Notes under the pieces: generated by a model
The model's database searches: none
Told to the model about the DNA's origin: nothing
Seen by the model: the letters and a program-made list of their open reading frames with translations, nothing else
Assembly (NCBI GenBank): GCA_001773695.1
Contig: MEXN01000004.1
Coordinates: 1 to 62,423 of the forward strand
Reading direction: 5' to 3'
Length of the DNA stretch: 62,423 nucleotides
Source: Candidatus Amesbacteria bacterium RIFCSPLOWO2_01_FULL_48_25
GTDB lineage: Bacteria > Patescibacteriota > Microgenomatia > CAZETR01 > Amesbacteraceae
Translations under genes and position numbers: made by a program
Shown: positions 1 through 62,423 of the stretch, piece by piece
Numbering within the stretch: position 1 is the first letter of the stretch
Layout of the letters: each line of letters opens with the position of its first letter

Positions 1-2
1 CT

Positions 3-128
3 GACGCGCTTTCCGCGGAGGCGCCCTACGTTCCTCAGGGTAAAGGCGCGGAAAGCGCTACCTCCCGACCTCCTTCCAATTCTTACTGGCTGGCCGTTTA
101 CAAAAAATGTCGAACTTCATTTGATTAG
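3..128 (+). CDS. 3' end of a gene entering from outside the window, possibly a serine recombinase
   Basis: Frame is open from base 3 to TAG at 126-128 and ends ...SYWLAVYKKCRTSFD*, the same last 13 residues as the recombinase-like fragment at 1583-1876. The identity of the upstream gene is inferred. Confidence 0.35.
   Translation, partial: DALSAEAPYVPQGKGAESATSRPPSNSYWLAVYKKCRTSFD
6..58. repeat. GC-rich nested hairpin
   Basis: GCGCTTTCCGCG (6-17) pairs with CGCGGAAAGCGC (47-58); inner CCCT/AGGG stem. Confidence 0.7.
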
Positions 129-162
129 CTCCGGCGCGGCGCCCCCACCCGCCGCGCCTCCG
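85..162 (+). repeat. 78-bp perfect inverted repeat, left copy
   Basis: Exact reverse complement of 1549-1626 by hand comparison; contains a GGCGCGGCG/CGCCGCGCC hairpin. Confidence 0.95.
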
Positions 163-225
163 AAACTGTCGGCTCGAACAGTCCGCCATAGGCGGACTAA
201 AAGAAAAAACGCAAAAATTTTTAAA

Positions 226-1329
226 TCATTCGACTGGGCTAAATGTTTCAAAAAAAGCCTTAATTGCAGCCTCATTATTCAGGCACTCCTCTTTAGGAAA
301 CCTCCAATAATATATGTCTGAATAAGAAAGTATAAAAACTTTATTATTGAAGGGAAGGTAAATTGTCACAATTCTATATTTTCTAGGCACACTGCTTTCA
401 TAAACGGCATTGTTATCTGCGGTAACTCTTTTACCTATAATTCCGTTTATGGACACACTTTCCTGTACCTTACCTTGATAATTGTAAGTTGGATCATTAA
501 CACCTAGCCACTGTTCGAGTGGCAAACCTGAAGGATTATCTCTTTTTTCTACATTAAAAGAATCCAGACAAAACTCATCAAGACCGTGTGCCCTATTGAA
601 TGTTAGTTTTCTATCATTATCGCTTCGGTTAAGTAACGGTGCTTTAAATAATTTGTCATCGTATCGAATAGACCACCCATCTGTTTTATTTTCAAATAAC
701 TTCCAACTTTTTTGCTCAGTCGAAATTTTGGTAACCGGTGTGGGTAAAAATTGGTTAATTGTTTGTCCAATTGAAGACCATAAAATATAGATCGCTATAA
801 ACAGCAAAATGTATCCACCAAAGAAAGCTATTTGTTTTTTCATTGGCCACGTACTTTTTACTCTAACAACCTGACTATTGGCTGCTAAATCATGAAGCCC
901 TCTCTTTTGTTTCGAAAAGATTATTACAAGGCTGTTTACGAAGTAGAATAGGCCCCCGAAAATAGGAATTATTAAAATACCCACTTTTGTAAGCTCTCTT
1001 ACAATTCCGCGCCAGTACGATATTTTTTCATCCGTATGATATTTAACAACTTTAAGACCATAGGCATCTTTACCAATTGTTGTTCCCTTTTTAGAAGTGA
1101 AGTAAACGTAATATATAATATATGAAGCTAGAACAATTATTGTATAAACCGGATTTGTTTCTATACTTCCTTTTGAAATACGTATTCCAGTTATTAGATA
1201 CCAAATAGAAACTATTACTACGGCTGGTATACCAAAAATCATTCCATCTATTATGCTTGCCCAGAATCTTGCCCATGCGCCACCAGGTTTTATCTCAAAG
1301 TTGTTGTTGGGTTTTGACTCCAAGGGCAT
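226..1329 (-). CDS. RDD-family membrane protein with extracytoplasmic C-terminal domain
   Basis: RFWASIIDG, TIGKDAYGLKVV and KRGLHDLAANSQVV are RDD motifs, followed by a further TM helix and a soluble domain. Confidence 0.8.
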   Translation of the reverse strand: MPLESKPNNNFEIKPGGAWARFWASIIDGMIFGIPAVVIVSIWYLITGIRISKGSIETNPVYTIIVLASYIIYYVYFTSKKGTTIGKDAYGLKVVKYHTDEKISYWRGIVRELTKVGILIIPIFGGLFYFVNSLVIIFSKQKRGLHDLAANSQVVRVKSTWPMKKQIAFFGGYILLFIAIYILWSSIGQTINQFLPTPVTKISTEQKSWKLFENKTDGWSIRYDDKLFKAPLLNRSDNDRKLTFNRAHGLDEFCLDSFNVEKRDNPSGLPLEQWLGVNDPTYNYQGKVQESVSINGIIGKRVTADNNAVYESSVPRKYRIVTIYLPFNNKVFILSYSDIYYWRFPKEECLNNEAAIKAFFETFSPVE

Positions 1330-1548
1330 AGGTGGGTGAGCTACATCATGATTTGAAGAGTGGTTTGAGATTGTGCCTGAGATTGGTTGGTGGTAAAATT
1401 AGATTGTAAATTTTCCGCCATATTTAGTTCAGTATAGCATAGGTGTATTATTTTTTGATCTGCTTACATGTTAGATTGTCGTATTCAATTTGGTTCAATT
1501 GTAGTTTGCTCGGCTCCGCCGAGCAAAAATCGCGCGCGCAAAAAATAG

Positions 1549-1626
1549 CGGAGGCGCGGCGGGTGGGGGCGCCGCGCCGGAGCTAATCAAATGAAGTTCG
1601 ACATTTTTTGTAAACGGCCAGCCAGT
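1549..1626 (-). repeat. 78-bp perfect inverted repeat, right copy
   Basis: Exact reverse complement of 85-162. Confidence 0.95.
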
Positions 1627-1876
1627 CGCCTCTTATTATAACTTCCTGCTGCTTACGCAGGACGGAAAACACCGGATTCTCGGCTATTTTCCAGACTTTC
1701 TTATCCTTAACGTAAATCCGTTCAAAGAACAGCCTAAGATAATGTTTTTTGAGAAAATCCGGGGCTTCAGTGTACGTCTGATAAGTATTAGTGGTTAGGG
1801 ACAAAACTTCGTCAATCAAACGATAGTCCAGTTTAGCCTTGGCTTCCACCTCACTTTGTGACTCCTGAAAAACCTC
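1583..1876 (-). pseudogene. C-terminal fragment of a probable large serine recombinase
   Basis: ...LKKHYLRLFFERIYVKDKKV...W..RT* resembles the post-coiled-coil tail of large serine recombinases; no catalytic N-terminus is present. Left boundary from the ORF track, right boundary approximate. Confidence 0.5.
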
Positions 1877-1920
1877 CCTGAATAATATTAAGAAATTGCT
1901 AAAGAAGTAGATTGATGCAT

Positions 1921-2025
1921 TTTGACTTCTTCCCATCTTTCCCTGATTAACTAATTCTGAAAAGTGTCCTCATAAGCTTTGAACAAAAATCTTTTAATAA
2001 TATGCTCTCATTCACTAATTATAAT
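1921..2025. repeat. Diverged direct repeat A (LIRERWEE-encoding segment plus TATAAT)
   Basis: About 44/60 nt identical to 8295-8354 by hand alignment; similarity continues to a shared TATAAT (2020-2025 vs 8376-8381). Confidence 0.8.
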
Positions 2026-2113
2026 GGTGTAACTAACGGTTCAAATCTTTAATGAACTGAAGGTTAAAAGATGTGTTTAGATAAAAATTGCTACTACAGG
2101 ATATAATCAGAGT

Positions 2114-4417
2114 ATGGCAAAGGAAGTTGACACAACACTGGTTCATCCCGCAGTAGCTTCACTTTCACCCAATAACCCTGCCGGGATCGAAAGTCTGCTA
2201 AGGGTCGTGAACGGCGAGGTAGCTTTCGTCGATTTCAATGAAGGGCTGCTCCTAGATTGGATGCTTTCGAGTGCTTCACTCGGGGATTTTGTAAAAAGTC
2301 ACAGTTCAGACAAGACTTTTGCGGCTAGATTGGAAAAATTAGGTATGACACATAAAAGAGTGGAAACTGTTGTTGAAGGGGCTGACGAGGCCAGGGAAGC
2401 TTTCGCAAGATTAGAAACTTATGGAGATTTCAGAAAGTTTGTGGAGTGTAAGAGAGTGCTCGAGGATGCTGCCAAGATCGTGAGTGCGCCATTTATAACA
2501 GATGAAGAAGCGGAGTATTTAAAAGTTCATAGGAATACATTTGGTTACTACAATTCCCAGTTTCATGATTCCAGAGGTTCATTAGTAGAATTGTCACAAT
2601 CTGCCAGGCTATATAAGACTTTTTTAGAAGATCAAGCCATACCTCAAATACTGCAGAGTAAGCCAAAAATACTTGGTATTTCGGTAACTCACCCAGATCA
2701 ATATGTATTTGCATTTCAATTGGCCCATGGAGTCAGAAAAGCTAATCCTGAAATTGTGACATTGTGTGGGGGTGGAACAGTTTCGAGAAGGATGGATACA
2801 TGGTCAAAAGATGATGATATAAACAGGGCTATTTTCAGAGATTCCAGAGCAGAAGCTAAAGGACTAATAGATGGAATGGTTATAAGTGAAGGGGAATTAG
2901 CCATGGCGCAGCTAACAGCGAAAATTGTCAGCGATCCAAGTATCGATATAAATGATTTGTTTGATGATGTTTACGGCGCGGTATATAAGAAAGACGGCAA
3001 GATCACATTTAACAGTCTTCCCAGAGCTTTTTATCCGGAGGCATTATGGAGAAGAAGAGATGTTTATAAACACTTAAAGAGAGGTTTAATGCCCGAAGAA
3101 AGAAAAATGCATTCGCTTGTAGACGGAAGAGTTTGTACTTACGAATGTTCCACCGGTGGGTGTGAATTTTGTGCGATTAGTAAGGGTTACCTGGAGTTAT
3201 CCCAACAGGCAGTCCGAAGACTGAGAATTCCACAGGCTCCAGTATTATCAGACTCGACTCAGATTGAACAAGGTTTAAGTTATCCTCCGGACGCCATTGA
3301 CGGAAAAAGAGGGATTAAGGTTATTGCTCAACGAAAATTGGGTGCCGAAAGAATGGCTCAGGAGATACAAGAAGGACTTCAGAATGGATTTTCAGTAGTA
3401 GATATAACTGATGAACAGTTTACTGTCGATCAGGCTTTAGAGCTTACAAAAGCCCTGGCCAGTCGGGGCATAAATACATCTAATCAGGATGTCGTTTACT
3501 CTTGCTATATGAGAATTGATGACGCTGGGGATACTACAAATTACAGACAAAAATATGGAAAGGACTTGTCAGATCTTTTGGTTGATCCGGAAGCTGCCAA
3601 GCAGCTTGCAGCAGGCGGCTTAAGATTCGCCCAGTTTGGTCTTGAAACCACATATCCTCCAAAAATGCAGTCTATGGTAAAGGGAACATCTGAATCAAAA
3701 GTGAAAAAATTTGGGAGTGTTCTGAAGAATTTAGCTGAAAATGGAATCATGTCACATATTTTCGTAATTGTCGGCTATCCGTTAAGGCAAGATTATTTTC
3801 AGGATGGTAAAAAATTCTCTTTCGAGAAAAAGGTTTTAGGCCGCGACATAGATGCCGATGACCTGGAAATTTTTGAGGCTATTTATAACTTAAAGTTTCT
3901 CCATGACCACAGTCGATATATTTATACATTTAAACAAGCACCATACGAATTAGCGTATGGATCTCCAATGGCAGCAAAACCTGAACAATATGGTTTGGCT
4001 GCTGATTGGGGACAATTTGAGAAGACTGACCTAGCTTGTGGTATTCCGTTCAGTTACACAGAAAAGATCGGACCGTCACAACCAGTATTGAACGACTTGA
4101 TTGAGTTATATGGTTTTTGGAAGCGAAAGGAAATGCCATTTCAACCAGTTGTCCAGGAGTTTCAATACTCGCAGAGAATAATACAGGAGCTGGGAGCAGA
4201 GAAAATTGCCCAAATTGCTCACAACTTATCAAAAAATGAGTCTGGAAACGAAAGCCCCACACGGGAAGCAGAAATTCTTATCCGCTTGTGGGGTAAACTG
4301 ACGGATCATGGAAAAAGCAACAACGGGGTTAGATTAATGTTTCCGTCTGGATTTAAGTCTTACGACGACTTGTATTCATTGGCTGAGAAATTGGAAGAAC
4401 TGAGGGAAAAAACTTAA
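2114..4417 (+). CDS. Cobalamin-binding (class B-like) radical SAM protein
   Basis: B12-binding-like segment KILGISVTHPDQ...GGGTVS; CSTGGCEFC (CX4CX2C) cluster motif; YMR, FGLET and VIVGYP match radical SAM barrel strands. Confidence 0.8.
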   Translation: MAKEVDTTLVHPAVASLSPNNPAGIESLLRVVNGEVAFVDFNEGLLLDWMLSSASLGDFVKSHSSDKTFAARLEKLGMTHKRVETVVEGADEAREAFARLETYGDFRKFVECKRVLEDAAKIVSAPFITDEEAEYLKVHRNTFGYYNSQFHDSRGSLVELSQSARLYKTFLEDQAIPQILQSKPKILGISVTHPDQYVFAFQLAHGVRKANPEIVTLCGGGTVSRRMDTWSKDDDINRAIFRDSRAEAKGLIDGMVISEGELAMAQLTAKIVSDPSIDINDLFDDVYGAVYKKDGKITFNSLPRAFYPEALWRRRDVYKHLKRGLMPEERKMHSLVDGRVCTYECSTGGCEFCAISKGYLELSQQAVRRLRIPQAPVLSDSTQIEQGLSYPPDAIDGKRGIKVIAQRKLGAERMAQEIQEGLQNGFSVVDITDEQFTVDQALELTKALASRGINTSNQDVVYSCYMRIDDAGDTTNYRQKYGKDLSDLLVDPEAAKQLAAGGLRFAQFGLETTYPPKMQSMVKGTSESKVKKFGSVLKNLAENGIMSHIFVIVGYPLRQDYFQDGKKFSFEKKVLGRDIDADDLEIFEAIYNLKFLHDHSRYIYTFKQAPYELAYGSPMAAKPEQYGLAADWGQFEKTDLACGIPFSYTEKIGPSQPVLNDLIELYGFWKRKEMPFQPVVQEFQYSQRIIQELGAEKIAQIAHNLSKNESGNESPTREAEILIRLWGKLTDHGKSNNGVRLMFPSGFKSYDDLYSLAEKLEELREKT

Positions 4418-5310
4418 CTTTGCTCTGCCTTTTCTTCTTTTTCATGATCGTAGTAGGTAGGGTATTTTTCTGACATGGGGAATTTATATTGAGTAGGATC
4501 TTTGACCCCTGCTTCTTTATAACCTCTTCGCCTATCCCAACAAGTCGGACAATCGCCGCATTCGAGATCAAACTTCTTTACGCAAGTTCTGGCTTTATGA
4601 ATAGGGATATCATGATCATAAGCCCACTTAATAAATACATCCTTATCATAATAATTTCCAAAAGCTGTTTCTATGGGAATAGAAATAAATTGCCAAGAGT
4701 AGTCATTTAAAATTTGACACATAAGTAAATTCATAAGTCTTGTCCATGTTTGGGAGCAATGATATGAGCTGTCTGAACTTAGATGCGAAGCAAATATTGT
4801 GTTTATTTTTACATCTTTAGCCATCAGCGAATAGCCATATTCCATCCCCGTGAGGAAAATTATCGGATTTCTGGCTGGATATGAAATGTTATGACGAAGA
4901 AGAATTGAATCCACTTTCTTTTTTGCTTCTCTTAACAAATCTTTATATTCTGTTCCCGGGGTTGGAACATTTATCTCTAAATAATCGTTGTAGAGTTTGG
5001 GATATCTCTTTTTGTAGAATTCGTCGAAGAAATCTGCTGATGCTTTTTCGTATTTATAATTTGATTGACCCCTGCTAATAAAGAATGGGTAAACATGTAA
5101 ACCAAACTCTTCCATAAGTATACCGATATTTGTAACAGAATCCTGACCGCCGGAAAGACAGGCAACTACGCTACTGCCCTTTTCCGGCATTTTTACAATG
5201 TATCCACGTTTTTTTTCAAAATAGATATCCAGTACCGAAAGCAGTTCCATGTCTTCGTTGACTTTAGTTTTGATATCAATTATGCCAATATTATTCAATA
5301 TTTTGGTCAT
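4414..5310 (-). CDS. QueC-like PP-loop ATP pyrophosphatase
   Basis: SGGQDS PP-loop, GQ motif, YPARN, C-terminal Zn motif C-x8-CGDCPTC, RRRGYKEAGVKDPTQY tail. Confidence 0.85.
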   Translation of the reverse strand: MTKILNNIGIIDIKTKVNEDMELLSVLDIYFEKKRGYIVKMPEKGSSVVACLSGGQDSVTNIGILMEEFGLHVYPFFISRGQSNYKYEKASADFFDEFYKKRYPKLYNDYLEINVPTPGTEYKDLLREAKKKVDSILLRHNISYPARNPIIFLTGMEYGYSLMAKDVKINTIFASHLSSDSSYHCSQTWTRLMNLLMCQILNDYSWQFISIPIETAFGNYYDKDVFIKWAYDHDIPIHKARTCVKKFDLECGDCPTCWDRRRGYKEAGVKDPTQYKFPMSEKYPTYYDHEKEEKAEQS

Positions 5311-6034
5311 AGTGTTTATACATCGCGTAAACTTTCTTAGCTTCTTTCATAGTTTCCTGATAAATATGCGCATCGGTGACAAAGCCATCGAGTGGCCCGG
5401 TCCAAACATGGACTTTAAGCTTCTTTTCCAATCTTTTACAGACCTCTTTGGATAGCAAAGATATTGCAGCCATATTGCCCCCAGCTTTCTGGTAGGCGTC
5501 AATGGATCTGGCATTAAAGATGGTATTCAGATGAAATCCTTTGTCTTCATCAATTTTCAGCAACCTGAATTGGATTGTAGTAATACAAGGAAGATAATCA
5601 TCTCTCGGTCGATTTAAGGTTCTTTCATAATCTTCTTTTCTCACAAAACTCATTATTGCCTTCTTAGATTCGGGGATTTCAGCCAATCTTTCCACTACGA
5701 AATCCATCATCTTCCAGTTTTTGATTCTAGCAAAGTAGCTTTGACTTCCAGGACTGAATGACGGAACAATATCAAAATCGTGCATTATTTCCTTGTCAAA
5801 AGTTAAGCTTATTATTTCTTCGATATTTTTTTTATTACCGTATTTTTCCATTAAAGGATCTGGGAATACTTGAGTTAGCGACTTTATACGAATATTCTGC
5901 AAACTCAAACGCTTCCTTCCCTCATCGTTGGTTAATTGTCCATTTTTTAAAACTACACCCACAAGATTCATCCAGGCGCTGCCAATTGTTTCCCCGTATA
6001 GATTGTATCCAAAAGGTTCCAAATTTACCCACAT
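5291..6034 (-). CDS. Thymidylate synthase-fold protein (short, archaeal-like ThyA/hydroxymethylase type)
   Basis: LPC catalytic Cys, IQF, RSID, Asn at the dUMP-specificity position (GGN), AHIY; divergent N-terminus. Confidence 0.8.
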   Translation of the reverse strand: MWVNLEPFGYNLYGETIGSAWMNLVGVVLKNGQLTNDEGRKRLSLQNIRIKSLTQVFPDPLMEKYGNKKNIEEIISLTFDKEIMHDFDIVPSFSPGSQSYFARIKNWKMMDFVVERLAEIPESKKAIMSFVRKEDYERTLNRPRDDYLPCITTIQFRLLKIDEDKGFHLNTIFNARSIDAYQKAGGNMAAISLLSKEVCKRLEKKLKVHVWTGPLDGFVTDAHIYQETMKEAKKVYAMYKHYDQNIE

Positions 6035-6113
6035 AATGGCTAATTCTAGCTCTTTTTTTGGAAAACTGCCAGTTAGTGGTAAAATTTGGCGGAGTTAACG
6101 TATATCCGGTAGT

Positions 6114-6704
6114 ATGTCAGTTGAAAGAACACCTGTTACTGTGTTTTTAGAAGGATCTTCCCGCTCCGGTAAAACTACTCTATTAAAAGCAATAGAAGCT
6201 CCGGATACAGCCATAATCTATAAGAATTGGCCATCTGATTTGAAAGATCCACCCATAGAATTCTTTTTGGAGCGGGACGAAGATAAGCTTCACAGAGCTA
6301 AGGCTGCACCGCAGCAGTTAAAACTAGTGGACAGAGGCTATTTATCAACATTAACATTCTATTCGGTTCTGGAAGAACAAGTGGGAATTTCAGCCCAACC
6401 AGTTTACAGGTGGGTTGTTAATGAAATGGGGCGCAAGTTATACCATCCGGATCATTACATTTTTGTTGATGTGCCCCCCGAAGTGACAAGGAAAAAATAC
6501 AAAAGCCATGGGGGTTTAGTATACGAAAATAATATGTGGATCAAATTTCCCGAACGAATAAGTTTTTGGTACAACAGACTTCTGGCAGCTTATGAACCTG
6601 CAACTTCAGTTTACCGGATAGACGGCAGCAGGGATTTAAATTTAGTAATGGAAGAATTTAACGACCTACTCAGCACAATCAGAAACGGCTCACCTGAAAC
6701 ATAA
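6114..6704 (+). CDS. Thymidylate-kinase-like nucleoside monophosphate kinase
   Basis: P-loop EGSSRSGKTT, DRGYLS motif, PDHYIFVDVPPE. Confidence 0.8.
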   Translation: MSVERTPVTVFLEGSSRSGKTTLLKAIEAPDTAIIYKNWPSDLKDPPIEFFLERDEDKLHRAKAAPQQLKLVDRGYLSTLTFYSVLEEQVGISAQPVYRWVVNEMGRKLYHPDHYIFVDVPPEVTRKKYKSHGGLVYENNMWIKFPERISFWYNRLLAAYEPATSVYRIDGSRDLNLVMEEFNDLLSTIRNGSPET

Positions 6705-6708
6705 AGTT

Positions 6709-7581
6709 TTACCTGAAATATTCCTTAGCTTTACGCAGAACTTCAAGGTGGTCATCAATACTACTCTTATTGCCTCCAACTGATCCGACTGAAAAATGAC
6801 TGACTTCAGAATGTGCAAGCCAATCATCACCTTCTCTTTTCCAGTCATTTTCTCCCGATTCCCATCTGATGTTAACCTTTCCCATAACAGGCAATGTTTG
6901 CGGGTCCCTGGCTTGGTCTTCTAAACATTGTTTCAACAGAGGAAGATACTGATAATTAAATTCGGCGGCCTTTCCTCTTGGAATCCACCCATCGGCTATC
7001 CTCACTGTTCTCGCTATAACTTTATTATTAGTTCCCCCCATCCAAATAGGGATTGGTTGTTGAATAGGTCGAGGGTTAATTCCTACAGATTTAAATTGCT
7101 CTTGCTGATCTGAGAAATTAACAGAATCTTGTGTCCATAGTTGTCGGAGCAGCTCAACTTGTCGCTCAATTCTTCTACCTCTTTGAGAAAAGATACTTCC
7201 CATTCCCAAAGCGTCAAACTCTTCTTTTAACCAGCCGACCCCTACCCCTAGGTTTAGCCTGCCATCACTCAGAATATCTACATCTGCTGCCTGCCGGGCT
7301 GTAAGGGCTGTTTGCCTCTCGGGAAGTACAAGTACACCAGTGAAAAGCTCAATCTTACCTGTAACGGCAGCTATTGCTGCCAGTAAGGTCAGCGGGTCTG
7401 TGTATTTTTCTTCTAAAGAGTATTTCAGCTTCTCACCTGTTTGATTCTGACTTGGTAAAACAACATGATCACAGGCAACTACATAATCAAATCCCATTTT
7501 TTCGGTTTCCTTTGCTAACTCAAGAATTTCTCTTCCGCCAATGAGTTCGCGCGGCAATATCACTCCTATTTTTCTTTCCAT
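6709..7581 (-). CDS. LLM-class (flavin/F420-dependent) oxidoreductase
   Basis: GFDYVVACDH, DPLTLLAAIAAVT, LSDGRLNLGVGVGW, PIPIWMGG, ADGW. Confidence 0.88.
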   Translation of the reverse strand: MERKIGVILPRELIGGREILELAKETEKMGFDYVVACDHVVLPSQNQTGEKLKYSLEEKYTDPLTLLAAIAAVTGKIELFTGVLVLPERQTALTARQAADVDILSDGRLNLGVGVGWLKEEFDALGMGSIFSQRGRRIERQVELLRQLWTQDSVNFSDQQEQFKSVGINPRPIQQPIPIWMGGTNNKVIARTVRIADGWIPRGKAAEFNYQYLPLLKQCLEDQARDPQTLPVMGKVNIRWESGENDWKREGDDWLAHSEVSHFSVGSVGGNKSSIDDHLEVLRKAKEYFR

Positions 7582-7658
7582 AGCCAGATTTTATCACTAT
7601 GTCCTGTAGTTTGCTAAATTTGGCAATACCATCCATAGAATCGTTGTATAATTAAAAC

Positions 7659-8258
7659 ATGACCGAAGAAGAATCCTGGGGGGTTTTGACAAAGAAACAA
7701 TTCGAAGACTTTTTAGCTTTGTTTACCAAACGTTTTGGTAAACCTGTTCACTCAAAACGGCTTTCTTTTTCTTTTTGGGATCATTCCAGAAACGAAGTTG
7801 ACACTAGGATAAGAGTCACTGACGGAAAACCGGAGATTATGCAGAAAGTTGGAGGAATCGGCGACCAAAAGGTCAGAGTAAGAACGGAAAGAAGAATAAC
7901 TTTAACTCCCAATCCGGACGATTTATTTAATACATACAAAATTCTCAGGGTACTAATTCCAGGTGGCGACTCATGCTATATATATCAACACGATAATTAT
8001 ATTTTTAAACAACCAGATTTTGAAATTAAACTGACTCATCAGCTGGGCAAAACCGACAAATATAATTTCGAGGTAGAAGCCGACACCACAAAGAAAGAAT
8101 TAAACCAGCTTTTAAGGGATCTGGGATTGTTTGAACTGGTGACTCTTACCAACGCTGAGTTTTGGGACAAATGGAATGAAGAGCTAAATCTTAGAGATGT
8201 TGAGTTAACTGAAGAGAAAGTGAAAGATCTTATAACAGGATATTTAGCTCACGAGTAG
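7659..8258 (+). CDS. CYTH-like (triphosphate tunnel) protein
   Basis: N-terminal ExE (ExExK degenerate), RIRV...MQK, FEVEA; acidic C-terminal helix. Confidence 0.62.
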   Translation: MTEEESWGVLTKKQFEDFLALFTKRFGKPVHSKRLSFSFWDHSRNEVDTRIRVTDGKPEIMQKVGGIGDQKVRVRTERRITLTPNPDDLFNTYKILRVLIPGGDSCYIYQHDNYIFKQPDFEIKLTHQLGKTDKYNFEVEADTTKKELNQLLRDLGLFELVTLTNAEFWDKWNEELNLRDVELTEEKVKDLITGYLAHE

Positions 8259-8294
8259 GTCAGGATTTTGGGCTAGGCGGCTATATTGCAGGGT

Positions 8295-8381
8295 TTTAAT
8301 TTCCTCCCATCGCTCCCTGATTAATTGAACCTGCACAATATCTTCAAAAGCCTTAACAATCTTCTCTAATGCACTTATAAT
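8295..8381. repeat. Diverged direct repeat B (LIRERWEE-encoding segment plus TATAAT upstream of tRNA-Lys)
   Basis: Homologous to 1921-2025; minus strand reads KAFEDIVQVQLIRERWEEIK. Confidence 0.8.
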
Positions 8382-8406
8382 AACGTCAGAACCACGCAGC
8401 TAGATT

Positions 8407-8478
8407 GGGCTCGTAGCTTAGAGGTAAAGCAGCTCCCTCTTAAGGAGACGACCGAGAGTTCGAATCTCTCCGAGCCCA
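8407..8478 (+). tRNA. tRNA-Lys(CTT)
   Basis: Cloverleaf: GGGCTCG/CGAGCCC acceptor stem, loop CTCTTAA, T-loop TTCGAAT. Confidence 0.93.
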
Positions 8479-8480
8479 CA

Positions 8481-8855
8481 TCATGGAAGCTGGCAGCCTG
8501 AGATTTGGGAGAGTTTTTCTAGGGATTGTTCGCCTTCGAGCTTAGTGCCGTCTTGGGTAATCCAGGTAGGATAACCAGCTACTCCTTTTTCCGTACAGGT
8601 TTTGGGGACGGCGGTACATTCGACGTACGGGACAAATTGAAATGAGTCGCCAAAGAGCTTTTTCTGATTTTGGCAATGGGGGCACCAGTAGGCGCCGTAC
8701 ATGGTAACTTTTTCCTCAGTTAAACACTTTGCAAATTGATCTAGAAGCTTGGGTTGCTGTGAGGGACGGGTAAGAAAAATTGTTCCTGTGATTATGACTA
8801 ATATGACGGCTAGGACGGATAGGACTAATTTGGGACTCATCATTCCTTGCAACAA
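8481..8855 (-). CDS. Membrane-anchored thioredoxin-fold protein
   Basis: N-terminal TM helix, YGAYWCPHC, second Cys pair, GYPTW cis-Pro. Confidence 0.85.
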   Translation of the reverse strand: MLQGMMSPKLVLSVLAVILVIITGTIFLTRPSQQPKLLDQFAKCLTEEKVTMYGAYWCPHCQNQKKLFGDSFQFVPYVECTAVPKTCTEKGVAGYPTWITQDGTKLEGEQSLEKLSQISGCQLP

Positions 8856-9301
8856 TCGACAAGTTTGGAAGTAATGTCCTGAAGGGACCAGTCCTGATCT
8901 TTGATAGTGTCTTTGACTTGGGGAAGTTTGATTAGCTTGAGGCGCAGGGCCCAGAAGAGGGAATAAATTTTATAGGCATAGTCGAAGTACTCCTTCTTGC
9001 GGCTTTTGGTTCCTACTTCTAAAAGGCGCATGGTGGCGGCCAAAAGGTGCTTGGTAATGCACCAGGTTTCGCCTTCGTGGGCGGGAATCATTTTGGCTAG
9101 TAAAGTTTTGCGCATTTCGCGAACCTCTTCCAGAAGCTTTAAGTACTCGTCTTTTCCGGTCTTTTCGGCGGTTAAGAAGAAATGTTCCTCGAGGCTAATC
9201 AAATTCATAATGGCGATACTTAAATCTTCTTCCAGAGAAAGATCATAGTTGCCGGTTTTTTTCAGCTTTTCTATTTTGGAGAGGAGATCCTTGAGTTTCA
9301 C
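8840..9301 (-). CDS. Conserved hypothetical helical protein
   Basis: Open frame; probable GTG start at 9301 overlapping the upstream TGA (GTGA coupling); GETWCITKH motif. Confidence 0.7.
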   Translation of the reverse strand: MKLKDLLSKIEKLKKTGNYDLSLEEDLSIAIMNLISLEEHFFLTAEKTGKDEYLKLLEEVREMRKTLLAKMIPAHEGETWCITKHLLAATMRLLEVGTKSRKKEYFDYAYKIYSLFWALRLKLIKLPQVKDTIKDQDWSLQDITSKLVDCCKE

Positions 9302-9924
9302 AACATGAATATTATCGCACCTAGAATAATCATGGCAAGGGAGGAGATGGTTTCTGACTTGAGCCAAGATTGAAGCTTAGTTGACAGTTGAGAGTTGACA
9401 GTTGACAGTGTAAGAATCAGGACCAGGGGGGAGACAAATATTAGATTGTAGTAGATGAGGTAGAGGGCTCCTTGGAGTAAAGTGGACTTGTCGTGGAGGA
9501 GAGTAAGAATAAGCAGATATGGGCCACCGGTGCAAGGGAATTCAAAAAGACCGACTAGGATTCCCAAGGTGAACATGGCGGGGTAGGTGGAAGTGTGTAT
9601 AAGCTTGGCCAGGTGGGGTTTTATAAAGGCGGGAAGGCCTAGAGGAACTTTAAGAAGGCCTAAGAAGCCTGTGATAATTAGAATGGCTGCCCCGAATTTG
9701 GAGAGAACGTGGGGAAAGCCAAAGAAGCTTAAAGCGCGTAGGACGCCCAATCCAATGAGGATGTAAGTGGCAAAAATGCCTAATATGTACGTACTAGCTA
9801 TGGGGATGACTTTTTTCTGGGCGTGAACGAGAAAACCGATAGTTAGCAGCAAAACCGATATGGCGCAAGGGTTGAAGCTATCGATAATGGCGGCTGCAGT
9901 AACGACCGACAAGGACGGGTCCAT
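9298..9924 (-). CDS. CcdA/DsbD-like transmembrane thiol-redox protein
   Basis: DSFNPCAI and EFPCTGGPY Cys motifs in a multi-TM protein. Confidence 0.8.
   Translation of the reverse strand: MDPSLSVVTAAAIIDSFNPCAISVLLLTIGFLVHAQKKVIPIASTYILGIFATYILIGLGVLRALSFFGFPHVLSKFGAAILIITGFLGLLKVPLGLPAFIKPHLAKLIHTSTYPAMFTLGILVGLFEFPCTGGPYLLILTLLHDKSTLLQGALYLIYYNLIFVSPLVLILTLSTVNSQLSTKLQSWLKSETISSLAMIILGAIIFML
9380..9414. repeat. Heptamer tandem repeat (GTTGACA)n in frame inside the ccdA-like gene
   Basis: GTTGACA GTTGAGA GTTGACA GTTGACA GTGTAAG. Confidence 0.85.
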
Positions 9925-10008
9925 CGAGGACGATTATATCCCTGCCGGTTATTAATTACTTGCCTGATCTTACGGCAATTTTTTTTGTTTACCTCCTTTC
10001 CTCTGTTA

Positions 10009-10045
10009 TTATCAGTCTTATACCGCGAGTGCTAAATGTTGTCAA
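10009..10045 (-). promoter_or_regulatory. CIRCE operator overlapping a sigma70 promoter
   Basis: TTATCAGTC-N9-GAGTGCTAA (10009-10035); minus strand TTGACA (10045-10040)-N17-TATAAG. Confidence 0.8.
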
Positions 10046-10056
10046 GTGTGTTTTTA

Positions 10057-11427
10057 CTACGGGCTGGAGCGGCGGGTAATGGTGTAGCTTTGGGGGTGAT
10101 AGAGAAATATGGCCGGGACTTCTTCGACCAGAGCTTTTTGGAAATCCTGATAGATGTCCAGGCGCTCTTTAGGGTCTGATGTCTTGCGACCATCTTCAAG
10201 TAATTTGTCGATTCTGGGGTGGGAGAAACGGGTGAGATTTGAGGCCTGGGTTGAGTGCCAGAGATGGTATTGGTCGGGGTCGGTGGGGAGAACTTGGGCT
10301 GCTACTAGGACTAGAAAATCGTCAGGAACATCGGGGGTGACGGATATTTCGATTTCGAGGCCTAGGGTTTCCCAGTCGGATTTGAGTTCTTCAGCGGTTG
10401 TGAGGTAGGCGGGAAAAGTGGAGAGAATGATTTTGGGTAGATTTGGTCCGGACTTACCTAGGAGGGATCGAGCCCGGGCGACGTCAAGATCGTATTTTTT
10501 GATGTCTGAAGTATATGCCCAATTTGTTGCGGAAAGAGGACCCGTGATGCGACTATCGTTTGGCCAACGGGTTTTGTCCGTGGTGTAGGCCAATGCCTGG
10601 CGTAATGATTTTCCACCAGAACCTGAAAACACCTGACTTTGAGTGTTGAAGAAGGCGGCTACGTATCTATCTGTGCGAGTGACTTGGGAGACGCTAGTGT
10701 TTGGCCAATCAGAGAGATCCTCGGGATCGGAAATATCGGCGATAGAGTTGACGATCCCAAGTTTATAAGCTGTACGGGCCAGTTTTTCTGAAGGGTAAAA
10801 ATAGTAGCGCAGTCGGGGGAGCCGGGAATCCGGATTGATTGGGGAGAGAGTTATGGAGTCGATGTAATTGCCGTTTTTTCTTATCGAGGTGGTTTTGTAG
10901 GAACCGACTCCCACGAGCTTGGTTTTGAAGATCGGTTGGGAGAGGACTACCGGGAGGGGAGAGAAAGGGTCTGTTAGGCGAATAGTCAGGCTGTTGCTAT
11001 CCGGATAAGAGATCTGGGCGTCGGTGAACTGGTAGGTAATTTGTGAGCTTTTGACTGGAGTCCCATCGTGCCATTTGAGGCCGGGTTGAAGAATAAAGGT
11101 ATAAGTTTTGCCGCTATCGGTAGCTGTCCAAGATGAGGCCAGAGCTGGTTGGGGTTGACCCCGGGAATCGATGTGGGTGAGACCTAGACTGATTTGGCGC
11201 TGGATATCTAGGGGAAGATCCGAGAGTGTAGGTCGGGCGACGTATGCTATTGAGTAAGTTGAGCGAAACTGGATGGTGGCAACGACGATCCGGGGGAGGA
11301 GGACAAAAGTGAGCGATCCTAATAGAATGCCTATGAGTATCGCTCCTTGGTATTTGGCCACGAGGGCCGCTAAAAAACGGAGGAAAAAGCGAATTTTTTT
11401 GTATATACGGCGCATGCGAGGCGTCAC
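10057..11427 (-). CDS. ABC transporter substrate-binding protein, family 5 (OppA/DppA-like)
   Basis: PALASSW...YTFILQPGLKWHDG family-5 signature; VGVGSYK; RLDIYQDFQKAL...PAIFLY. Confidence 0.85.
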   Translation of the reverse strand: MTPRMRRIYKKIRFFLRFLAALVAKYQGAILIGILLGSLTFVLLPRIVVATIQFRSTYSIAYVARPTLSDLPLDIQRQISLGLTHIDSRGQPQPALASSWTATDSGKTYTFILQPGLKWHDGTPVKSSQITYQFTDAQISYPDSNSLTIRLTDPFSPLPVVLSQPIFKTKLVGVGSYKTTSIRKNGNYIDSITLSPINPDSRLPRLRYYFYPSEKLARTAYKLGIVNSIADISDPEDLSDWPNTSVSQVTRTDRYVAAFFNTQSQVFSGSGGKSLRQALAYTTDKTRWPNDSRITGPLSATNWAYTSDIKKYDLDVARARSLLGKSGPNLPKIILSTFPAYLTTAEELKSDWETLGLEIEISVTPDVPDDFLVLVAAQVLPTDPDQYHLWHSTQASNLTRFSHPRIDKLLEDGRKTSDPKERLDIYQDFQKALVEEVPAIFLYHPQSYTITRRSSP

Positions 11428-11630
11428 ACGAGAGCGACTGAGGCCGAAACTGTGACAAAGAGGACAGCCAGAATTATGGTGGCTCTAAAAACAAGGATTT
11501 CGATGCCACGCTTGGAGTGATATAGACCGCCAAGTGACCGTCCGAGCCCTACTCCCTTGGCCTGGAGCAAGATTAATCCGGCCATTATGACGGCAACAAT
11601 TATTTGGACGATTGTCAGGGCCTCGTGCAT
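11424..11630 (-). CDS. secG: Preprotein translocase subunit SecG
   Basis: Two TM helices with ILLQAKGVGLG and HSKRGIE. Confidence 0.85.
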   Translation of the reverse strand: MHEALTIVQIIVAVIMAGLILLQAKGVGLGRSLGGLYHSKRGIEILVFRATIILAVLFVTVSASVALV

Positions 11631-11658
11631 GTTTTGGTAATTTGCATTATACCAGGGG

Positions 11659-12069
11659 CTAGTCCTGGAGGAGCCAGTAGAGGAAATGGAAGATGAGAGT
11701 TAGGGTAAAAGTTGTTAAAATGAAAGCCCCAAATACCGAGAAGTGGATGGCGGGAATAATGATATAAGTGAGGTCTATTCTAGGGGAGATAAAGGCGTGT
11801 ATTTGGAGATTGGGAATAAGCCAGGTGATAATGTAGAGAGTGACAATGTTCGTGGCCCAGCGGAATACGCCTAGGGTGACTAGATGGATGGGCAGGAGCA
11901 ACAAATTTATTACCGGGCGGACGAATAAGTTGACTAGGGCTATGGCTAGCGCGGCTAAGAATAATGTTTGCCAGCCGCCGACGTAGGTTATGATGGAGGA
12001 TAAGATCTGGGAAGCGATGTAGACCGAGGCCAGGTTGATGGCAACACTCCTTAGGAATAGGCGGAGCAT
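11659..12069 (-). CDS. Four-TM membrane protein (YvlD/phage-holin-like family)
   Basis: LVNLFVRPVINLLLLPIHLVTLG family motif. Confidence 0.8.
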   Translation of the reverse strand: MLRLFLRSVAINLASVYIASQILSSIITYVGGWQTLFLAALAIALVNLFVRPVINLLLLPIHLVTLGVFRWATNIVTLYIITWLIPNLQIHAFISPRIDLTYIIIPAIHFSVFGAFILTTFTLTLIFHFLYWLLQD

Positions 12070-12073
12070 GGTA

Positions 12074-13327
12074 TTACTTTAGCATTTTTGAGCGGTGTTT
12101 GTGGTGAAGGCGGCGGGAAAAACGATGGGCTTCGTCACGCAGGTGCATTAGGAGTTTTAGTCCGGGATGGGATTTGTCTAGTTTGATTTGTTCACCGTTT
12201 GGCAAGTGGATTATTTCTTGTTTTTTTGCCAAGGCAATTGTAGGTATGTTCCAGCTGACAACGGAAAGTTGGGGGAGACCACCATCCAAGACTATTAAGT
12301 CTGGGGTGGGCCAGTCGGCGCGTTTTAGGCGGCGGGAGAGAACCTCTCCCATCATAGCTATATCGTCGCCTTCCTGATTTTTAAGTGTGAAATGGCGATA
12401 ATGCCGAGTGGTGACTTCTCCGTCTATGGCGACGGTCATGGCAGAGGTGGGAGCGGTGCCGGAAAGATGAGCGTTGTCGAAAAATTCGATACGATGTAAT
12501 GAATTTAGTATTAAGTGCGAAGTACTAAGCGCTAATTTGAGACTATCTACGGCTTCTTGGCGTTGATCTTCTACTAAATTGGGGTTGACGATATAGTCGT
12601 CAGGAGCTACGGGAGTTAAAAGCAGATAGTCAAGACTTTTTAATTGGTCGCGAAGCTTGGCCGCGGATTCGTAATCCTGGGATTTTACAGCTTTACCCAT
12701 GTCTTTTTGTAGGCTTTGGCGGACGGAGGCGAAATGACCGCGGATAAGGCTTTTTAAGCGGGCGATGTTTTGTAAATAACCTTTCCGGTCGCCTGTAGCT
12801 GGGCAAGGGTTGCATAAGCCTAGGTGTGAGTAAAGACAGGGCCGTTTGACTGGACGGTGGGAGGTGCAGTAGGGGGCGACGCGCCGGAATTGATGGAGGA
12901 CGCGGCGGACGATAAGGCCTGACAGGAAAGGACCCGCTAGTGATCCGTCCGGATTGTGATTTATTACAGGCAGAGGATACGTATCGCGGATAAAGTGGAT
13001 GTAGTATGGGGATCTGTCATCTTTGGAAGCGATATTGTAGCGAGGGCGAAATTTTTTTATCAGGCGGGATTCTAAAAGGAGCGATTCGAGATCTGAATTG
13101 ACCTCGATATGCTCGATTGAGTCGATACGTGAGACAAGCCTTTGGGTAATGGGCCTGAGGTTTACGGGAGGAACGAAATATGATCGGACTCGGTCGCGAA
13201 GGGACTTGGATTTACCCACGTAAAGAATTTTTTCTGACTTGTCTTTGAAGATATAGATACCAGGCCTGGTGGGTAAGCCAGACCAGTGCGATGATGATGG
13301 CGGTGATGAAGATGGCGAGAGTGACAT
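12074..13327 (-). CDS. uvrC: Excinuclease ABC subunit C (short form, no C-terminal HhH)
   Basis: GIY-YIG (PGIY...YVGKS), UVR motif (YESAAKLRD), RIEFFDNAH, DLIVLDGG, RDEAHRF; ATG at 13327 preferred. Confidence 0.92.
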   Translation of the reverse strand: MSLSPSSSPPSSSHWSGLPTRPGIYIFKDKSEKILYVGKSKSLRDRVRSYFVPPVNLRPITQRLVSRIDSIEHIEVNSDLESLLLESRLIKKFRPRYNIASKDDRSPYYIHFIRDTYPLPVINHNPDGSLAGPFLSGLIVRRVLHQFRRVAPYCTSHRPVKRPCLYSHLGLCNPCPATGDRKGYLQNIARLKSLIRGHFASVRQSLQKDMGKAVKSQDYESAAKLRDQLKSLDYLLLTPVAPDDYIVNPNLVEDQRQEAVDSLKLALSTSHLILNSLHRIEFFDNAHLSGTAPTSAMTVAIDGEVTTRHYRHFTLKNQEGDDIAMMGEVLSRRLKRADWPTPDLIVLDGGLPQLSVVSWNIPTIALAKKQEIIHLPNGEQIKLDKSHPGLKLLMHLRDEAHRFSRRLHHKHRSKMLK

Positions 13328-15032
13328 GCCAGACAAGAAATAAATGATTGGGGATATTATAAGTTATTGGATTTTGTCCTTGGTTGAATATTAGTGATCT
13401 TGTTTGAAAATTTGGCCCAATTGGGCTTTTTAGTGATAGGGTGTAAGTTGAAGAAGAAAGAGGAAGCAGGACTGAAATGGAAAGAGAGGTGGGAGAAACT
13501 TCGGCTATGCCCGGGGCGGAAATGGTCACGGGGAATTGATATATGGCTTGGCTGTTGCGGTTGGTTAGATGCAGGCGAGACTTAGTCGACCAGGGGAATA
13601 TTTGCCAAGGAGGATCCCAATTAATTTCAGGCGGAGTGAGTGGGAGCGGGACGTGGGGAGAGAGGCTAACTTGAATGTCACTGTCTTTTGAGTTGGGATA
13701 CAGGCCAGCTGAGAGCGGAGAAGTAGATGATGTGCCGTGGATAACGAAGGCGATGTGATTGAAATCCATTTTATTGAAGTAATCGGTGCCGCCCGAGGTG
13801 TTGCCCCAAGTCGGGTCGACGTCAACCCAGGTATGGGCAGCCTCGTCCCAGTATTGGGGCCAAGAGTGGAGCTCGTCGGCTACCAGACTTAGTGGCAGGA
13901 GTTGGGTGTCGGAAGTAGCGGCAAATCCGTTTACCTCCCGGGCAGGAATTCCTGCTGCTCGGGCGATGGTTATAAACAGATCGGTGAAATCAGTGCATAG
14001 GCTGTGGCTGGGGTCGGTTAGGGCGCTGAGCGCCCCCCGGCGGGCGGGACTTTTGACAAGCCTTTGAGGATCGTATGTGAGGGTCGTGGTGACGTAATCG
14101 TAAATATCTTTTGGAGTTTTTAGCTTCTGGGCCAAGCTTTGGATTTGGGGATCGGAAGTGGGCCAGAATTTGTCTGTTTTGAGAAACGAGGTGAATGATT
14201 CTAGTGCAGGGCTGGAAGTGAATCGCACTGGTTGAGACCGGACATGGACGTATCCTCGAGCCGTAACGTCAATTGCTGATTTTGGTTTGAGTTTGTACGA
14301 GGCGAGCCAGTTGCCATCGGGGTCAACGTCTATTTTATCGGGTTGGGGTGTAAGAGAATACAAATAAACATTTTGGTAATAAGTGTCGGGGGGAAGAGTA
14401 ATTGATTGGCTAGTCGGTCGGCGACCAGAGTTTTCCAAGTGGAACTTTTGCTGAAATTGATATGATTGAAAGTTGCCAAATGTGGCTGTGACCGGTGAGT
14501 AGAGGAGTTGAGACCGGTTGAAAGTGTAAGATCTGGCGTCGGATGTGATTGGGAGGGGGGAAATATATGCCGGTTGGCCGAATGATTCGGGAAGAGCGAG
14601 AGTGAGTTCATATTGGTCGATAATGTCGGGATTGCCTAGTTTGGGTAGTGTGACTTCCCATATCTCGCCTTTTTTGATGGCGATGGGGACCACGTAAGAC
14701 AAGTTGAAAGTATATGCCTTGCCTTTTCCAGCTAACTGCTCGTTAAAATAGGCGGTGAGTTGGTTGTCTTGGGCTATAATTTTTAATAACCCGTGTGAAT
14801 CTGTTCCGGATACGTTTTGCACATTTTTGAAAGGAAGGGTGAGCTGGTATTGGTCGGCGTAAACCCGTGAAGTAAGATTGGTGAGAGTGATTTTTTCTTC
14901 TACCCAAGCCAGTCCTTTATCGTTTACTGTGTAGGAAACGGTGTATGAAGTGTAGAAATCACCCCCCGCTCTGGCGGGGGAAACCCCAAGCCACAAACTA
15001 CAAATCCCAATTAATACCAAAATCTTTTTCAC
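13212..15032 (-). CDS. Exported transglutaminase-like domain protein with C-terminal TM
   Basis: Signal peptide from GTG 15032; catalytic triad-like CTDF...HSWPQ...DPTW. Confidence 0.85.
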   Translation of the reverse strand: MKKILVLIGICSLWLGVSPARAGGDFYTSYTVSYTVNDKGLAWVEEKITLTNLTSRVYADQYQLTLPFKNVQNVSGTDSHGLLKIIAQDNQLTAYFNEQLAGKGKAYTFNLSYVVPIAIKKGEIWEVTLPKLGNPDIIDQYELTLALPESFGQPAYISPLPITSDARSYTFNRSQLLYSPVTATFGNFQSYQFQQKFHLENSGRRPTSQSITLPPDTYYQNVYLYSLTPQPDKIDVDPDGNWLASYKLKPKSAIDVTARGYVHVRSQPVRFTSSPALESFTSFLKTDKFWPTSDPQIQSLAQKLKTPKDIYDYVTTTLTYDPQRLVKSPARRGALSALTDPSHSLCTDFTDLFITIARAAGIPAREVNGFAATSDTQLLPLSLVADELHSWPQYWDEAAHTWVDVDPTWGNTSGGTDYFNKMDFNHIAFVIHGTSSTSPLSAGLYPNSKDSDIQVSLSPHVPLPLTPPEINWDPPWQIFPWSTKSRLHLTNRNSQAIYQFPVTISAPGIAEVSPTSLSISVLLPLSSSTYTLSLKSPIGPNFQTRSLIFNQGQNPITYNIPNHLFLVWHVTLAIFITAIIIALVWLTHQAWYLYLQRQVRKNSLRG

Positions 15033-15667
15033 CTCTTTGATCTTACAAGAAACCATTCTTCTTTGGGGAGTTTGGACTGGATGGATAAGATCCAGTCACA
15101 GTCGGATGCTTGGGAAACGTGGGCTTGCATGGCCGAAACTTTAATATCCCAAACTGAAGAGATCTCGACAATTTCATCAACTTCTTCTTTCGGCTTGCCG
15201 GGTGGCATGTAGACGAAGTAATCGGAGATTTGTGATCTTTCTGCGTCTTTTAAGCAAAAATACATTATTTTTTGGACATAGTTTAGTTTGGGAAAAAGGA
15301 AATTGACGGCGGAAGTGACGGCAATGTGATCTAAATGGCCGGAGACGCCATTGGGGTCGAATGTGATAATTATTTCAGGCTCGATTTTGTCTAACCTAGT
15401 CTTGAGATTGTCTGCCAGTTTATGATACAAGGCATTTGATAATGCTCCGTCGATAAACTTTAGAAAATGGACTTGTTTGACGCCTAAAATTTTGGCCGAG
15501 GCGAGCAATTCTTTATCTCTGACGTTTTTAAGTCCGTTGTTATGGACGTCGCCGTCCGTGCAGCAGATGATGTGAATTTCGTGGTCGCGGGCTAGTTTGG
15601 CTAGGGTCCCCCCCGGTCCAAAGGCCTCATCGTCGGGATGGGCAAAAACGCAAGCTATGGTTGACAT
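15029..15667 (-). CDS. PIG-L family deacetylase
   Basis: AHPDDE, TDGD, GHLDH, AHVSQ. Confidence 0.9.
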   Translation of the reverse strand: MSTIACVFAHPDDEAFGPGGTLAKLARDHEIHIICCTDGDVHNNGLKNVRDKELLASAKILGVKQVHFLKFIDGALSNALYHKLADNLKTRLDKIEPEIIITFDPNGVSGHLDHIAVTSAVNFLFPKLNYVQKIMYFCLKDAERSQISDYFVYMPPGKPKEEVDEIVEISSVWDIKVSAMQAHVSQASDCDWILSIQSKLPKEEWFLVRSKR

Positions 15668-15772
15668 CTGGGAATTATATCAGCTTTTGACAGGGAATAG
15701 CTTGTGCTGATGTGCTAACGTATGCAGAACATGTCTTAGCAAATACGAACCGATGTCCGTGTTGACAAAAAG

Positions 15773-16084
15773 TTGATTGGAGAGCACAGCTTGATTATTA
15801 TAGGTTTTTCGCTCACGGTGCTGGAAAAAGGTTTTACTGCCGACGATTTTAATAATGCTATTTGTGCAAAGGTTTGTGGAGTAAAAAGGGACTGGGGAAC
15901 TTTTGGCTGCAGCAGATGTGAGAAACCGGGTCCTCGGCTTGATACGGCAAAAGGTGAATTCTTTGTCGAGCCCGGTGTATCTGGGTCGTTTGTGTTAAGG
16001 GTTTTGGAAGGAGCATCATGTAATATGGCTGATCCTGTCAGAAAATTATTGCTGGAAAAATCGGTTGGAGAATTATTAGCTTGA
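15773..16084 (+). CDS. Cys-rich hypothetical protein
   Basis: Only ORF filling the gap; CxxxC and CxxC; upstream TTGATT-N17-TATTAT suggests the true start is GTG 15818. Confidence 0.5.
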   Translation: MIGEHSLIIIGFSLTVLEKGFTADDFNNAICAKVCGVKRDWGTFGCSRCEKPGPRLDTAKGEFFVEPGVSGSFVLRVLEGASCNMADPVRKLLLEKSVGELLA

Positions 16085-16114
16085 AAGAGCCAAAGATCTT
16101 ATTCTGAAGAGTGG

Positions 16115-18955
16115 TTAGCGGGCGGTGAGAAATTGGCCGGTGGGGCTACCTTTTACTTTTTTAAGTTCGTTGGGGGGGCAGGAGGCGATGAGATGGCCGC
16201 CGGACTCCCCTCCCCCAGGCCCAAGTTCAATCACCCAGTCGGAGTTTTTGATGACGTCTAGATTATGCTCGATGACGATGACTGTGTTTCCGGAATTAAC
16301 GAGACGACGCAACACTAAGAGAAGCTTTTCTAGATCGGCAAAATGCAGGCCGGTTGTAGGTTCGTCCAAAATGTACACAGTTTTCCCTGTCGATCGTTTG
16401 GATAGTTCGGTGGCTAATTTAACTCGCTGCGCTTCACCACCGGAGAGGGTGGGGGCTGGCTGTCCGAGGCGGATATACTCAAGCCCGACATCACTTAAAG
16501 TGGTGAGTTTATCTGAAACTTCCGGAATAGATGCGAAAAAATTTGATGCCTCTTCAACCGTCATGTTTAGGACTTCGGCGATATTTTGGCCTTTAAAATG
16601 AACTTCCAGGGTCTCTGAGTTGTAACGCATGCCGTGGCAAACTTCGCAGTTGACATAGACATCTGGTAAAAATTGCATTTCTATCTTGTTTTGGCCTTCG
16701 CCCTGACAGGCTTCGCATCTGCCACCCTTGACGTTGAAGGAAAACCGCCCAGGGTAGTATCCCCTGACGCGAGCTTCCGGTGTCATGGCGTATATCTCCC
16801 TGACGGGTGTAAATAAACCGGTGTATGTGGCTGGGTTTGACCTGGGAGTACGACCGATAGGTGATTGGTCGACCATAACGACACGATTTATGACATCGTG
16901 TAGAGCTGGAAAGCTGGAGAGCTGGAGAGTGGAAGATATGGAAATTGATTTGTAGGGTCCTGGTTTTTCTTTGTGATCAGGATTTAGCTCTTTAGCTAGG
17001 GCGTGATAGAGGGTGTCTATAAGCAGGGTGGATTTGCCCGATCCGGAAACGCCGGCAATGGAGATGAATTTGCCCAAAGTGAAAGTAACGGTGATGTTTT
17101 TGAGGTTGTGGTGCGAAGCGCCAGTGAGTTTCAATGATATGGTGTTAGTGGTCATTCGATAGCCATCGATAGTCATTATTTGATTTTTACCAGATAAATA
17201 TTTTCCGGTTAATGATTTGGGGTCGGACATGATATGAGCTGGCGTACCTTCTGAGATAACCAGACCTCCGTGCTCACCGGCGCCTGGGCCAAAATCTACC
17301 AGCCAGTCTGCCTGGCGCATTATGTCGCGGTCGTGCTCGACGACAATAACCGAATTGCCTAAATCCCGGAGACGTTTGAGAGTGTCAATGAGACGCTGGT
17401 TGTCCCGTTGATGCAGCCCGATGGATGGCTCGTCCAGAACGTATAGGACCCCGGATAAGCCGGAGCCGATTTGGGAAGCCAGTCGGATTCGTTGGGCCTC
17501 GCCGCCTGCTAGAGTGTTTGCTGTTCGATCAAGAGTTAGGTAATCCAGGCCGACTGAAATTAGAAAACCCAGCCGCTCCTTGATTTCTTTGAGAATGGGC
17601 TGAGATATTTTCGATTCACGGTCGTTTAAGTTGGTGAGATTAGTTAAAAAAATTAGAGAGTCGGTGATGGATAGGGAGGCTATGTCGACGATGGACTTTA
17701 GGGAGATAGTTATTCCCAACGCTTCTGGTTTAAGACGTTTGCCTTGGCAGCTGGGACAAATTTCCTTGCGCATGTATTTTTCAATCTCGGTTCTTATGTA
17801 TTCTGACTCAGTTTGCCTGTAGCGGCGTTCGAGGTTGGGGATAATGCCTTCGAAATCGTTTGTACCATAAAGAAGTGTGTTGATCTGTTGACTTGTTAAA
17901 TTATTGATTGGGATGCGGATGGGGACAAATTGGGCCACTTTTTTGGCGAACCAAGAATCATATGTGAAAGTATTGGCATATGGGAGAACACCTCCTTCAG
18001 AGATGGTCAAGTTCGGGTTTAATATTAGTGACTCTTCGATTTTGAGAAGCGTTCCCAAGCCGGTGCAGGTAGGACAAGCGCCGTGAGGGGAATTGAATGA
18101 GAAAATTCGGGGTTCGATTTCTCCAAGAGATATGTTGTCCACCGGGCAGGCGAATTTTTGAGAGAAAAGATGATCTTCAAAGATTTTTGGTTTAACTGGC
18201 AACTCAAATGATTTATCCAGTACTTTGGCCAAGATACATAAACCTTCTGATAGTTTGGCGGCTTTTTCGACCGAATCGAACAACCTAGTTCTAAGTTCTG
18301 GTTGCGAAGTCCTAAGAGTTTTTTTATCTATTATTAGTCGATCGACTACAACGTCAATCGAGTGCTTGTTGTTTTTGAGGATGAAAATGTCTTCGTCTAA
18401 CCCAACAATTTTTCCGTCGATTCTGACTTGGGAGAAACCTTTTTGGCGAAGTGACCCAAATAGCTCCGTAAATTCTCCTTTACGATCGCGGATAACGGGA
18501 GATAGAAGTAAGAACCTACAATTTTCAAATTCTTTAACTATCAAATTTACTATTTGCTCGACGGAGAGCTGGGCGATTTCCCGGCCGCAGACGGGACAAT
18601 GGGGGTGGCCGACGCGAGCAAATAACAGGCGGAGATAATCGTAGATTTCGGTTACGGTACCAACAGTAGATCTGGGATTGTGTGATGTAGATTTTTGATC
18701 GATGGATATGGCTGGGGATAGACCCTCGATGTGATCTACATCTGGCTTGTCCATGACGCCCAAGAATTGGCGAGCATAGGAGGAAAGCGATTCGACGTAG
18801 CGACGTTGACCCTCGGCATAAATCGTATCGAAAGCCAGGGAGCTTTTGCCAGAGCCAGATAATCCGGTGAAGACCACTAGGCGGTTTTTGGGAATGTCCA
18901 AGTCTATATTTTTGAGATTGTGTTCCCGGGCACCTCTGATTTTGATGAAGTCCAT
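16115..18955 (-). CDS. uvrA: Excinuclease ABC subunit A
   Basis: Two ABC ATPase modules (GLSGSGKSS, GVSGSGKST, LSGGEAQR), Zn fingers. Confidence 0.98.
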   Translation of the reverse strand: MDFIKIRGAREHNLKNIDLDIPKNRLVVFTGLSGSGKSSLAFDTIYAEGQRRYVESLSSYARQFLGVMDKPDVDHIEGLSPAISIDQKSTSHNPRSTVGTVTEIYDYLRLLFARVGHPHCPVCGREIAQLSVEQIVNLIVKEFENCRFLLLSPVIRDRKGEFTELFGSLRQKGFSQVRIDGKIVGLDEDIFILKNNKHSIDVVVDRLIIDKKTLRTSQPELRTRLFDSVEKAAKLSEGLCILAKVLDKSFELPVKPKIFEDHLFSQKFACPVDNISLGEIEPRIFSFNSPHGACPTCTGLGTLLKIEESLILNPNLTISEGGVLPYANTFTYDSWFAKKVAQFVPIRIPINNLTSQQINTLLYGTNDFEGIIPNLERRYRQTESEYIRTEIEKYMRKEICPSCQGKRLKPEALGITISLKSIVDIASLSITDSLIFLTNLTNLNDRESKISQPILKEIKERLGFLISVGLDYLTLDRTANTLAGGEAQRIRLASQIGSGLSGVLYVLDEPSIGLHQRDNQRLIDTLKRLRDLGNSVIVVEHDRDIMRQADWLVDFGPGAGEHGGLVISEGTPAHIMSDPKSLTGKYLSGKNQIMTIDGYRMTTNTISLKLTGASHHNLKNITVTFTLGKFISIAGVSGSGKSTLLIDTLYHALAKELNPDHKEKPGPYKSISISSTLQLSSFPALHDVINRVVMVDQSPIGRTPRSNPATYTGLFTPVREIYAMTPEARVRGYYPGRFSFNVKGGRCEACQGEGQNKIEMQFLPDVYVNCEVCHGMRYNSETLEVHFKGQNIAEVLNMTVEEASNFFASIPEVSDKLTTLSDVGLEYIRLGQPAPTLSGGEAQRVKLATELSKRSTGKTVYILDEPTTGLHFADLEKLLLVLRRLVNSGNTVIVIEHNLDVIKNSDWVIELGPGGGESGGHLIASCPPNELKKVKGSPTGQFLTAR
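16903..16933. repeat. Octamer tandem repeat (GAGCTGGA)n in frame inside uvrA
   Basis: GAGCTGGA AAGCTGGA GAGCTGGA GAGTGGA. Confidence 0.8.
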
Positions 18956-18963
18956 GACGAACT

Positions 18964-18992
18964 ATTGTAATGTCTTTTCGGGTTTTATTCAA
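18964..18992 (-). promoter_or_regulatory. uvrA promoter with candidate LexA direct repeat
   Basis: TTGAAT-N17-TACAAT on the minus strand; plus strand TTCGG-N6-TTCAA at 18977-18992. Confidence 0.6.
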
Positions 18993-18995
18993 TGG

Positions 18996-21017
18996 TTAGG
19001 CGGTTAGGCTTTGAATATCTTTTATCTTGTCTCGGATTTTGGCGGCGGTTTCGAAATCTAACTGTTTTGCAGACACATTCATTTGTTTGGTCATCAACTT
19101 TATGAGCATAGTTCGATCTGAAGGAACTAATTGGTTAACGCGAGAGACGTCGATATCTGACGTGTCTAATGCCCGGCCTTTGAGAATGTCCTGTGGGTTT
19201 AGTTTGATGGTCTCTGAGTCAACCTTGTCTACAATTCTTTCACGAACTGCTTTCACGATTGATTGGGGAGTAATTTTGTGTAGGTTATTGTATTCAATTT
19301 GGGCTTGACGACGCCTGGTAACCTCTGATATAGCATGGCGCATAGAATCCGTGATTTGATCTGCATACATGACTACTGCACCGTCTACGTGACGGGCGGC
19401 CCGACCCATGGTTTGGATGAGGGAGGTTCGGGAGCGCAAGAAACCTTCCTTGTCAGCGTCCAGGATGGCAACAAGTGAGACCTCCGGTAAGTCTAGACCT
19501 TCCCGCAATAGGTTAATCCCCACGACCACGTCGTAAGCGCCGGTTCGCAGATCGGCAAGTATGTCCAGTCGTTCTAAAGTTTCCACGTCTGAATGCAGGT
19601 ATTGGACTTTGATATTTTTTTCTTTTAAATACTCGGTTAAATCCTCTGCCATACGCTTGGTAAGAGTAGTAACTAAAACACGCTGATGCTTGGAGACTAG
19701 CTTCTGGATCCTAGATATTAGATCTTGGATTTGGTCTTTGGTGGGAAGAACAAGAACTTGGGGGTCGACGAGGCCGGTGGGCCGGATAAGCTGCTCGACT
19801 ATGCGACCTTGAGATTGACTGATCTCCCAATCGTTGGGTGTAGCTGAGACGTAGATCGTTTGGCCCATACGACGCATGAATTCGTCGAAGCGCAGTGGCC
19901 GATTGTCAAGGGCGGCAGGGAGACGGAATCCGTAGTCGATAAGGGTTTTTTTGCGGGATTGGTCGCCATGGTACATACCACGAATTTGAGGAACGGTCAT
20001 GTGAGATTCGTCAATTATCAATAAGTAGTCAGAAGTTGTGAAATAGTCTAGTAGAGAGTACGGAGGGTCTCCAACTTTTCGCCCGTCAAAGTATCTCGAG
20101 TAATTTTCGATGCCATTTACGTAGCCGAGTTCACGAATCATTTCCAAATCGTAGGTGACTCGTTGACGCAGGCGGTGAGCTTCGAGAGGTTTGTCGTTTT
20201 TTTGGAGATAGTTGACTTGGAGTTCGAGGTCGTTTCCAATTTGATTGAACACTTGAGGCAAATTGTCTTTAGGGGCGATATAGTGCTTGGCAGGATATAT
20301 GACGAGTTTGTCAGTTTGCCAGTTTATCAGTTCGCCAGTTAGAGGATTTAGCTTTTCTAACTTAATAATCTTATCTAATTGATGTGTTATTCTGATACAG
20401 ATGTCCTCATAGGCAGGATAAATATCGATGACATCACCCCTGACTCGATAGGTGCCGCGATGAAAGTCGTAATCAGACCGGGTGTACTGGAGGTCATTTA
20501 GCCGCATGGTGACCTGGGGACGGGTAACCTTGAGCCTCGGAGCTAGTTCAAGAATAGATTTACCGTATTCGGCCGGTGAGCCTAGATTGTAAATGCAAGA
20601 TACGGAGGAGATAACGATCGTGTCTTTGCGGGTCAGTAAGTTGGTGGTGGTGGCCAGGCGAAGCTTATCAATTTCGGCGTTTATATTTGTTTCTTTTTCA
20701 ATGTATGTGTCTGTTTGGGGAATATAGGCTTCGGGTTGATAGTAGTCATAGTAGGACACGAAGTAGGACACGGCATTCTCGGAAAAATACTCTTTGAATT
20801 CTTGATATAACTGCGCTGCTAAGGTTTTGTTGTGGGAGATGATTAATGTGGGTTTTTGGACGGCTTGGATAACATTTGCAACAGTGAAAGTTTTACCGCT
20901 GCCAGTTACACCCAGGAGGACCTGATGCCTTTGGTCCTTGTTTAGACCCTGAACAAGATTGGCAATAGCCTGAGGTTGGTCACCGGTTGGTTTGTAGGGG
21001 GAATGAAGTTTAAACAT
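18996..21017 (-). CDS. uvrB: Excinuclease ABC subunit B
   Basis: GVTGSGKT, YYDYYQPEAY beta-hairpin, DESH, C-terminal UVR domain. Confidence 0.98.
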   Translation of the reverse strand: MFKLHSPYKPTGDQPQAIANLVQGLNKDQRHQVLLGVTGSGKTFTVANVIQAVQKPTLIISHNKTLAAQLYQEFKEYFSENAVSYFVSYYDYYQPEAYIPQTDTYIEKETNINAEIDKLRLATTTNLLTRKDTIVISSVSCIYNLGSPAEYGKSILELAPRLKVTRPQVTMRLNDLQYTRSDYDFHRGTYRVRGDVIDIYPAYEDICIRITHQLDKIIKLEKLNPLTGELINWQTDKLVIYPAKHYIAPKDNLPQVFNQIGNDLELQVNYLQKNDKPLEAHRLRQRVTYDLEMIRELGYVNGIENYSRYFDGRKVGDPPYSLLDYFTTSDYLLIIDESHMTVPQIRGMYHGDQSRKKTLIDYGFRLPAALDNRPLRFDEFMRRMGQTIYVSATPNDWEISQSQGRIVEQLIRPTGLVDPQVLVLPTKDQIQDLISRIQKLVSKHQRVLVTTLTKRMAEDLTEYLKEKNIKVQYLHSDVETLERLDILADLRTGAYDVVVGINLLREGLDLPEVSLVAILDADKEGFLRSRTSLIQTMGRAARHVDGAVVMYADQITDSMRHAISEVTRRRQAQIEYNNLHKITPQSIVKAVRERIVDKVDSETIKLNPQDILKGRALDTSDIDVSRVNQLVPSDRTMLIKLMTKQMNVSAKQLDFETAAKIRDKIKDIQSLTA
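20305..20340. repeat. Octamer tandem repeat in frame inside uvrB
   Basis: AGTTTGTC AGTTTGCC AGTTTATC AGTTCGCC AGTT. Confidence 0.8.
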
Positions 21018-21018
21018 A

Positions 21019-21047
21019 TTGACATTTGGTATTTATTCGGTTAGATT
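21019..21047 (+). promoter_or_regulatory. lexA promoter with candidate LexA direct repeat
   Basis: TTGACA-N17-TAGATT, 6 nt before the ATG; spacer contains TTTGG-N6-TTCGG (21025-21040). Confidence 0.7.
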
Positions 21048-21053
21048 ATATTC

Positions 21054-21689
21054 ATGCCGGTAACCTTGTACAACAGGCAAAGACAGATACTTGATTTTAT
21101 AGCCCAGTACATCCAGACTTACGGCTACTCCCCCACTCTGTCGGAAATAGCAAAAGCTTTGGGTGTGTCTAGCTTGGCAACAGTTCATGAGCATCTGGAG
21201 GCGATGGAGAAAAAGGCGGTTATAAAGAGATACGATGGTTCGGTAAGAGGGATTGAGATTTTAGATAAAAACGCGGCCCGGAGAACCGATAGTGTAGCGG
21301 CAGTGGAATTACCGGTCTTGGGTTATATTGCTGCGGGGCGGCCAATTGAACCCTATACGGATCCGAACGCCAGCTTTGCGGTGCCGCCATCGATGGTGTC
21401 TTCTAAAAAGAGGTGTTTCGTACTACAAGTAAAGGGTGATTCGATGATAGAGGCGGGAATATACGATCAGGATTACGTGGTAGTGGAGCAGGTGGAGACG
21501 GCCAATAGCGGGGATGTGGTGGTGGCCTTACTCGATAATGGATTTGCCACTTTAAAGCGTTATTTCAAAGAAGCCACACGGGTTCGCCTGGAACCGGCCA
21601 ATTCTGCCATGTCACCGATTTTTGTAACTAAAGTCCGTATCCAGGGCAGAGTGGTGGGGGTAGTTAGGAAGTTTGGATACGCGAATTAA
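21054..21689 (+). CDS. lexA: LexA repressor
   Basis: wHTH N-terminus, AG cleavage site (IAAG), GDSM Ser and TLKR Lys. Confidence 0.95.
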   Translation: MPVTLYNRQRQILDFIAQYIQTYGYSPTLSEIAKALGVSSLATVHEHLEAMEKKAVIKRYDGSVRGIEILDKNAARRTDSVAAVELPVLGYIAAGRPIEPYTDPNASFAVPPSMVSSKKRCFVLQVKGDSMIEAGIYDQDYVVVEQVETANSGDVVVALLDNGFATLKRYFKEATRVRLEPANSAMSPIFVTKVRIQGRVVGVVRKFGYAN

Positions 21690-22309
21690 AGACCCTTTTG
21701 CAAGATGCTTTGGTCTTTTATGTAGGCTTTTTCTTTGAGGTAGTGGTATATGCCGGGGGCAACGGAGGCCAAGATTATAACTATAGTTATGGGTAGGAGA
21801 TATTTGTCCACATCAGGGATGAGGCTGCCTAGAAGATAGCCTAAAGTGGGGATACCCAATGACCAGAGAGCGCCGCCAACCAGATTGTAGGTAACGAAGG
21901 TCTTGTAGTCCATATTGGCTGCGCCGGCGACAATGGGGGCAAAAGTGCGGATAAAGGGCATGAACCGGGCGAGAATTATGGTTTGGGGACCGTGCTTTTG
22001 GTAAAAGGCTTGGGCTTTATCTAAATGATCTTTTTTGAAAAATTTGGAATCGGGTCGAGAAAAGATTTTGGGTCCAACTTTGTTGCCAAAAGTGTAGCCG
22101 ACGTTGTCTCCTAAAACCGCGGCAATAAAACTGCCTATTAACAAACCGACGAAGTTGAGATAACCCTGTGATGCAAGGAAGCCAGCTGTGAAGAGTAAAC
22201 TGTCTCCGGGGAGGAAAAAACCGAAAAACAATCCGGATTCGGCAAAAACTATACCCCAAACTCCGAAAAGTCCTACGGTTTTTATTAGTTCGATTAGATT
22301 GAAGTGCAT
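21686..22309 (-). CDS. DedA (VTT-domain) membrane protein
   Basis: FAESGLFFGFFLPGDSLL, ARFMPFIRTFAP. Confidence 0.93.
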   Translation of the reverse strand: MHFNLIELIKTVGLFGVWGIVFAESGLFFGFFLPGDSLLFTAGFLASQGYLNFVGLLIGSFIAAVLGDNVGYTFGNKVGPKIFSRPDSKFFKKDHLDKAQAFYQKHGPQTIILARFMPFIRTFAPIVAGAANMDYKTFVTYNLVGGALWSLGIPTLGYLLGSLIPDVDKYLLPITIVIILASVAPGIYHYLKEKAYIKDQSILQKGL

Positions 22310-22327
22310 TAGAGGTATAATTTACGA

Positions 22328-23068
22328 ATGGGAGTATTGTACATTGTGGCGACGCCTATTGGCAATCTGGAAGATATTACTATTCGAGCCATAAAAACTT
22401 TGTTATCGGTGTCAGTGATTGCGTGCGAAGATACACGCCACACGGGAATATTGATAAATTTATTAAAAGAGAGGTATGGTGATATCAAAGGGATTCTTCC
22501 TGACGCTGCCGCGCAGGGTCCTTTGATATCCCTCACAGACAAGAAAAAATTCTTGTCTGTTCGGGATTGGAATGAGGCCAAAGTTGTTGATTTGATAACT
22601 GGTGAATTGGTGAATCGGGATGTGGCGCTGGTTTCGGATGCGGGGACGCCCTTGATATCGGATCCGGGATTTAAGGTGGTACGAGCAGCAAGGGAAGCCG
22701 GTTTTAATGTATCCCCTATTCCGGGGTCAAGTGCGGTGACGGCGGCTTTGTCTGCATCGGGGTTGCCTACAAATAAATTTATATTTCTAGGATTTTTAGG
22801 AAAAAGGTGGGAATTACTGCCAGGATATACCCATGTGATATACGAAAGTCCAGTAAGACTCGGTAAGACGATCGAGGCTATAAGGTCAAAATGGCCGAGT
22901 GCAGAAATAGTGGTGGCGAGGGAGATGACAAAGATACATGAACGTATAACGTATGACGTATCAGGTATAAAGGAAAATTTGAAGGGTGAGGTGACGCTAC
23001 TGGTTTATGTTCGGGATGTCGGAGAGAAGGTTGCGGCCGATCATAGAGACCGGAGTGGGGATTTGTAG
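22328..23068 (+). CDS. rsmI: 16S rRNA C1402 2'-O-methyltransferase
   Basis: LYIVATPIGNLEDIT, CEDTR, LVSDAGTPLISDPG, YESP, RE.TKIHE. Confidence 0.93.
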   Translation: MGVLYIVATPIGNLEDITIRAIKTLLSVSVIACEDTRHTGILINLLKERYGDIKGILPDAAAQGPLISLTDKKKFLSVRDWNEAKVVDLITGELVNRDVALVSDAGTPLISDPGFKVVRAAREAGFNVSPIPGSSAVTAALSASGLPTNKFIFLGFLGKRWELLPGYTHVIYESPVRLGKTIEAIRSKWPSAEIVVAREMTKIHERITYDVSGIKENLKGEVTLLVYVRDVGEKVAADHRDRSGDL

Positions 23069-24655
23069 AAGTGATAAGACGGTCGGAGCGACGTCGGCAA
23101 GTATGCCCTGAGGAACTTGGTGAGCAATGCGAAAGTTAAGGCCCGCGATGATAAGAGGCACGGGGTTGGCGTTGTGTTCGGTATCGGAACTTTGGGTGGT
23201 GGGGTTGATCATTTCCTCGGCGTTGCCGTGATCGGCGGTGATGACTAGTACTCCCCCGCTCGGGATAATTGTATTGGCAAGCTCGCCAATACAATTATCT
23301 ACAAGTTCGCAGGCAGAAATCGTGGCCTTGATGTTGCCGGTGTGAGCGACCATATCTGGATTGGCAAAATTTACGACGATGAAGTCGTATTGGCCGGTTG
23401 CGACCTCGGAAATTAATTTGGCAGTTATTTCACGGGCGGACATTTCAGGCTTTTTGTCATATGTGGGTACTTTGGGAGAGGGAATAATGGAGTGTTCTTC
23501 TCCAGGAAAGGGGTCTTCGCGTAAGCCGTTGAAATAATAGGTGACGAACCGTTCTTTTTCGCTCTCGGCAACATGGAGCTGGCGTAGATTATTGTCGGAG
23601 ATGACCCTCGCCAATGGATTGTCAACGGGTTGTGGGGGAAAGGCAGTGTGGACCGGTAGGTTTTTTTCGTACTCGGTCATGGTAACAAAGTACAAGTCGG
23701 AGATGGCGTTGCCTCTGTCGAATGGCTTTTGTTTAGCTAGATGTTTGCTGTCCAGTTCGTGTTTTTGATAGTATTTGACGGTGTAGGGATCGAAGGCGGC
23801 AAAGTTAGCCGATTTTTCGAAGTCTGGCAGTACGAAAGATTTAGTGAGCTGGCGGGGGCGATCAATGCGGAAATTGGAAAAAACAACTGCGTCGTGATCG
23901 CGAATTAATGTTACCGGCTGGTTTTGGGAGTTGGTGATGACAGTGGGAGAGATAAATTCATCTGTCTCTTTGGCTGCATAGGCCATGCTGATGGCCTCTT
24001 TGATGTTGGGAGCTGTTTTGCCCCGGCCGGCAGTTAAACAGAAATAGGCTTTACTGGTGCGGTCCCAGCGGAAATCTCGGTCCATGGCGTAGTAACGGCC
24101 CATGACGGAGGCGATTTGACCGATACCTTCGCGGGCGATAACTGTTTGTATCTGTTGGATGTAGGTCATAGATGCGGTGGGAGGTGAATCCCGGCCGTCG
24201 GTAAAAATATGAATAAACACTCCCGGGACACTTTGTTCGTGAAAGAGGCGCAGTAGCGCGAAGAGGTGTGAGAGGTCCGAGTGGACACCACCTCCTCCGA
24301 CCAAACCCATGATGTGAAGCGATGACTTGTTTTTTTTAGCGTGGTTGGCAGCGGCTAGAAGATTTGGGTTTTGGAAAAATGTGCCATCGGCTATAGAAAT
24401 ATTGATCCGGGGTAAATCCTGGTACACGATACGTCCGGCGCCCAGGTTTAAGTGTCCGGTTTCAGTGTTGCCGGGTTCACGCTTGGGAAGACCGACCGAT
24501 TCTCCGTGGGCGATGAGCTGGGTGCGGACATAACTCGCCCAAAGCGCCTGCATGTTGGGTGTTTTGGCTTGAGTGATGGCATTTCCCGGGCCGGCAGGGG
24601 CAATCCCCCATCCATCGATGATGGTGAGAATTACTGGTTTAGGGTGATTCGGCAT
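22997..24655 (-). CDS. gpmI: 2,3-bisphosphoglycerate-independent phosphoglycerate mutase
   Basis: IIDGWG, GN(T)ETGH, NFRIDR, AESEK, NPDMVAHTG, TADHGNAE; ATG 24655 preferred. Confidence 0.95.
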   Translation of the reverse strand: MPNHPKPVILTIIDGWGIAPAGPGNAITQAKTPNMQALWASYVRTQLIAHGESVGLPKREPGNTETGHLNLGAGRIVYQDLPRINISIADGTFFQNPNLLAAANHAKKNKSSLHIMGLVGGGGVHSDLSHLFALLRLFHEQSVPGVFIHIFTDGRDSPPTASMTYIQQIQTVIAREGIGQIASVMGRYYAMDRDFRWDRTSKAYFCLTAGRGKTAPNIKEAISMAYAAKETDEFISPTVITNSQNQPVTLIRDHDAVVFSNFRIDRPRQLTKSFVLPDFEKSANFAAFDPYTVKYYQKHELDSKHLAKQKPFDRGNAISDLYFVTMTEYEKNLPVHTAFPPQPVDNPLARVISDNNLRQLHVAESEKERFVTYYFNGLREDPFPGEEHSIIPSPKVPTYDKKPEMSAREITAKLISEVATGQYDFIVVNFANPDMVAHTGNIKATISACELVDNCIGELANTIIPSGGVLVITADHGNAEEMINPTTQSSDTEHNANPVPLIIAGLNFRIAHQVPQGILADVAPTVLSLLQIPTPVSMIGRNLLSDIPNINQ

Positions 24656-24676
24656 ACGTGATATTATCAAGTAGAG

Positions 24677-25885
24677 ATGAGTGCAATTGCAAGCATTGAT
24701 GCCAGGGAAATATTAGATTCAAAGGGAGACCTAACGGTGGAAGTGGAATTGAAATTGGCTGACGGGTCGGCGGGTGTGGACTCTGTACCGTCTGGAGCGT
24801 CTGTGGGAAAGGCTGAGGCCATTACACAGAATACCCAACAAGCTGTAGAAAATGTTAGGAGTGAAATCTGTAAAAACTTGTTGGGGAAAGAATTTTGGGA
24901 CCAGCGTGAGTTGGACGATTTACTTATTAAACTTGATGGAACTGAAAATAAATCGCGATTGGGAGTGAATGCGGTTTTGCCAGTTTCTATGGCGTTTGCG
25001 AGGGCTACGGCGGTGTCTTTGAAACTGAAATTGTATCAATATATAGGAAAATTGGCTGATATTTCTGAGTTTAAGCTGCCGCGGCCAACGGTACTTGTGA
25101 TGGAGGGAGGAAGACATGGGAATTGGGCGACTGATATTCAGGAGCTGATGGTGATCCCCGTGAGCGGGGTTTTTGATTCATTTGCCCGGGAGCTGGAGGC
25201 TTGCTTGGGTGTGTTTCGAACTTTGGAAAAAATACTTTCGGAAAAAGGCTGGTCGACGGGGGTAGGATTTGAAGGGGGATATTGCCCGGCGGAACTGGTG
25301 TCCAATGACGAGGCCCTGGCATTGGTTACACAAGCTGCGGGGAACCAATTTGTGCTGGGAATAGATGTGGCAGCGTCAGAATTTTTTAAGTCAGGGAAGT
25401 ATGTGCTAAAGAGTGAGAACAACCGATCGCTCTCGCCTGCAGCCTGGGCTGATGAGCTTGTGAAGTGGTCTCAGGAATTTCCTATTTGGTCAATAGAGGA
25501 TCCGTTCGATCAGGAAGAGTGGAACAGCTGGTCCGATTTTGTGAAAAAGGTAGGAGGCAAGCAGCAGATAGTGGGGGATGACTTGGTAGTGACAAATGTG
25601 GAGAGAATAAAAAAAGCTGTAAGTGTGTCCGCGATTAATGCGGTACTTATTAAATTGAACCAGATAGGAACTGTAACCGAAACTTTGGAGGCTGTAAAAT
25701 TAGCCCATCAGGCTGAGATGAAAACGATCGTGTCGCATCGGGCGGGAGAGACGAATGATGATTTCGTGGCGGATTTTGCCGTGGGGACCGGTTCACAAAT
25801 GTGTAAATTTGGCGGTCTGGACCGTGGGGAAAGACTGGCTAAGTACAACAGGCTGTTGGGGATTGAGGGAGAGTTATTTGGGTGA
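24677..25885 (+). CDS. eno: Enolase paralog 1 (divergent)
   Basis: VPSGAS, DIQE, EGGY, DVAASEF, IEDP, GDDL, LIKLNQIG, SHRAGET, AKYNRLL. Confidence 0.88.
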   Translation: MSAIASIDAREILDSKGDLTVEVELKLADGSAGVDSVPSGASVGKAEAITQNTQQAVENVRSEICKNLLGKEFWDQRELDDLLIKLDGTENKSRLGVNAVLPVSMAFARATAVSLKLKLYQYIGKLADISEFKLPRPTVLVMEGGRHGNWATDIQELMVIPVSGVFDSFARELEACLGVFRTLEKILSEKGWSTGVGFEGGYCPAELVSNDEALALVTQAAGNQFVLGIDVAASEFFKSGKYVLKSENNRSLSPAAWADELVKWSQEFPIWSIEDPFDQEEWNSWSDFVKKVGGKQQIVGDDLVVTNVERIKKAVSVSAINAVLIKLNQIGTVTETLEAVKLAHQAEMKTIVSHRAGETNDDFVADFAVGTGSQMCKFGGLDRGERLAKYNRLLGIEGELFG

Positions 25886-27136
25886 TTGTGTCAGTTCGGT
25901 TTCGATGGAGAGGAAGCGGTTGTATTTGGCGACGCGTTCACCCCGGGCGGGGGCTCCGAATTTGGCGTAGTCAGCTCCTACGCCTACTGCGAAATCGGCT
26001 ATAAAGGTATCGTTGGTTTCTCCCGAGCGGTGGGAGATAATTATTTTCCAACCGGCGCTTCGAACTTGGTTGATGACAGCGATATTTTCGGTGACGGTGC
26101 CAGCCTCGTTGAGTTTAATGACTGCAGCTGTACAGGCCTTTTCGGCGATGGCCTTTTTGACTTTTTCGGGGTTGGTGACCAGTAAATCGTCACCTGCAAT
26201 TGTCGTCACACTGCCTAATTCGGCGGTGAGGGCTGCCCACCCCCGCCAGTCGTCTTCGGACAGTGCGTCCTCTAGTAGCCGGAGGTGATACTGGTTATTT
26301 AAGTCACGTAGGTAATCTATGAATTCGGCAGTGTCCATGGGAGAACTACGGTCTTTTATGACGTAACGGCCGTCTTTGAGAAATGAATTGGCGGCGATGT
26401 CCAACCCCAACTCAACGTCGATACCTGGCTTGCGATTCGACTCGGCGATGCCTTCCTGGAGGACTTCTAAGGCGTCGAGATTGGTAAAGAGATTTGGGGC
26501 AAAGCCGCCTTCGTCGCCAACGCTGTGAATCGCGCCCCGGCGGGAGAGAATTTTCTTGATGTTTTGGTATATGACGGCTCCGGTTTCTAAACTGATGGTG
26601 AAGGGTTGGTGAGGATTGGGAATAACTATAAATTCCTGAAAATCTAAATTGCCGGCTCCGTGTTTGCCTCCATTGATCATATTGAATAATGGGGCGGGAA
26701 TGAAGAGTGGCTGGGTGTTTGTGGCCAGATGGGCCACATAGCGGTATAGGGGGACTTTGGCGGCGGCGGCGAGCGCTTTGGTGACGGCCATAGAAACCCC
26801 CAGCAAGGTATTGGCTCCGAAGTGACTTTTGTCTATCGTTCCGTCGAGTGTCAGAAGTTGTTGATCAACCTGGGCAATTGAGTCTATGTTTTTGCCGACG
26901 AGGACCCCGGCTATGTCCCCGTTGACATGGGCGACGGCGTTCAAAACCCCCCTTCCCAGGTAACGATTGGGGTCGTTGTCTCTAAGTTCGTGAGCTTCGT
27001 GAGAGCCGGTGGAGCTGCCGGAGGGAACTGAGGAGACGCCGTAGTCTCCAGAGTCCAAAATGGCCACAACTTCGATGGTGGGGGTAGCTCGGGAGTCTAA
27101 GATTTCGTGAGCATACAAGCGGTCAAGTTTAGCCAT
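25874..27136 (-). CDS. eno: Enolase paralog 2 (more canonical)
   Basis: VPSGSSTG, ELRD, NGGKH, GDEGGFAP, GDDL, SHRSGET, AKYNR. Confidence 0.93.
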   Translation of the reverse strand: MAKLDRLYAHEILDSRATPTIEVVAILDSGDYGVSSVPSGSSTGSHEAHELRDNDPNRYLGRGVLNAVAHVNGDIAGVLVGKNIDSIAQVDQQLLTLDGTIDKSHFGANTLLGVSMAVTKALAAAAKVPLYRYVAHLATNTQPLFIPAPLFNMINGGKHGAGNLDFQEFIVIPNPHQPFTISLETGAVIYQNIKKILSRRGAIHSVGDEGGFAPNLFTNLDALEVLQEGIAESNRKPGIDVELGLDIAANSFLKDGRYVIKDRSSPMDTAEFIDYLRDLNNQYHLRLLEDALSEDDWRGWAALTAELGSVTTIAGDDLLVTNPEKVKKAIAEKACTAAVIKLNEAGTVTENIAVINQVRSAGWKIIISHRSGETNDTFIADFAVGVGADYAKFGAPARGERVAKYNRFLSIETELTQSPK

Positions 27137-27139
27137 ATT

Positions 27140-29437
27140 TTAGAGTCTTGAGATGAGTTTGGATTCGCAATAATAGACGACTTCACGAGTTCTCTCGATG
27201 GCGTCGGGGTTGACAGAAACACTGGTTATACCCCAGTTTACTAATTTTTCAACTAGCTCAGGATATTCTGACGCAGCCTGGCCGCAAATGCTACTGGTAA
27301 CTCCATGTTTGAGGCAGGTTTTGACAGTGCGTTCTAAGGCCCACAGAACCGCTGGGTTGCGTTCGTCGAATTGGGAGGCTACTTCCTGGTTGTCACGGTC
27401 TAACCCCAGCGTCAACATGGTGAGGTCGTTGCTGCCAATCGAGACTCCGTCGATACCCACGTCTAAAAAATCGTCTAATAAAATGACGTTGGCGGGAATT
27501 TCTACCATCATCCAGAGCTTGAATGTACCAGATCGATAGAGTCCCGAAGCGGCCACCAGTTTTTTGACTTCTACTAATTCGGAAACTGTTGAGACATAGG
27601 GGATCATGAGATGCAGATTGTTTAAGTCTTTTTTTTGGCGGACGATTTTTATGGCTTCCAACTCCAGATTAAAAACATCGGGGTTTTTGATGTAGCGGAA
27701 TGCCCCTCTGAAGCCCAGCATGGGGTTGGATTCAACCGGTTCATATTTGTCTCCTCCTCGAAGTGAGCGATACTCGTTGGTTTTGAAATCAGTGGCCCGG
27801 TAAACTACGGGACGGGGAAAAAAGGCTTTGCAAAACATGGACATATCTTGAGCTAATTTGGCGATATATTCTTTTTGTTTTTTTTCGGCGATGACTTTTT
27901 TGGGGTGGACGCCAAGCCCCGCTATCATGAACTCGGCTCGAAGGAGTCCGACCCCATCCACGTTTTTTTGGGCGATTCTTTCGGCTGCTTCTGGTTCGGC
28001 CAGGTTGACGTAGACACGCGTTGCTGTTTTGAAGTTTTCGGGCAGGTTTAGGGTAGGAATGGATGATTGGGTTTGAGTAGTGACGGGCGTAACGGCTCCA
28101 AGATAAATTTCCCCGGTTGCACCACTGACTGTAACGATCATGCCATCTTTTAGAACCGAGGTCGCAGTGGTGGTGCCGACTACACAGGGGACACCCAGCT
28201 CGCGCGAGACGATGGCGGCGTGTGATGTCAAACCGCCGCGATTGGTGATGATACCCGCTGCCCGCTTCATAGCGGGGACAAAATCAGGCGTTGTCATATC
28301 GGTGACCATAATGTCGCCAGTCTTGACCCGACTCAATTTCTTGATATCCGGTATGAGCCGAACCGGTCCGGAGACGATGCCGGGGGAAGCGGGAGCACCT
28401 TTTAATATGGAAGAGCTGGAGAGTTTAAGAGCCGGAGAGCTGGAGTCAGCCGCTGATTTATTATCGAGGGTGGTGATGGGGCGGGTTTGGATGATGTAAA
28501 GCGAACTCCCTTCCATAGCCCATTCCACATCTTGGGGAAAGAAGTAATGCTGGTGAATTTTTTTGCCTATTTCGGCCAGTTTTGAAATTTGGCCATCGGT
28601 TAATTTTTGGCTACGTTGATCACGGGATGGAACTTTGACTTGTTTGACACCCTGTTTACTTTTGACCTCCATGATTTCCTGTGGCTTAATGTTTTTGGTG
28701 ATGATCTTGCCCGAGGCCCTGCTGACTTCATAATGGTCCGGGGTGACTACACCCTGGACTATGTAGTCACCTAAACCGAAGATGGCCTCTATGACAATGC
28801 GATCTCTGTCTTTGGAGATTGGGTCGGTCGTAAACATGACACCAGACACGTCTGATTGGATCATTTGTTGGATAGGTACGGCAATGCCTACTTTAAAGTG
28901 GTCGAATTTTTGCTGCTGCCTGTAAAAAATACTTCTGGCTCCGAATAAAGACATCCAACACTCTTTTACTTTTTGCAAAACATTGGCGTCACCGATGACG
29001 TTGAGGTAGGATTCCTGTTGGCCGGCAAAACTGGCTTCCGGCAAGTCCTCGGCTGTAGCCGAGGATCGAACAGCTACGGGTACACCCGATGATAGGGGTG
29101 AGTGGTGGGCGGTGAGCTCGTGGTAACTGGTAAATATTTCGTTTACTATCTCACGAGGTATATCAGATTTGGCCATAAGATGTTTAATTTTGTCTGCGGC
29201 ATGGTTGAGTTTGTCTGAGTCAGAAATATCGGTGGAGGAGAGAATTTTGTGGATTGCCGGGCGAAGTTTATTTACCTCTAAAAAAGTGAAATAAGCCTGG
29301 GAGACGACAACAAACCCGGGTGGGACCGGAATACCGGCTTGGGTCATTTCTCCCAAGTTTGCTCCTTTACCGCCTGCAACAGGAATGTCTGATTTGGAGA
29401 CGTCCTCGAACCACTTGATATATTTAGGTTTGGTCAT
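27140..29437 (-). CDS. ppsA: Phosphoenolpyruvate synthase
   Basis: GGKGANLGE, AVRSSATAEDL, GGLTSHAAIVSRE (phospho-His), GLLRAEF, SIGSNDLT. Confidence 0.95.
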   Translation of the reverse strand: MTKPKYIKWFEDVSKSDIPVAGGKGANLGEMTQAGIPVPPGFVVVSQAYFTFLEVNKLRPAIHKILSSTDISDSDKLNHAADKIKHLMAKSDIPREIVNEIFTSYHELTAHHSPLSSGVPVAVRSSATAEDLPEASFAGQQESYLNVIGDANVLQKVKECWMSLFGARSIFYRQQQKFDHFKVGIAVPIQQMIQSDVSGVMFTTDPISKDRDRIVIEAIFGLGDYIVQGVVTPDHYEVSRASGKIITKNIKPQEIMEVKSKQGVKQVKVPSRDQRSQKLTDGQISKLAEIGKKIHQHYFFPQDVEWAMEGSSLYIIQTRPITTLDNKSAADSSSPALKLSSSSILKGAPASPGIVSGPVRLIPDIKKLSRVKTGDIMVTDMTTPDFVPAMKRAAGIITNRGGLTSHAAIVSRELGVPCVVGTTTATSVLKDGMIVTVSGATGEIYLGAVTPVTTQTQSSIPTLNLPENFKTATRVYVNLAEPEAAERIAQKNVDGVGLLRAEFMIAGLGVHPKKVIAEKKQKEYIAKLAQDMSMFCKAFFPRPVVYRATDFKTNEYRSLRGGDKYEPVESNPMLGFRGAFRYIKNPDVFNLELEAIKIVRQKKDLNNLHLMIPYVSTVSELVEVKKLVAASGLYRSGTFKLWMMVEIPANVILLDDFLDVGIDGVSIGSNDLTMLTLGLDRDNQEVASQFDERNPAVLWALERTVKTCLKHGVTSSICGQAASEYPELVEKLVNWGITSVSVNPDAIERTREVVYYCESKLISRL
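28413..28444. repeat. Octamer tandem repeat in the ppsA interdomain linker
   Basis: GAGCTGGA GAGTTTAA GAGCCGGA GAGCTGGA; same unit as in uvrA. Confidence 0.75.
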
Positions 29438-30491
29438 GCATTTTGTCCTTGAACCAGTCTACCCAGGGAATCGGTCCTGGGTCAACCCCATTAATTTGGG
29501 AGAGTGAATATGCTAAATAGGCGCCGGACTGAACCAGGTCCATAGCTTCGAAAAGCTGAGAGTTGCCGGCAACTTCCAGGTGATAAGCCGATAGTCGTTG
29601 TTTCTTAACGATTTCCTGGGTAAGTGCGAACCGGCGGGTCACCTCGGGGTGGTACCGGGGGGAGTCGATAAACAGAAACGTGAGGTGGTCTTTCAGGTTC
29701 TGAGGATAGGTCAGGCCTTCTAACAGGTGGTGGTTTAATTCCGGCAGATCGAACATGACGGCGAATGTTTTGGCATTTTCGTGAAGTTGGTTTCTCATAG
29801 CGTAAGCTGCTCCTTTAAGGTGTTCGGCACAGATGATGGCAATGGCGTGGCCTGTGAGGTCGCGGGATAGGTGGACAAGGTGGGGAAAGTTGGATTGGCG
29901 GCTACGTAAAAACTGAGGTAATAACCCTAAATCACTGGGTTGGTGTAGCAACTGACAGCGAGAGAGGAGGACAACCAGGCTCATTATGTTGTAGCCCAGA
30001 CCCATGCGGGGCTGGTTACTGGGATTGTGCAGGGGATGAAAAATATAGTTGGGAAAGTCGAATTGCCTGGCTAATTCGGCTAGTTTGCCGCCACTGGCGA
30101 TGATAAATATTTGGGCTCCTCGGGCTCTGGCTTCGGCGAGGGATGACAAGGTCTCTTCGGTATTACCCGAATAGCTACATATGATTACCAGAGTTCTTTC
30201 ATTGACAAAATTGGGGAGGTGGTACTCGGTAGATATGATAACCGGAATTTTTATGATTTGGCGCTCAAGACTCGCTATAATTCGCCCCCCCAGAACCGAA
30301 CCACCCATGCCGGAGACCACGATGTTGTTGACGTTGTAACAATGGGGAGGAATTGTTGTTGTGGCCATGTCTTTAAATACCTGCTGACATTGATCGGGTA
30401 GAGCAAGAATCGATTTTCTGACGCCGGTGGTATCTAGATCTGAGGAGTCGGAGATGGGGGGGGAAGATGGGGGCAGGGGGTCGGAGTGCAT
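29424..30491 (-). CDS. Bifunctional phosphoglucose/phosphomannose isomerase (SIS domain)
   Basis: SGMGGS, CSYSGNTEET, QPRMGLGY, QLHENAK, PELNHH. Confidence 0.88.
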   Translation of the reverse strand: MHSDPLPPSSPPISDSSDLDTTGVRKSILALPDQCQQVFKDMATTTIPPHCYNVNNIVVSGMGGSVLGGRIIASLERQIIKIPVIISTEYHLPNFVNERTLVIICSYSGNTEETLSSLAEARARGAQIFIIASGGKLAELARQFDFPNYIFHPLHNPSNQPRMGLGYNIMSLVVLLSRCQLLHQPSDLGLLPQFLRSRQSNFPHLVHLSRDLTGHAIAIICAEHLKGAAYAMRNQLHENAKTFAVMFDLPELNHHLLEGLTYPQNLKDHLTFLFIDSPRYHPEVTRRFALTQEIVKKQRLSAYHLEVAGNSQLFEAMDLVQSGAYLAYSLSQINGVDPGPIPWVDWFKDKMHDQT

Positions 30492-30543
30492 GGCAGGCTT
30501 TTACTCATTATGTAGTTTTGCCCTGGGGAGTTCAAGAGCAGGT

Positions 30544-31095
30544 TTACTCTGAATCGAGTGTTCTAAGCGCGGCTCTGAATGCGTTTCTGAGAGCGCTGCG
30601 CATCTTGGGATCTTGGTTGATTCTTCTGCCAACTGCTTGATTTACTATTCCATCACCAGCCTGTGCGAATATATGCCAGGCGGGTGAGAGTCGGTATACG
30701 TCTGGCGAAATATCGTCCGGTATCGGGAGTTCCCTTCGTGTGTCTGGTCGTTCTGCCAATTTAGCAAGAAATAGGAGACAACTTGTTAACGCTTTTGCGG
30801 TTAGGTTCGATATTTCAGGGCCGTACTTACTTCGAAATCCTTCGTCGGTCAGTGTTAGGGGGACTATCTTTAATAAAGCCGTTCCAATTTCCCTGAGTGC
30901 ATCCGGATTGCAAGAAGCAAGTCCGAACATTGCGGCGGCTGCAAGTTGGTCAGCGTCTCTCTTCCCATAGCCTTGAGTGGCAAGTTCTTTCTCTTTCCCG
31001 TAAACGCTGAGATACGCTTCGGTGTTGCGAACCACATCCTCGTCTAGATTGCTGATTGCACTGCTGAGTCCATCTAAAGCTGTAGCCCGAATCAT
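30544..31095 (-). CDS. Hypothetical protein
   Basis: 183-aa ORF filling the gap, with TACTAT 7 nt upstream of the ATG. Confidence 0.6.
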   Translation of the reverse strand: MIRATALDGLSSAISNLDEDVVRNTEAYLSVYGKEKELATQGYGKRDADQLAAAAMFGLASCNPDALREIGTALLKIVPLTLTDEGFRSKYGPEISNLTAKALTSCLLFLAKLAERPDTRRELPIPDDISPDVYRLSPAWHIFAQAGDGIVNQAVGRRINQDPKMRSALRNAFRAALRTLDSE

Positions 31096-31122
31096 ACAGC
31101 TTATAGTATACTAGATAAGGAT

Positions 31123-31737
31123 CTACTTGTCAATTTTGACTAGCCAGAGCTCGAGGGCGGCGGTGAGATCGTAGGGGAGGGATCCAGTCTTTAGCTTGTA
31201 GTCGATGTCTAATAATTGCGAATTTAAAATTGCCAATTGCGAATTGGAGAACTGGCGAGTGAAATGGCCTTGGCCGAGGAGAACTTTGTGCAGTCGGGTA
31301 CATAAACTAGCAAAAATTTGTTCAACGGGGGCAGTACCTAATGCCAAGTGCAAAGTGCTAACGGTGGGATTGTCTAGAAAAGCGAAAATATGTTTGGGGA
31401 GATCGTATTTAGTCGTTAATTTCGGGTCAATAGTCTTTAGCTGGGAGGAAACATCTTTGGACTCCCAAATGATGATACTTTCTGCTTGATTTTTTTCAAT
31501 GTATTTTATTAGTTCTTTTTTGGCTGCGGATGGACGAGATGAGAGGAGATTTTCGATAAATACGGCGTTGGCTGGGCCAAATAGTGATTTTGATTCGACG
31601 GCTTGAATCAGCTGGCCTATTTGTAAACTGTCGCCTGAGAGGTCGACAATATTAAGTCCCTGTTTTATTGCCGCGTGCTTGGCAGATAGAAAATGGTCCC
31701 GAGAAGTTATTTGGTTGTCACCATGGAGAATAATCAT
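31123..31737 (-). CDS. DNA polymerase III delta-like subunit (short HolA-like)
   Basis: IILHGDN, SLFG...VFIENL, LDIDYKLKTG...LELWL. Confidence 0.65.
   Translation of the reverse strand: MIILHGDNQITSRDHFLSAKHAAIKQGLNIVDLSGDSLQIGQLIQAVESKSLFGPANAVFIENLLSSRPSAAKKELIKYIEKNQAESIIIWESKDVSSQLKTIDPKLTTKYDLPKHIFAFLDNPTVSTLHLALGTAPVEQIFASLCTRLHKVLLGQGHFTRQFSNSQLAILNSQLLDIDYKLKTGSLPYDLTAALELWLVKIDK
31214..31255. repeat. Heptamer tandem repeat (AATTGCG)n in frame inside the holA-like gene
   Basis: AATTGCG AATTTAA AATTGCC AATTGCG AATTGGA. Confidence 0.8.
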
Positions 31738-32132
31738 TGATATGATTTACGAAGAAGCGATTGAAATAAAGCTTCTACGGTGTCGTGGTAATGGCGATAC
31801 GTGCGGCGGCCGTGGGCGCGGGAACGGTGGGGTACGAGAGCGCCAGAAAATGTCTTGGGGATATGCAAAAGTTCGTGGATGAGAACCCGTTCTTGTTCGT
31901 CCAAATTTAATTTATCAAAGCGATGGGAAATGACTTCCAGGCAGTAGGCGGCCTGGGTGTTTAGAGCTTGCTGCCAAATTGTGGGCAAGCTCCAAATGCG
32001 GGCGGTGGCCCGGGAAGTGGAGCCGGTGCTACGAAAGCAAAATATCCGGTCCGATTTGGCGTGATTAAAGGGTAGGTGCGATATCAAGTGAGCGATACGA
32101 CGGCTGATGTCCGGTGCGGGCTGCCAGTTCAT
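31734..32132 (-). CDS. Putative metallopeptidase
   Basis: HELLH (HEXXH) motif; ARIW...Y.LEVIS. Confidence 0.75.
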   Translation of the reverse strand: MNWQPAPDISRRIAHLISHLPFNHAKSDRIFCFRSTGSTSRATARIWSLPTIWQQALNTQAAYCLEVISHRFDKLNLDEQERVLIHELLHIPKTFSGALVPHRSRAHGRRTYRHYHDTVEALFQSLLRKSYQ

Positions 32133-32142
32133 ACTTTTTGGA

Positions 32143-32385
32143 TTATATCCGTTCGACTATCACTTCGTCTCCCGCTAAAACTGGCTTAGTTACTTTGAGA
32201 CCTATTGACTGCCCGGGTTGGGCTGATTCGACCTGTACGTGCTCGATTTGGAGGGAGGAGACGGTTTGGGAGAAGTTTGATGAGCCTGAAAAGCGGATCC
32301 GCTCGCCTATGTATAGAGATTGAGTGAGATCGACGATGGCGACGCCGATTGTGGGGAAGTAGTGGGAAACAACCCCGACTTTCAT
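32143..32385 (-). CDS. Small translation-factor-like beta-barrel protein
   Basis: VGVVSHYF...VAIV, SLQIEHVQVESAQPGQSIGLKV. Confidence 0.75.
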   Translation of the reverse strand: MKVGVVSHYFPTIGVAIVDLTQSLYIGERIRFSGSSNFSQTVSSLQIEHVQVESAQPGQSIGLKVTKPVLAGDEVIVERI

Positions 32386-32396
32386 GTATTACTTTT

Positions 32397-33848
32397 TTAG
32401 TTTAGCACAACCGTGTCGCCAACACTAATATTGTGGTTATCTATGAAACCGGCTGGAACTTCTAAGACCCACAGGCTTGCATAATCTGGTGTAATCACTT
32501 GGGGGGGGTCGGTGGGGTCTGACGGGGGAGGAATGTTTTTGTGAATTTGAACGATTTGACCCTTATTTATCCAGATAAAGTCTAGGGCGAACACCATGTC
32601 TTTCATCCAAAAAGTGGGCAGGCCTACTTGGGGGAACATAAACAGCATGCCTGTGTTTTCTGGTAGTGCCTTTCGGCCGGATAAGCCCTGGGCCCGGGTT
32701 TGGGGAGTATCAGCAATCTCAACCGAAATTGTAGTTTGACCTAATGTGAGTTGGGGTGATGCTGGTGAGAGTAGATTCAGCAAGCGGCGCACAAAGTCTG
32801 GACTGTTTGTTGACTTTGACGGCTGAGATGGTAAACCGGGCTCAGATGGCTTTAATGTTTGGGTGGACAAGTGCGGGCTGCCAGCTATCTTTGGTAAATG
32901 TTGGATTTGAGCGTAATGGGCTGTGGGCTGGTGGGATGTGTCTAATAAGGAGAAGGGCTGAAATTGGCCGGTGGCGAAAAGTAAAAACGGAGTGATGGCG
33001 ACAATATTTGGCTCTGTCCAGACTTGATTGAAAGCGGTAGTGTAAAAATTTTCGCTGGAATTTAATGATCCGGTTTCAGTGATAAAGAGTGGCAAATTAA
33101 TTTTGAGATATTTTTGTTCATACCTGTAACTTGTAATGCCATAGCGGTCCTTGGAATAAACAGATGCGGAAAATCCGGGGTTTGGGTAAGCGTGGACGGA
33201 CAGGCCGTCAATCGATTTATACCAATTGGGTTGGGACTTGGTCATGCGCCGGTAGAACTCAAGGGCGTCAAGTGATGTGTGGTTTGTAGGAGCAGACATG
33301 TCTAGACCCGCTGATAAGAGAAAGAAATCTGCTGACCGGCTTTTGAAAATGTCCTTGGCGTCTATGAGTAAAGTAGCATACTGACTAGGGTTAACTTCTC
33401 CGCCCCACTCGCTTCCATGATTAGGCTCATTAAAGAAGGTAACGTAACGGTTTTGGGTGGGCCAGGGCATGTCATTTAAAAAATTGGCAAAGTCGACCAG
33501 GTCGTAGACGGTAGGACGAACCCAAGTACCGCCATCGGGGTAAGTGGCCAGGCGAATAATGGGAATTAAGTGCAGATTTTTGGTCTGGAGAAAGAAATCC
33601 GTCCATTTCTCTCGGTCTCGGTCGTTGCTTCTCATGGGAATAGTCACGTAGCCCCAGTACCCGCCGGTGGAATTTACTAGTTTGGCGGCTTGGGATATCT
33701 CGCCAGGGTCTAAAATGTGGACTCCTATTCGGTTGTTAGGGACAGACAAAGGGTCGTAAATGGCTACGACTTTTGAAATCCCAAATCCAAAATCCCAAAT
33801 TCCAAATAAGCACCAAGATCCAATGACCAAATTCCAAAATCGCCTCAT
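32397..33848 (-). CDS. Exported clan GH-A-like glycoside hydrolase fused to DUF192
   Basis: Signal peptide; NEPN and ITETG catalytic-like motifs; C-terminal VEIADTP...GLSGR...GMLF...FWMKDM...LD...VLEVPAG. Confidence 0.75.
   Translation of the reverse strand: MRRFWNLVIGSWCLFGIWDFGFGISKVVAIYDPLSVPNNRIGVHILDPGEISQAAKLVNSTGGYWGYVTIPMRSNDRDREKWTDFFLQTKNLHLIPIIRLATYPDGGTWVRPTVYDLVDFANFLNDMPWPTQNRYVTFFNEPNHGSEWGGEVNPSQYATLLIDAKDIFKSRSADFFLLSAGLDMSAPTNHTSLDALEFYRRMTKSQPNWYKSIDGLSVHAYPNPGFSASVYSKDRYGITSYRYEQKYLKINLPLFITETGSLNSSENFYTTAFNQVWTEPNIVAITPFLLFATGQFQPFSLLDTSHQPTAHYAQIQHLPKIAGSPHLSTQTLKPSEPGLPSQPSKSTNSPDFVRRLLNLLSPASPQLTLGQTTISVEIADTPQTRAQGLSGRKALPENTGMLFMFPQVGLPTFWMKDMVFALDFIWINKGQIVQIHKNIPPPSDPTDPPQVITPDYASLWVLEVPAGFIDNHNISVGDTVVLN
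33776..33840. repeat. Heptamer repeat (AAATCCC)n encoding the signal peptide
   Basis: AAATCCC AAATCCA AAATCCC AAATTCC AAATAAG...; encodes WNLVIGSWCLFGIWDFGFGIS. Confidence 0.85.
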
Positions 33849-34339
33849 TTGACCATTATACTTTTCCTGGCGTGGCAGATGGCGATAGCCAGAGCGTCGG
33901 CCGTATCGTCGAAGTGAGACTTGCGCCCCTTTTTGGCCTTGACCTTGAGAAGTTTTGTGACCATCATTTTCATTTGTTTTTTATCGGCTTTGCCGCTGCC
34001 ACCAACATATAACTTGACCTGCATGGGAGTGTAATCAAAAACCGGTAAGTTATGTTTATGTATAGCCAATTTAATTACGCCTATGGCTTGGCCGACGGCG
34101 ATAGCAGTAAGGGCATTGGTGGCAAAGAACAGCCTTTCAATGGCTACAACTTCTGGTTGGTGCATCTCGATGATTTTGCTTACCCCGTCATAAATATGCT
34201 GTAGTCTTTGACCGTGAGGTTGGTCTTTGGATGTTTCTACCAATCCCAAGTCCAATACTTGGTACTGTTCGTGACCGTTGACGTGGATGACGCCGAAGCC
34301 TGTGGTAGCAGTGCCGGGGTCGATGCCGAGGATTTTCAT
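33845..34339 (-). CDS. ruvC: Holliday junction resolvase RuvC
   Basis: ILGIDPG, VAIERLFF, GSGKADKKQM, DDTADALAIA. Confidence 0.95.
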   Translation of the reverse strand: MKILGIDPGTATTGFGVIHVNGHEQYQVLDLGLVETSKDQPHGQRLQHIYDGVSKIIEMHQPEVVAIERLFFATNALTAIAVGQAIGVIKLAIHKHNLPVFDYTPMQVKLYVGGSGKADKKQMKMMVTKLLKVKAKKGRKSHFDDTADALAIAICHARKSIMVK

Positions 34340-34344
34340 CGTAC

Positions 34345-35112
34345 TTGGATGATATCATGTTGAGTGTGGGCAAGTGGCTGTTTATGAGTGCAGTGGTAGT
34401 TTTTTTTGCAGCGGTAGCGGGTTGGTGGTTGGGCGGGCAACAAAAATCGGTACAGAACCAGACATCTGGTTGGGTGAAGTCAGCTAAATCGGAGAGCGTT
34501 TATGTTTATTTTGTGGTGGAAGATCAGAGTCGATTGAAATTGATCCCGAATTATGAGAGCAAATTGCCCAGCTTGAAACTGGTTTCGGAAAATGAGTGTC
34601 TATTTGGGATTAATGGGGGTTTTTATGCCACTAACGGAAAACCGATTGGGCTCGTCGTGATTGATGGAAGCGTGATAAATCCTGTTAAAACCAGCCAATT
34701 GTTTAATGGATTTGTGTGGGTTAGGGGGGGTGGGTCGTTTGGAGTAGGTCGGAATTTACCGGTGAAAATCAATTACGGGGTGCAGACGGGACCGATGCTG
34801 GTAGAAAGTGGACGAGCGTTAAATCTGGAGATTAAAAATGACAGTAGTGCCAGGCGGTCAGTAGTGATCGAAGTCACGAATGGTAGAATGGTTTTTGTGA
34901 TGATTTATGATGAGAAGTCCCGTTTAGATGGACCCACGTTAGCGGAGCTACCTGGAGAAGTAATGCGAATTGCTGGTTTGGAAGGGTGGAAGGTGGTATC
35001 GGCTATAAATTTGGACGGCGGAGCCGCATCTGCCTTTTACTCTTCCGAGGTTACGGTTTCAGAGTGGCTGCCGGTGGGCAGCTGGTGGTGTGTTGTTAGC
35101 CTCGAGTCTTGA
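34345..35112 (+). CDS. Phosphodiester glycosidase-family exported protein
   Basis: GINGGFY, VQTGPMLV, ARRS, AINLDGGAA. Confidence 0.8.
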   Translation: MDDIMLSVGKWLFMSAVVVFFAAVAGWWLGGQQKSVQNQTSGWVKSAKSESVYVYFVVEDQSRLKLIPNYESKLPSLKLVSENECLFGINGGFYATNGKPIGLVVIDGSVINPVKTSQLFNGFVWVRGGGSFGVGRNLPVKINYGVQTGPMLVESGRALNLEIKNDSSARRSVVIEVTNGRMVFVMIYDEKSRLDGPTLAELPGEVMRIAGLEGWKVVSAINLDGGAASAFYSSEVTVSEWLPVGSWWCVVSLES

Positions 35113-35485
35113 CGAGCTGGAAATAGTTCCCGTCCAGATCGGCAAAAGTTGCGATATAGCCGTAATCCTGGATGTGATACATCTTGGCTACGAGTTTTAC
35201 CTTGGCTTTTTTGAGGCGGGTAATTTCGCGCTCAATATTGTCTACCTCGAAGTTGAGAATAATCCTCTGAGGATTGGGGTTGGTCCCCCTTACTTCGGAG
35301 TGATCGGCGATATATAGACTGGTTTTACCCAAATCGAACTCGTAAAATTCCTCGTCATGTTCGCCAAACACGGCTTCGCTTTTGAGCTTCAGCCCCAAGG
35401 TATTTTGATAGAACTTGGCTAATTTTTTGGCACTTGGTGAAGAAAGTAATATGCCTTCTAGAGTTTTTATCATCTGTTGTCTCAC
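35096..35485 (-). CDS. VOC (glyoxalase/bleomycin resistance) family protein
   Basis: LAKFYQNTLGL, ILNFEVDNI, FADLDGNYFQL. Confidence 0.85.
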   Translation of the reverse strand: MRQQMIKTLEGILLSSPSAKKLAKFYQNTLGLKLKSEAVFGEHDEEFYEFDLGKTSLYIADHSEVRGTNPNPQRIILNFEVDNIEREITRLKKAKVKLVAKMYHIQDYGYIATFADLDGNYFQLVKTRG

Positions 35486-35526
35486 CCCCGATCTTGTTTA
35501 GGGAATTATATAGAATTTTTTTGTTG

Positions 35527-35598
35527 TGGGCGAAGCAGGATTCGAACCTGCAACATGATGTGTATAAGACATCTGCTCTACCGTTGAGCTATTCGCCC
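35527..35598 (-). tRNA. tRNA-Ile(TAT)
   Basis: GGGCGAA/TTCGCCC acceptor stem; anticodon arm GATGT-CTTATAC-ACATC; T-loop TTCGAAT. Confidence 0.92.
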
Positions 35599-35662
35599 TC
35601 AGCCACAATTTTACCAGAATTGAAGTATAATTTGAGGGTCGGGGCGTAAGTTGACAATTCAT

Positions 35663-35734
35663 GGGGCGGTAGCTCAATGGTAGAGTAGCAGCCTTTTAAG
35701 CTGTTTGTTCTGGGTTCGAGTCCCAGCCGCCTCA
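35663..35734 (+). tRNA. tRNA-Lys(TTT)
   Basis: GGGGCGG/CCGCCTC acceptor stem; loop CTTTTAA. Confidence 0.93.
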
Positions 35735-36065
35735 CACTTTCGGATATCGCAGAATGGGCGGTGGCAGATGGCCGACTGCCACGCCAGGATTTGACCGAGT
35801 CAAAGCCCAGATTGGGGACAAAAGAAAGGCGTTTGTCAGAAAGATTGAAGTTCGAGCCGGCATTTCTTGCAAGAGATGAAATATCTTGCAAATTATTTTT
35901 TCCAAGCGCGATTTTTCCGCAATTTATTGAGCTTTTTATGAACTCCTCAAAAGGTTCGAGCCAACTCGAACCACCACTCTGAATTTTTGATATTTTTTCC
36001 TGAAGTTTGAATTTCTGTTCGAATAGTTCGTTTTTCTTTGTCTTGTATTGTTCTTCGTTTATTAC
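35735..36065 (-). pseudogene. C-terminal remnant of a probable large serine recombinase, truncated by an IS
   Basis: Coiled coil followed by WLEPFEEFI...GSNFNLSDKRL; the frame runs on through the antisense of tRNA-Lys to a stop at 35589. Confidence 0.6.
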
Positions 36066-36096
36066 TGTCAAGTATACGGTTTGGTATACAGGCTTT

Positions 36097-36879
36097 CTAC
36101 GTCCGCTGATTGTAAAGGTGCAGAAATTGGCGGGGTGACATCTTGAGGCTGGTGTGGATCCGGGTTTGATTGTAGTAGGCGATGGTTTGGTGGACGGCTT
36201 CGATCAGTTCACCCAGAGATTCAAAGCGGTCAAACTCCAACCCCAAGTCTGTCTTGAAGTTGTCGTAAAACGACTCCTGGTAACCGTTCTCCCAAGGGCT
36301 GCGTTTCCGGCTCAGGGATACCCGGATACCCAGCTTCTCCAGAAGGCGGGTATATTCTCCTCCGGTGTACTCGGCTCCCTGGTCAGTGTGGATGGTTAAG
36401 GGGATTTTCCCCAGAGTTTTAATGGCATCGAAGAGGGAGTTGATCACCAAGTCCGAGGTGTGCCGGGTGGCTACACTCCAGCCGACGATTTCCCGAGTGT
36501 ACAAATCGATGAAGGTAGTCAGATACACAATCCCTCCCCGGTAGGGTATTCGGGTGAAGTCCCCGGCTAAAATTATTCCGGGTTTAATCGGACAGGAGTT
36601 TTTGATCAAGTTGGGATACTTAGCCGCCAGCCTGCCCCGATCCCGCTTCTTACTCCATCTAGCTTTCCTCTTGTACGGCTTGATGCCAAAAAGCCTCATT
36701 ACCCTTCTCACCCGGCGTTTACCTAAAGATAGCGCCAAAGCGATCCGGCGATGGCCATATCCTGGGTTGGCCTTCAAGATTTCCAGAATGTCCTCTTTGA
36801 GTCTCTCATCCCGGAATTTCAGTTTCCCCCGGTTCTTGTACCACCCGGCCCGGCAGATACCCAATAGGTGAGAGACCAA
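36097..36879 (-). CDS. IS3 transposase OrfB (DDE/rve)
   Basis: YGHRRI, GDFT, IHTDQG..Y, PWENGYQESF, YYN..R.HTSL. Confidence 0.92.
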   Translation of the reverse strand: MVSHLLGICRAGWYKNRGKLKFRDERLKEDILEILKANPGYGHRRIALALSLGKRRVRRVMRLFGIKPYKRKARWSKKRDRGRLAAKYPNLIKNSCPIKPGIILAGDFTRIPYRGGIVYLTTFIDLYTREIVGWSVATRHTSDLVINSLFDAIKTLGKIPLTIHTDQGAEYTGGEYTRLLEKLGIRVSLSRKRSPWENGYQESFYDNFKTDLGLEFDRFESLGELIEAVHQTIAYYNQTRIHTSLKMSPRQFLHLYNQRT

Positions 36880-36919
36880 GGTCTTAGTGGCTGCCGGGAC
36901 CCGAGTGAGGATAAGGAAA

Positions 36920-37201
36920 CTAAGTTCGCCTCTTTTTTTTTACCTTTTCCAACTCGACGGTTAACACCCCGACGATCTCCTTTAGGACCTGGTTTTCCTT
37001 CTTTAGTTTAGCGTGTTCCATCCAGCTGACGGAGTGGGTCGCCCCGGTCCTAAGCCAAGCATAGATAGTCTTGTCAGAAACGCCATACTGTTTAGCTAAA
37101 GCTGCTACTGCTTCACCAGCCTTCACTTTACCCAATATTTCTTCCCTGACTTCTTTAGCAACAGGATTTTTCAAATAAATCACCCCCAAAAAAATAAACA
37201 C
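36920..37201 (-). CDS. IS3 transposase OrfA (HTH)
   Basis: VAALAKQYGVSDKTIYAW, LKKENQVLK leucine-zipper-like segment. Confidence 0.88.
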   Translation of the reverse strand: MFIFLGVIYLKNPVAKEVREEILGKVKAGEAVAALAKQYGVSDKTIYAWLRTGATHSVSWMEHAKLKKENQVLKEIVGVLTVELEKVKKKRRT

Positions 37202-37347
37202 TGATTATATAGAAACAGTGCCTACTTTAGTGGATACCTGTCCGTTTGGGGTCCAGATATTGTTCAAGCGAAAGTTTGGAGGGACGAAAACGGCATAATT
37301 GTTTATGTTGAACCGGGCAGTGCCAAGTATGTGGAAAGGTCCTCTCA

Positions 37348-39141
37348 TTAGGTCATTTGGGTATCGCCTAGGAATCCTCCCTTTTGCAATGCCCAGAGAC
37401 GACTATATAAGCCGGCGGATCTTTTAAGTAAGCTTTTGTGAGTTCCAGCCTCGGTAATCGTTCCTTCTCTCAAAACTATTATGCGATCAGCGCGCATAAC
37501 CGTGGATAGCCTGTGGGCAATAATAATACTTGTTCTGGGATTACCCTCGTCTTTTATTAAACTCCAAAACGCCTCTTGGACTGCCTTTTCAGATTCTGAA
37601 TCAAGGGAACTAGTAGCCTCGTCAAAAACAATGATTTTAGCTTTTTCTAATAGTACTCTGGCTATAGCTAACCTTTGTCTCTGGCCTCCGGAAAGTTTGA
37701 TACCACGCTCCCCCACTCTAGTTTCCAATCCCTCTGGCAAATTTTTTACAAAATCGTCTAATTTGGCATAACCCAAGGCTTCCCAGAGCTCTTCTTCACT
37801 GGCATCCGTCTTGGCGTAACCGAGGTTATACCTGAGAGTGTTGTTGAACAGAAGTGGGTCCTGAGGGACTATTCCGATTAAGCCTCTTAAATAGGACTTG
37901 GACATGTCAGATGTTTTTACCCCGTCTATCGAAATTGAGCCTGCAGTCAAGTCGTACATTCTCATCAGAAGTTTGACCAGGGTGGTCTTTCCCGATCCCG
38001 ATAGACCGACTAAGGCTACTGTTTCACCAGGCCTTACATCCAGTGAAAAATTTGCAAATATCGGTTGGCCTTCTCGATAAGCAAATCCCACTTTATCGAA
38101 CTTGATCCGACCTGAAAGATTATTTACTATTGACGGGTTCTGGGGATCTTTTACTAGGACCGGTTCGTTTAAAACATTTAAATATTGCTCCATATCCCCG
38201 TACTTTTTAGCCATATTTCTGGCAGTTAGGAGGGTGCTTACCATTTTGGGGAAGAAGGCTGCCGAAAACGATGCGATTAAAACAAACTGGGGTAAGTCTA
38301 TTAGACCTTGAGCCAAATCGGTTATGGCTAAAAACAGAGTTCCTGCCATGGCTATGTTTGATAAATTGCCGATTATCAAGTCAAAGTAACGAAAGGTGAA
38401 AAAATACGCTTGAGCGGCATCGTTCCACTTGGATAACAAATTTCCCAGTCTGATTTGCTCGTAAAATTCCTTGGCAAAATACTTGACTGTATCAAAGTTC
38501 ATCAGATTATCCACTCTGACCCCAGATACCTCATCGTCTATGCCTATGAAGATTTTTCGTTTTACCATGTTAGATTTAACCAGTGGAATGGAGCTGACAA
38601 AGGCCAAAAAAAGGATTGTGAGGCTAAACCAAAAATATTTAGGGCTGACTCCCCAAAACGCGTAAAGCATAACGACAAGGCTGATAACCACGGCGTAACC
38701 TTCTCTAATTATCGAGTCATACATTGTCAGGAACGCATCTTCGCCTCGTTTCATGATGGAGATCAATTTTCCTGAGCTTTTTTCGGTATGGTAGGAAAAG
38801 TCCAACTCATGTATCCGTTTCATGACTTCCATCTGTAAATCCACGGCACTGAGCATCACGTTTTTATCACTTAGAATCATGGAAAAGGCGTAAGTTAGAG
38901 TTCCGGCCAGCATCACCATGCCCAGGGTTATGACTATCCAAAAAGCATGGATGAATTGGCCATTTGTCGCGTCGGCGGTTATGGCTTTTAGAAAGAACGG
39001 CTGGACGCTTTCGGCCACCCTGGAGGCTCCGGCCACTATTAAGTAAGCGATAAAATATCGTTTGTGTCGCCAAACGTAATGAAAGAAACTTCGAAACACA
39101 GGCATATCCTTATTATTGTCTATTTCGTGACTCCCTTGCAA
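37348..39141 (-). CDS. ABC exporter, fused permease/ATPase
   Basis: TM domain plus GLSGSGKT, LSGGQRQR, DEATSSLD, IAHRLST. Confidence 0.93.
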   Translation of the reverse strand: MQGSHEIDNNKDMPVFRSFFHYVWRHKRYFIAYLIVAGASRVAESVQPFFLKAITADATNGQFIHAFWIVITLGMVMLAGTLTYAFSMILSDKNVMLSAVDLQMEVMKRIHELDFSYHTEKSSGKLISIMKRGEDAFLTMYDSIIREGYAVVISLVVMLYAFWGVSPKYFWFSLTILFLAFVSSIPLVKSNMVKRKIFIGIDDEVSGVRVDNLMNFDTVKYFAKEFYEQIRLGNLLSKWNDAAQAYFFTFRYFDLIIGNLSNIAMAGTLFLAITDLAQGLIDLPQFVLIASFSAAFFPKMVSTLLTARNMAKKYGDMEQYLNVLNEPVLVKDPQNPSIVNNLSGRIKFDKVGFAYREGQPIFANFSLDVRPGETVALVGLSGSGKTTLVKLLMRMYDLTAGSISIDGVKTSDMSKSYLRGLIGIVPQDPLLFNNTLRYNLGYAKTDASEEELWEALGYAKLDDFVKNLPEGLETRVGERGIKLSGGQRQRLAIARVLLEKAKIIVFDEATSSLDSESEKAVQEAFWSLIKDEGNPRTSIIIAHRLSTVMRADRIIVLREGTITEAGTHKSLLKRSAGLYSRLWALQKGGFLGDTQMT

Positions 39142-39162
39142 ATTGCTCTATAATGCTGACCT

Positions 39163-39552
39163 ATGGCTGAGCGACGAATTGTAGACGAATTTGATAGTAA
39201 GACAGGAAAACCCGATGTTAGTGTGACACCGAGGAATTTAATTATGGAAATTCGTGACTTGGCAAGGAAGCATGATACAGCTGGCCTGAAGGAACTATTT
39301 GAAGCATACATGCGTTGGGAGAAGAGTGGCAATATTGGTGAAACCGAAGAACAAACTAAACAAAGGATCCTGGAAAATTTTGAGGTGTATGCGTACGCCG
39401 CCGATCTTGGCAAAAAAGGAAATTTAGGTTCATGGACATTACGGGAAGTAGCTGGTATTTTGGGAAATCCAGGTCCTGTTAGGAAATTTTTTAGAGAAAC
39501 TATGGAATTTACCCCTACGCGGATTTTATATCTTGGTCTGGGAGCGAGCTAG
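39163..39552 (+). CDS. Hypothetical protein
   Basis: 129-aa ORF with TATAAT 8 nt before the ATG. Confidence 0.55.
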   Translation: MAERRIVDEFDSKTGKPDVSVTPRNLIMEIRDLARKHDTAGLKELFEAYMRWEKSGNIGETEEQTKQRILENFEVYAYAADLGKKGNLGSWTLREVAGILGNPGPVRKFFRETMEFTPTRILYLGLGAS

Positions 39553-39743
39553 AAGATCGATGTAGCTTTCCAGGTGGTGGATGGCTCTCCGGTTGAATTC
39601 TTTATCCAAGAACCTTCCCCTTCTACTTCTGTTTCAGCAGTTGGGATATATCTGAGTTTGAGCAATGAGCTCTTGATCATCTATATCAACTTGGCTAGGC
39701 GAGATTATATTATAACCCGCTATGACAACTCGATTCCAACTAT

Positions 39744-40154
39744 TTATCTGGGAGGCTCTCTATAGCGTTCAGGGTGGAGGGCATAGCAAACATCGGCATG
39801 GCTTCTAACTGGGATTATTGGTTTTCCACTCGCTTCCTCAATCACTCTGACTAGCGGGTCCAGATTTTCTCTTGTATGTCGAAATCCAGCTATAAATACG
39901 TGTGGTACGTTGGCTAGAATATACCTCAAGGCCATCTCAAGATCTTCCCTATCCCAGTTTTCGATTAAGCGTAGTCCAACTGAACTGGCAGGTATTTTTT
40001 CGTCACGACACCCCTGGGCGATTATGGGAGCCGTTAGGCTGTCATATTCGCAGATTATGACGGCTTCTTTTCCATCCAGGACCCTGAGTGTTAACTCGGT
40101 TAAGTTAGCTTGACGTGGTATTCGATATAGGGCTTCGATTAGCGAGATTGCCAT
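39744..40154 (-). CDS. Hypothetical protein
   Basis: 136-aa ORF with TGT-TATACT 7 nt before the ATG. Confidence 0.6.
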   Translation of the reverse strand: MAISLIEALYRIPRQANLTELTLRVLDGKEAVIICEYDSLTAPIIAQGCRDEKIPASSVGLRLIENWDREDLEMALRYILANVPHVFIAGFRHTRENLDPLVRVIEEASGKPIIPVRSHADVCYALHPERYREPPR

Positions 40155-40172
40155 GTCCTGTAGTATAACAGA

Positions 40173-41813
40173 TTAGCGCTCGAAAATATAGAAGGCGGGA
40201 GTGGAGTCGGGGTAGTCAATGCGATTGACAACTGGCTTGATCTGATCTATAAGTGGCTGGTCGGCTGAAGCGATGATTAAATTTTTTCCCGTCAGGTGGA
40301 TATTAGTCCAAACCCGGATGCCTGGGTGCAATAAGTAAATATTTCCGAATTGACGGCTAGTCAGACCCGGAGTAACCTCGACATTTGCTAGAGGCTGTAA
40401 GTTCTGAAATTTTACAAGATCAAAGCGGGTGTAAAAGAGGTAGGCCATGATGGCCGAGTCGTCCTTAAAATCCAAAATTATACGATCGTAATTTGGAGAC
40501 TCAGAAATACTTGTGGAAATAGCAGCGTCAAAGCCCCATTGGAAAGGTTTGGCACTTTCCCAGCGATAATTGCTAAAGAAATAATTGTAAATAAAGAGGC
40601 TAGATATAGCTAAAAAAACTAAATACACTGGAATTGTTAGTTTGACCCATCGAGTAAGTTGCCAAAGCCCTAGAGAAATTGTGAAAATTAAGGCAGGAAG
40701 TAAAATCAGGAGGCGCGCGGCGTGAGGATTATCTGATCTGGTTAATGAACCGGGGAGCGGGGCAAGAAACAGCCAAAATAATATCATACTATGGGTTTTT
40801 GTGGTAAATAATATTGCTAACCCAACTAGCAGTGGAAGCGCTTCTATTAAGTGAAGCATGCCAATTGTCTCACGTCCTGGTGAATGACGTAATTGGGTGT
40901 CTCCAATGGTAAATAAATACTGTGTGGAAAAGGTGTGAAAATAGTTCTCAAGGAAAGTTTTTGCCCAAAGAATTGGCTTGTTGACAAGTAGCCGGTCGAT
41001 AACCCGGGGACTGAGGCCAACTTGCCTGGGAACTCCGGATGACAGTTGTTGTGTCAACCTCCGGTTATCGACCGTAGAGCTAACTGTGGGGTCGGTAAGA
41101 ATTGATAATTCCCGGAATCGCTGTCCGCTTTTACCTATTAGTCCGTCTATAAATATTGGAGTGAAAATTAATATGAAAAGTGATAGTCCGATGAGGAGTT
41201 GCTGATTTATGACGTAAGATTTGCGATTTATAAATAGGAAAACAATGAGGATGAGAGGAACAAAGAGTTTGAGTGGTGCGTAGGCTAAAGTTGATAAACT
41301 TAGGAATAACCCGGCAAATGGTAAAAAGGTTTTTTTTCTGATTCCTCTTACTAACAAACAAAATCCCAGGAGAAAGAGGAATAAGGCTGAGCCGGTTTCG
41401 ACGGATTGGCGGCTATATTGAACGTGCCAGGGAGAGAGCGCAGCGCTGAACGCTGCTAAACGACCAATTTTCAAATTTTTAAATAACAAACTACCCAAAG
41501 CGTACATTAAGATTACAAACAAAATTCCAAAAAAAGCAGCTGGGAGACGGACGGCTGTGGAGGTAAGTCCTAATGCAGTCACAAAAGGCACGGTTGAATA
41601 GATAAAAACCGGAGTTCTGAACTCTGCGAAGGAATGCGGAAACACCGGTAGTGGATTACCGAAGTAATCCCTACCGGTTCTGAGAAGAGAATAAGCCTGG
41701 TAGCCAGTGTCTTGCTCGTCCCAATGCAGCCCGTTTGGGAGGCGACCGATGTCCCACAAGCGTATAACGCTGGCAAGAATAACTATAACCAGTAAGGTTA
41801 CGGCCGATTTCAT
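40173..41813 (-). CDS. GT-C fold glycosyltransferase (GT39/ArnT-like)
   Basis: WDEQDTGY loop, LSPWHVQYSR, multiple TM helices. Confidence 0.85.
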   Translation of the reverse strand: MKSAVTLLVIVILASVIRLWDIGRLPNGLHWDEQDTGYQAYSLLRTGRDYFGNPLPVFPHSFAEFRTPVFIYSTVPFVTALGLTSTAVRLPAAFFGILFVILMYALGSLLFKNLKIGRLAAFSAALSPWHVQYSRQSVETGSALFLFLLGFCLLVRGIRKKTFLPFAGLFLSLSTLAYAPLKLFVPLILIVFLFINRKSYVINQQLLIGLSLFILIFTPIFIDGLIGKSGQRFRELSILTDPTVSSTVDNRRLTQQLSSGVPRQVGLSPRVIDRLLVNKPILWAKTFLENYFHTFSTQYLFTIGDTQLRHSPGRETIGMLHLIEALPLLVGLAILFTTKTHSMILFWLFLAPLPGSLTRSDNPHAARLLILLPALIFTISLGLWQLTRWVKLTIPVYLVFLAISSLFIYNYFFSNYRWESAKPFQWGFDAAISTSISESPNYDRIILDFKDDSAIMAYLFYTRFDLVKFQNLQPLANVEVTPGLTSRQFGNIYLLHPGIRVWTNIHLTGKNLIIASADQPLIDQIKPVVNRIDYPDSTPAFYIFER

Positions 41814-41831
41814 AGGGCTGCATAAAACGTC

Positions 41832-42092
41832 TTATTGGGGGCGTTCTTCTCGTGGTCTGGCCACTGAAACAGCCAGATTTCGATCATTGAATGGTTTACC
41901 GTTGAGTTCGGAAATAGCTTTATTTGCTTGAGCGTCGTCTGGCATCTCAACGAAACCGAAACCCTTGCTGCGTCCGGTTGCCCGGTCGACAATTACTGTT
42001 GCCGATGTTACTTCCCCGTGTTGGGAGAAAAGGGTAGTTAGATCGGGACCAGTGGTGTTATATGGCAAATTGCCTACAAAGATTCTAGTCAT
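41832..42092 (-). CDS. RRM RNA-binding protein
   Basis: IFVGNL (RNP2) and KGFGFVEM (RNP1); AAGGAGGT Shine-Dalgarno upstream. Confidence 0.93.
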   Translation of the reverse strand: MTRIFVGNLPYNTTGPDLTTLFSQHGEVTSATVIVDRATGRSKGFGFVEMPDDAQANKAISELNGKPFNDRNLAVSVARPREERPQ

Positions 42093-42171
42093 GAATTATG
42101 ATTGTCACCTCCTTTCAAAATTCAAAAAATTGTTCTTATGGTAAATCTATTTTGGAGGTAACTATTCTTTT

Positions 42172-42501
42172 TTATGCAAATTGGGAGTGGACTTGCGAGA
42201 CTTCCCGAGATGACTGGTGACGAAGATAATAAAGTTTAGCCCGCCTGACTTGACCTTGCTTTTTAACCTCAACTTTGGCAATCCATGGGGAGTGAATGGG
42301 GAAAATTCTTTCCACTCCGATATTTCCTGCAGCGAGTTTGCGGACGGTGAAGGATTTGTTTTCTCCTCTGCCCCGGATGGCAATTACCATACCCTCAAAG
42401 ACTTGGATTCTTTCCTTTTCACCCTCAATGATTTTAAGGTGGACCCGAACCAGGTCTCCAGAGTGGATCTTTGCACCCTGGTAGTCAAACACATTAGCCA
42501 T
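42172..42501 (-). CDS. rplS: 50S ribosomal protein L19
   Basis: [32 protein letters not shown]. Confidence 0.96.
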
Positions 42502-42513
42502 ACTTGTGGCATT

Positions 42514-45500
42514 TTACCCCAAATGAGGAGAATTTAACAGGGCATTAATTTTGGCTTCGAGATTAGGATTCCAGTTTAGGCCGTATGGGAGAGGGACTTC
42601 TTTGGAAGAGCTGCCTGTTGTAAATACGAGAGTCGCTGGTTTCGAACCTTTATGGGTTTGGAGAAGTGTGTTTAAAGTAACTAGCTTGGTTTGGGGAGTG
42701 GATGGGGGAATATAGATGGTTACTTTGGGTTGACCGGTTACATCCTTAGGGGATGATGGAGTACTAACTTGGGGGAGGCGCGTCTCGGGACCGGCGAAAA
42801 TGGCAGCCGACTGGGCAATAATTGTGATCTCATGCGAAGCCTCTTCATCGGAGTCTGCGCTGCCTTCGGATTTACGGTTTTCAATACGCCCCGATATAAG
42901 GACGAGGTTATTGGGCTGCCAGCAACTGGAAGTGATAGCGAACACTTTGGGAAATACTACCACCTCTGCCGATCTGGTTAAATCGGTCACTCTTGCAAAA
43001 CACATTTGCAGGCCCGAAGACTTGGTAGTCACATTTCGGACGGATTCGATAACTCCCCCAGTGGTAATAGTTTGGCCTGTCGTGTCTTCCAAGAATAAAT
43101 CTGATATTGACTTGGATATAGTCTTTTTGAGCAAGTCGAGATTGCCAGAGTGAGGATGTTCGGTAAGATAAAAACCCAAAAGATCTTTTTCCAATTCTAA
43201 TTTTTGGCTTTTTTCTAATTCTTCTATTTGGGGTAGCTGATCTTCGGGGTTGGGTGTGTTTTGGGCGTCGCCAAATAAACTTGACTGACCCAAACTCTTA
43301 AGCTTGTTGATGGAGATTCCCTGTTCACGAATTTTATCCAGCCCGGCCAGCATGGCAGCTCTATTGCCAAAGATATCCATGCTACCCGCCTTTATCAAGC
43401 TTTCGAGTACTTTGCGATTTACCTTTTGGGCGTCTACCCGGAGGCAAAAATCGGTAAGGGAAGAGAAAGGCTTGTTCTGCCTAGATGACAAAATAATGTG
43501 AATAGCAACCTCGCCTACATTCTTGATGGCCGATAAACCAAATCTAATCGCCCGGCCGTCTAATGAGCCAGTGTCCGGCTCGATGGTGAAGCCAGTGTCA
43601 GATTTGTTTATTTGGGGAGGCAGGACCTTTATTTTCATGCGTTTGCACTCTTCTACAGCCTCGACAATCTTGTCGGTGTTGCCTGCTTCTGCTGTTAACA
43701 AGGCGGTCATATACTCTACCGGGTAATTGGCTTTGAGATAGGCCGTTTGGTATGAAACGATGCCGTAGGAAGCCGCGTGAGCTTTGTTGAATCCGTATCC
43801 CTGAAAAGGAACGAAAAGGTCCCACAATGCTTCGGCTTGGGCTTTGGACATATCTGAGGTTTTCTGGCAACCAGTGACGAAAATCTCGTGTTGCTTGGCC
43901 ATTTCCTCGGGGATCTTTTTGCCGATGGCTTTTCTGAATTTATCTACCGAATTCCAGTCGTATCCGGCTAGTTCCAAGGCTGTGAATAAGACATCGTCTT
44001 GGTAAACAAGAATTCCATATGATTTGTCTAAGTATTTGGCCATTTTGGGGTGGAGGAACTCCACCTTTTTTTGGCCATGCTTACGGCTTATGAATTCCGG
44101 GATATTGGCCATAGGCCCCGGCCGGAACAGTGCGATCATGACCATTAGATCTTCGATTCGTGTGGGACGCAGTTCGCGCAGCCACTTGGTCATACCCGGG
44201 CCGCCCATTTGAAATACTCCCATGGTCTGGCCCGAAGACAACATGGCAAATGTTTTTTTGTCGTCAAGTGGAATTTTGGCCAGTTCAACTTTAACGTCTC
44301 GTTCTCTTTCGACGATGTCCCGAGCAGCTCCCAGGATAGAAAGGTTTCTGATACCCAAAATATCGAATTTGACTAACCCCACTTCTTCGCAGGCATGCAT
44401 TTCGTACTGAGTGATAACTTTGTCGCCGTTTGGTTCCAGTTGTAAGGGGGTGAAGTCTTTCATATCAGTCGGAGAAACGACAATGCCGGCGGCGTGGACC
44501 GAGGCATGGCGAGCGTTGCCCTCGATTTCCCTACCCAGATCGATTACTTGTTTAGCGGCAGGATCGGTGTCATACATGATCTTGAACTCGGGAGATTCAT
44601 CCAAGGCCCTATCGATAGTCATCGGGAATCCCTGGGAGCCTATTGGGATGATCTTGGCTATGCGGTCGCCGAATGAGTAGGGGTGACCCAATACTCGGGC
44701 AATGTCGCGGACTGCGGCTCTAGCTAACATCCGGCCAAAGGTGCAAATTTGGGCGACCTTGTCTCGGCCAAACTTTTCGGTGACGTGAGCAATAAGTTCT
44801 TCACGGCGGTCATCGGCAATATCTAAATCTATGTCAGGAGGACTGGGACGGAAGGGGTTAAGAAAACGCTCGAACGGTAATAGATAGCGGATGGGATCTA
44901 CCGTAGTTATGCCAATGATGTAGGAGACTACAGATCCGGCAGCAGAACCACGAGTATTGGTAATAATTCCGTGGTCAGAGCACCAACTGACTAGGTCCGC
45001 CAGAAGCAGGAAATACGGCGCGTATCCTTTGGAAATAATAGTGTCAAGTTCCATGTCGACGCGTTTTTGTAGGTCCGGATTCACATTTGGGTAACGAGTG
45101 GAAACGTGGCTGTCTACCATTTCGCGAAGCGTAGTGGCCGGATCACGACCTTTGGGCAGGTCGATATTTGGAAAGTGCCATTTGCCTAGCTCGATTTGAA
45201 CCTCACATTGATCAGCGATCTGGAGTGTGTTTTTAACGGCTTCAGGATAATCGGAGAATATGTGGTCCATTTCCAAGGAAGGACGCAGATAAAATGTAGG
45301 GGTGTCAATGTAACGGATGCGGTCGGTGTCAGTAACGTTTTTCCCAGTACTTATACACACCAGAGCGTCCTGAGCGGTGGCGTCAGATTGATTTAGATAA
45401 TGGGCATCGTTGGTGGCGACTAGTGGTAATCCGATGTCACGACTGAGTTTGACGATGCCATCTATCCAAATTTTTTCCGATTTTTGTAAGTCTTGTAGTT

Positions 45501-46083
45501 TGCCTAAAACTTGAGGTTGGTTTTTTGCCGAGTCGAAATAATCCTGGTAGAAGTGGCGCTGTATTTCCAAATAGTAATTGTTTTGCCCAAATACGTCTGC
45601 GTACCAGATTACTGCTTGATTGGCGGCTTGGTAGTTGCCGGCAATTAGGAGTTGGCCGACTTCTCCCTTGGGACAGGTGGAGGTACAGATGAGTCCTTCC
45701 GAATATTTTTTGAGGGTGTCTTTGTCGAAACGGGGACGATAGTAAAAGCCTTCAAGGTGGGCTATTGAACTTAGCTGCATCAAGTTTTTGTAGCCGGTAA
45801 AGTTACGTGCTATGAGTAGAAGGTGATAATTTTCTCCTTTGCCAGATTTGTCGTGCAAATCTCTGCCTACGATATAGCCTTCCATGCCGATTAGTGGCTT
45901 TATTTTTTCTTTAGTGCATTCTTTGTAGAATTCGATTGCTCCATACATAGCCCCATGATCGGTAAGAGCCACAGCTGGCATATCGAACTGTTTGACCGCT
46001 CTTACCAGGTTTTTGATTTTAGAGAGGCCATCTAAAAGTGAGTACTCGGAGTGGACATGGAGGTGAACAAAATTTGATGACAT
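42514..46083 (-). CDS. dnaE: DNA polymerase III alpha subunit
   Basis: PHP HLHVHSEYSLLDG, RGSAAGS, PDIDLD, HAAGIV, KFDILG, FNKAH. Confidence 0.97.
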   Translation of the reverse strand: MSSNFVHLHVHSEYSLLDGLSKIKNLVRAVKQFDMPAVALTDHGAMYGAIEFYKECTKEKIKPLIGMEGYIVGRDLHDKSGKGENYHLLLIARNFTGYKNLMQLSSIAHLEGFYYRPRFDKDTLKKYSEGLICTSTCPKGEVGQLLIAGNYQAANQAVIWYADVFGQNNYYLEIQRHFYQDYFDSAKNQPQVLGKLQDLQKSEKIWIDGIVKLSRDIGLPLVATNDAHYLNQSDATAQDALVCISTGKNVTDTDRIRYIDTPTFYLRPSLEMDHIFSDYPEAVKNTLQIADQCEVQIELGKWHFPNIDLPKGRDPATTLREMVDSHVSTRYPNVNPDLQKRVDMELDTIISKGYAPYFLLLADLVSWCSDHGIITNTRGSAAGSVVSYIIGITTVDPIRYLLPFERFLNPFRPSPPDIDLDIADDRREELIAHVTEKFGRDKVAQICTFGRMLARAAVRDIARVLGHPYSFGDRIAKIIPIGSQGFPMTIDRALDESPEFKIMYDTDPAAKQVIDLGREIEGNARHASVHAAGIVVSPTDMKDFTPLQLEPNGDKVITQYEMHACEEVGLVKFDILGIRNLSILGAARDIVERERDVKVELAKIPLDDKKTFAMLSSGQTMGVFQMGGPGMTKWLRELRPTRIEDLMVMIALFRPGPMANIPEFISRKHGQKKVEFLHPKMAKYLDKSYGILVYQDDVLFTALELAGYDWNSVDKFRKAIGKKIPEEMAKQHEIFVTGCQKTSDMSKAQAEALWDLFVPFQGYGFNKAHAASYGIVSYQTAYLKANYPVEYMTALLTAEAGNTDKIVEAVEECKRMKIKVLPPQINKSDTGFTIEPDTGSLDGRAIRFGLSAIKNVGEVAIHIILSSRQNKPFSSLTDFCLRVDAQKVNRKVLESLIKAGSMDIFGNRAAMLAGLDKIREQGISINKLKSLGQSSLFGDAQNTPNPEDQLPQIEELEKSQKLELEKDLLGFYLTEHPHSGNLDLLKKTISKSISDLFLEDTTGQTITTGGVIESVRNVTTKSSGLQMCFARVTDLTRSAEVVVFPKVFAITSSCWQPNNLVLISGRIENRKSEGSADSDEEASHEITIIAQSAAIFAGPETRLPQVSTPSSPKDVTGQPKVTIYIPPSTPQTKLVTLNTLLQTHKGSKPATLVFTTGSSSKEVPLPYGLNWNPNLEAKINALLNSPHLG

Positions 46084-46117
46084 AGACTCTTTTGTTATCA
46101 GCGGACTAGCCGCAGTT

Positions 46118-46330
46118 TCAGATTTGGTTGAGATTTAATTCTCTTTCAATCACTTTTACTCTTTTGCGGAGATCGATCATCTCTCTATCGAAAAAGTTTA
46201 TTATGAGTTTTATATCCTTGTTCACCTTACGCAAGGTTGACTGAATAGGCTTGATGTTTATTTTAAATCTTTCGTCAAACTTATTTTCAAACATCTCGCC
46301 AATTTTTTTGAGATCTTGGTATGTCAGCAT
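46118..46330 (-). CDS. Small coiled-coil hypothetical protein
   Basis: 70-aa ORF translationally coupled to gatB. Confidence 0.55.
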   Translation of the reverse strand: MLTYQDLKKIGEMFENKFDERFKINIKPIQSTLRKVNKDIKLIINFFDREMIDLRKRVKVIERELNLNQI

Positions 46331-47547
46331 GATGCAATAATGACATTTATTAATTTTTGGGTCAAGGGGACGTCGATATTTCCGAGCTCTTTTTTTATCT
46401 GACCTAAGAGAAATCCCATAACTTGAATTTTACCGGCTTTAATATCTGCAATAGCTTTGGGATTGGCTGCGATAACTCTTTCGGCAACTGATCGAGTATC
46501 TTCTGAAGATGGGAAAGATGATTCTGATTTAGAAGGGCGTTTGTTGACTATAGAGTCGGCGTTGGCTTTTGAAGGTTTTTTCATAAATTCGTTAAACATT
46601 TTCTCATCGGCGGCAATTATTTTGACGTAATTTTCACTGAGTCCTAAATTGAGAAGGTCTTGGCGAATACGGGATGGCAACTTAGGTAGTTGGGATCGCC
46701 AGGTCTCGATTTGCTCAGTGGTGAATTGAATGGGGGGAATGTCCGGCTCGGGGAAATATCGATAATCGTGTGCGGCTTCTTTGCTTCGTTGACCAACCGT
46801 TTCCCCCTTGGTCTCACTAAACCCTCTGGTTTCTTGTTTGGGATTCACGCCTGACTCCAAGAGGCGTGATTGGCGAGTGATTTCGAACTCGATGGCTTTC
46901 TTGATAAAACGAAAAGAATTAACGTTTTTGATTTCAACTTTGTAGTTGGGTAAATCAGCTGAGTTGGTGGGGCGGACGGAGATATTTGCTTCTAGGCGCA
47001 TGGAGCCTTTTTCCATATCAGCAGCCGATATTTTCAGAGTTCTAATGATTGATTGGAGTTCTTTGAGAAAAACGTCTGAATCCTGCACACTTTCAAAGTC
47101 TGGTTCAGTGACCACCTCGACTAATGGGACCCCCGAGCGATTAAAGTCAATAAGGGTTTTTCCTGCTTGGTGGAGCAACTTGCCTGTATCTTCTTCCAGA
47201 TGCACTCGGGTAATTTTGTGACCCAATAGCTCACCGTGGTGACAAAACGGTTGGTCGTATTGGCTGATCTGATAGCCTTTGGGAAGGTCAGGGTAAAAAT
47301 AGTTTTTGCGGTCGAATTTGGAAGTAAGGTTAATTTGGCAACCCAAGGCCAAACCTAATTTAATACACCACTCAATGGCCTTGGCGTTGGGTACAGGTAA
47401 AGCGCCGGGTAGGCCCAGACAGACCGGGCAGGTTTGAGTGTTGGGGGGTTTGCCAAAATGGTCGGCAGGACACCCGCAAAACATTTTGGAATTAGTCGCC
47501 AGCTCGATGTGGACCTCAAAACCTATAACTGGTTGCCAACTGGTCAT
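46324..47547 (-). CDS. gatB: Asp/Glu-tRNA amidotransferase subunit B
   Basis: GFEVHIEL, RKNYFYPDLPKGYQISQ, HLEED, DYRYFPEPD; ATG 47547 overlaps the gatA stop. Confidence 0.96.
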   Translation of the reverse strand: MTSWQPVIGFEVHIELATNSKMFCGCPADHFGKPPNTQTCPVCLGLPGALPVPNAKAIEWCIKLGLALGCQINLTSKFDRKNYFYPDLPKGYQISQYDQPFCHHGELLGHKITRVHLEEDTGKLLHQAGKTLIDFNRSGVPLVEVVTEPDFESVQDSDVFLKELQSIIRTLKISAADMEKGSMRLEANISVRPTNSADLPNYKVEIKNVNSFRFIKKAIEFEITRQSRLLESGVNPKQETRGFSETKGETVGQRSKEAAHDYRYFPEPDIPPIQFTTEQIETWRSQLPKLPSRIRQDLLNLGLSENYVKIIAADEKMFNEFMKKPSKANADSIVNKRPSKSESSFPSSEDTRSVAERVIAANPKAIADIKAGKIQVMGFLLGQIKKELGNIDVPLTQKLINVIIASC

Positions 47548-48923
47548 ATATTCGGTTTTTGTAAATGCCAGTTGGTAGCTAATTGAAACTGATTGGCTAT
47601 TTGGAGAACAAGACTTTCTGAAAACTGGGTGCCAATAAGCCCGAAACTGATGGGAAGGCCTGATATAAATCCGCAAGGGATTGATACACCGGTTAGCCCG
47701 GCAATACTGGATGGCTCTACCAAGACGTCCTGCATTTCGCCAAACATGGGTTCGTTCGCAGTGGCTCCTACTTTGAGAGCTGGTCCAGGAGACGCGGGAT
47801 CAATTAATAAATCATATTTGTGAAATGCGCTATGAAAATCTTGGATAATTAATGTGCGCAACTTTTGGGCCTTGGAATAATACTGATCGTAATATCCTGA
47901 AGAAAGGGCGTAGGTGCCAAGCATTATTCTGCGCTTGGCCTCATCACCAAAATAAGTCCGGTCTCGGCCATAACGAATTCCATCATAACGAGCTAGGTTA
48001 GATGAAACCTCGCTTCTTTGAACAATAGTGTAAACGCCTATTGAATATTTAGGGTGGATGAGTGAGGTTTCTTCAACTTTGTGGCCAAGTTCTGTGAGTT
48101 TATTTACTGCCTCCAGTACCAATTTTTTTGCCTCTGGTTGCATAACATCCAGATATTCTTTGGGAATTCCAATCCTCAAGTGCTTAGCTCTTAGGTGCAT
48201 AGAAATAGAATATGTGGGGACGGGCAATGGCGAAGTGGTGGCATCGAAGGGGTCGTGGCCAGCGATAATTTGAGTCAGAAGTGCGGCATCTTCGACGGTT
48301 TTGGTGATTGGACCTGGAGAGTCGGTGGAACTGGCCATAGCTATAACCCCGTAGCGACTAACTCGACCGTAAGTAGGTTTAAAACCGGTGGCTCCACACC
48401 ACGCTGCCGGTTGGCGAATGGACCCGGCAGTTTCTGAGCCGATAGCTGCCGTGCACATGTCAGCGGCTATCGCTGCCGCTGATCCCCCCGACGAACCTCC
48501 TGGTAAATAATCTGTGTTCCACGGATTTTTGGTGGATCCATAATCTGAAGTTTCAGTCGAAGAACCGTGAGCCCAGGCGTCCATGTTTGTTTTGCCCAGT
48601 ATAATTGCTCCGGCCTCGATTAGTTTTTGCGTCACTGTGGATTCGTAGTGTGGCAGATACTCGTCCAAGACTTTTGAAGAAGCGGTTGTAGGCATGCCGA
48701 TGGTGAGAAAATTATCTTTAACTGCGACAGGTATGCCACCGAGAGGTAAAGTGACATCTGCCTTTTGAGCTTGGGATAGTGCTTCCGAATTTATGTGGAG
48801 AAAGGCATGAATTTTTTTATCATGTTTTACTATTTGATCTAGACAAGATTTAACCAGTTCGACACTGGAAAATTTCCTTTTTTTCAGACCATCTCGAGCA
48901 TGAATTAGGGACAATTTATTCAT
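47544..48923 (-). CDS. gatA: Asp/Glu-tRNA amidotransferase subunit A
   Basis: AVKDN, PGGSSGGSAAA, GSETAGSIRQPAA amidase signature; ATG 48923 preferred. Confidence 0.96.
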   Translation of the reverse strand: MNKLSLIHARDGLKKRKFSSVELVKSCLDQIVKHDKKIHAFLHINSEALSQAQKADVTLPLGGIPVAVKDNFLTIGMPTTASSKVLDEYLPHYESTVTQKLIEAGAIILGKTNMDAWAHGSSTETSDYGSTKNPWNTDYLPGGSSGGSAAAIAADMCTAAIGSETAGSIRQPAAWCGATGFKPTYGRVSRYGVIAMASSTDSPGPITKTVEDAALLTQIIAGHDPFDATTSPLPVPTYSISMHLRAKHLRIGIPKEYLDVMQPEAKKLVLEAVNKLTELGHKVEETSLIHPKYSIGVYTIVQRSEVSSNLARYDGIRYGRDRTYFGDEAKRRIMLGTYALSSGYYDQYYSKAQKLRTLIIQDFHSAFHKYDLLIDPASPGPALKVGATANEPMFGEMQDVLVEPSSIAGLTGVSIPCGFISGLPISFGLIGTQFSESLVLQIANQFQLATNWHLQKPNI

Positions 48924-49179
48924 TATCGAAAATGGCTGGGACGACGAAATAACCATTGTTTGACGAAGGTGGAGGGAGAATCCGGCTAGTGTCAATTTCA
49001 TCCTGGTGGACTACATTGACCAAGCCTGTGACTTGGGATGTGGGTTCGACTCCGGAAGTGTCCAGTTCGTTGATGATATTTACTGTCTTGAGAGTCTCTT
49101 CGAATTGTTCCTGAAACTTTTTCTCATCCCCGGGTTTAAGTATTAAATTGGCCAGTTTGGCCACATGCGCCACGTCCAT
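48916..49179 (-). CDS. gatC: Asp/Glu-tRNA amidotransferase subunit C
   Basis: VAHVAKLANL, ELDTSGVEPT, YFVVPAI; position in the gat operon. Confidence 0.9.
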   Translation of the reverse strand: MDVAHVAKLANLILKPGDEKKFQEQFEETLKTVNIINELDTSGVEPTSQVTGLVNVVHQDEIDTSRILPPPSSNNGYFVVPAIFDNE

Positions 49180-49184
49180 GACCC

Positions 49185-51752
49185 TTAGTTTAGCACGATT
49201 TTGTCGTTGGAGACGGTAACATGGATGGTGGACCCGGATTTAGCGCGGCCTTCGATAATGCGGAGGGCCAGTTCATCCAAGATGTGGTCTTGAATTGCGC
49301 GTTTGAGGGGACGGGCACCGAAGCCCGGGTCGTAGCCCAGCTCTGCCAGGAGATGTTTGGCCTCCTGGGACACATCCAGCCTTAAATTTTGATCAGTGAG
49401 TCTTTTTTGTACTCGATCTAATTGAAGATCAACAATTTGCTCAATTTTACTTTTTGAGAGCGAATCAAAAACTATTATTTGATCAATACGATTGAGAAAC
49501 TCGGGACGAAAAGTTTGACGCAGTAAGTTATTTAGTTGATCGTTGATCGCCACTTGGTCTTTTTCAGATCGAATCAAATCCGAACCCAAGTTGGAAGTCA
49601 TGATGATTATCGTGTTCTTGAAATTGATTATCCGACCCTTGCCGTCCGTAAGTCGTCCGTCGTCGAGAACTTGCAGGAAGAGGTTAAATACGTCGTGATG
49701 AGCTTTTTCTGTCTCGTCGAAAAGAATTACAGAATAGGGCCGACGACGAACTGCCTCTGTGAGCTGCCCACCTTCTTCGTAACCTACGTAGCCTGGGGGT
49801 GAACCGATGAGACGCGCCACCGAGTGTGATTCCTGATATTCAGAGAGATCGATACGGATTAAGGCTGATTCGTCATTGAATAAAGTCTCGGCGAGGGCTT
49901 TTGCTAACTCGGTCTTGCCCACGCCGGTCGGGCCCAAAAAAATGAATGAGGCTATAGGCCGGTTTTGATCAGAAATGCCGGCTCGGGAACGACGAATAGC
50001 ATTCGAGACTCCAATAATGGCTTCTTTTTGGCCAATTACCCGTTTGCCTAGTTCAATTTCTAGGTGAGACAGTTTGTCTTTCTCCGAGGAAACCAGGCGT
50101 GTCGCCGATACGCCGGTCCAGCGGGAAACTACGGAGGCAATGTCCTCTTCGGTGACTTCTTCGCGTAATATCCTCTTTTCAGCTGGTATGGACTGCCATT
50201 TCTTTTCAGCCTCTTTGAGCCGGCTTTCTAATTGTGGTAGCTGACCGTATTTGATTTCGGCGGCTTTTTCCAGCTCGACCTGGCGTTCTGCCTGTTCCAG
50301 TTCTACACGCAGCCGGTCACGGGTTTCTTTTAGATTTTGGATGGATTTGATGATGTCTTTTTGGCTTTTCCAGGCCAGTTCCTCCTGAGAAAGCTGCTCT
50401 TTCAGATTGGCTAACTCACGGCCAAGCGAGACTTGGCGGTTGTGAGCTGAGTCAGTCTTTTCCCGCTTAAGAGCGGCTAACTCGATCTCAATTTGGGTGC
50501 TTCGACGTTTGAGGGTGTCTAAATGAGCCGGAAGCGAGTCTATGTCCATACGAAGGGAACTGGTGGCCTCGTCGATGAGGTCTATGGCTTTGTCTGGCAA
50601 GAACCGGTCAGGGACATAACGAATGGAAAGAGTGACGGCGGCTACAAGTGCATCGTCGGTGATGCGTACGCCGTGGTGCAATTCGTAGCGTTCCTTGAGC
50701 CCCCTGAGTATGGCTAGGCTGTCTTCGACCGATGGTTGGTCAATTAATACGGGTTGGAATCTTCTTTCCAATGCGGCATCTTTCTCGATGTGTTGGCGGT
50801 ATTCTTTAACTGTTGTTGCGCCAATGGCGTGGAGAAGACCCCGGGCAAGTGCAGGTTTTAAAATGTTGGCGGCGTCGACAGCTCCTTCGGCAGCCCCGGC
50901 CCCAACCAGGGTGTGAAGCTCGTCCATGAAAAGAAGGTATTTGCCTTGGGCGGACTCTATCTCCTTTAGGACACTCTTTAGCCGGTCCTCGAACTCGCCT
51001 CTAAACTTACTGCCAGCCAAAAGGGATGCCAGGTCAAGAGATACCAGACGTTTATTTTTGAGAGTTTCTGGAACATCTCCGGCTACAATGCGCTGGGCCA
51101 GCCCTTCGACTATTGCAGTCTTGCCCACCCCCGGATCCCCAATTAAAACTGGATTGTTTTTGGTCCGGCGGGACAGGATTTGCATCACCCGGCGAATTTC
51201 ACCATCGCGGCCAATAACAGGGTCTAATTTTCCGGACGATGCTAGGGCTGTCATGTCGTGGGTATACTTCTCAAGCACGTTGTAACGGGCATCTGGGTCT
51301 TCGGTGTCAGCTTTTTGTGATCCACGGAGCAACATTATGGAGTCGGCAATGTTTTTGGGCTGTAATTGGTACTCTTTGAGAATTGGTGATACTTGGCAGT
51401 CAGTCGAAATGAGTGCTAAAAGAAGATGTTCCCGGGAGATATATTCATCGCTTAGCTTTTTTGTCTGATTTAAAGCCTCTTTTAGCACTTGTTGCAGTTC
51501 GTAACTCGTTTGAAGGGGTTGGTTGGGGTCGGTTTGAGGAAGTGATGAGACTAAAGTTTCCAGTTTTTCAATAAGGTCGCTAATTTTAAGCCCCCTGTTT
51601 TTTAGAACCTGGACCACAATGCTGTCGAAGTCCGTTAGGAGGGCTAAAAGAACGTGAACAGAGCCAATTTCTGGATTATGGTGTTCTTTGGCCAGTTGAG
51701 TCGCGTCAACTAGAGTTTCTTGAGACTTGAGTGTGAGTTTGTTTGAGTCCAT
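49185..51752 (-). CDS. clpB: ATP-dependent chaperone ClpB
   Basis: Clp N domain, two AAA+ modules ([16 protein letters not shown]), long middle coiled coil. Confidence 0.95.
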
Positions 51753-51770
51753 AGGAGGCGGTGTAATTAA

Positions 51771-51826
51771 AGTGTAACAAATACCTGTTGGCAGTCAAGG
51801 GGAGAGTCTGATACCAAGAGTGCTAA
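51771..51826 (-). promoter_or_regulatory. clpB promoter with CIRCE-like half-sites
   Basis: Minus strand: perfect TTAGCACTC (51826-51818) and GACTGCCAA (51796-51788); TTGACT-N16-TACACT. Confidence 0.6.
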
Positions 51827-51884
51827 TTAATGTTTTCACGACCGTGGACTTTTAATTAATCTTATAATCCTATAGAATTGGTGG

Positions 51885-52403
51885 ATGACTGAACCTCGTG
51901 ATAGGTTTGCATACTTAGCCGGACGAGTAGTGCCGATGGGGTTTGCTAGTGGAGTATCTTGTGGTCTTGCGTTTTATAGCGAATTTATCCAGGGGCATGT
52001 AGCACACTACTGGAAAATTTATCGTACTTTGGGAGAAGGTGTTGCGAATTTTGCAATTGGGCAAATGGGTGATGTTCTAGGTCCTGTAGGAGCAGCATTG
52101 ATGACGACAACAATCTTCACGGCTATGAGTTCCATTATTGACATGCCAACAGAATTTAGAATCAAAATCAATAAAAAGCTAGCTTACGTAGCTGCATATT
52201 CTGGAATGGCTTTTGGTTTAATCGGGATAGCTCAGGAAATTTCTAATTTCAATTTGACTTCGGAACGACTGAAAATGTGTGTTAACCCGAATTATTTATG
52301 TCGAGGAGATGTGCTTGATCTGTTAAGTTTCTCTGCCCCAATAATTGCTGGTGGAATATTTCTTTCGAGGATGGGGGGCAATAAAGTAGTCAACAAGGAT
52401 TAA
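51885..52403 (+). CDS. Hypothetical membrane protein
   Basis: Several hydrophobic segments; TAGAAT 6 nt before the ATG. Confidence 0.6.
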   Translation: MTEPRDRFAYLAGRVVPMGFASGVSCGLAFYSEFIQGHVAHYWKIYRTLGEGVANFAIGQMGDVLGPVGAALMTTTIFTAMSSIIDMPTEFRIKINKKLAYVAAYSGMAFGLIGIAQEISNFNLTSERLKMCVNPNYLCRGDVLDLLSFSAPIIAGGIFLSRMGGNKVVNKD

Positions 52404-53344
52404 AGCATGGACTCCAAAGTCTTAATGCGATCGGCTAGGGGTGGGTGGGTGTTGAAGAGGCCGGCGAACCAACCGATTGCATCATGACCTTGCCTGCCGG
52501 CAGGCAGGTTTCTGAGAGGATTGACGATATAAAGGTGGGCAGTGGCTTTGTTGGCGGCTTCCAATGGCTCACGATCGTTCCCTAGCTTTTTGAGGGCGGA
52601 GATCAAGCCACTTGGCTGGCGGGTGAGTTTAACTGAGCTGGCGTCGGCTAAAAACTCCCGACGACGAGAAATAGCAAGTTGAATCAGCTGGGAAATAATG
52701 GGTGAAAGAAGTGCAAATAGCATACCTACTATTATGAAGATGGCTCCGGATCCACGCGACTCTCGGTCTCGACCTCTGTCACCATACCAACTAGCACGGA
52801 TGAACCAGTCTCCCAAAAGAGTAATAATTCCCACTAGAACCGTGACTATTGACATGAGGCGGATGTCGTAGTTGGCGACGTGAGAGAGTTCATGACCAAT
52901 AACACCTTCTAGTTCGGTGCGGTCTAATCGGGTAAGGATGCCGGTGGTGGCACAAACTACGGCGTGGGCCGGATCACGGCCGGTGGCGAAGGCATTCATG
53001 GCCGTGTCTTCAATAATATACAGTCTGGGCATGGGCAACCCGGCGGCTAATGCCAAATTCTCTGTAACTGAGTAGAAAATGAAGTCTTTCCTTTTGTCGG
53101 CCGGCCGGGCGCCGGAAAGACCTAATATAATTTTGTCGCTCCAGTAATACGAGGCAAAGCTTAAAAGACCCGAAATAACTAGGGCAATACCTGTAAGTTC
53201 CAGACCTGATGAATAGTAGCCGTAATAAGCAGCCAGTCCTCGGCTAATGAAATATGAAGCTAGGACGATAAACAGTATAAAGAATACGATAATTAGCGCA
53301 CTCTTGCGCTTGTTCGCGTCGACTGATTCGTAGACATTGAGCAT
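52400..53344 (-). CDS. htpX: Zinc metalloprotease HtpX (M48)
   Basis: NAFATG, HELSH, SRRREFLAD, THPP; adjacent to lemA. Confidence 0.93.
   Translation of the reverse strand: MLNVYESVDANKRKSALIIVFFILFIVLASYFISRGLAAYYGYYSSGLELTGIALVISGLLSFASYYWSDKIILGLSGARPADKRKDFIFYSVTENLALAAGLPMPRLYIIEDTAMNAFATGRDPAHAVVCATTGILTRLDRTELEGVIGHELSHVANYDIRLMSIVTVLVGIITLLGDWFIRASWYGDRGRDRESRGSGAIFIIVGMLFALLSPIISQLIQLAISRRREFLADASSVKLTRQPSGLISALKKLGNDREPLEAANKATAHLYIVNPLRNLPAGRQGHDAIGWFAGLFNTHPPLADRIKTLESML
52489..52508. repeat. Palindrome TGCCTGCCGGCAGGCA in frame in htpX
   Basis: Perfect 16-bp palindrome at 52491-52506, translated LPAGRQ. Confidence 0.9.
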
Positions 53345-53345
53345 G

Positions 53346-53915
53346 TTACAAATTCACCTTGGGTGTTTTTGTTTCGGCTTCAGACACTTCTAAATGTGCC
53401 CCAGACACGGGAGTATCCAGACCTTTTTCGGGAGTAAAGCCAAATGAATTGGCGACCAGGTTAGTCGGGAAAGTAGCCAATTTGATATTGTAGTCGGCGA
53501 CGATGTCTATTAGAGTCCGGCGGGAATACATGACTTTATCCGAGGTGTCCCTCAGCTCGTCCATGAGTCGGGTGATAACGTCCGTTCCTTTTAATTGGGG
53601 GTTGCTTTCAACGACTACTTGAAGCTTGGGTAATAGCTCGGCTACTTTTTGTGAGGCATCTTTACCCGAATCCACCATTTTTCTGGCGTCAGACAACATC
53701 TTTAAAATGTCTTTCTCGTGCTTGAGATAGGCTTTGGCTGATTCCTCCAGATTGGGAATCAATTCCGATTGGCGCTTAAGTTGGTTTCCGATTTCTTGGA
53801 TAGAAGCCTTGATGCGAGTCCTGAGCGAGATGAGGTCGTTGTATACGCCGATGACAAAAAAAGCGAGTACGACAGCAATAATGAGTAGTATGAATGGCAA
53901 TGACAAGATAATCAC
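53346..53915 (-). CDS. lemA: LemA family protein
   Basis: N-terminal TM, YN.L, QLKRQSELIPNL, E.NPQLK, FPTNLVA..FGF. Confidence 0.92.
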   Translation of the reverse strand: MIILSLPFILLIIAVVLAFFVIGVYNDLISLRTRIKASIQEIGNQLKRQSELIPNLEESAKAYLKHEKDILKMLSDARKMVDSGKDASQKVAELLPKLQVVVESNPQLKGTDVITRLMDELRDTSDKVMYSRRTLIDIVADYNIKLATFPTNLVANSFGFTPEKGLDTPVSGAHLEVSEAETKTPKVNL

Positions 53916-53918
53916 CTC

Positions 53919-55670
53919 CTAACACAATAATTTTCGCATACCTGTCAAAGGTAGTGTATTGACTATATCATTTCTGGTGCACCAAGCGCGACGGGCAACT
54001 GAGACTCCATAACGCATGTAGTCTAAATGGTCTGCGGAGTGACTGTCGGTGTCGATGACTATTTTTACTCCAGATTTCACCGCTTCGTGAGCCAGAACGT
54101 CGGGTAAGTCTAATCGATTGGGCCAGCCATCAATTTCCAACCACTTGCCGTTTTTAAGACAAAAATCAAAAATTTGATCCCAGTCAAGTTCTATACCTTC
54201 CCTTTCATTTAAGAGCCTGGCCGTGGGATGGGCAAAAAACTTTACTTTGGGGTGATCAAGAGCGGCGAGTACGCGTTTGGTCATATCGCTTTTGTTTTGA
54301 CGAAAGCTGCTGTGAACGGAAACACAAGCATAATCGAGCATTGACAAACATTTGTCAGGCAAGGCGCGCTTACCACCCGGCTGGATGTCAATTTCCATCC
54401 CGTTGAATATGTGAATACTGTCATGAAAAGAATGAACAATTTCTGTCTTCTTTTTAATTAACTCCTCGATTTTTCCTTCGGTGTGACCAGATACAGCTGG
54501 ATTGTGTTCCGTAAGCCCAATGTATTCGTATCCTAATTGTTTGGCTTTTTCGGCAAGTTCTCTAAGCGTACTTTCACCAAGATCATGGCTGGGCTCTACA
54601 TCTATGTTGCTGTGAATTTGTAGATCTCCTCTGATGTCAGCAAGTTCTACAAGCTTGGGAATTTTGTGTGTAAGCGCCAGTTGAATTTCATTTTCGCCTT
54701 CGCGCAGTTCGGGGGGGATCCAATCTAGACCAAGAAAGTTGTAGAATTTTTGTTCGGATTCAAATTGGACAACTTTGCCTGCTCTTTTTATGCCGTGTTC
54801 GGATAAAGAGAGTCCTTTTTTGAGAGCGTATTCGCGTAAGAGAATATTGTGATGCTTAGAACCGGTAAAATGCTGGAGAAGCGAGCCGTAGGCTTGAGAT
54901 GGCTGAACCATGAGATCGACTTGGTACTCGTTGGGAAGAGTGAGTGACGCGGTCTGTGTTCCGGCTTCCAAAACCCGTGATTTCTGGGGGTATTTTGTGA
55001 AGTGTTCGATGACGGCTCGAGCGTCGTCTGATGCAACCGACAAATCGATGTCCCCTACGGTGCTGGCTTGACGGCGTAGGCTGCCTAAGGCGTTAATTTT
55101 TTCCACTTGGGGAATTTTCTCCATCCAGTTTTGAATGGAATCAGCGATTGTCTGGGCGGTGTTTAAGAGAAGTCGCTTTGAGCGGCCTTTTTGTTCGATG
55201 ATTCCGGTGAGGATTTTGGCTTGGGAATCCTCTCCAAACCCCTCTATCAAGGCCACCTGGCCCTTCTTGGCGGCTTTTTCCAGCTTGGAGATAGCGGAGT
55301 GAGCCGAGGTAATTCCTAGAGCCTTGCATAGCTTTAGGGCATTTTTGGGCCCAACTCCGGGAATGTCTAATAATTCAAACAGTGCGGGGGGGAATTCTTT
55401 GAGGATGCTATCAAAATGGCGGACTTTGCCTGTTCGAAACAGTTCGTCCAGATGCGAGGCTATAGACTCCCCTACTCCAGGCAGGCTTGCCAACTCATTA
55501 TCGTCCCACAAGTCCTTGGCCTCGGAAGACGAGTGTTCGATGGCGTCGGCTGCCCGCTCGTAGGCTATTTGGCGGAAGCGGTTGTCGCCCGGAGTCAATT
55601 CCAAAGCAGCTGCCACAGCCCGCAAGAGTTGAGCTATTTGTAAATTGGTCATGTTACGGTTGACTTTCAT
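53919..55670 (-). CDS. polX: DNA polymerase X family with PHP domain
   Basis: 8-kDa lyase domain, GSLRR, GDID, QVDL, HFTGSK.HN, C-terminal PHP (TEHN, AHP, DTDSH). Confidence 0.93.
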   Translation of the reverse strand: MKVNRNMTNLQIAQLLRAVAAALELTPGDNRFRQIAYERAADAIEHSSSEAKDLWDDNELASLPGVGESIASHLDELFRTGKVRHFDSILKEFPPALFELLDIPGVGPKNALKLCKALGITSAHSAISKLEKAAKKGQVALIEGFGEDSQAKILTGIIEQKGRSKRLLLNTAQTIADSIQNWMEKIPQVEKINALGSLRRQASTVGDIDLSVASDDARAVIEHFTKYPQKSRVLEAGTQTASLTLPNEYQVDLMVQPSQAYGSLLQHFTGSKHHNILLREYALKKGLSLSEHGIKRAGKVVQFESEQKFYNFLGLDWIPPELREGENEIQLALTHKIPKLVELADIRGDLQIHSNIDVEPSHDLGESTLRELAEKAKQLGYEYIGLTEHNPAVSGHTEGKIEELIKKKTEIVHSFHDSIHIFNGMEIDIQPGGKRALPDKCLSMLDYACVSVHSSFRQNKSDMTKRVLAALDHPKVKFFAHPTARLLNEREGIELDWDQIFDFCLKNGKWLEIDGWPNRLDLPDVLAHEAVKSGVKIVIDTDSHSADHLDYMRYGVSVARRAWCTRNDIVNTLPLTGMRKLLC

Positions 55671-55696
55671 GAAAGAATGATAGTATTGAGTTACCT

Positions 55697-55727
55697 ACCC
55701 CGTGTGTTTATATGCGGGGTCTTTTTT
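55697..55727 (+). terminator. Intrinsic-terminator-like hairpin
   Basis: ACCCCGT...GCGGGGT stem followed by CTTTTTT; no sense gene lies directly upstream on +. Confidence 0.5.
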
Positions 55728-55824
55728 ATGTTTTCGTTTTCTTATTAGGTATAGGTTAGCCAAGTGAACATTTCTCTTCCCTCGCTGAATATTATCAAAG
55801 TTTTATAGTAAAATGAACTGGGTT

Positions 55825-55905
55825 GAGGCTGTAGCTCAGCTGGTTAGCGCGGTCCGGTGTAACACCGGACAGGTCGCGGGTATATTATCATGTTAGCAGT
55901 GCCTC
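55825..55905 (+). pseudogene. Degenerate tRNA-like sequence
   Basis: Intact-looking 5' strand, D-arm and AGGTCGCGGG, but a palindromic anticodon arm and a replaced T-loop/3' strand. Confidence 0.75.
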
Positions 55906-56016
55906 CCTGCGTGTATGTCCTAAAAAGTTTGAAAAGTAGGAAGTTTATTGAAAGTTTGATTTAACCTGGTCAGCTGGAGAAAAGTTTCGGGGACTTGATG
56001 TAAAATATGGTTGTTT

Positions 56017-56090
56017 GGGGTCGTAGCGCAGCTGGTTAGCGCGTCTCCCTGTCAAGGAGAAGGTCGCGGGTTCGAATCCCGTCGGCCCCG
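56017..56090 (+). tRNA. tRNA-Asp(GTC)
   Basis: GGGGTCG/CGGCCCC acceptor stem; loop CTGTCAA; G73. Confidence 0.95.
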
Positions 56091-56094
56091 CTGA

Positions 56095-62423: not shown

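What the first reader, a model, noticed from the sequence alone, without database searches (positions are those of the whole stretch)
2114..8258. Six-gene island that looks like an uncharacterised modified-nucleotide synthesis system
Seen: six contiguous genes, visibly more AT-rich than the backbone, whose motifs point to a B12 radical SAM enzyme, a QueC-like PP-loop enzyme, a thymidylate-synthase-fold enzyme, a dNMP-kinase-like protein, an LLM oxidoreductase and a CYTH-like protein. They form tight convergent/divergent pairs (4-bp shared stop overlap at 4414-4417, 20-bp overlap at 5291-5310). Established: TS-fold enzymes install C5 groups on pyrimidine monophosphates in phage hypermodification and in mildiomycin-type pathways (MilA); QueC homologs act in toyocamycin synthesis and in anti-phage systems (QatC); B12 radical SAM OxsB with the phosphohydrolase OxsA makes oxetanocin; viperins make antiviral ddhNTPs. 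Inference: the cluster builds a non-standard nucleotide (TS modifies C5, LLM oxidises/reduces, QueC activates a carboxylate to an amide or nitrile, radical SAM methylates or rearranges, kinase and CYTH set the phosphorylation state). It could serve as an antiviral chain terminator, a protective DNA modification or an antagonistic metabolite. I know of no named pathway with this gene set.
Basis: partly seen in the sequence, partly recalled or inferred. Interest (0 to 1): 0.9.

Follow-up and report, generated by a model that had tools for sequence, protein, structure and literature searches.

The report
Mobile pyrimidine-nucleotide modification gene cassette
A six-gene, horizontally mobile cassette in an uncultured ultra-small (CPR/Patescibacteria) bacterium is built around a thymidylate-synthase-like enzyme welded to a QueC-like ATP-dependent enzyme, a pairing that recurs in about 90 related loci and one phage and probably makes a modified DNA pyrimidine nucleotide whose identity is still unknown.

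Summary
All six ORFs, both overlaps and the low G+C content (0.397 against 0.468 ± 0.015) are real, and each family call was confirmed.

The cassette recurs with the same gene order in at least four unrelated genomic contexts. In two of them it is bracketed by direct repeats.

A survey of about 100 loci changes the emphasis. The conserved core is TS-like→QueC-like, with overlapping reading frames (28 of 31 informative loci). It is nearly always joined by an NTP-pyrophosphatase-type gene: one of two CYTH families, or Ham1 in its place. About half the loci also carry a P-loop NMP kinase, drawn from at least three families. Some add a DNPH1-like dNMP N-glycosidase.

The B12-domain radical SAM enzyme (16 loci) and the LLM oxidoreductase (10 loci) are accessories. 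One phage contig carries TS–QueC–CYTH among its replication genes.

The TS-like protein keeps the catalytic Cys, RSxD, the uracil-specifying Asn and DxHxY, but it is far from ThyA. The QueC-like protein keeps the ATP and Zn sites but lacks canonical substrate motifs.

Best reading (about 0.45): a T4-like, monophosphate-level pathway to a non-canonical pyrimidine dNTP. Main rival (about 0.3): an alternative dTTP supply route. The product is unknown, and I found no published description.

The parts
1893..2040 (.). Left flanking direct repeat of the six-gene cassette. Its core is 1908-1980. It overlaps the start and upstream region of the 117-aa gene on the minus strand.
   Evidence: A 73-nt direct repeat with 71% identity was found in L015. 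The pairwise alignment extends the similarity to about 110-140 nt at roughly 70% identity.
2114..4417 (+). B12-binding-domain-type radical SAM enzyme (767 aa). It belongs to a rare family and carries invariant Cys341, Cys350 and Cys353 (Cx8Cx2C). In the survey it is an accessory to the core.
   Evidence: Sequence hits are weak: PF02310 and PF04055 at E about 0.02 and TIGR03975 at 4e-7. The protein search found only 23 homologs. Invariant residues come from alignment A3. The AF2 model has pLDDT 73. Foldseek's top hits are MgmA (9ccb, 5.6e-7) and AprD4 (6fd2). In 16 loci the gene lies next to the QueC-like gene and convergent with it.
4414..5310 (-). QueC-like PP-loop ATP pyrophosphatase (298 aa). 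It has SGGQDS, a PARN motif and a Cx7CxxCxxC Zn motif, plus N- and C-terminal extensions. It is one of the two core genes.
   Evidence: PF06508 at 4e-11 and phrog_1550 at 9e-22. It scores below the TIGR00364 and QatC cutoffs. Invariant residues come from alignments. The gene is present in 89 of 101 surveyed loci.
5291..6034 (-). Thymidylate-synthase-fold enzyme (247 aa). It has Cys150, R176-S-x-D179, Asn187 (equivalent to E. coli N177), Tyr147 (equivalent to L143) and D221-x-H223-x-Y225. It is a core gene, and its 3' end overlaps the QueC-like start by 20 bp.
   Evidence: PF00303 at 5e-8 and TIGR03283 at 4e-13, below its cutoff. Invariant residues come from alignment A2. Residue mapping uses the alignment to PDB entry 3uwl. 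The gene is present in 93 of 101 loci.
6114..6704 (+). P-loop dNMP kinase of the Tmk/dNK type (196 aa).
   Evidence: PF01712 at 28.3 bits (cutoff 27) and PF02223 at 1.8e-4; TIGR00041 at 4e-7; phrog_761 at 3e-12. The family has 28 clusters. Its 61-67% identical relatives lie in Ham1-kinase-GT2 contexts.
6709..7581 (-). Luciferase-like (LLM) flavin- or F420-dependent oxidoreductase (290 aa). In the survey it is an accessory to the core.
   Evidence: PF00296 at 5e-44. TIGR03619 scores 226.4 bits against a cutoff of 166.9. It occurs only in the 10 cassette-type loci.
7659..8258 (+). CYTH-like triphosphate tunnel metalloenzyme (199 aa), called 'CYTH2' here. It fills the NTP-pyrophosphatase/triphosphatase slot.
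   Evidence: No Pfam or NCBIfam hit. The family has 80 representatives. Invariant residues are R34, K63, E122, K124, E138 and E140; E3 and E5 are nearly invariant. The AF2 model has pLDDT 94.7. The Foldseek top hits are TTMs (7ns9 and 7nsf), with E about 2e-8.
8262..8405 (.). Right flanking direct repeat (core 8282-8354). It holds a truncated copy (MGGN*) of the start of the 117-aa gene.
   Evidence: the reading of the truncated start is taken directly from the aligned sequences.
8407..8479 (+). tRNA-Lys(CTT), which borders the low-GC island.
   Evidence: ARAGORN and Rfam.
226..1936 (-). The remainder of the low-GC island that lies inside the window: an RDD-family membrane protein (226-1329) and a 117-aa ORF (1583-1936). 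A large serine recombinase lies just beyond window position 1.
   Evidence: PF06271 at 1.5e-24. The recombinase (Resolvase, Recombinase and Zn_ribbon_recom domains) is seen in L015. The low-GC stretch spans L015 positions 7800-17400.

Best explanation
The cassette is an expanded version of a mobile nucleotide-pool module. That module is widespread in CPR/Patescibacteria and is present in at least one phage.

Proposed logic, parallel to phage pre-replicative base-replacement pathways (T4 dCTPase / dCMP hydroxymethylase / dNMP kinase):
1. The CYTH-type enzyme cleaves a pyrimidine dNTP down to the monophosphate. This removes the competing canonical nucleotide and feeds the pathway. In other loci a Ham1 enzyme fills this slot.
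2. The TS-fold enzyme attacks C6 of a uracil nucleotide through Cys150 and installs a one-carbon group at C5.
3. The translationally coupled QueC-like enzyme uses ATP (adenylation, releasing AMP and PPi) to amidate or aminate the TS product. The target is either a C5-derived carboxyl or the C4 lactam oxygen.
4. The Tmk-type kinase rephosphorylates the product so that it can reach the dNTP pool and DNA.
5. In the window's version, the B12-domain radical SAM enzyme and the LLM oxidoreductase add further tailoring (C-methylation or rearrangement, and a redox step).

Shown: gene identities, conserved catalytic residues, the recurrent linkage, the interchange of enzymes within each functional slot, and the mobility of the cassette.

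Inferred: substrate, order of steps, product, and DNA as the destination.
For: Linkage:
- TS and QueC are adjacent and overlapping in 28 of 31 non-redundant informative loci. A pyrophosphatase-type gene is present in 28 of 31 and a kinase in 16 of 31 (architectures).
- Slots are filled by different enzymes with the same general function. The pyrophosphatase slot holds CYTH1 (PF01928), the structurally confirmed CYTH2 or Ham1 (PF01725, 7.5e-31). The kinase slot holds an adenylate-kinase-like protein, Tmk or the window type.
- Some loci add a DNPH1/Rcl-like dNMP N-glycosidase (best PDB relative 2klh, 4.6e-5; also 'hmdUMP N-hydrolase'). This points to chemistry at the deoxynucleoside monophosphate level.

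Active sites:
- The TS-like protein keeps Cys, RSxD, Asn at the N177 position (uracil-specific by the rule quoted in PMC13326640) and DxHxY.
- The QueC-like protein keeps SGGxDS, PxRN and the Zn cysteines.

Context:
- Phage contig L027 carries TS>QueC>CYTH between exonuclease/NinB/YopX genes and a methyltransferase-like gene.
- The six-gene cassette occurs in the same order in four or more different flanks, once next to Thoeris.
- rSAM is always tail-to-tail with QueC, in three architectures.
- CYTH and MazG triphosphatases have been proposed to degrade unmodified NTPs in phages (PMC7824862).
Against: - No product is known, and no DNA-level enzyme (glycosylase, transferase, polymerase) sits in the module.
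- The TS-like protein has a bulky Tyr at the L143 position and Asn at the N177 position. By the published rules that fits a plain dUMP methylase.
- The window kinase has close relatives in housekeeping-looking contexts.
- Eleven of 31 loci have no linked kinase.
- A chromosomal, pool-level base replacement in a cellular organism would be unprecedented.
- Only one of 2.9 million IMG/VR contigs, and no cultured phage, carries the module.
- The CYTH activity and substrate are untested.
- QueC chemistry needs a carboxylate or amide, and the minimal module has no obvious way to make one.
Confidence: 0.45

Rival explanations
1. The module is an alternative supply route for ordinary thymidylate (dTTP) in folate-poor, scavenging CPR cells and their phage. 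CYTH or Ham1 acts like a dUTPase (dUTP to dUMP). The archaeal-type short TS makes dTMP. The Tmk-type kinase makes dTDP. The QueC-like protein, and where present LLM and rSAM, serve the unusual one-carbon or reductant cofactor cycle, or a side conversion such as dUMP to dCMP. On this reading no non-canonical base is made.
For: - The TS-like protein keeps every catalytic residue, has Asn at the N177 position (uracil) and a bulky residue at the L143 position, which by the published rule favours a methyl product.
- Its best family match is the methanogen-type thymidylate synthase TIGR03283, aligned over its full length.
- True Tmk genes sit inside the operon in eight loci.
- The window kinase is 61-67% identical to kinases in Ham1-kinase housekeeping-like contexts.
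- Phages commonly carry TS genes to boost dTMP supply (PMC7824862).
Against: - The reading gives no known role to an obligatorily coupled PP-loop enzyme, nor to a B12-domain rSAM.
- The module is patchy: 432 clusters at 90% identity in a database of 5.8 billion sequences.
- It is non-syntenic, low in G+C and mobile. That is atypical for an essential housekeeping pathway.
- CPR genomes generally carry canonical ThyA, which is used as a phylogenetic marker, and some carry FolA (PMC10221324 and PMC11974145).
- One locus carries a second TS-family domain.
Confidence: 0.3
2. The module makes a diffusible or signalling nucleotide or nucleoside rather than a DNA building block. The product could be an antimetabolite, an antiviral nucleotide analogue in the manner of viperin, or a free modified base released by the glycosidase as in the MilA/MilB and Bcm pathways. 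It would be used in conflict with phages or hosts.
For: - The cassette sits in mobile, low-GC islands, and in L019 next to Thoeris, a ParB-methylase and an S24 peptidase.
- DNPH1-like or SLOG/LOG-like N-glycosidase genes in some loci could release a free base.
- Distant rSAM homologs lie in a PKS/NRPS cluster and in another small-molecule-like cluster.
- QueC-family enzymes have been repurposed in the Qat and CBASS defence systems (PMC13329287).
Against: - PADLOC found no match to any known defence system beyond a generic QueC hit.
- No sensor, effector, exporter or self-resistance gene recurs with the module.
- Kinases and NTP pyrophosphatases fit pool metabolism better than secretion.
- The phage copy sits among replication and recombination genes.
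- Most loci show no defence-island context.
Confidence: 0.15
3. The six genes are neighbours by chance or by shared island history. On this reading rSAM, LLM and CYTH2 have no functional link to TS-QueC.
For: - rSAM, LLM and the CYTH2-type gene are absent from most TS-QueC loci.
- Distant homologs of rSAM, CYTH2 and the kinase occur in unrelated contexts.
Against: - All rSAM homologs at 57% identity or more whose context I saw lie next to QueC, in three architectures and in different flanks.
- The six-gene order is identical at 63-77% protein identity in four contexts.
- The genes are packed tightly: a 4-bp stop overlap, a 4-bp gap and intergenic regions of about 78 bp.
- Direct repeats bracket exactly the cassette.
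Confidence: 0.05

Closest known systems
T4-type pre-replicative pyrimidine replacement (gp56 dCTPase, gp42 dCMP hydroxymethylase, gp1 dNMP kinase) and its relatives: SPO1 hmdUMP, XP12 m5dCMP, RB69/DLP3 5-hydroxy-dCMP synthase
   Same: It uses the same three functional slots: an NTP pyrophosphatase, a TS-fold enzyme acting on a dNMP, and a dNMP kinase. One copy lies in a phage replication-gene region.
   Different: - The pyrophosphatase is a CYTH or Ham1 enzyme, not a dUTPase- or MazG-type enzyme.
- The TS-like protein has Asn at the N177 position and Tyr at the L143 position, unlike the Asp/acidic pair of the dCMP-modifying enzymes.
- An obligatory QueC-like PP-loop partner has no counterpart in these pathways.
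- Most copies are in bacterial chromosomes, not phages.
QueC (7-cyano-7-deazaguanine synthase) and its repurposed relatives QatC/Cap9, ToyM and DpdC-linked pathways
   Same: It has the PF06508 fold, the SGGxDS PP-loop, a PxRN motif and a C-terminal Cys4 Zn motif. An ATP-dependent adenylation mechanism is expected.
   Different: - It scores far below the QueC and QatC equivalog cutoffs.
- The essential Tyr of the YxQxHxxE motif is replaced: the family has R80-G-Q...E88 here.
- The YPDC motif is replaced by S-Y-H-C.
- The Zn motif spacing is Cx7, not Cx8.
- It has extensions of about 45 aa at the N-terminus and about 30 aa at the C-terminus.
- No queD/queE/TGT or QatABD neighbours are present.
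- The group is not among the clusters described in the 2026 family survey.
MilA/MilB (mildiomycin), BcmA-D (bacimethrin) and PolB (polyoxin) nucleoside-antibiotic pathways
   Same: Each has a TS-fold enzyme that modifies C5 of a pyrimidine monophosphate. Some loci here pair it with an NMP N-glycosidase of the NDT/DNPH1 or LOG type, and L025 adds a PfkB kinase.
   Different: - The residue at the N177 position specifies uracil rather than cytosine (Asn, not Asp).
- Kinases and NTP pyrophosphatases dominate the neighbourhood, not sugar- or peptide-tailoring genes.
- The hosts are reduced-genome CPR bacteria.
Cobalamin-dependent (class B) radical SAM enzymes: MgmA, PhpK/Fom3-type methylases, OxsB, and the B12-domain dehydratase AprD4
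   Same: It shares the two-domain architecture: an N-terminal Rossmann/B12-like domain followed by a radical SAM barrel. MgmA and AprD4 are the best structural matches.
   Different: - Sequence similarity is very low (Pfam E about 0.02).
- The invariant cysteines are spaced Cx8Cx2C rather than CX3CX2C.
- It has extra N- and C-terminal regions of about 130 and 150 aa.
- Cobalamin binding is unverified; AprD4 has the domain but does not use B12.
Methanogen-type short thymidylate synthase (TIGR03283, MJ0757 family)
   Same: This is the best-scoring TS subfamily. The alignment covers almost the full length and the proteins are similarly short, with no long C-terminal arm.
   Different: The score is 49 bits against a cutoff of 174.6. 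The biochemistry of this subfamily is itself poorly characterised. I could not test whether it is also paired with a QueC-like gene in archaea.

Membership tests
Thymidylate synthase / dCMP hydroxymethylase superfamily (PF00303) | Score above the Pfam gathering threshold | tested here: met
   32.9 bits against a cutoff of 24.3.
Thymidylate synthase / dCMP hydroxymethylase superfamily (PF00303) | Catalytic Cys in a P-C motif, the R-S-x-D motif, the base-specifying Asn/Asp, and D-x-H-x-Y | tested here: met
   P149-C150, R176-S177-x-D179, N187, D221, H223 and Y225 are invariant in 30 family members. They align to the corresponding residues of E. faecalis TS, PDB entry 3uwl.
ThyA ortholog (housekeeping thymidylate synthase) | Score above the NCBIfam equivalog cutoffs (PRK01827 models, TIGR03283) | tested here: not met
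   The best scores are 49.4 bits against a cutoff of 174.55 and 30.7 bits against 327. The family profile against PDB sequences gives only E 0.27.
ThyA ortholog (housekeeping thymidylate synthase) | Converts dUMP to dTMP with CH2-THF and complements a thyA mutant | not testable with these tools
   This needs an enzyme assay or a complementation experiment.
Canonical QueC (preQ0 synthase) | SGGxDS PP-loop and the C(x)8CxxCxxC Zn motif | tested here: inconclusive
   SGGxDS is present with S53, G54, G55 and D57 invariant. The Cys motif is Cx7CxxCxxC (C243, C251, C254, C257). The motif definitions come from PMC13329287.
Canonical QueC (preQ0 synthase) | Substrate motifs YxQxHxxE, VPxRN and YPDC, with Y35, R99 and Y131 essential | tested here: not met
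   The family has R80-G-Q82...E88 (Tyr replaced by Arg, His lost), Y-P145-A-R147-N (kept), and S-Y-H184-C in place of YPDC (compared).
Canonical QueC (preQ0 synthase) | Score above the equivalog cutoff, and linkage to queD/queE | tested here: not met
   TIGR00364 scores 27.9 bits against a cutoff of 150.3. The neighbours are TS, CYTH and kinase genes, never queD or queE.
QatC / Cap9 defence-type QueC | Family score plus QatA/B/D or CBASS neighbours | tested here: not met
   NF041925 scores 21.2 bits against a cutoff of 280. PADLOC QatC gives E 0.008, limited to the C-terminal Zn region. No such neighbours are present.
CYTH / triphosphate tunnel metalloenzyme | Eight-stranded tunnel fold | tested here: met
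   The AF2 model has pLDDT 94.7 and pTM 0.90. The Foldseek top hits are TTMs (7ns9, 7nsf, 6yp4, 5a67), with probability 1.00 and E about 2e-8.
CYTH / triphosphate tunnel metalloenzyme | N-terminal ExExK signature and the charged tunnel residues | tested here: inconclusive
   E3 and E5 are nearly invariant, but the Lys of ExExK is absent. R34, K63, E122, K124, E138 and E140 are invariant. PF01928 does not hit. In most other loci the same slot holds a PF01928-positive CYTH with EIEVK.
Cobalamin-dependent radical SAM (class B) | CX3CX2C [4Fe-4S]/SAM motif | tested here: not met
   The invariant cysteines are C341, C350 and C353, a Cx8Cx2C spacing. The Cys that would give a CX3C spacing is not conserved. 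This loop is modelled at low confidence.
Cobalamin-dependent radical SAM (class B) | N-terminal B12-binding Rossmann domain plus a radical SAM barrel | tested here: inconclusive
   PF02310 scores 15.6 bits and PF04055 15.5 bits, both below cutoff. At the fold level the model matches MgmA (5.6e-7) and AprD4, but TM-scores are only 0.28-0.50. Cobalamin binding cannot be tested here.
F420-dependent LLM oxidoreductase, TIGR03619 (Rv2161c family) | Score above the curated cutoff | tested here: met
   226.4 bits against a cutoff of 166.9. Which cofactor is used (F420 or FMN) cannot be tested here.
dTMP kinase (Tmk) | P-loop, plus a family score above the cutoff | tested here: inconclusive
   The P-loop GSSRSGKT is present. 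PF01712 scores 28.3 bits against a cutoff of 27 (met). PF02223 scores 21.7 against 27, and TIGR00041 scores 29.9 against 83.25 (both not met).
Pre-replicative base-replacement pathway (T4-like) | Co-encoded dNTP pyrophosphatase, TS homolog and dNMP kinase | tested here: met
   This is met at the level of gene families and recurrent linkage. Enzyme activities are not tested.
Pre-replicative base-replacement pathway (T4-like) | A non-canonical base present in the DNA | not testable with these tools
   Only assembled Illumina-type DNA runs hold the locus. LC-MS or single-molecule kinetic data are needed.

The most novel reading that the evidence does not exclude
CPR bacteria, and at least one of their phages, use a TS-fold enzyme coupled to a QueC-like PP-loop enzyme to make a previously unknown pyrimidine deoxynucleotide. 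Candidates are a 5-carboxamido- or 5-cyano-dU, or a C4-aminated 5-substituted base. The window's cassette would elaborate it further with the radical SAM and LLM enzymes. The product would enter DNA through the nucleotide pool. This would be the first PP-loop enzyme in pyrimidine dNMP modification and the first mobile, chromosome-borne pool-level base-replacement system in cellular organisms.
Probability: 0.3. Interest if true: 0.9.

Novelty: new variant of a known kind. Interest (0 to 1): 0.72.

Why it matters
TS-fold enzymes are the entry point to nearly all known pyrimidine hypermodifications. QueC-family enzymes have recently proved to be versatile ATP-dependent ligases. A fixed, translationally coupled TS–QueC pair has not been described. 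The 2026 survey of the QueC family does not mention it.

If the pair makes a new base, three things follow:
- The chemistry of natural DNA modification expands.
- CPR bacteria, a huge uncultured radiation, gain a new trait that could affect how they interact with phages and hosts.
- New enzymes become available for making modified nucleotides.

If the module instead turns out to be a folate-sparing route to dTTP, that would revise how nucleotide metabolism in reduced-genome symbionts is understood.

In both cases the module is small and well defined, and can be tested directly in E. coli.

Tried and rejected
- Known defence systems. PADLOC gave only a generic QueC hit plus weak noise.
- Canonical QueC, QatC or ThyA orthology. 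All equivalog cutoffs were missed.
- Sequence searches of the PDB. The searches of TS, QueC and rSAM gave nothing usable. Only the TS profile gave a weak alignment.
- A direct link between p199 and the CYTH1 family. hhalign gave only 16% probability. The link was settled by structure instead.
- Cultured phages. None has the module. The best TS hits are at 25% identity in Agrobacterium phages, and the best QueC hit is Dp-1 at 24%. IMG/VR yielded a single contig in two scans.
- Literature. Searches for the TS, QueC and CYTH combination, for the methanogen TS family, and for CPR thymidylate metabolism found no description of this module.
- Transcription evidence. Only DNA runs hold the locus.
- Promoter and terminator scan. 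Counts were no higher than in shuffled sequence.
- A canonical ThyA or a ThyX motif in the window and fetched loci. Nothing informative turned up. The window covers only about 10% of the genome, so absence there means little.
- tRNA-borne att repeats for the whole island. None was found. The only clear repeats bracket the six-gene cassette itself.
- The idea that LLM supplies the carboxylate for QueC as a general mechanism. Most TS–QueC loci lack LLM.

Full report
**1. The observation**

The six ORFs are at the stated coordinates.
- rSAM (+) and QueC-like (−) are convergent and share a palindromic TTAA, so their stop codons overlap by 4 bp.
- The QueC-like ATG at 5310 lies 20 bp inside the 3' end of the TS-like gene. 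That pair is co-directional, TS first.
- G+C of 2114-8258 is 0.397. The mean of 192 equal-sized windows in the rest of the window is 0.468 (sd 0.015, minimum 0.44).

The low-GC stretch is larger than the finding. In the parent contig (L015) it also covers the 117-aa ORF, an RDD membrane protein and, just left of window position 1, a 525-aa large serine recombinase. On the other side it ends at tRNA-Lys(CTT), 8407-8479.

**2. What each gene is**

*QueC-like (4414-5310).* PF06508 at 4e-11 and phrog_1550 at 9e-22. It scores far below the QueC and QatC equivalog cutoffs. SGGxDS, PxRN and a Cys4 Zn motif (Cx7CxxCxxC) are conserved. The substrate motifs that a 2026 family survey showed to be essential in E. 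coli QueC (the Tyr of YxQxHxxE; YPDC) are replaced.

*TS-like (5291-6034).* PF00303 at 5e-8. Its best subfamily is the methanogen-type short TS, TIGR03283 (4e-13), still below cutoff. Thirty relatives keep P-C150, R176-S-x-D179, N187 and D221-x-H223-x-Y225 invariant. These align with the catalytic residues of a solved TS. By the rules quoted in PMC13326640, Asn at the N177 position indicates a uracil nucleotide. The invariant Tyr147 sits at the L143 position, which is acidic in hydroxymethylases and hydroxylases.

*Kinase (6114-6704).* A P-loop Tmk/dNK-type protein.

*LLM (6709-7581).* A solid member of the TIGR03619 LLM family, 226 bits against a cutoff of 167.

*p199 (7659-8258).* No sequence-family hit. 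Its 48-sequence alignment gives an AF2 model with pLDDT 94.7. The closest solved structures are triphosphate tunnel metalloenzymes, with E about 2e-8. R34, K63, E122, K124, E138 and E140 are invariant, and E3 and E5 nearly so. These have the character of the charged residues that line TTM tunnels; I did not map them onto the model. 'CYTH-like' is therefore correct.

*rSAM (2114-4417).* A rare family with 23 hits. The invariant cysteines are C341, C350 and C353. A moderate model (pLDDT 73) best matches the B12-dependent methylase MgmA and the B12-domain dehydratase AprD4. 'B12-domain radical SAM' is reasonable. Cobalamin use and methylase activity are not shown.

**3. Does the gene set recur?**

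Yes, at two levels.

*The six-gene cassette.* rSAM homologs at 61-77% identity sit in the identical order (rSAM+, QueC−, TS−, kinase+, LLM−, CYTH2+) in at least four unrelated flanks:
- the window;
- next to a Thoeris system, a ParB-methylase and an S24 peptidase (L019);
- between tyrS and recG (L023);
- next to an HNH-helicase and an exonuclease, with an extra PfkB kinase inserted (L025).

In the window the cassette is bracketed by direct repeats of about 110-140 nt at roughly 70% identity (1893-2040 and 8262-8405). The right copy carries a truncated start of the 117-aa gene. In L025 a 32-nt repeat at 88% identity brackets the seven genes. The cassette therefore behaves as a discrete insertable unit.

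*The wider survey.* I combined one genome scan, one metagenome scan and the context look-ups, and clustered all ORFs from 101 loci. The counts were:

| Gene family | Loci |
|---|---|
| TS-like | 93 |
| QueC-like | 89 |
| PF01928-positive CYTH ('CYTH1', EIEVK motif) | 64 |
| Adenylate-kinase-like P-loop kinase | 25 |
| rSAM | 16 |
| Window-type kinase | 10 |
| LLM | 10 |
| CYTH2 | 10 |
| True Tmk | 8 |
| DNPH1/Rcl-like dNMP N-glycosidase | 8 |

These identifications rest.

Thirty-one loci are non-redundant and have at least 1.5 kb on both sides. Among them:
- TS and QueC are adjacent and overlapping in 28.
- A pyrophosphatase-type gene is present in 28.
- A kinase is present in 16.
- rSAM is present in 5 and LLM in 3.

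Non-homologous enzymes replace one another within each slot:
- In L086 and L108 a Ham1 NTP pyrophosphatase takes the place of CYTH.
- Six loci add an HTH-NUDIX protein, which could equally be a regulator.
- L072 and L092 carry a SLOG/LOG-like protein.

rSAM also joins the simpler module without LLM (kinase>TS>QueC>CYTH1<rSAM in L035-38 and L096; TS>QueC<rSAM in L033/34). It is always tail-to-tail with QueC.

All named genome hits are Patescibacteria/CPR MAGs, apart from two bins labelled only 'bacterium' and one short contig binned as Gammaproteobacteria.

One IMG/VR phage contig (L027) carries TS>QueC>CYTH between an exonuclease, NinB and YopX on one side and a methyltransferase-like gene on the other. 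It also encodes an M23 lysin and GroEL.

**4. Interpretation**

The recurring set is an NTP pyrophosphatase, a TS-fold enzyme, an NMP kinase and sometimes a dNMP N-glycosidase. This is the signature of metabolism at the deoxynucleoside-monophosphate level. It mirrors phage pathways that replace a base before replication (T4 gp56/gp42/gp1 and relatives). CYTH triphosphatases have been suggested to play the dNTP-clearing role in jumbo phages (PMC7824862).

The new element is the QueC-like enzyme, locked to the TS-like gene by overlapping reading frames. I infer that it uses ATP to amidate or aminate the TS product. There are two candidate sites.
- A C5-derived carboxyl group, as in classic QueC chemistry. 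This needs an oxidation or carboxylation step that the minimal module lacks.
- The C4 lactam oxygen. This is the same O-adenylation that QueC performs on its amide intermediate and that ThiI, TilS and GMP synthetase perform on nucleobases (from established knowledge of those families, not tested here).

In the window's cassette, rSAM and LLM would add tailoring steps. I put this reading at about 0.45.

**5. Rivals**

*Alternative dTTP supply (about 0.3).* The Asn/Tyr pair in the TS-like protein fits a plain dUMP methylase. True Tmk genes sit inside some operons. The window-type kinase has 61-67% identical relatives in GreA–Ham1–kinase–GT2 contexts that look like housekeeping. CYTH or Ham1 could act as a dUTPase. 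On this reading QueC, LLM and rSAM serve an unusual cofactor cycle or a pyrimidine interconversion. Against it:
- the module is patchy, mobile, low in G+C and non-syntenic;
- CPR generally have canonical ThyA;
- no known role exists for a PP-loop enzyme or an rSAM in dTMP synthesis.

*Small-molecule or defence product (about 0.15).* This is suggested by the Thoeris neighbourhood, the glycosidases and rSAM relatives in a PKS/NRPS cluster. However, no sensor, effector or export genes recur, and PADLOC finds nothing.

*Chance adjacency of rSAM and LLM (about 0.05).* The conserved order across different flanks argues against this.

**6. Comparison with known systems and novelty**

The TS-like protein belongs to the TS superfamily but is not a ThyA ortholog. 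The QueC-like protein has the QueC fold but fails the tests for canonical QueC, QatC and Cap9.

The recent survey of PF06508 describes ten clusters and mentions no thymidylate-synthase-, CYTH- or Patescibacteria-linked group. No cultured phage carries the pair. Literature searches found no description.

I rate it a new variant of a known kind: monophosphate-level pyrimidine modification with a new obligatory enzyme partner.

**7. Limits**

- No product, substrate or cofactor has been demonstrated.
- The rSAM model is only moderate, and its Fe-S loop is modelled at low confidence.
- CYTH activity is inferred from the fold and from substitution within the slot.
- I could not test whether methanogen TS genes are also paired with QueC-like genes.
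- Only DNA sequencing runs hold the locus, so expression is unverified.

Noticed in passing
Just left of window position 1 (L015:16171-17748), and window 226-1936: A 525-aa large serine recombinase (Resolvase, Recombinase and Zn_ribbon_recom domains) lies directly beyond the window edge. Together with the RDD protein, the 117-aa ORF and the six genes it forms a low-GC island of about 9.6 kb that ends at tRNA-Lys(CTT).
   Followed up: partly
window 1893-2040 and 8262-8405; L025:8326-8357 and 15587-15618: Direct repeats bracket exactly the cassette in two different genomic contexts, and the repeat sequences differ between the two. This suggests cassette-level insertion. The mechanism is unknown.
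   Followed up: partly
L070:10610-11917 (minus strand); remnants in L043, L046, L060, L098 and L100: A second TS-family domain (PF00303, 1.7e-18) is fused to the adenylate-kinase-like kinase. It has Ser in place of the catalytic Cys and Asp at the N177 position. Several other loci keep only a decayed in-frame remnant of it upstream of the kinase.
   Followed up: partly
L019:1642-3556: A Thoeris-like set (ThsB-TIR, ThsA-Macro, ThsB-TIR) lies a few kb from one copy of the six-gene cassette, together with NUDIX, a ParB-N6/N4 methylase and an S24 peptidase.
   Followed up: no
L114:7420-9562, L115:7254-9375, L116:4883-7002: Relatives of the cassette kinase (61-67% identical in L114 and L115, 43% in L116) sit in a recurrent arrangement of a Ham1 pyrophosphatase, the kinase and a GT2 glycosyltransferase, next to greA in L115 and L116. 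This may be the housekeeping Tmk of these Parcubacteria.
   Followed up: partly
L022:1620-13108 and L021:6582-12328: More distant homologs of the 767-aa radical SAM enzyme lie in quite different settings. One sits in a PKS/NRPS cluster with a biopterin-dependent hydroxylase. Another sits beside 2',5'-RNA-ligase-like, aminotransferase, HIT and methyltransferase genes near a serine recombinase.
   Followed up: no
window 35526-35598 (minus strand): A tRNA-Ile with anticodon TAT (UAU) is present. Most bacteria instead decode AUA with a lysidine-modified CAU tRNA.
   Followed up: no
window 226-1329 (minus strand): The RDD-family membrane protein gives a weak PADLOC hit to the C-terminal part of PD-T4-6 (E 2e-4). 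This probably reflects only the shared RDD domain.
   Followed up: no
L110:5257-6600 and L112:6001-8258: Distant members of the CYTH2 (p199) family occur without TS or QueC. One lies directly after a NUDIX gene. Another lies near a 3-methyladenine DNA glycosylase gene.
   Followed up: no

What the first reader, a model, noticed from the sequence alone, without database searches (positions are those of the whole stretch)
4414..6034. Coupled TS-fold and QueC-like pair with no deazapurine pathway
Seen: the two ORFs overlap on the same strand. The TS-like protein keeps PC, RSxD, the dUMP-type Asn and HIY, but has SKK where canonical ThyA has SRR, and an archaeal-like N-terminus. The QueC-like protein has SYHC in place of the usual YPDC. 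No folE, queD, queE or dpdA is present in the window. Inference: QueC may act on a pyrimidine carboxylate (or a protein) downstream of the TS product rather than on CDG, which would be new chemistry for the family.
Basis: partly seen in the sequence, partly recalled or inferred. Interest (0 to 1): 0.7.

Follow-up and report, generated by a model that had tools for sequence, protein, structure and literature searches.

The report
TS-like/QueC-like pyrimidine nucleotide module
Two overlapping genes in an ultra-small groundwater (CPR) bacterium, one resembling thymidylate synthase and one resembling the queuosine enzyme QueC, form the core of a widespread operon I found described nowhere; it appears to remake pyrimidine DNA building blocks rather than make queuosine.

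Summary
At 5291-6034(-) and 4414-5310(-) a TS-fold gene and a QueC-family gene overlap by 20 nt. The quoted motifs are there, and no deazapurine gene lies in the 62-kb window.

The pair is not a local oddity. In about 105 related loci from CPR bacteria and one phage contig, the TS-like gene sits directly upstream of the QueC-like gene in 72 of 86 testable loci, and the two overlap in 69 of 69. Next to them comes an NTP-hydrolase slot, filled by a CYTH domain in 64 loci, Ham1 in 8 (twice fused to the QueC-like protein) or NUDIX. A nucleotide kinase of one of three unrelated families is also usually present. In sister lineages a dCTP-deaminase-family gene replaces the TS-like gene.

The QueC-like protein keeps the ATP and zinc motifs but lacks three of the four residues shown to be essential for CDG-to-preQ0 conversion. 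The TS-like protein keeps the catalytic Cys and the dUMP contacts, but its C5/folate pocket is remodelled.

Best reading: a pool-level pyrimidine deoxynucleotide pathway with T4-like logic, in which the QueC-like enzyme adenylates an oxygen on a uracil-type nucleotide and installs nitrogen. The exact chemistry is unresolved: C4 amination or a C5 carboxylate. I found no earlier description; I rate it a new variant of a known kind.

The parts
5291..6034 (-). TS-fold protein (247 aa). It keeps the catalytic Cys150 and the dUMP-binding residues R176/S177/D179/N187/H223/Y225, and has K124-K125 in place of the Arg pair. Its C5/cofactor pocket is remodelled (D146, Y147, I151, A175, I178, Q182, K183, G186), and it lacks the ThyA insert carrying W80/W83 and the C-terminal lid.
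   Evidence: residue list from PMC13326640
4414..5310 (-). QueC-family PP-loop ATP pyrophosphatase (298 aa). It has SGGQDS, YPARN, K223 and a four-Cys zinc motif (C243/C251/C254/C257). It carries a roughly 45-residue N-terminal extension. The CDG-pocket residues are replaced: Y35 to R80, YPDC to SYHC, Y189 to V244.
5291..5310 (-). 20-nt overlap between the TS-like stop codon and the QueC-like start codon, suggesting translational coupling. The same overlap occurs in 47 of 69 related loci, and some overlap occurs in all 69.
6035..6113 (.). 79-nt divergent intergenic region between the TS-like gene and the kinase gene, with one promoter-like match on each strand. These are consensus matches only.
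6114..6704 (+). P-loop nucleotide kinase (196 aa) of the deoxynucleoside-kinase / dTMP-kinase type, transcribed divergently from the pair. It is conserved at this position in WIN, L006, L051, L056 and L059. Other loci carry a Tmk-family or archaeal-adenylate-kinase-like kinase instead.
6709..7581 (-). Luciferase-like (F420/FMN-type, TIGR03619 family) oxidoreductase. It is a lineage-specific accessory gene of the window-type block and is not part of the general core.
7659..8258 (+). Conserved 199-aa protein, possibly a very divergent CYTH/triphosphate-tunnel homologue. If so, it would fill the NTP-hydrolase slot in this lineage. The assignment is inconclusive.
   Evidence: single sequence: prob 6%; profile-profile: prob 57%, E 1e-4, 169 columns
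2114..4417 (+). 767-aa protein convergent with the QueC-like gene (4-nt tail overlap). It has a weak B12-binding/radical-SAM-like signature and an invariant CX3CX4CX2C motif (C341/345/350/353). It is conserved at this position in at least 8 loci of the window's sub-clade. A link to the pair is possible but unproven.

Best explanation
The two genes are the invariant core of a horizontally mobile operon of CPR (Patescibacteria) bacteria, also carried by at least one phage contig. The operon works on the pyrimidine deoxynucleotide pool, with the logic of the T4 hydroxymethyl-dCTP pathway.

Proposed steps:
1. An NTP hydrolase yields the monophosphate, most likely dUMP. The slot is filled by CYTH in most loci, by Ham1 in some (twice fused to the QueC-like protein), or by NUDIX. 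In the window it may be the divergent 199-aa protein.
2. The TS-fold enzyme binds a uracil deoxynucleotide, adds Cys150 to C6 and performs C5 chemistry with a co-substrate other than the classical folate arrangement.
3. The translationally coupled QueC-like PP-loop enzyme uses ATP to adenylate an oxygen of that nucleotide, and ammonia or an amine displaces AMP. My committed guess is the C4 carbonyl, as in GMP synthase or TilS. That would turn a U/T-type nucleotide into a 5-substituted cytosine-type nucleotide.
4. A dedicated NMP kinase re-phosphorylates the product for use by the polymerase.

Shown: gene order, overlap, family and fold assignments, motif retention and loss, replacement of accessory genes by unrelated families, absence of deazapurine genes in the window and 30 related loci.
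Inferred: every catalytic step, the substrate, the position attacked and the fate of the product.
For: (1) Conserved pairing. The TS-like gene lies directly upstream in 72 of 86 loci, and the two genes overlap in 69 of 69.

(2) The NTP-hydrolase slot is filled by unrelated families.
- CYTH follows in 64 loci and Ham1 in 8, never both, among 90 loci with enough downstream sequence.
- Ham1 is fused to the QueC-like protein in P0078/P0084.
- NUDIX fills the slot in L088 and an HD-domain protein is present in L048.

(3) Kinases of three families occur: Tmk-like, archaeal-adenylate-kinase-like and dNK-like. NDK occurs in L043.

(4) Relatives P0243 and P0245 are paired with a dCTP-deaminase-family gene instead of the TS-like gene. 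They keep the same pocket residues (R80, Q82, E88, Y144, R147, N148, D180, H184, T188, R191, R241), unlike the clades in glycan clusters or fused to an RRE.

(5) The TS-like protein keeps C146, S167, D169, N177, H207 and Y209, so it binds a uracil deoxynucleotide. Of the 12 residues near C5 of dUMP, 7 are clearly changed (W80, A142, L143, H147, Q165, C168, G173); Y94 aligns ambiguously.

(6) The QueC-like protein keeps the ATP and zinc motifs but loses Y35, YPDC and Y189.

(7) No que/fol/tgt genes occur in the window or in the 30 related loci then held.

(8) The PF06508 superfamily already contains GMP synthase, which adenylates and then aminates a ring carbonyl (PMC13329287).

(9) A phage contig carries the TS-like, QueC-like and CYTH genes in its replication module.

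(10) Lineage-specific tailoring genes surround a constant core, as in phage hypermodification clusters: a radical-SAM-like protein and an LLM oxidoreductase here, an aminotransferase in L048, and two AdoMet_dc-type decarboxylases in L088/L090.
Against: - No biochemical data exist for any member.
- Every characterised enzyme of the QueC branch proper (QueC, ToyM, Cap9, QatC, nitrile synthetase ArtA) activates a carboxylate, not a ring carbonyl.
- Amination of uracil to cytosine next to a dCTP deaminase looks like a futile cycle unless the two act at different phosphorylation levels or on differently substituted bases.
- Phages that want 5-substituted dC simply use an Asp177 TS homologue on dCMP, so the route proposed here is roundabout.
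- Tmk-family kinases inside some operons fit a thymine-like product better than a cytosine-like one.
- The N-terminal half of the TS alignment is uncertain, so the loss of E58 and Y94 is not firm.
- Methanogen-type TS may share the short architecture and still make dTMP.
- The window itself has no clear CYTH or Ham1 next to the pair.
Confidence: 0.4

Rival explanations
1. The TS-fold enzyme installs or exposes a carboxyl group at C5 of dUMP, for example by carboxylating the C5 carbanion of the Cys-C6 adduct. The QueC-like enzyme then does to it what QueC does to CDG: carboxylate to amide, perhaps on to nitrile, or ligation to an amine. The product would be 5-carbamoyl- or 5-cyano-dUMP, or a 5-carboxamide.
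For: - All characterised QueC-branch enzymes adenylate a carboxylate.
- Sister CPR clades sit in glycan clusters with amine-forming decarboxylases, or are fused to a peptide-binding RRE. Both contexts fit carboxylate-amine ligation.
- The TS-like pocket near C5 has lost its hydrophobic folate contacts and gained invariant K183, Q182, D146 and Y147, which could hold CO2 or a carboxylate.
- Tight coupling would let ATP hydrolysis pull an unfavourable carboxylation.
- Tmk-type kinases fit a 5-substituted uracil product.
- Amine-forming enzymes occur in some variants.
Against: - No TS-family carboxylase is known.
- No oxidase or carboxylase belongs to the conserved core.
- QueC-like proteins with the same pocket residues are paired with a dCTP-deaminase-family gene and have no TS-like gene on their (short) contigs.
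- The case rests purely on analogy.
Confidence: 0.2
2. Housekeeping pyrimidine balancing around dUMP in a nucleotide-scavenging cell. The TS-like protein is the cell's archaeal-type thymidylate synthase. CYTH or Ham1 acts as the dUTPase. The QueC-like protein is an ammonia-dependent dUMP-to-dCMP aminase. The kinases and NDK re-phosphorylate. All products are canonical.
For: - Every partner is an enzyme that touches dUMP, dUTP or dTMP: the dCTP-deaminase family, Tmk family, NDK and the NTP hydrolases.
- The TS-like protein has the uracil-specific Asn and the deoxyribose contacts.
- Its best curated model is the methanogen-type thymidylate synthase.
- CPR bacteria are reported to lack known nucleotide biosynthesis pathways (PMC12455944).
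Against: - Distribution is patchy: 25 loci among 185,579 species genomes, found with two narrow peptide patterns.
- Identity is high across labelled CPR classes, and the window block sits in a low-GC island.
- One phage contig carries the module.
- The TS C5 pocket is remodelled.
- Variable tailoring genes surround the core, and two QueC-like paralogues occur in a single operon.
- The window has a separate Ham1-family gene at 56095-56733.
Confidence: 0.2
3. Ordinary annotation. A diverged thymidylate synthase happens to lie next to a genuine preQ0 synthase, and the other queuosine or dpd genes lie elsewhere in the genome.
For: Source databases name the homologues '7-cyano-7-deazaguanine synthase' and 'thymidylate synthase'. 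Both Pfam gathering thresholds are passed. Only 62 kb of the genome was visible.
Against: - Both curated equivalog cut-offs are missed by a wide margin: 27.9 against 150.3, and 49.4 against 174.55.
- Three residues essential for QueC are replaced.
- The clade is separate from canonical QueC.
- No que gene was found in the window or the 30 related loci scanned, although canonical QueC has queD next to it in about 33% of genomes.
- The overlap with the TS-like gene is conserved in 69 of 69 loci.
Confidence: 0.05
4. The QueC-like enzyme thiolates the pyrimidine at C2 or C4, as ThiI, MnmA, TtuA or YcfA do. That would give, for example, 2-thio-dTMP. Alternatively it conjugates a nucleobase to a protein, as Cap9 and QatC do.
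For: - PP-loop relatives TtuA, NcsA and YcfA appear among the fold matches.
- Cys198 is invariant in addition to the four-Cys site.
- Cap9 is the best sequence-profile match in the PDB.
Against: - No sulfur-mobilising partner (IscS, rhodanese, TtuB or YcfC-like) occurs in any locus.
- The four-Cys site looks like the structural zinc site of QueC.
- There are no QatABD, CD-NTase or Cap10 partners and no known defence-system hit.
- The clade has no peptide-recognition domain.
Confidence: 0.1

Closest known systems
T-even phage pathway for 5-hydroxymethyl-dCTP (gp56 dCTPase/dUTPase, gp42 dCMP hydroxymethylase, gp1 dNMP kinase), and the related 5-hydroxy-dCMP synthase systems of RB69/DLP3 (PMC13326640)
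   Same: The logic matches: an NTP pyrophosphatase, a TS-fold enzyme acting on a dNMP, and a dedicated NMP kinase. All are clustered, and here they are also carried by a phage contig.
   Different: - The TS homologue has Asn at position 177 (uracil, not cytosine). It keeps Asp169, so it is not the D169N hydroxylase type.
- Its C5 pocket differs from that of both methylases and hydroxymethylases.
- An extra ATP-dependent QueC-like enzyme is invariably coupled to it.
- Most carriers are cellular CPR genomes, not phages.
Canonical QueC (7-cyano-7-deazaguanine synthase; PF06508 cluster 1, TIGR00364)
   Same: Same fold (Foldseek matches to 2pg3 and 3bl5). It shares the SGGxDS PP-loop, a VPxRN-like motif, Lys165 and the C-terminal four-Cys zinc motif.
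   Different: - Y35 is replaced by Arg, YPDC by SYHC, and Y189 by Val.
- It has a roughly 45-aa N-terminal extension and a helical insertion.
- It scores 27.9 against a cut-off of 150.3.
- It has no queD/queE/folE/tgt neighbours. Its partners are pyrimidine-nucleotide enzymes.
GMP synthetase ATP-pyrophosphatase domain and TilS (PP-loop enzymes that adenylate a ring carbonyl of a nucleotide base, then add ammonia or an amine)
   Same: These supply the proposed chemistry. GMP synthase belongs to the PF06508 superfamily network (PMC13329287) and appears among the fold matches.
   Different: There is no sequence-level membership. The GMPS motifs are absent and the QueC-type zinc motif is present. 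The substrate would be a pyrimidine deoxynucleotide, which is unprecedented.
Methanogen-type thymidylate synthase (NCBIfam TIGR03283) and ThyA
   Same: TS fold, a short archaeal-like architecture, the catalytic Cys and all dUMP contacts.
   Different: It scores 49.4 against a cut-off of 174.55. The Arg pair is Lys-Lys. The folate and C5 pocket residues are replaced, and it is always coupled to a QueC-like gene.
Cap9 / QatC (QueC-family enzymes of type IV CBASS and QatABCD defence)
   Same: These are QueC-scaffold enzymes repurposed away from queuosine. Cap9 is the best PDB sequence-profile hit (1.8e-8).
   Different: The defence partners are absent. The QatC model scores 21 against a cut-off of 280. 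The gene context is nucleotide metabolism, not a defence island.

Membership tests
Canonical QueC (preQ0 synthase) | SGGxDS PP-loop and C-terminal Cys4 zinc motif | tested here: met
   LSGGQDS is present. The cysteines are C243-x7-C251-xx-C254-xx-C257, where the canonical spacing is x8. All are invariant in 56 homologues.
Canonical QueC (preQ0 synthase) | Substrate-pocket residues shown essential by mutagenesis: Y35 (YxQxHxxE), R99 (VPxRN), aromatic Y131 (YPDC), Y189 (PMC13329287) | tested here: not met
   Only R99 is kept (YPAR147N). Y35 is replaced by R80, YPDC by SYHC with invariant His184, and Y189 by V244.
Canonical QueC (preQ0 synthase) | Score at or above the curated equivalog cut-off (TIGR00364) | tested here: not met
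   27.9 bits against a cut-off of 150.3. The protein falls in a separate clade in a neighbour-joining tree.
Canonical QueC (preQ0 synthase) | Genomic linkage to queD/queE (and folE, tgt/dpdA) | tested here: not met
   No hit to E. coli QueD, QueE, FolE, Tgt or QueA in six frames of the window and 30 related loci. No such Pfam family appears in window ORFs. The rest of the genome was not visible.
Canonical QueC (preQ0 synthase) | Converts CDG to preQ0 with ATP and ammonia | not testable with these tools
   Needs an enzyme assay or complementation of a queC deletion.
Thymidylate synthase ThyA (folate-dependent dUMP methylase) | TS fold with the catalytic Cys and the dUMP contacts R166/S167/D169/N177/H207/Y209 | tested here: met
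   The AF2 model has pLDDT 90.6, and its top Foldseek hits are MilA and TS. C150, R176, S177, D179, N187, H223 and Y225 are invariant.
Thymidylate synthase ThyA (folate-dependent dUMP methylase) | C5/folate pocket: W80, W83, L143, H147, Q165, L172, G173, F176 and the C-terminal lid | tested here: not met
   Replacements: L143 to Y147, H147 to I151, Q165 to A175, L172 to Q182, G173 to K183, F176 to G186. There is no Trp at the W80 or W83 positions. A 17-residue segment and about 30 C-terminal residues are absent. The N-terminal half of the alignment is less certain.
Thymidylate synthase ThyA (folate-dependent dUMP methylase) | Score at or above the curated cut-offs (NCBIfam ThyA models; methanogen-type TIGR03283) | tested here: not met
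   49.4 against 174.55 for TIGR03283, and 30.7 against 327 for NF002495. No PDB TS reaches E<0.1 even with a family profile.
Flavin-dependent 5-hydroxy-dCMP synthase (TS homologue of RB69, DLP3, HY126) | D169N and N177D signature (PMC13326640) | tested here: not met
   Asp179 and Asn187 are both invariant, although 9iqu and 9iqc are among the best fold matches.
T4-type pre-replicative pyrimidine modification pathway | TS homologue plus a dedicated (d)NMP kinase in one cluster | tested here: met
   The window has a kinase at 6114-6704. Related loci carry Tmk-like, archaeal-AK-like or dNK-like kinases.
T4-type pre-replicative pyrimidine modification pathway | NTP pyrophosphatase/triphosphatase that supplies the dNMP or removes the canonical dNTP | tested here: inconclusive
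   Met for the family as a whole: CYTH or Ham1 follows in 72 of 90 loci, and NUDIX in L088. In the window, only the 199-aa protein at 7659-8258 is a candidate, and it resembles CYTH weakly (hhalign prob 57%).
T4-type pre-replicative pyrimidine modification pathway | A non-canonical base present in the DNA of the carrier | not testable with these tools
   Needs nucleoside LC-MS, or raw-signal analysis of long reads. Only assembled contigs of DNA runs were available.
QatC / Cap9 defence QueC-family enzymes | Model score and partner genes (QatA/B/D, or CD-NTase plus the Cap10 TGT-like protein) | tested here: not met
   QatC scores 21 against a cut-off of 280. PADLOC gives only a weak QueC-domain hit, and no partner appears in any locus.

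The most novel reading that the evidence does not exclude
CPR bacteria carrying this operon, and at least one of their phages, make a so far unknown pyrimidine deoxynucleotide at the pool level. Candidates are a 5-carbamoyl- or 5-cyano-uracil (the pyrimidine counterpart of ADG/preQ0) or a 5-substituted or N4-substituted cytosine, made by TS-fold plus PP-loop chemistry. The nucleotide would then be incorporated into their DNA. These would be the first cellular organisms known to replace or supplement a canonical base pre-replicatively. The work would also reveal a new reaction type for both the TS family and the QueC family.
Probability: 0.25. Interest if true: 0.92.

Novelty: new variant of a known kind. 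Interest (0 to 1): 0.72.

Why it matters
Both enzyme families are textbook cases, and both have recently turned out to be more versatile than thought. TS homologues can hydroxylate, and QueC homologues can conjugate bases to proteins. Here the two scaffolds are welded into one translationally coupled unit. The unit is conserved in more than a hundred loci of the least-understood bacterial radiation, and neither protein keeps its canonical substrate or cofactor pocket.

Whichever chemistry proves right, it would be a new enzymatic reaction on pyrimidine nucleotides:
- a PP-loop U-to-C amination,
- a 5-carboxamide or nitrile, or
- a thiolation.

It may also reveal a new DNA base in cellular organisms. 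That would matter for restriction evasion, for host-symbiont nucleotide economy in CPR bacteria, for interpreting CPR metagenome sequencing, and for enzymatic synthesis of modified nucleotides.

The question is directly testable by co-expression in E. coli and nucleoside mass spectrometry, as has been done for phage TS homologues. On the practical side, current database names for these proteins ('7-cyano-7-deazaguanine synthase', 'thymidylate synthase') are probably misleading.

Tried and rejected
1. Canonical QueC or queuosine role: rejected on motifs, scores, tree position and context.
2. Known anti-phage system: PADLOC gives no system hit.
3. Flavin-dependent 5-hydroxylase type of TS homologue: the signature residues D169N and N177D are absent.
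4. Prophage origin of the window locus: the window is an ordinary CPR chromosome with enolase, PPDK, UvrABC, GatAB and DnaE. Only 1 of 2.9 million viral contigs carries the pair. No cultured phage has a close homologue.
5. The 199-aa neighbour as a clear CYTH protein: a single-sequence comparison failed, and a profile-profile comparison is only suggestive.
6. PDB sequence searches for the TS-like protein, the 767-aa protein and the 199-aa protein gave nothing useful.
7. A search for RNA-seq runs to test co-transcription found only DNA metagenomes.
8. Literature searches for a prior description found none. The 2026 QueC-family survey has no TS-linked cluster and no PF00303 entry in its neighbourhood table.
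9. I could not test whether carrier genomes lack thyA/thyX, pyrG or dut, because only loci of 20 kb or less are retrievable.

Full report
**1. The observation**

One is a 247-aa protein at 5291-6034(-). The other is a 298-aa protein at 4414-5310(-). Reading the minus strand shows '...cact ATG acc aaa ata ttg aat aat...' for the second protein, overlapping '...tat gac caa aat att gaa TAA' of the first. That is a 20-nt overlap.

Pfam assigns Thymidylat_synt (33 bits) and QueC (43 bits), both just above threshold. NCBIfam shows how far each protein is from the curated enzymes. The QueC-like protein scores 27.9 against a cut-off of 150.3 for TIGR00364. The TS-like protein scores 49.4 against 174.55 for the methanogen-type TS, and 30.7 against 327 for a bacterial ThyA model. 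Only the methanogen-type model aligns through the N-terminal half, which bears out the 'archaeal-like N-terminus' remark.

AlphaFold2 models are confident, with pLDDT 90.6 and 93.6. For the TS-like model, Foldseek returns MilA CMP hydroxymethylase, thymidylate synthases and the flavin-dependent dCMP hydroxylases 9iqu and 9iqc. For the other model it returns QueC (2pg3, 3bl5) and Cap9 (9nto).

- PC150 = Cys146 of E. coli ThyA
- R176-S-x-D179 = R166/S167/D169
- N187 = N177
- H223-I-Y225 = H207/Y209
- S-K124-K125 = S-R126-R127
- SYHC in the QueC-like protein aligns with YPDC of E. coli QueC

A six-frame phmmer scan with E. coli QueD, QueE, FolE, Tgt and QueA found nothing in the window. Pfam scans of its ORFs show an ordinary CPR-type chromosome, with enolase, PPDK, UvrABC, LexA, RuvC, GatA/B, DnaE, ClpB and L19, and no PTPS, QueE, GTP-cyclohydrolase or TGT family. 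Searches list 25 of 29-30 families each; one search is complete for the small and mid-size ORFs.

**2. The pair is a conserved unit**

Homologues of both proteins number in the hundreds at 50-90% identity. Nearly all source names point to Patescibacteria/CPR: Paceibacteria, Nealsonbacteria and the Parcubacteria group. I collected loci from four sources:
- 25 loci from one-genome-per-species contigs
- 71 loci from metagenome contigs
- one viral contig
- several loci from exact-protein look-ups

Loci were not dereplicated, so the counts include some near-identical contigs.

The results:
- Of 86 loci with at least 800 bp upstream of the QueC-like gene, 72 have the TS-like gene directly upstream on the same strand. 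Four have a dCTP-deaminase-family gene there instead.
- Where both gene ends can be placed, the TS-like stop and the QueC-like ATG overlap in 69 of 69 loci, by 20 nt in 47 of them.
- Only 25 of 185,579 species genomes matched. The search used two narrow peptide patterns, so this is a lower bound.
- Their labels span many CPR classes, plus one Nanoarchaeota MAG.
- In the window the block sits in 8 kb of 38-41% GC, against 45-50% for the rest.

Together these points suggest horizontal mobility.

**3. What travels with the pair**

*An NTP-hydrolase slot.* Downstream of the QueC-like gene lies a roughly 190-aa CYTH/triphosphate-tunnel protein in 64 of 90 loci. Its ExExK and the other tunnel residues are intact, and its best PDB relatives are the archaeal TTMs Saci_0718 and PH1819. 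A Ham1/ITPase-family protein takes that position in 8 loci, and the two never occur together. In P0078 and P0084 the Ham1 domain is fused to the C-terminus of the QueC-like protein. In L088 the slot holds a NUDIX protein, and in L048 an HD-domain protein is present. At least three unrelated NTP-hydrolase families therefore occupy this slot (CYTH, Ham1, NUDIX), with an HD-domain protein in a fourth variant. This is the strongest functional signal in the data.

*A nucleotide kinase.* It comes from one of three families:
- a Tmk-family kinase, lying between the TS-like and QueC-like genes in some loci (85-92 bits)
- an archaeal-adenylate-kinase-like NMP kinase (PDB 6ln3 and 1nks at about 1e-10)
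- the dNK/Tmk-like kinase at 6114-6704, in the window's lineage

*The phage contig.* L031 carries a terminase, exonuclease, YopX, HNH and endolysin. It has TS-like, QueC-like and CYTH genes in its replication module.

*The window-type block.* The window belongs to a sub-lineage (WIN, L006, L051, L056, L059; partially L052, L053, L097) with this conserved arrangement: 199-aa protein, LLM oxidoreductase, kinase, then divergently TS-like and QueC-like, then a convergent 767-aa protein.
- The 199-aa protein resembles the CYTH profile only weakly: prob 6% as a single sequence and 57% profile against profile.
- The 767-aa protein has a weak B12/radical-SAM-like signature and an invariant CX3CX4CX2C motif.

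**4. Where the QueC-like protein sits in its family**

A profile search of 1.8 billion representative proteins found 212 relatives below 1e-30. These share its N-terminal extension but occur in different settings:
- fused to a PqqD-type peptide-recognition (RRE) domain
- in glycan clusters with glycosyltransferases, a PLP decarboxylase and a methyltransferase
- next to an AEP-like protein and a YcaO
- again next to a TS-like gene (P0244: L041, L042)
- preceded by a dCTP-deaminase-family gene. P0245 lies on a contig that reads through only with UGA = Gly (code 25), in the order CYTH, NDK, DCD, QueC-like, Ham1. P0243 lies in the order AK-like kinase, DCD, QueC-like, Ham1.

In a neighbour-joining tree the TS-linked proteins form one clade, far from canonical QueC.

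The 2026 survey of PF06508 (PMC13329287) defines the canonical signature and shows by mutagenesis that Y35, R99, Y131 and Y189 are essential. In the window protein:
- the PP-loop, VPxRN-like motif (YPARN), Lys165 equivalent (K223) and zinc cysteines are kept
- Y35 is Arg80
- YPDC is SYHC, with an invariant His184
- Y189 is Val244

The TS-paired and DCD-paired proteins share the same residues at these positions: R80, Q82, E88, Y144, R147, N148, D180, H184, T188, R191 and R241. The glycan and RRE clades do not. The two nucleotide-linked groups therefore probably bind the same or a similar substrate.

The survey treats only the ten largest clusters. It mentions no TS-linked group, and PF00303 is absent from its neighbourhood table.

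**5. What the TS-like protein keeps and loses**

PMC13326640 lists the 12 residues within 6 Å of C5 of dUMP in E. coli ThyA, along with diagnostic positions. By hhalign and MAFFT the family compares as follows.

Kept:
- C146, S167, D169 and N177
- the deoxyribose contacts H207 and Y209

These fit a uracil deoxynucleotide bound for Cys-C6 chemistry.

Changed, with the new residues invariant in the family:
- A142 to D146
- L143 to Y147
- H147 to I151
- Q165 to A175
- C168 to I178
- L172 to Q182
- G173 to K183
- F176 to G186

Absent:
- Trp at the W80 and W83 positions
- a 17-residue segment
- about 30 C-terminal residues that close over the folate

The protein is not the D169N hydroxylase type. 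The alignment of the N-terminal half is less secure, so I do not rely on the apparent loss of E58 or Y94. Methanogen-type TS may share the short architecture, and I could not obtain such a sequence to compare.

**6. Mechanism**

What is shown is gene architecture, folds and motifs. What follows is inference.

The recurring set is an NTP hydrolase, a TS-fold or dCTP-deaminase-fold enzyme, a PP-loop ATPase, an NMP kinase and sometimes NDK. This is the logic of pool-level base replacement known from T-even phages: hydrolyse a dNTP to the dNMP, modify the base, then re-phosphorylate with a dedicated kinase. I therefore read the pair as the two base-modifying steps of such a pathway acting on uracil-type deoxynucleotides.

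For the QueC-like step, two chemistries have precedent among PP-loop enzymes:
- adenylation of a ring carbonyl followed by attack of ammonia or an amine (GMP synthase, which belongs to the PF06508 network; TilS)
- adenylation of a carboxylate (QueC, Cap9, QatC)

I commit, at low confidence, to the first: O4 of a U/T-type nucleotide, giving a 5-substituted cytosine-type product. My reasons are these. The conserved core contains no enzyme that would make a carboxylate. The same pocket also occurs in proteins paired with a dCTP-deaminase-family enzyme, whose business is C4.

The TS-like C5 pocket has lost its folate contacts and gained an invariant Lys, Gln, Asp and Tyr. Tmk-type kinases suit a 5-substituted uracil. 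Some variants carry amine-forming enzymes, namely two AdoMet_dc-type decarboxylases in L088/L090 and an aminotransferase in L048.

A housekeeping version, with canonical dTMP and dCMP made around a dUMP hub, is also possible. Against it stand the patchy, mobile distribution, phage carriage, variable tailoring genes around a constant core, and two QueC-like paralogues in a single operon (L049, L050).

**7. Comparison with what is known, and novelty**

Functionally the nearest system is the T4 hydroxymethyl-dCTP pathway and its recently described 5-hydroxy-dCMP relatives. By family, the proteins are outlying members of PF00303 and PF06508. They fail the defining pocket tests of ThyA and of QueC respectively.

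I found no description of a TS-QueC-like operon in three full-text searches or in the family survey. No cultured phage has a close homologue, and no defence-system model matches.

I rate it a new variant of a known kind: a pool-level pyrimidine modification pathway with an unprecedented enzyme pairing. There is roughly a one-in-four chance that it makes a truly new DNA base in cellular organisms.

**8. Limits**

- No assay was possible.
- Only 62 kb of the source genome and 20 kb or less around each homologue were visible. Genome-wide absence of que, thyA/thyX, pyrG or dut genes is therefore untested.
- Predicted coordinates could not be inspected residue by residue, and no complex model could be made.
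- Locus counts are not dereplicated.

Noticed in passing
window 2114-4417 (+): A 767-aa protein lies convergent with the QueC-like gene, with a 4-nt tail overlap. It has no Pfam hit and only a weak match to the B12-binding part of RiPP radical-SAM methyltransferases. Its CX3CX4CX2C motif is invariant. It is conserved at this position at 63-77% identity in at least 8 related loci. It may be a tailoring enzyme of the same pathway.
   Followed up: partly
window 1-8000: GC content is 38-41% here, against 45-50% over the rest of the window. The low-GC stretch coincides with the conserved six-gene block and looks like a horizontally acquired island.
   Followed up: partly
L043 1-5304 and L044: This contig translates cleanly only with UGA = Gly (code 25, Gracilibacteria/Absconditabacteria type). 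It carries CYTH, NDK, a dCTP-deaminase-family gene, a QueC-like gene and Ham1 in one string. A dCTP-deaminase-fold protein stands where the TS-like protein stands elsewhere.
   Followed up: partly
L049 230-3716; L050: Two QueC-like paralogues, each about 50% identical to the window protein, lie in one operon in the order TS-like, QueC-like, CYTH, QueC-like, Ham1.
   Followed up: no
L088 1640-2778; L090 862-2085: In this variant the slot after the QueC-like gene holds a NUDIX hydrolase followed by two tandem pyruvoyl-type AdoMet_dc-family decarboxylases. These could supply an amine.
   Followed up: no
L048 407-5038: An elaborate variant carries, in order, an HD-domain protein, a distant QueC-like protein, a more canonical-looking TS homologue, a class I/II aminotransferase, a dCTP-deaminase-family protein and a window-type QueC-like protein.
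   Followed up: no
P0272, P0279, P0291, P0294, P0300 (proteins): A sister family of roughly 410-aa QueC-like proteins is fused to a C-terminal PqqD-type peptide-recognition (RRE) domain, which implies a RiPP-modifying QueC-like enzyme. P0308 is instead fused to an S24/S26 peptidase-like domain.
   Followed up: partly
L036, L037, L038 (around 7001-7970): Another CPR QueC-like family is embedded in glycan-synthesis clusters, next to a PLP-dependent decarboxylase, a Methyltransf_24 protein and glycosyltransferases. It may amidate a sugar acid.
   Followed up: no
L031 15249-16820: The phage contig that carries the TS-like, QueC-like and CYTH genes also encodes a full-length GroEL-like chaperonin (PHROG 5725, 3.5e-96).
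   Followed up: no
L029 3403-4149: A third, shorter QueC-family gene (249 aa; Pfam QueC 66.6 bits; the only type besides L003/L004 detected by E. coli QueC in phmmer) follows the TS-like, QueC-like, Ham1 and kinase genes in this Shapirobacteria-labelled contig.
   Followed up: no
window 56095-56733 (-): A separate Ham1/RdgB-family gene lies 50 kb from the pair. It is probably the cell's housekeeping non-canonical NTP pyrophosphatase.
   Followed up: no
window 10000-36000: GC skew is strongly positive (0.11-0.31) and almost all genes lie on the minus strand, so the window appears to lie within one replichore.
   Followed up: no
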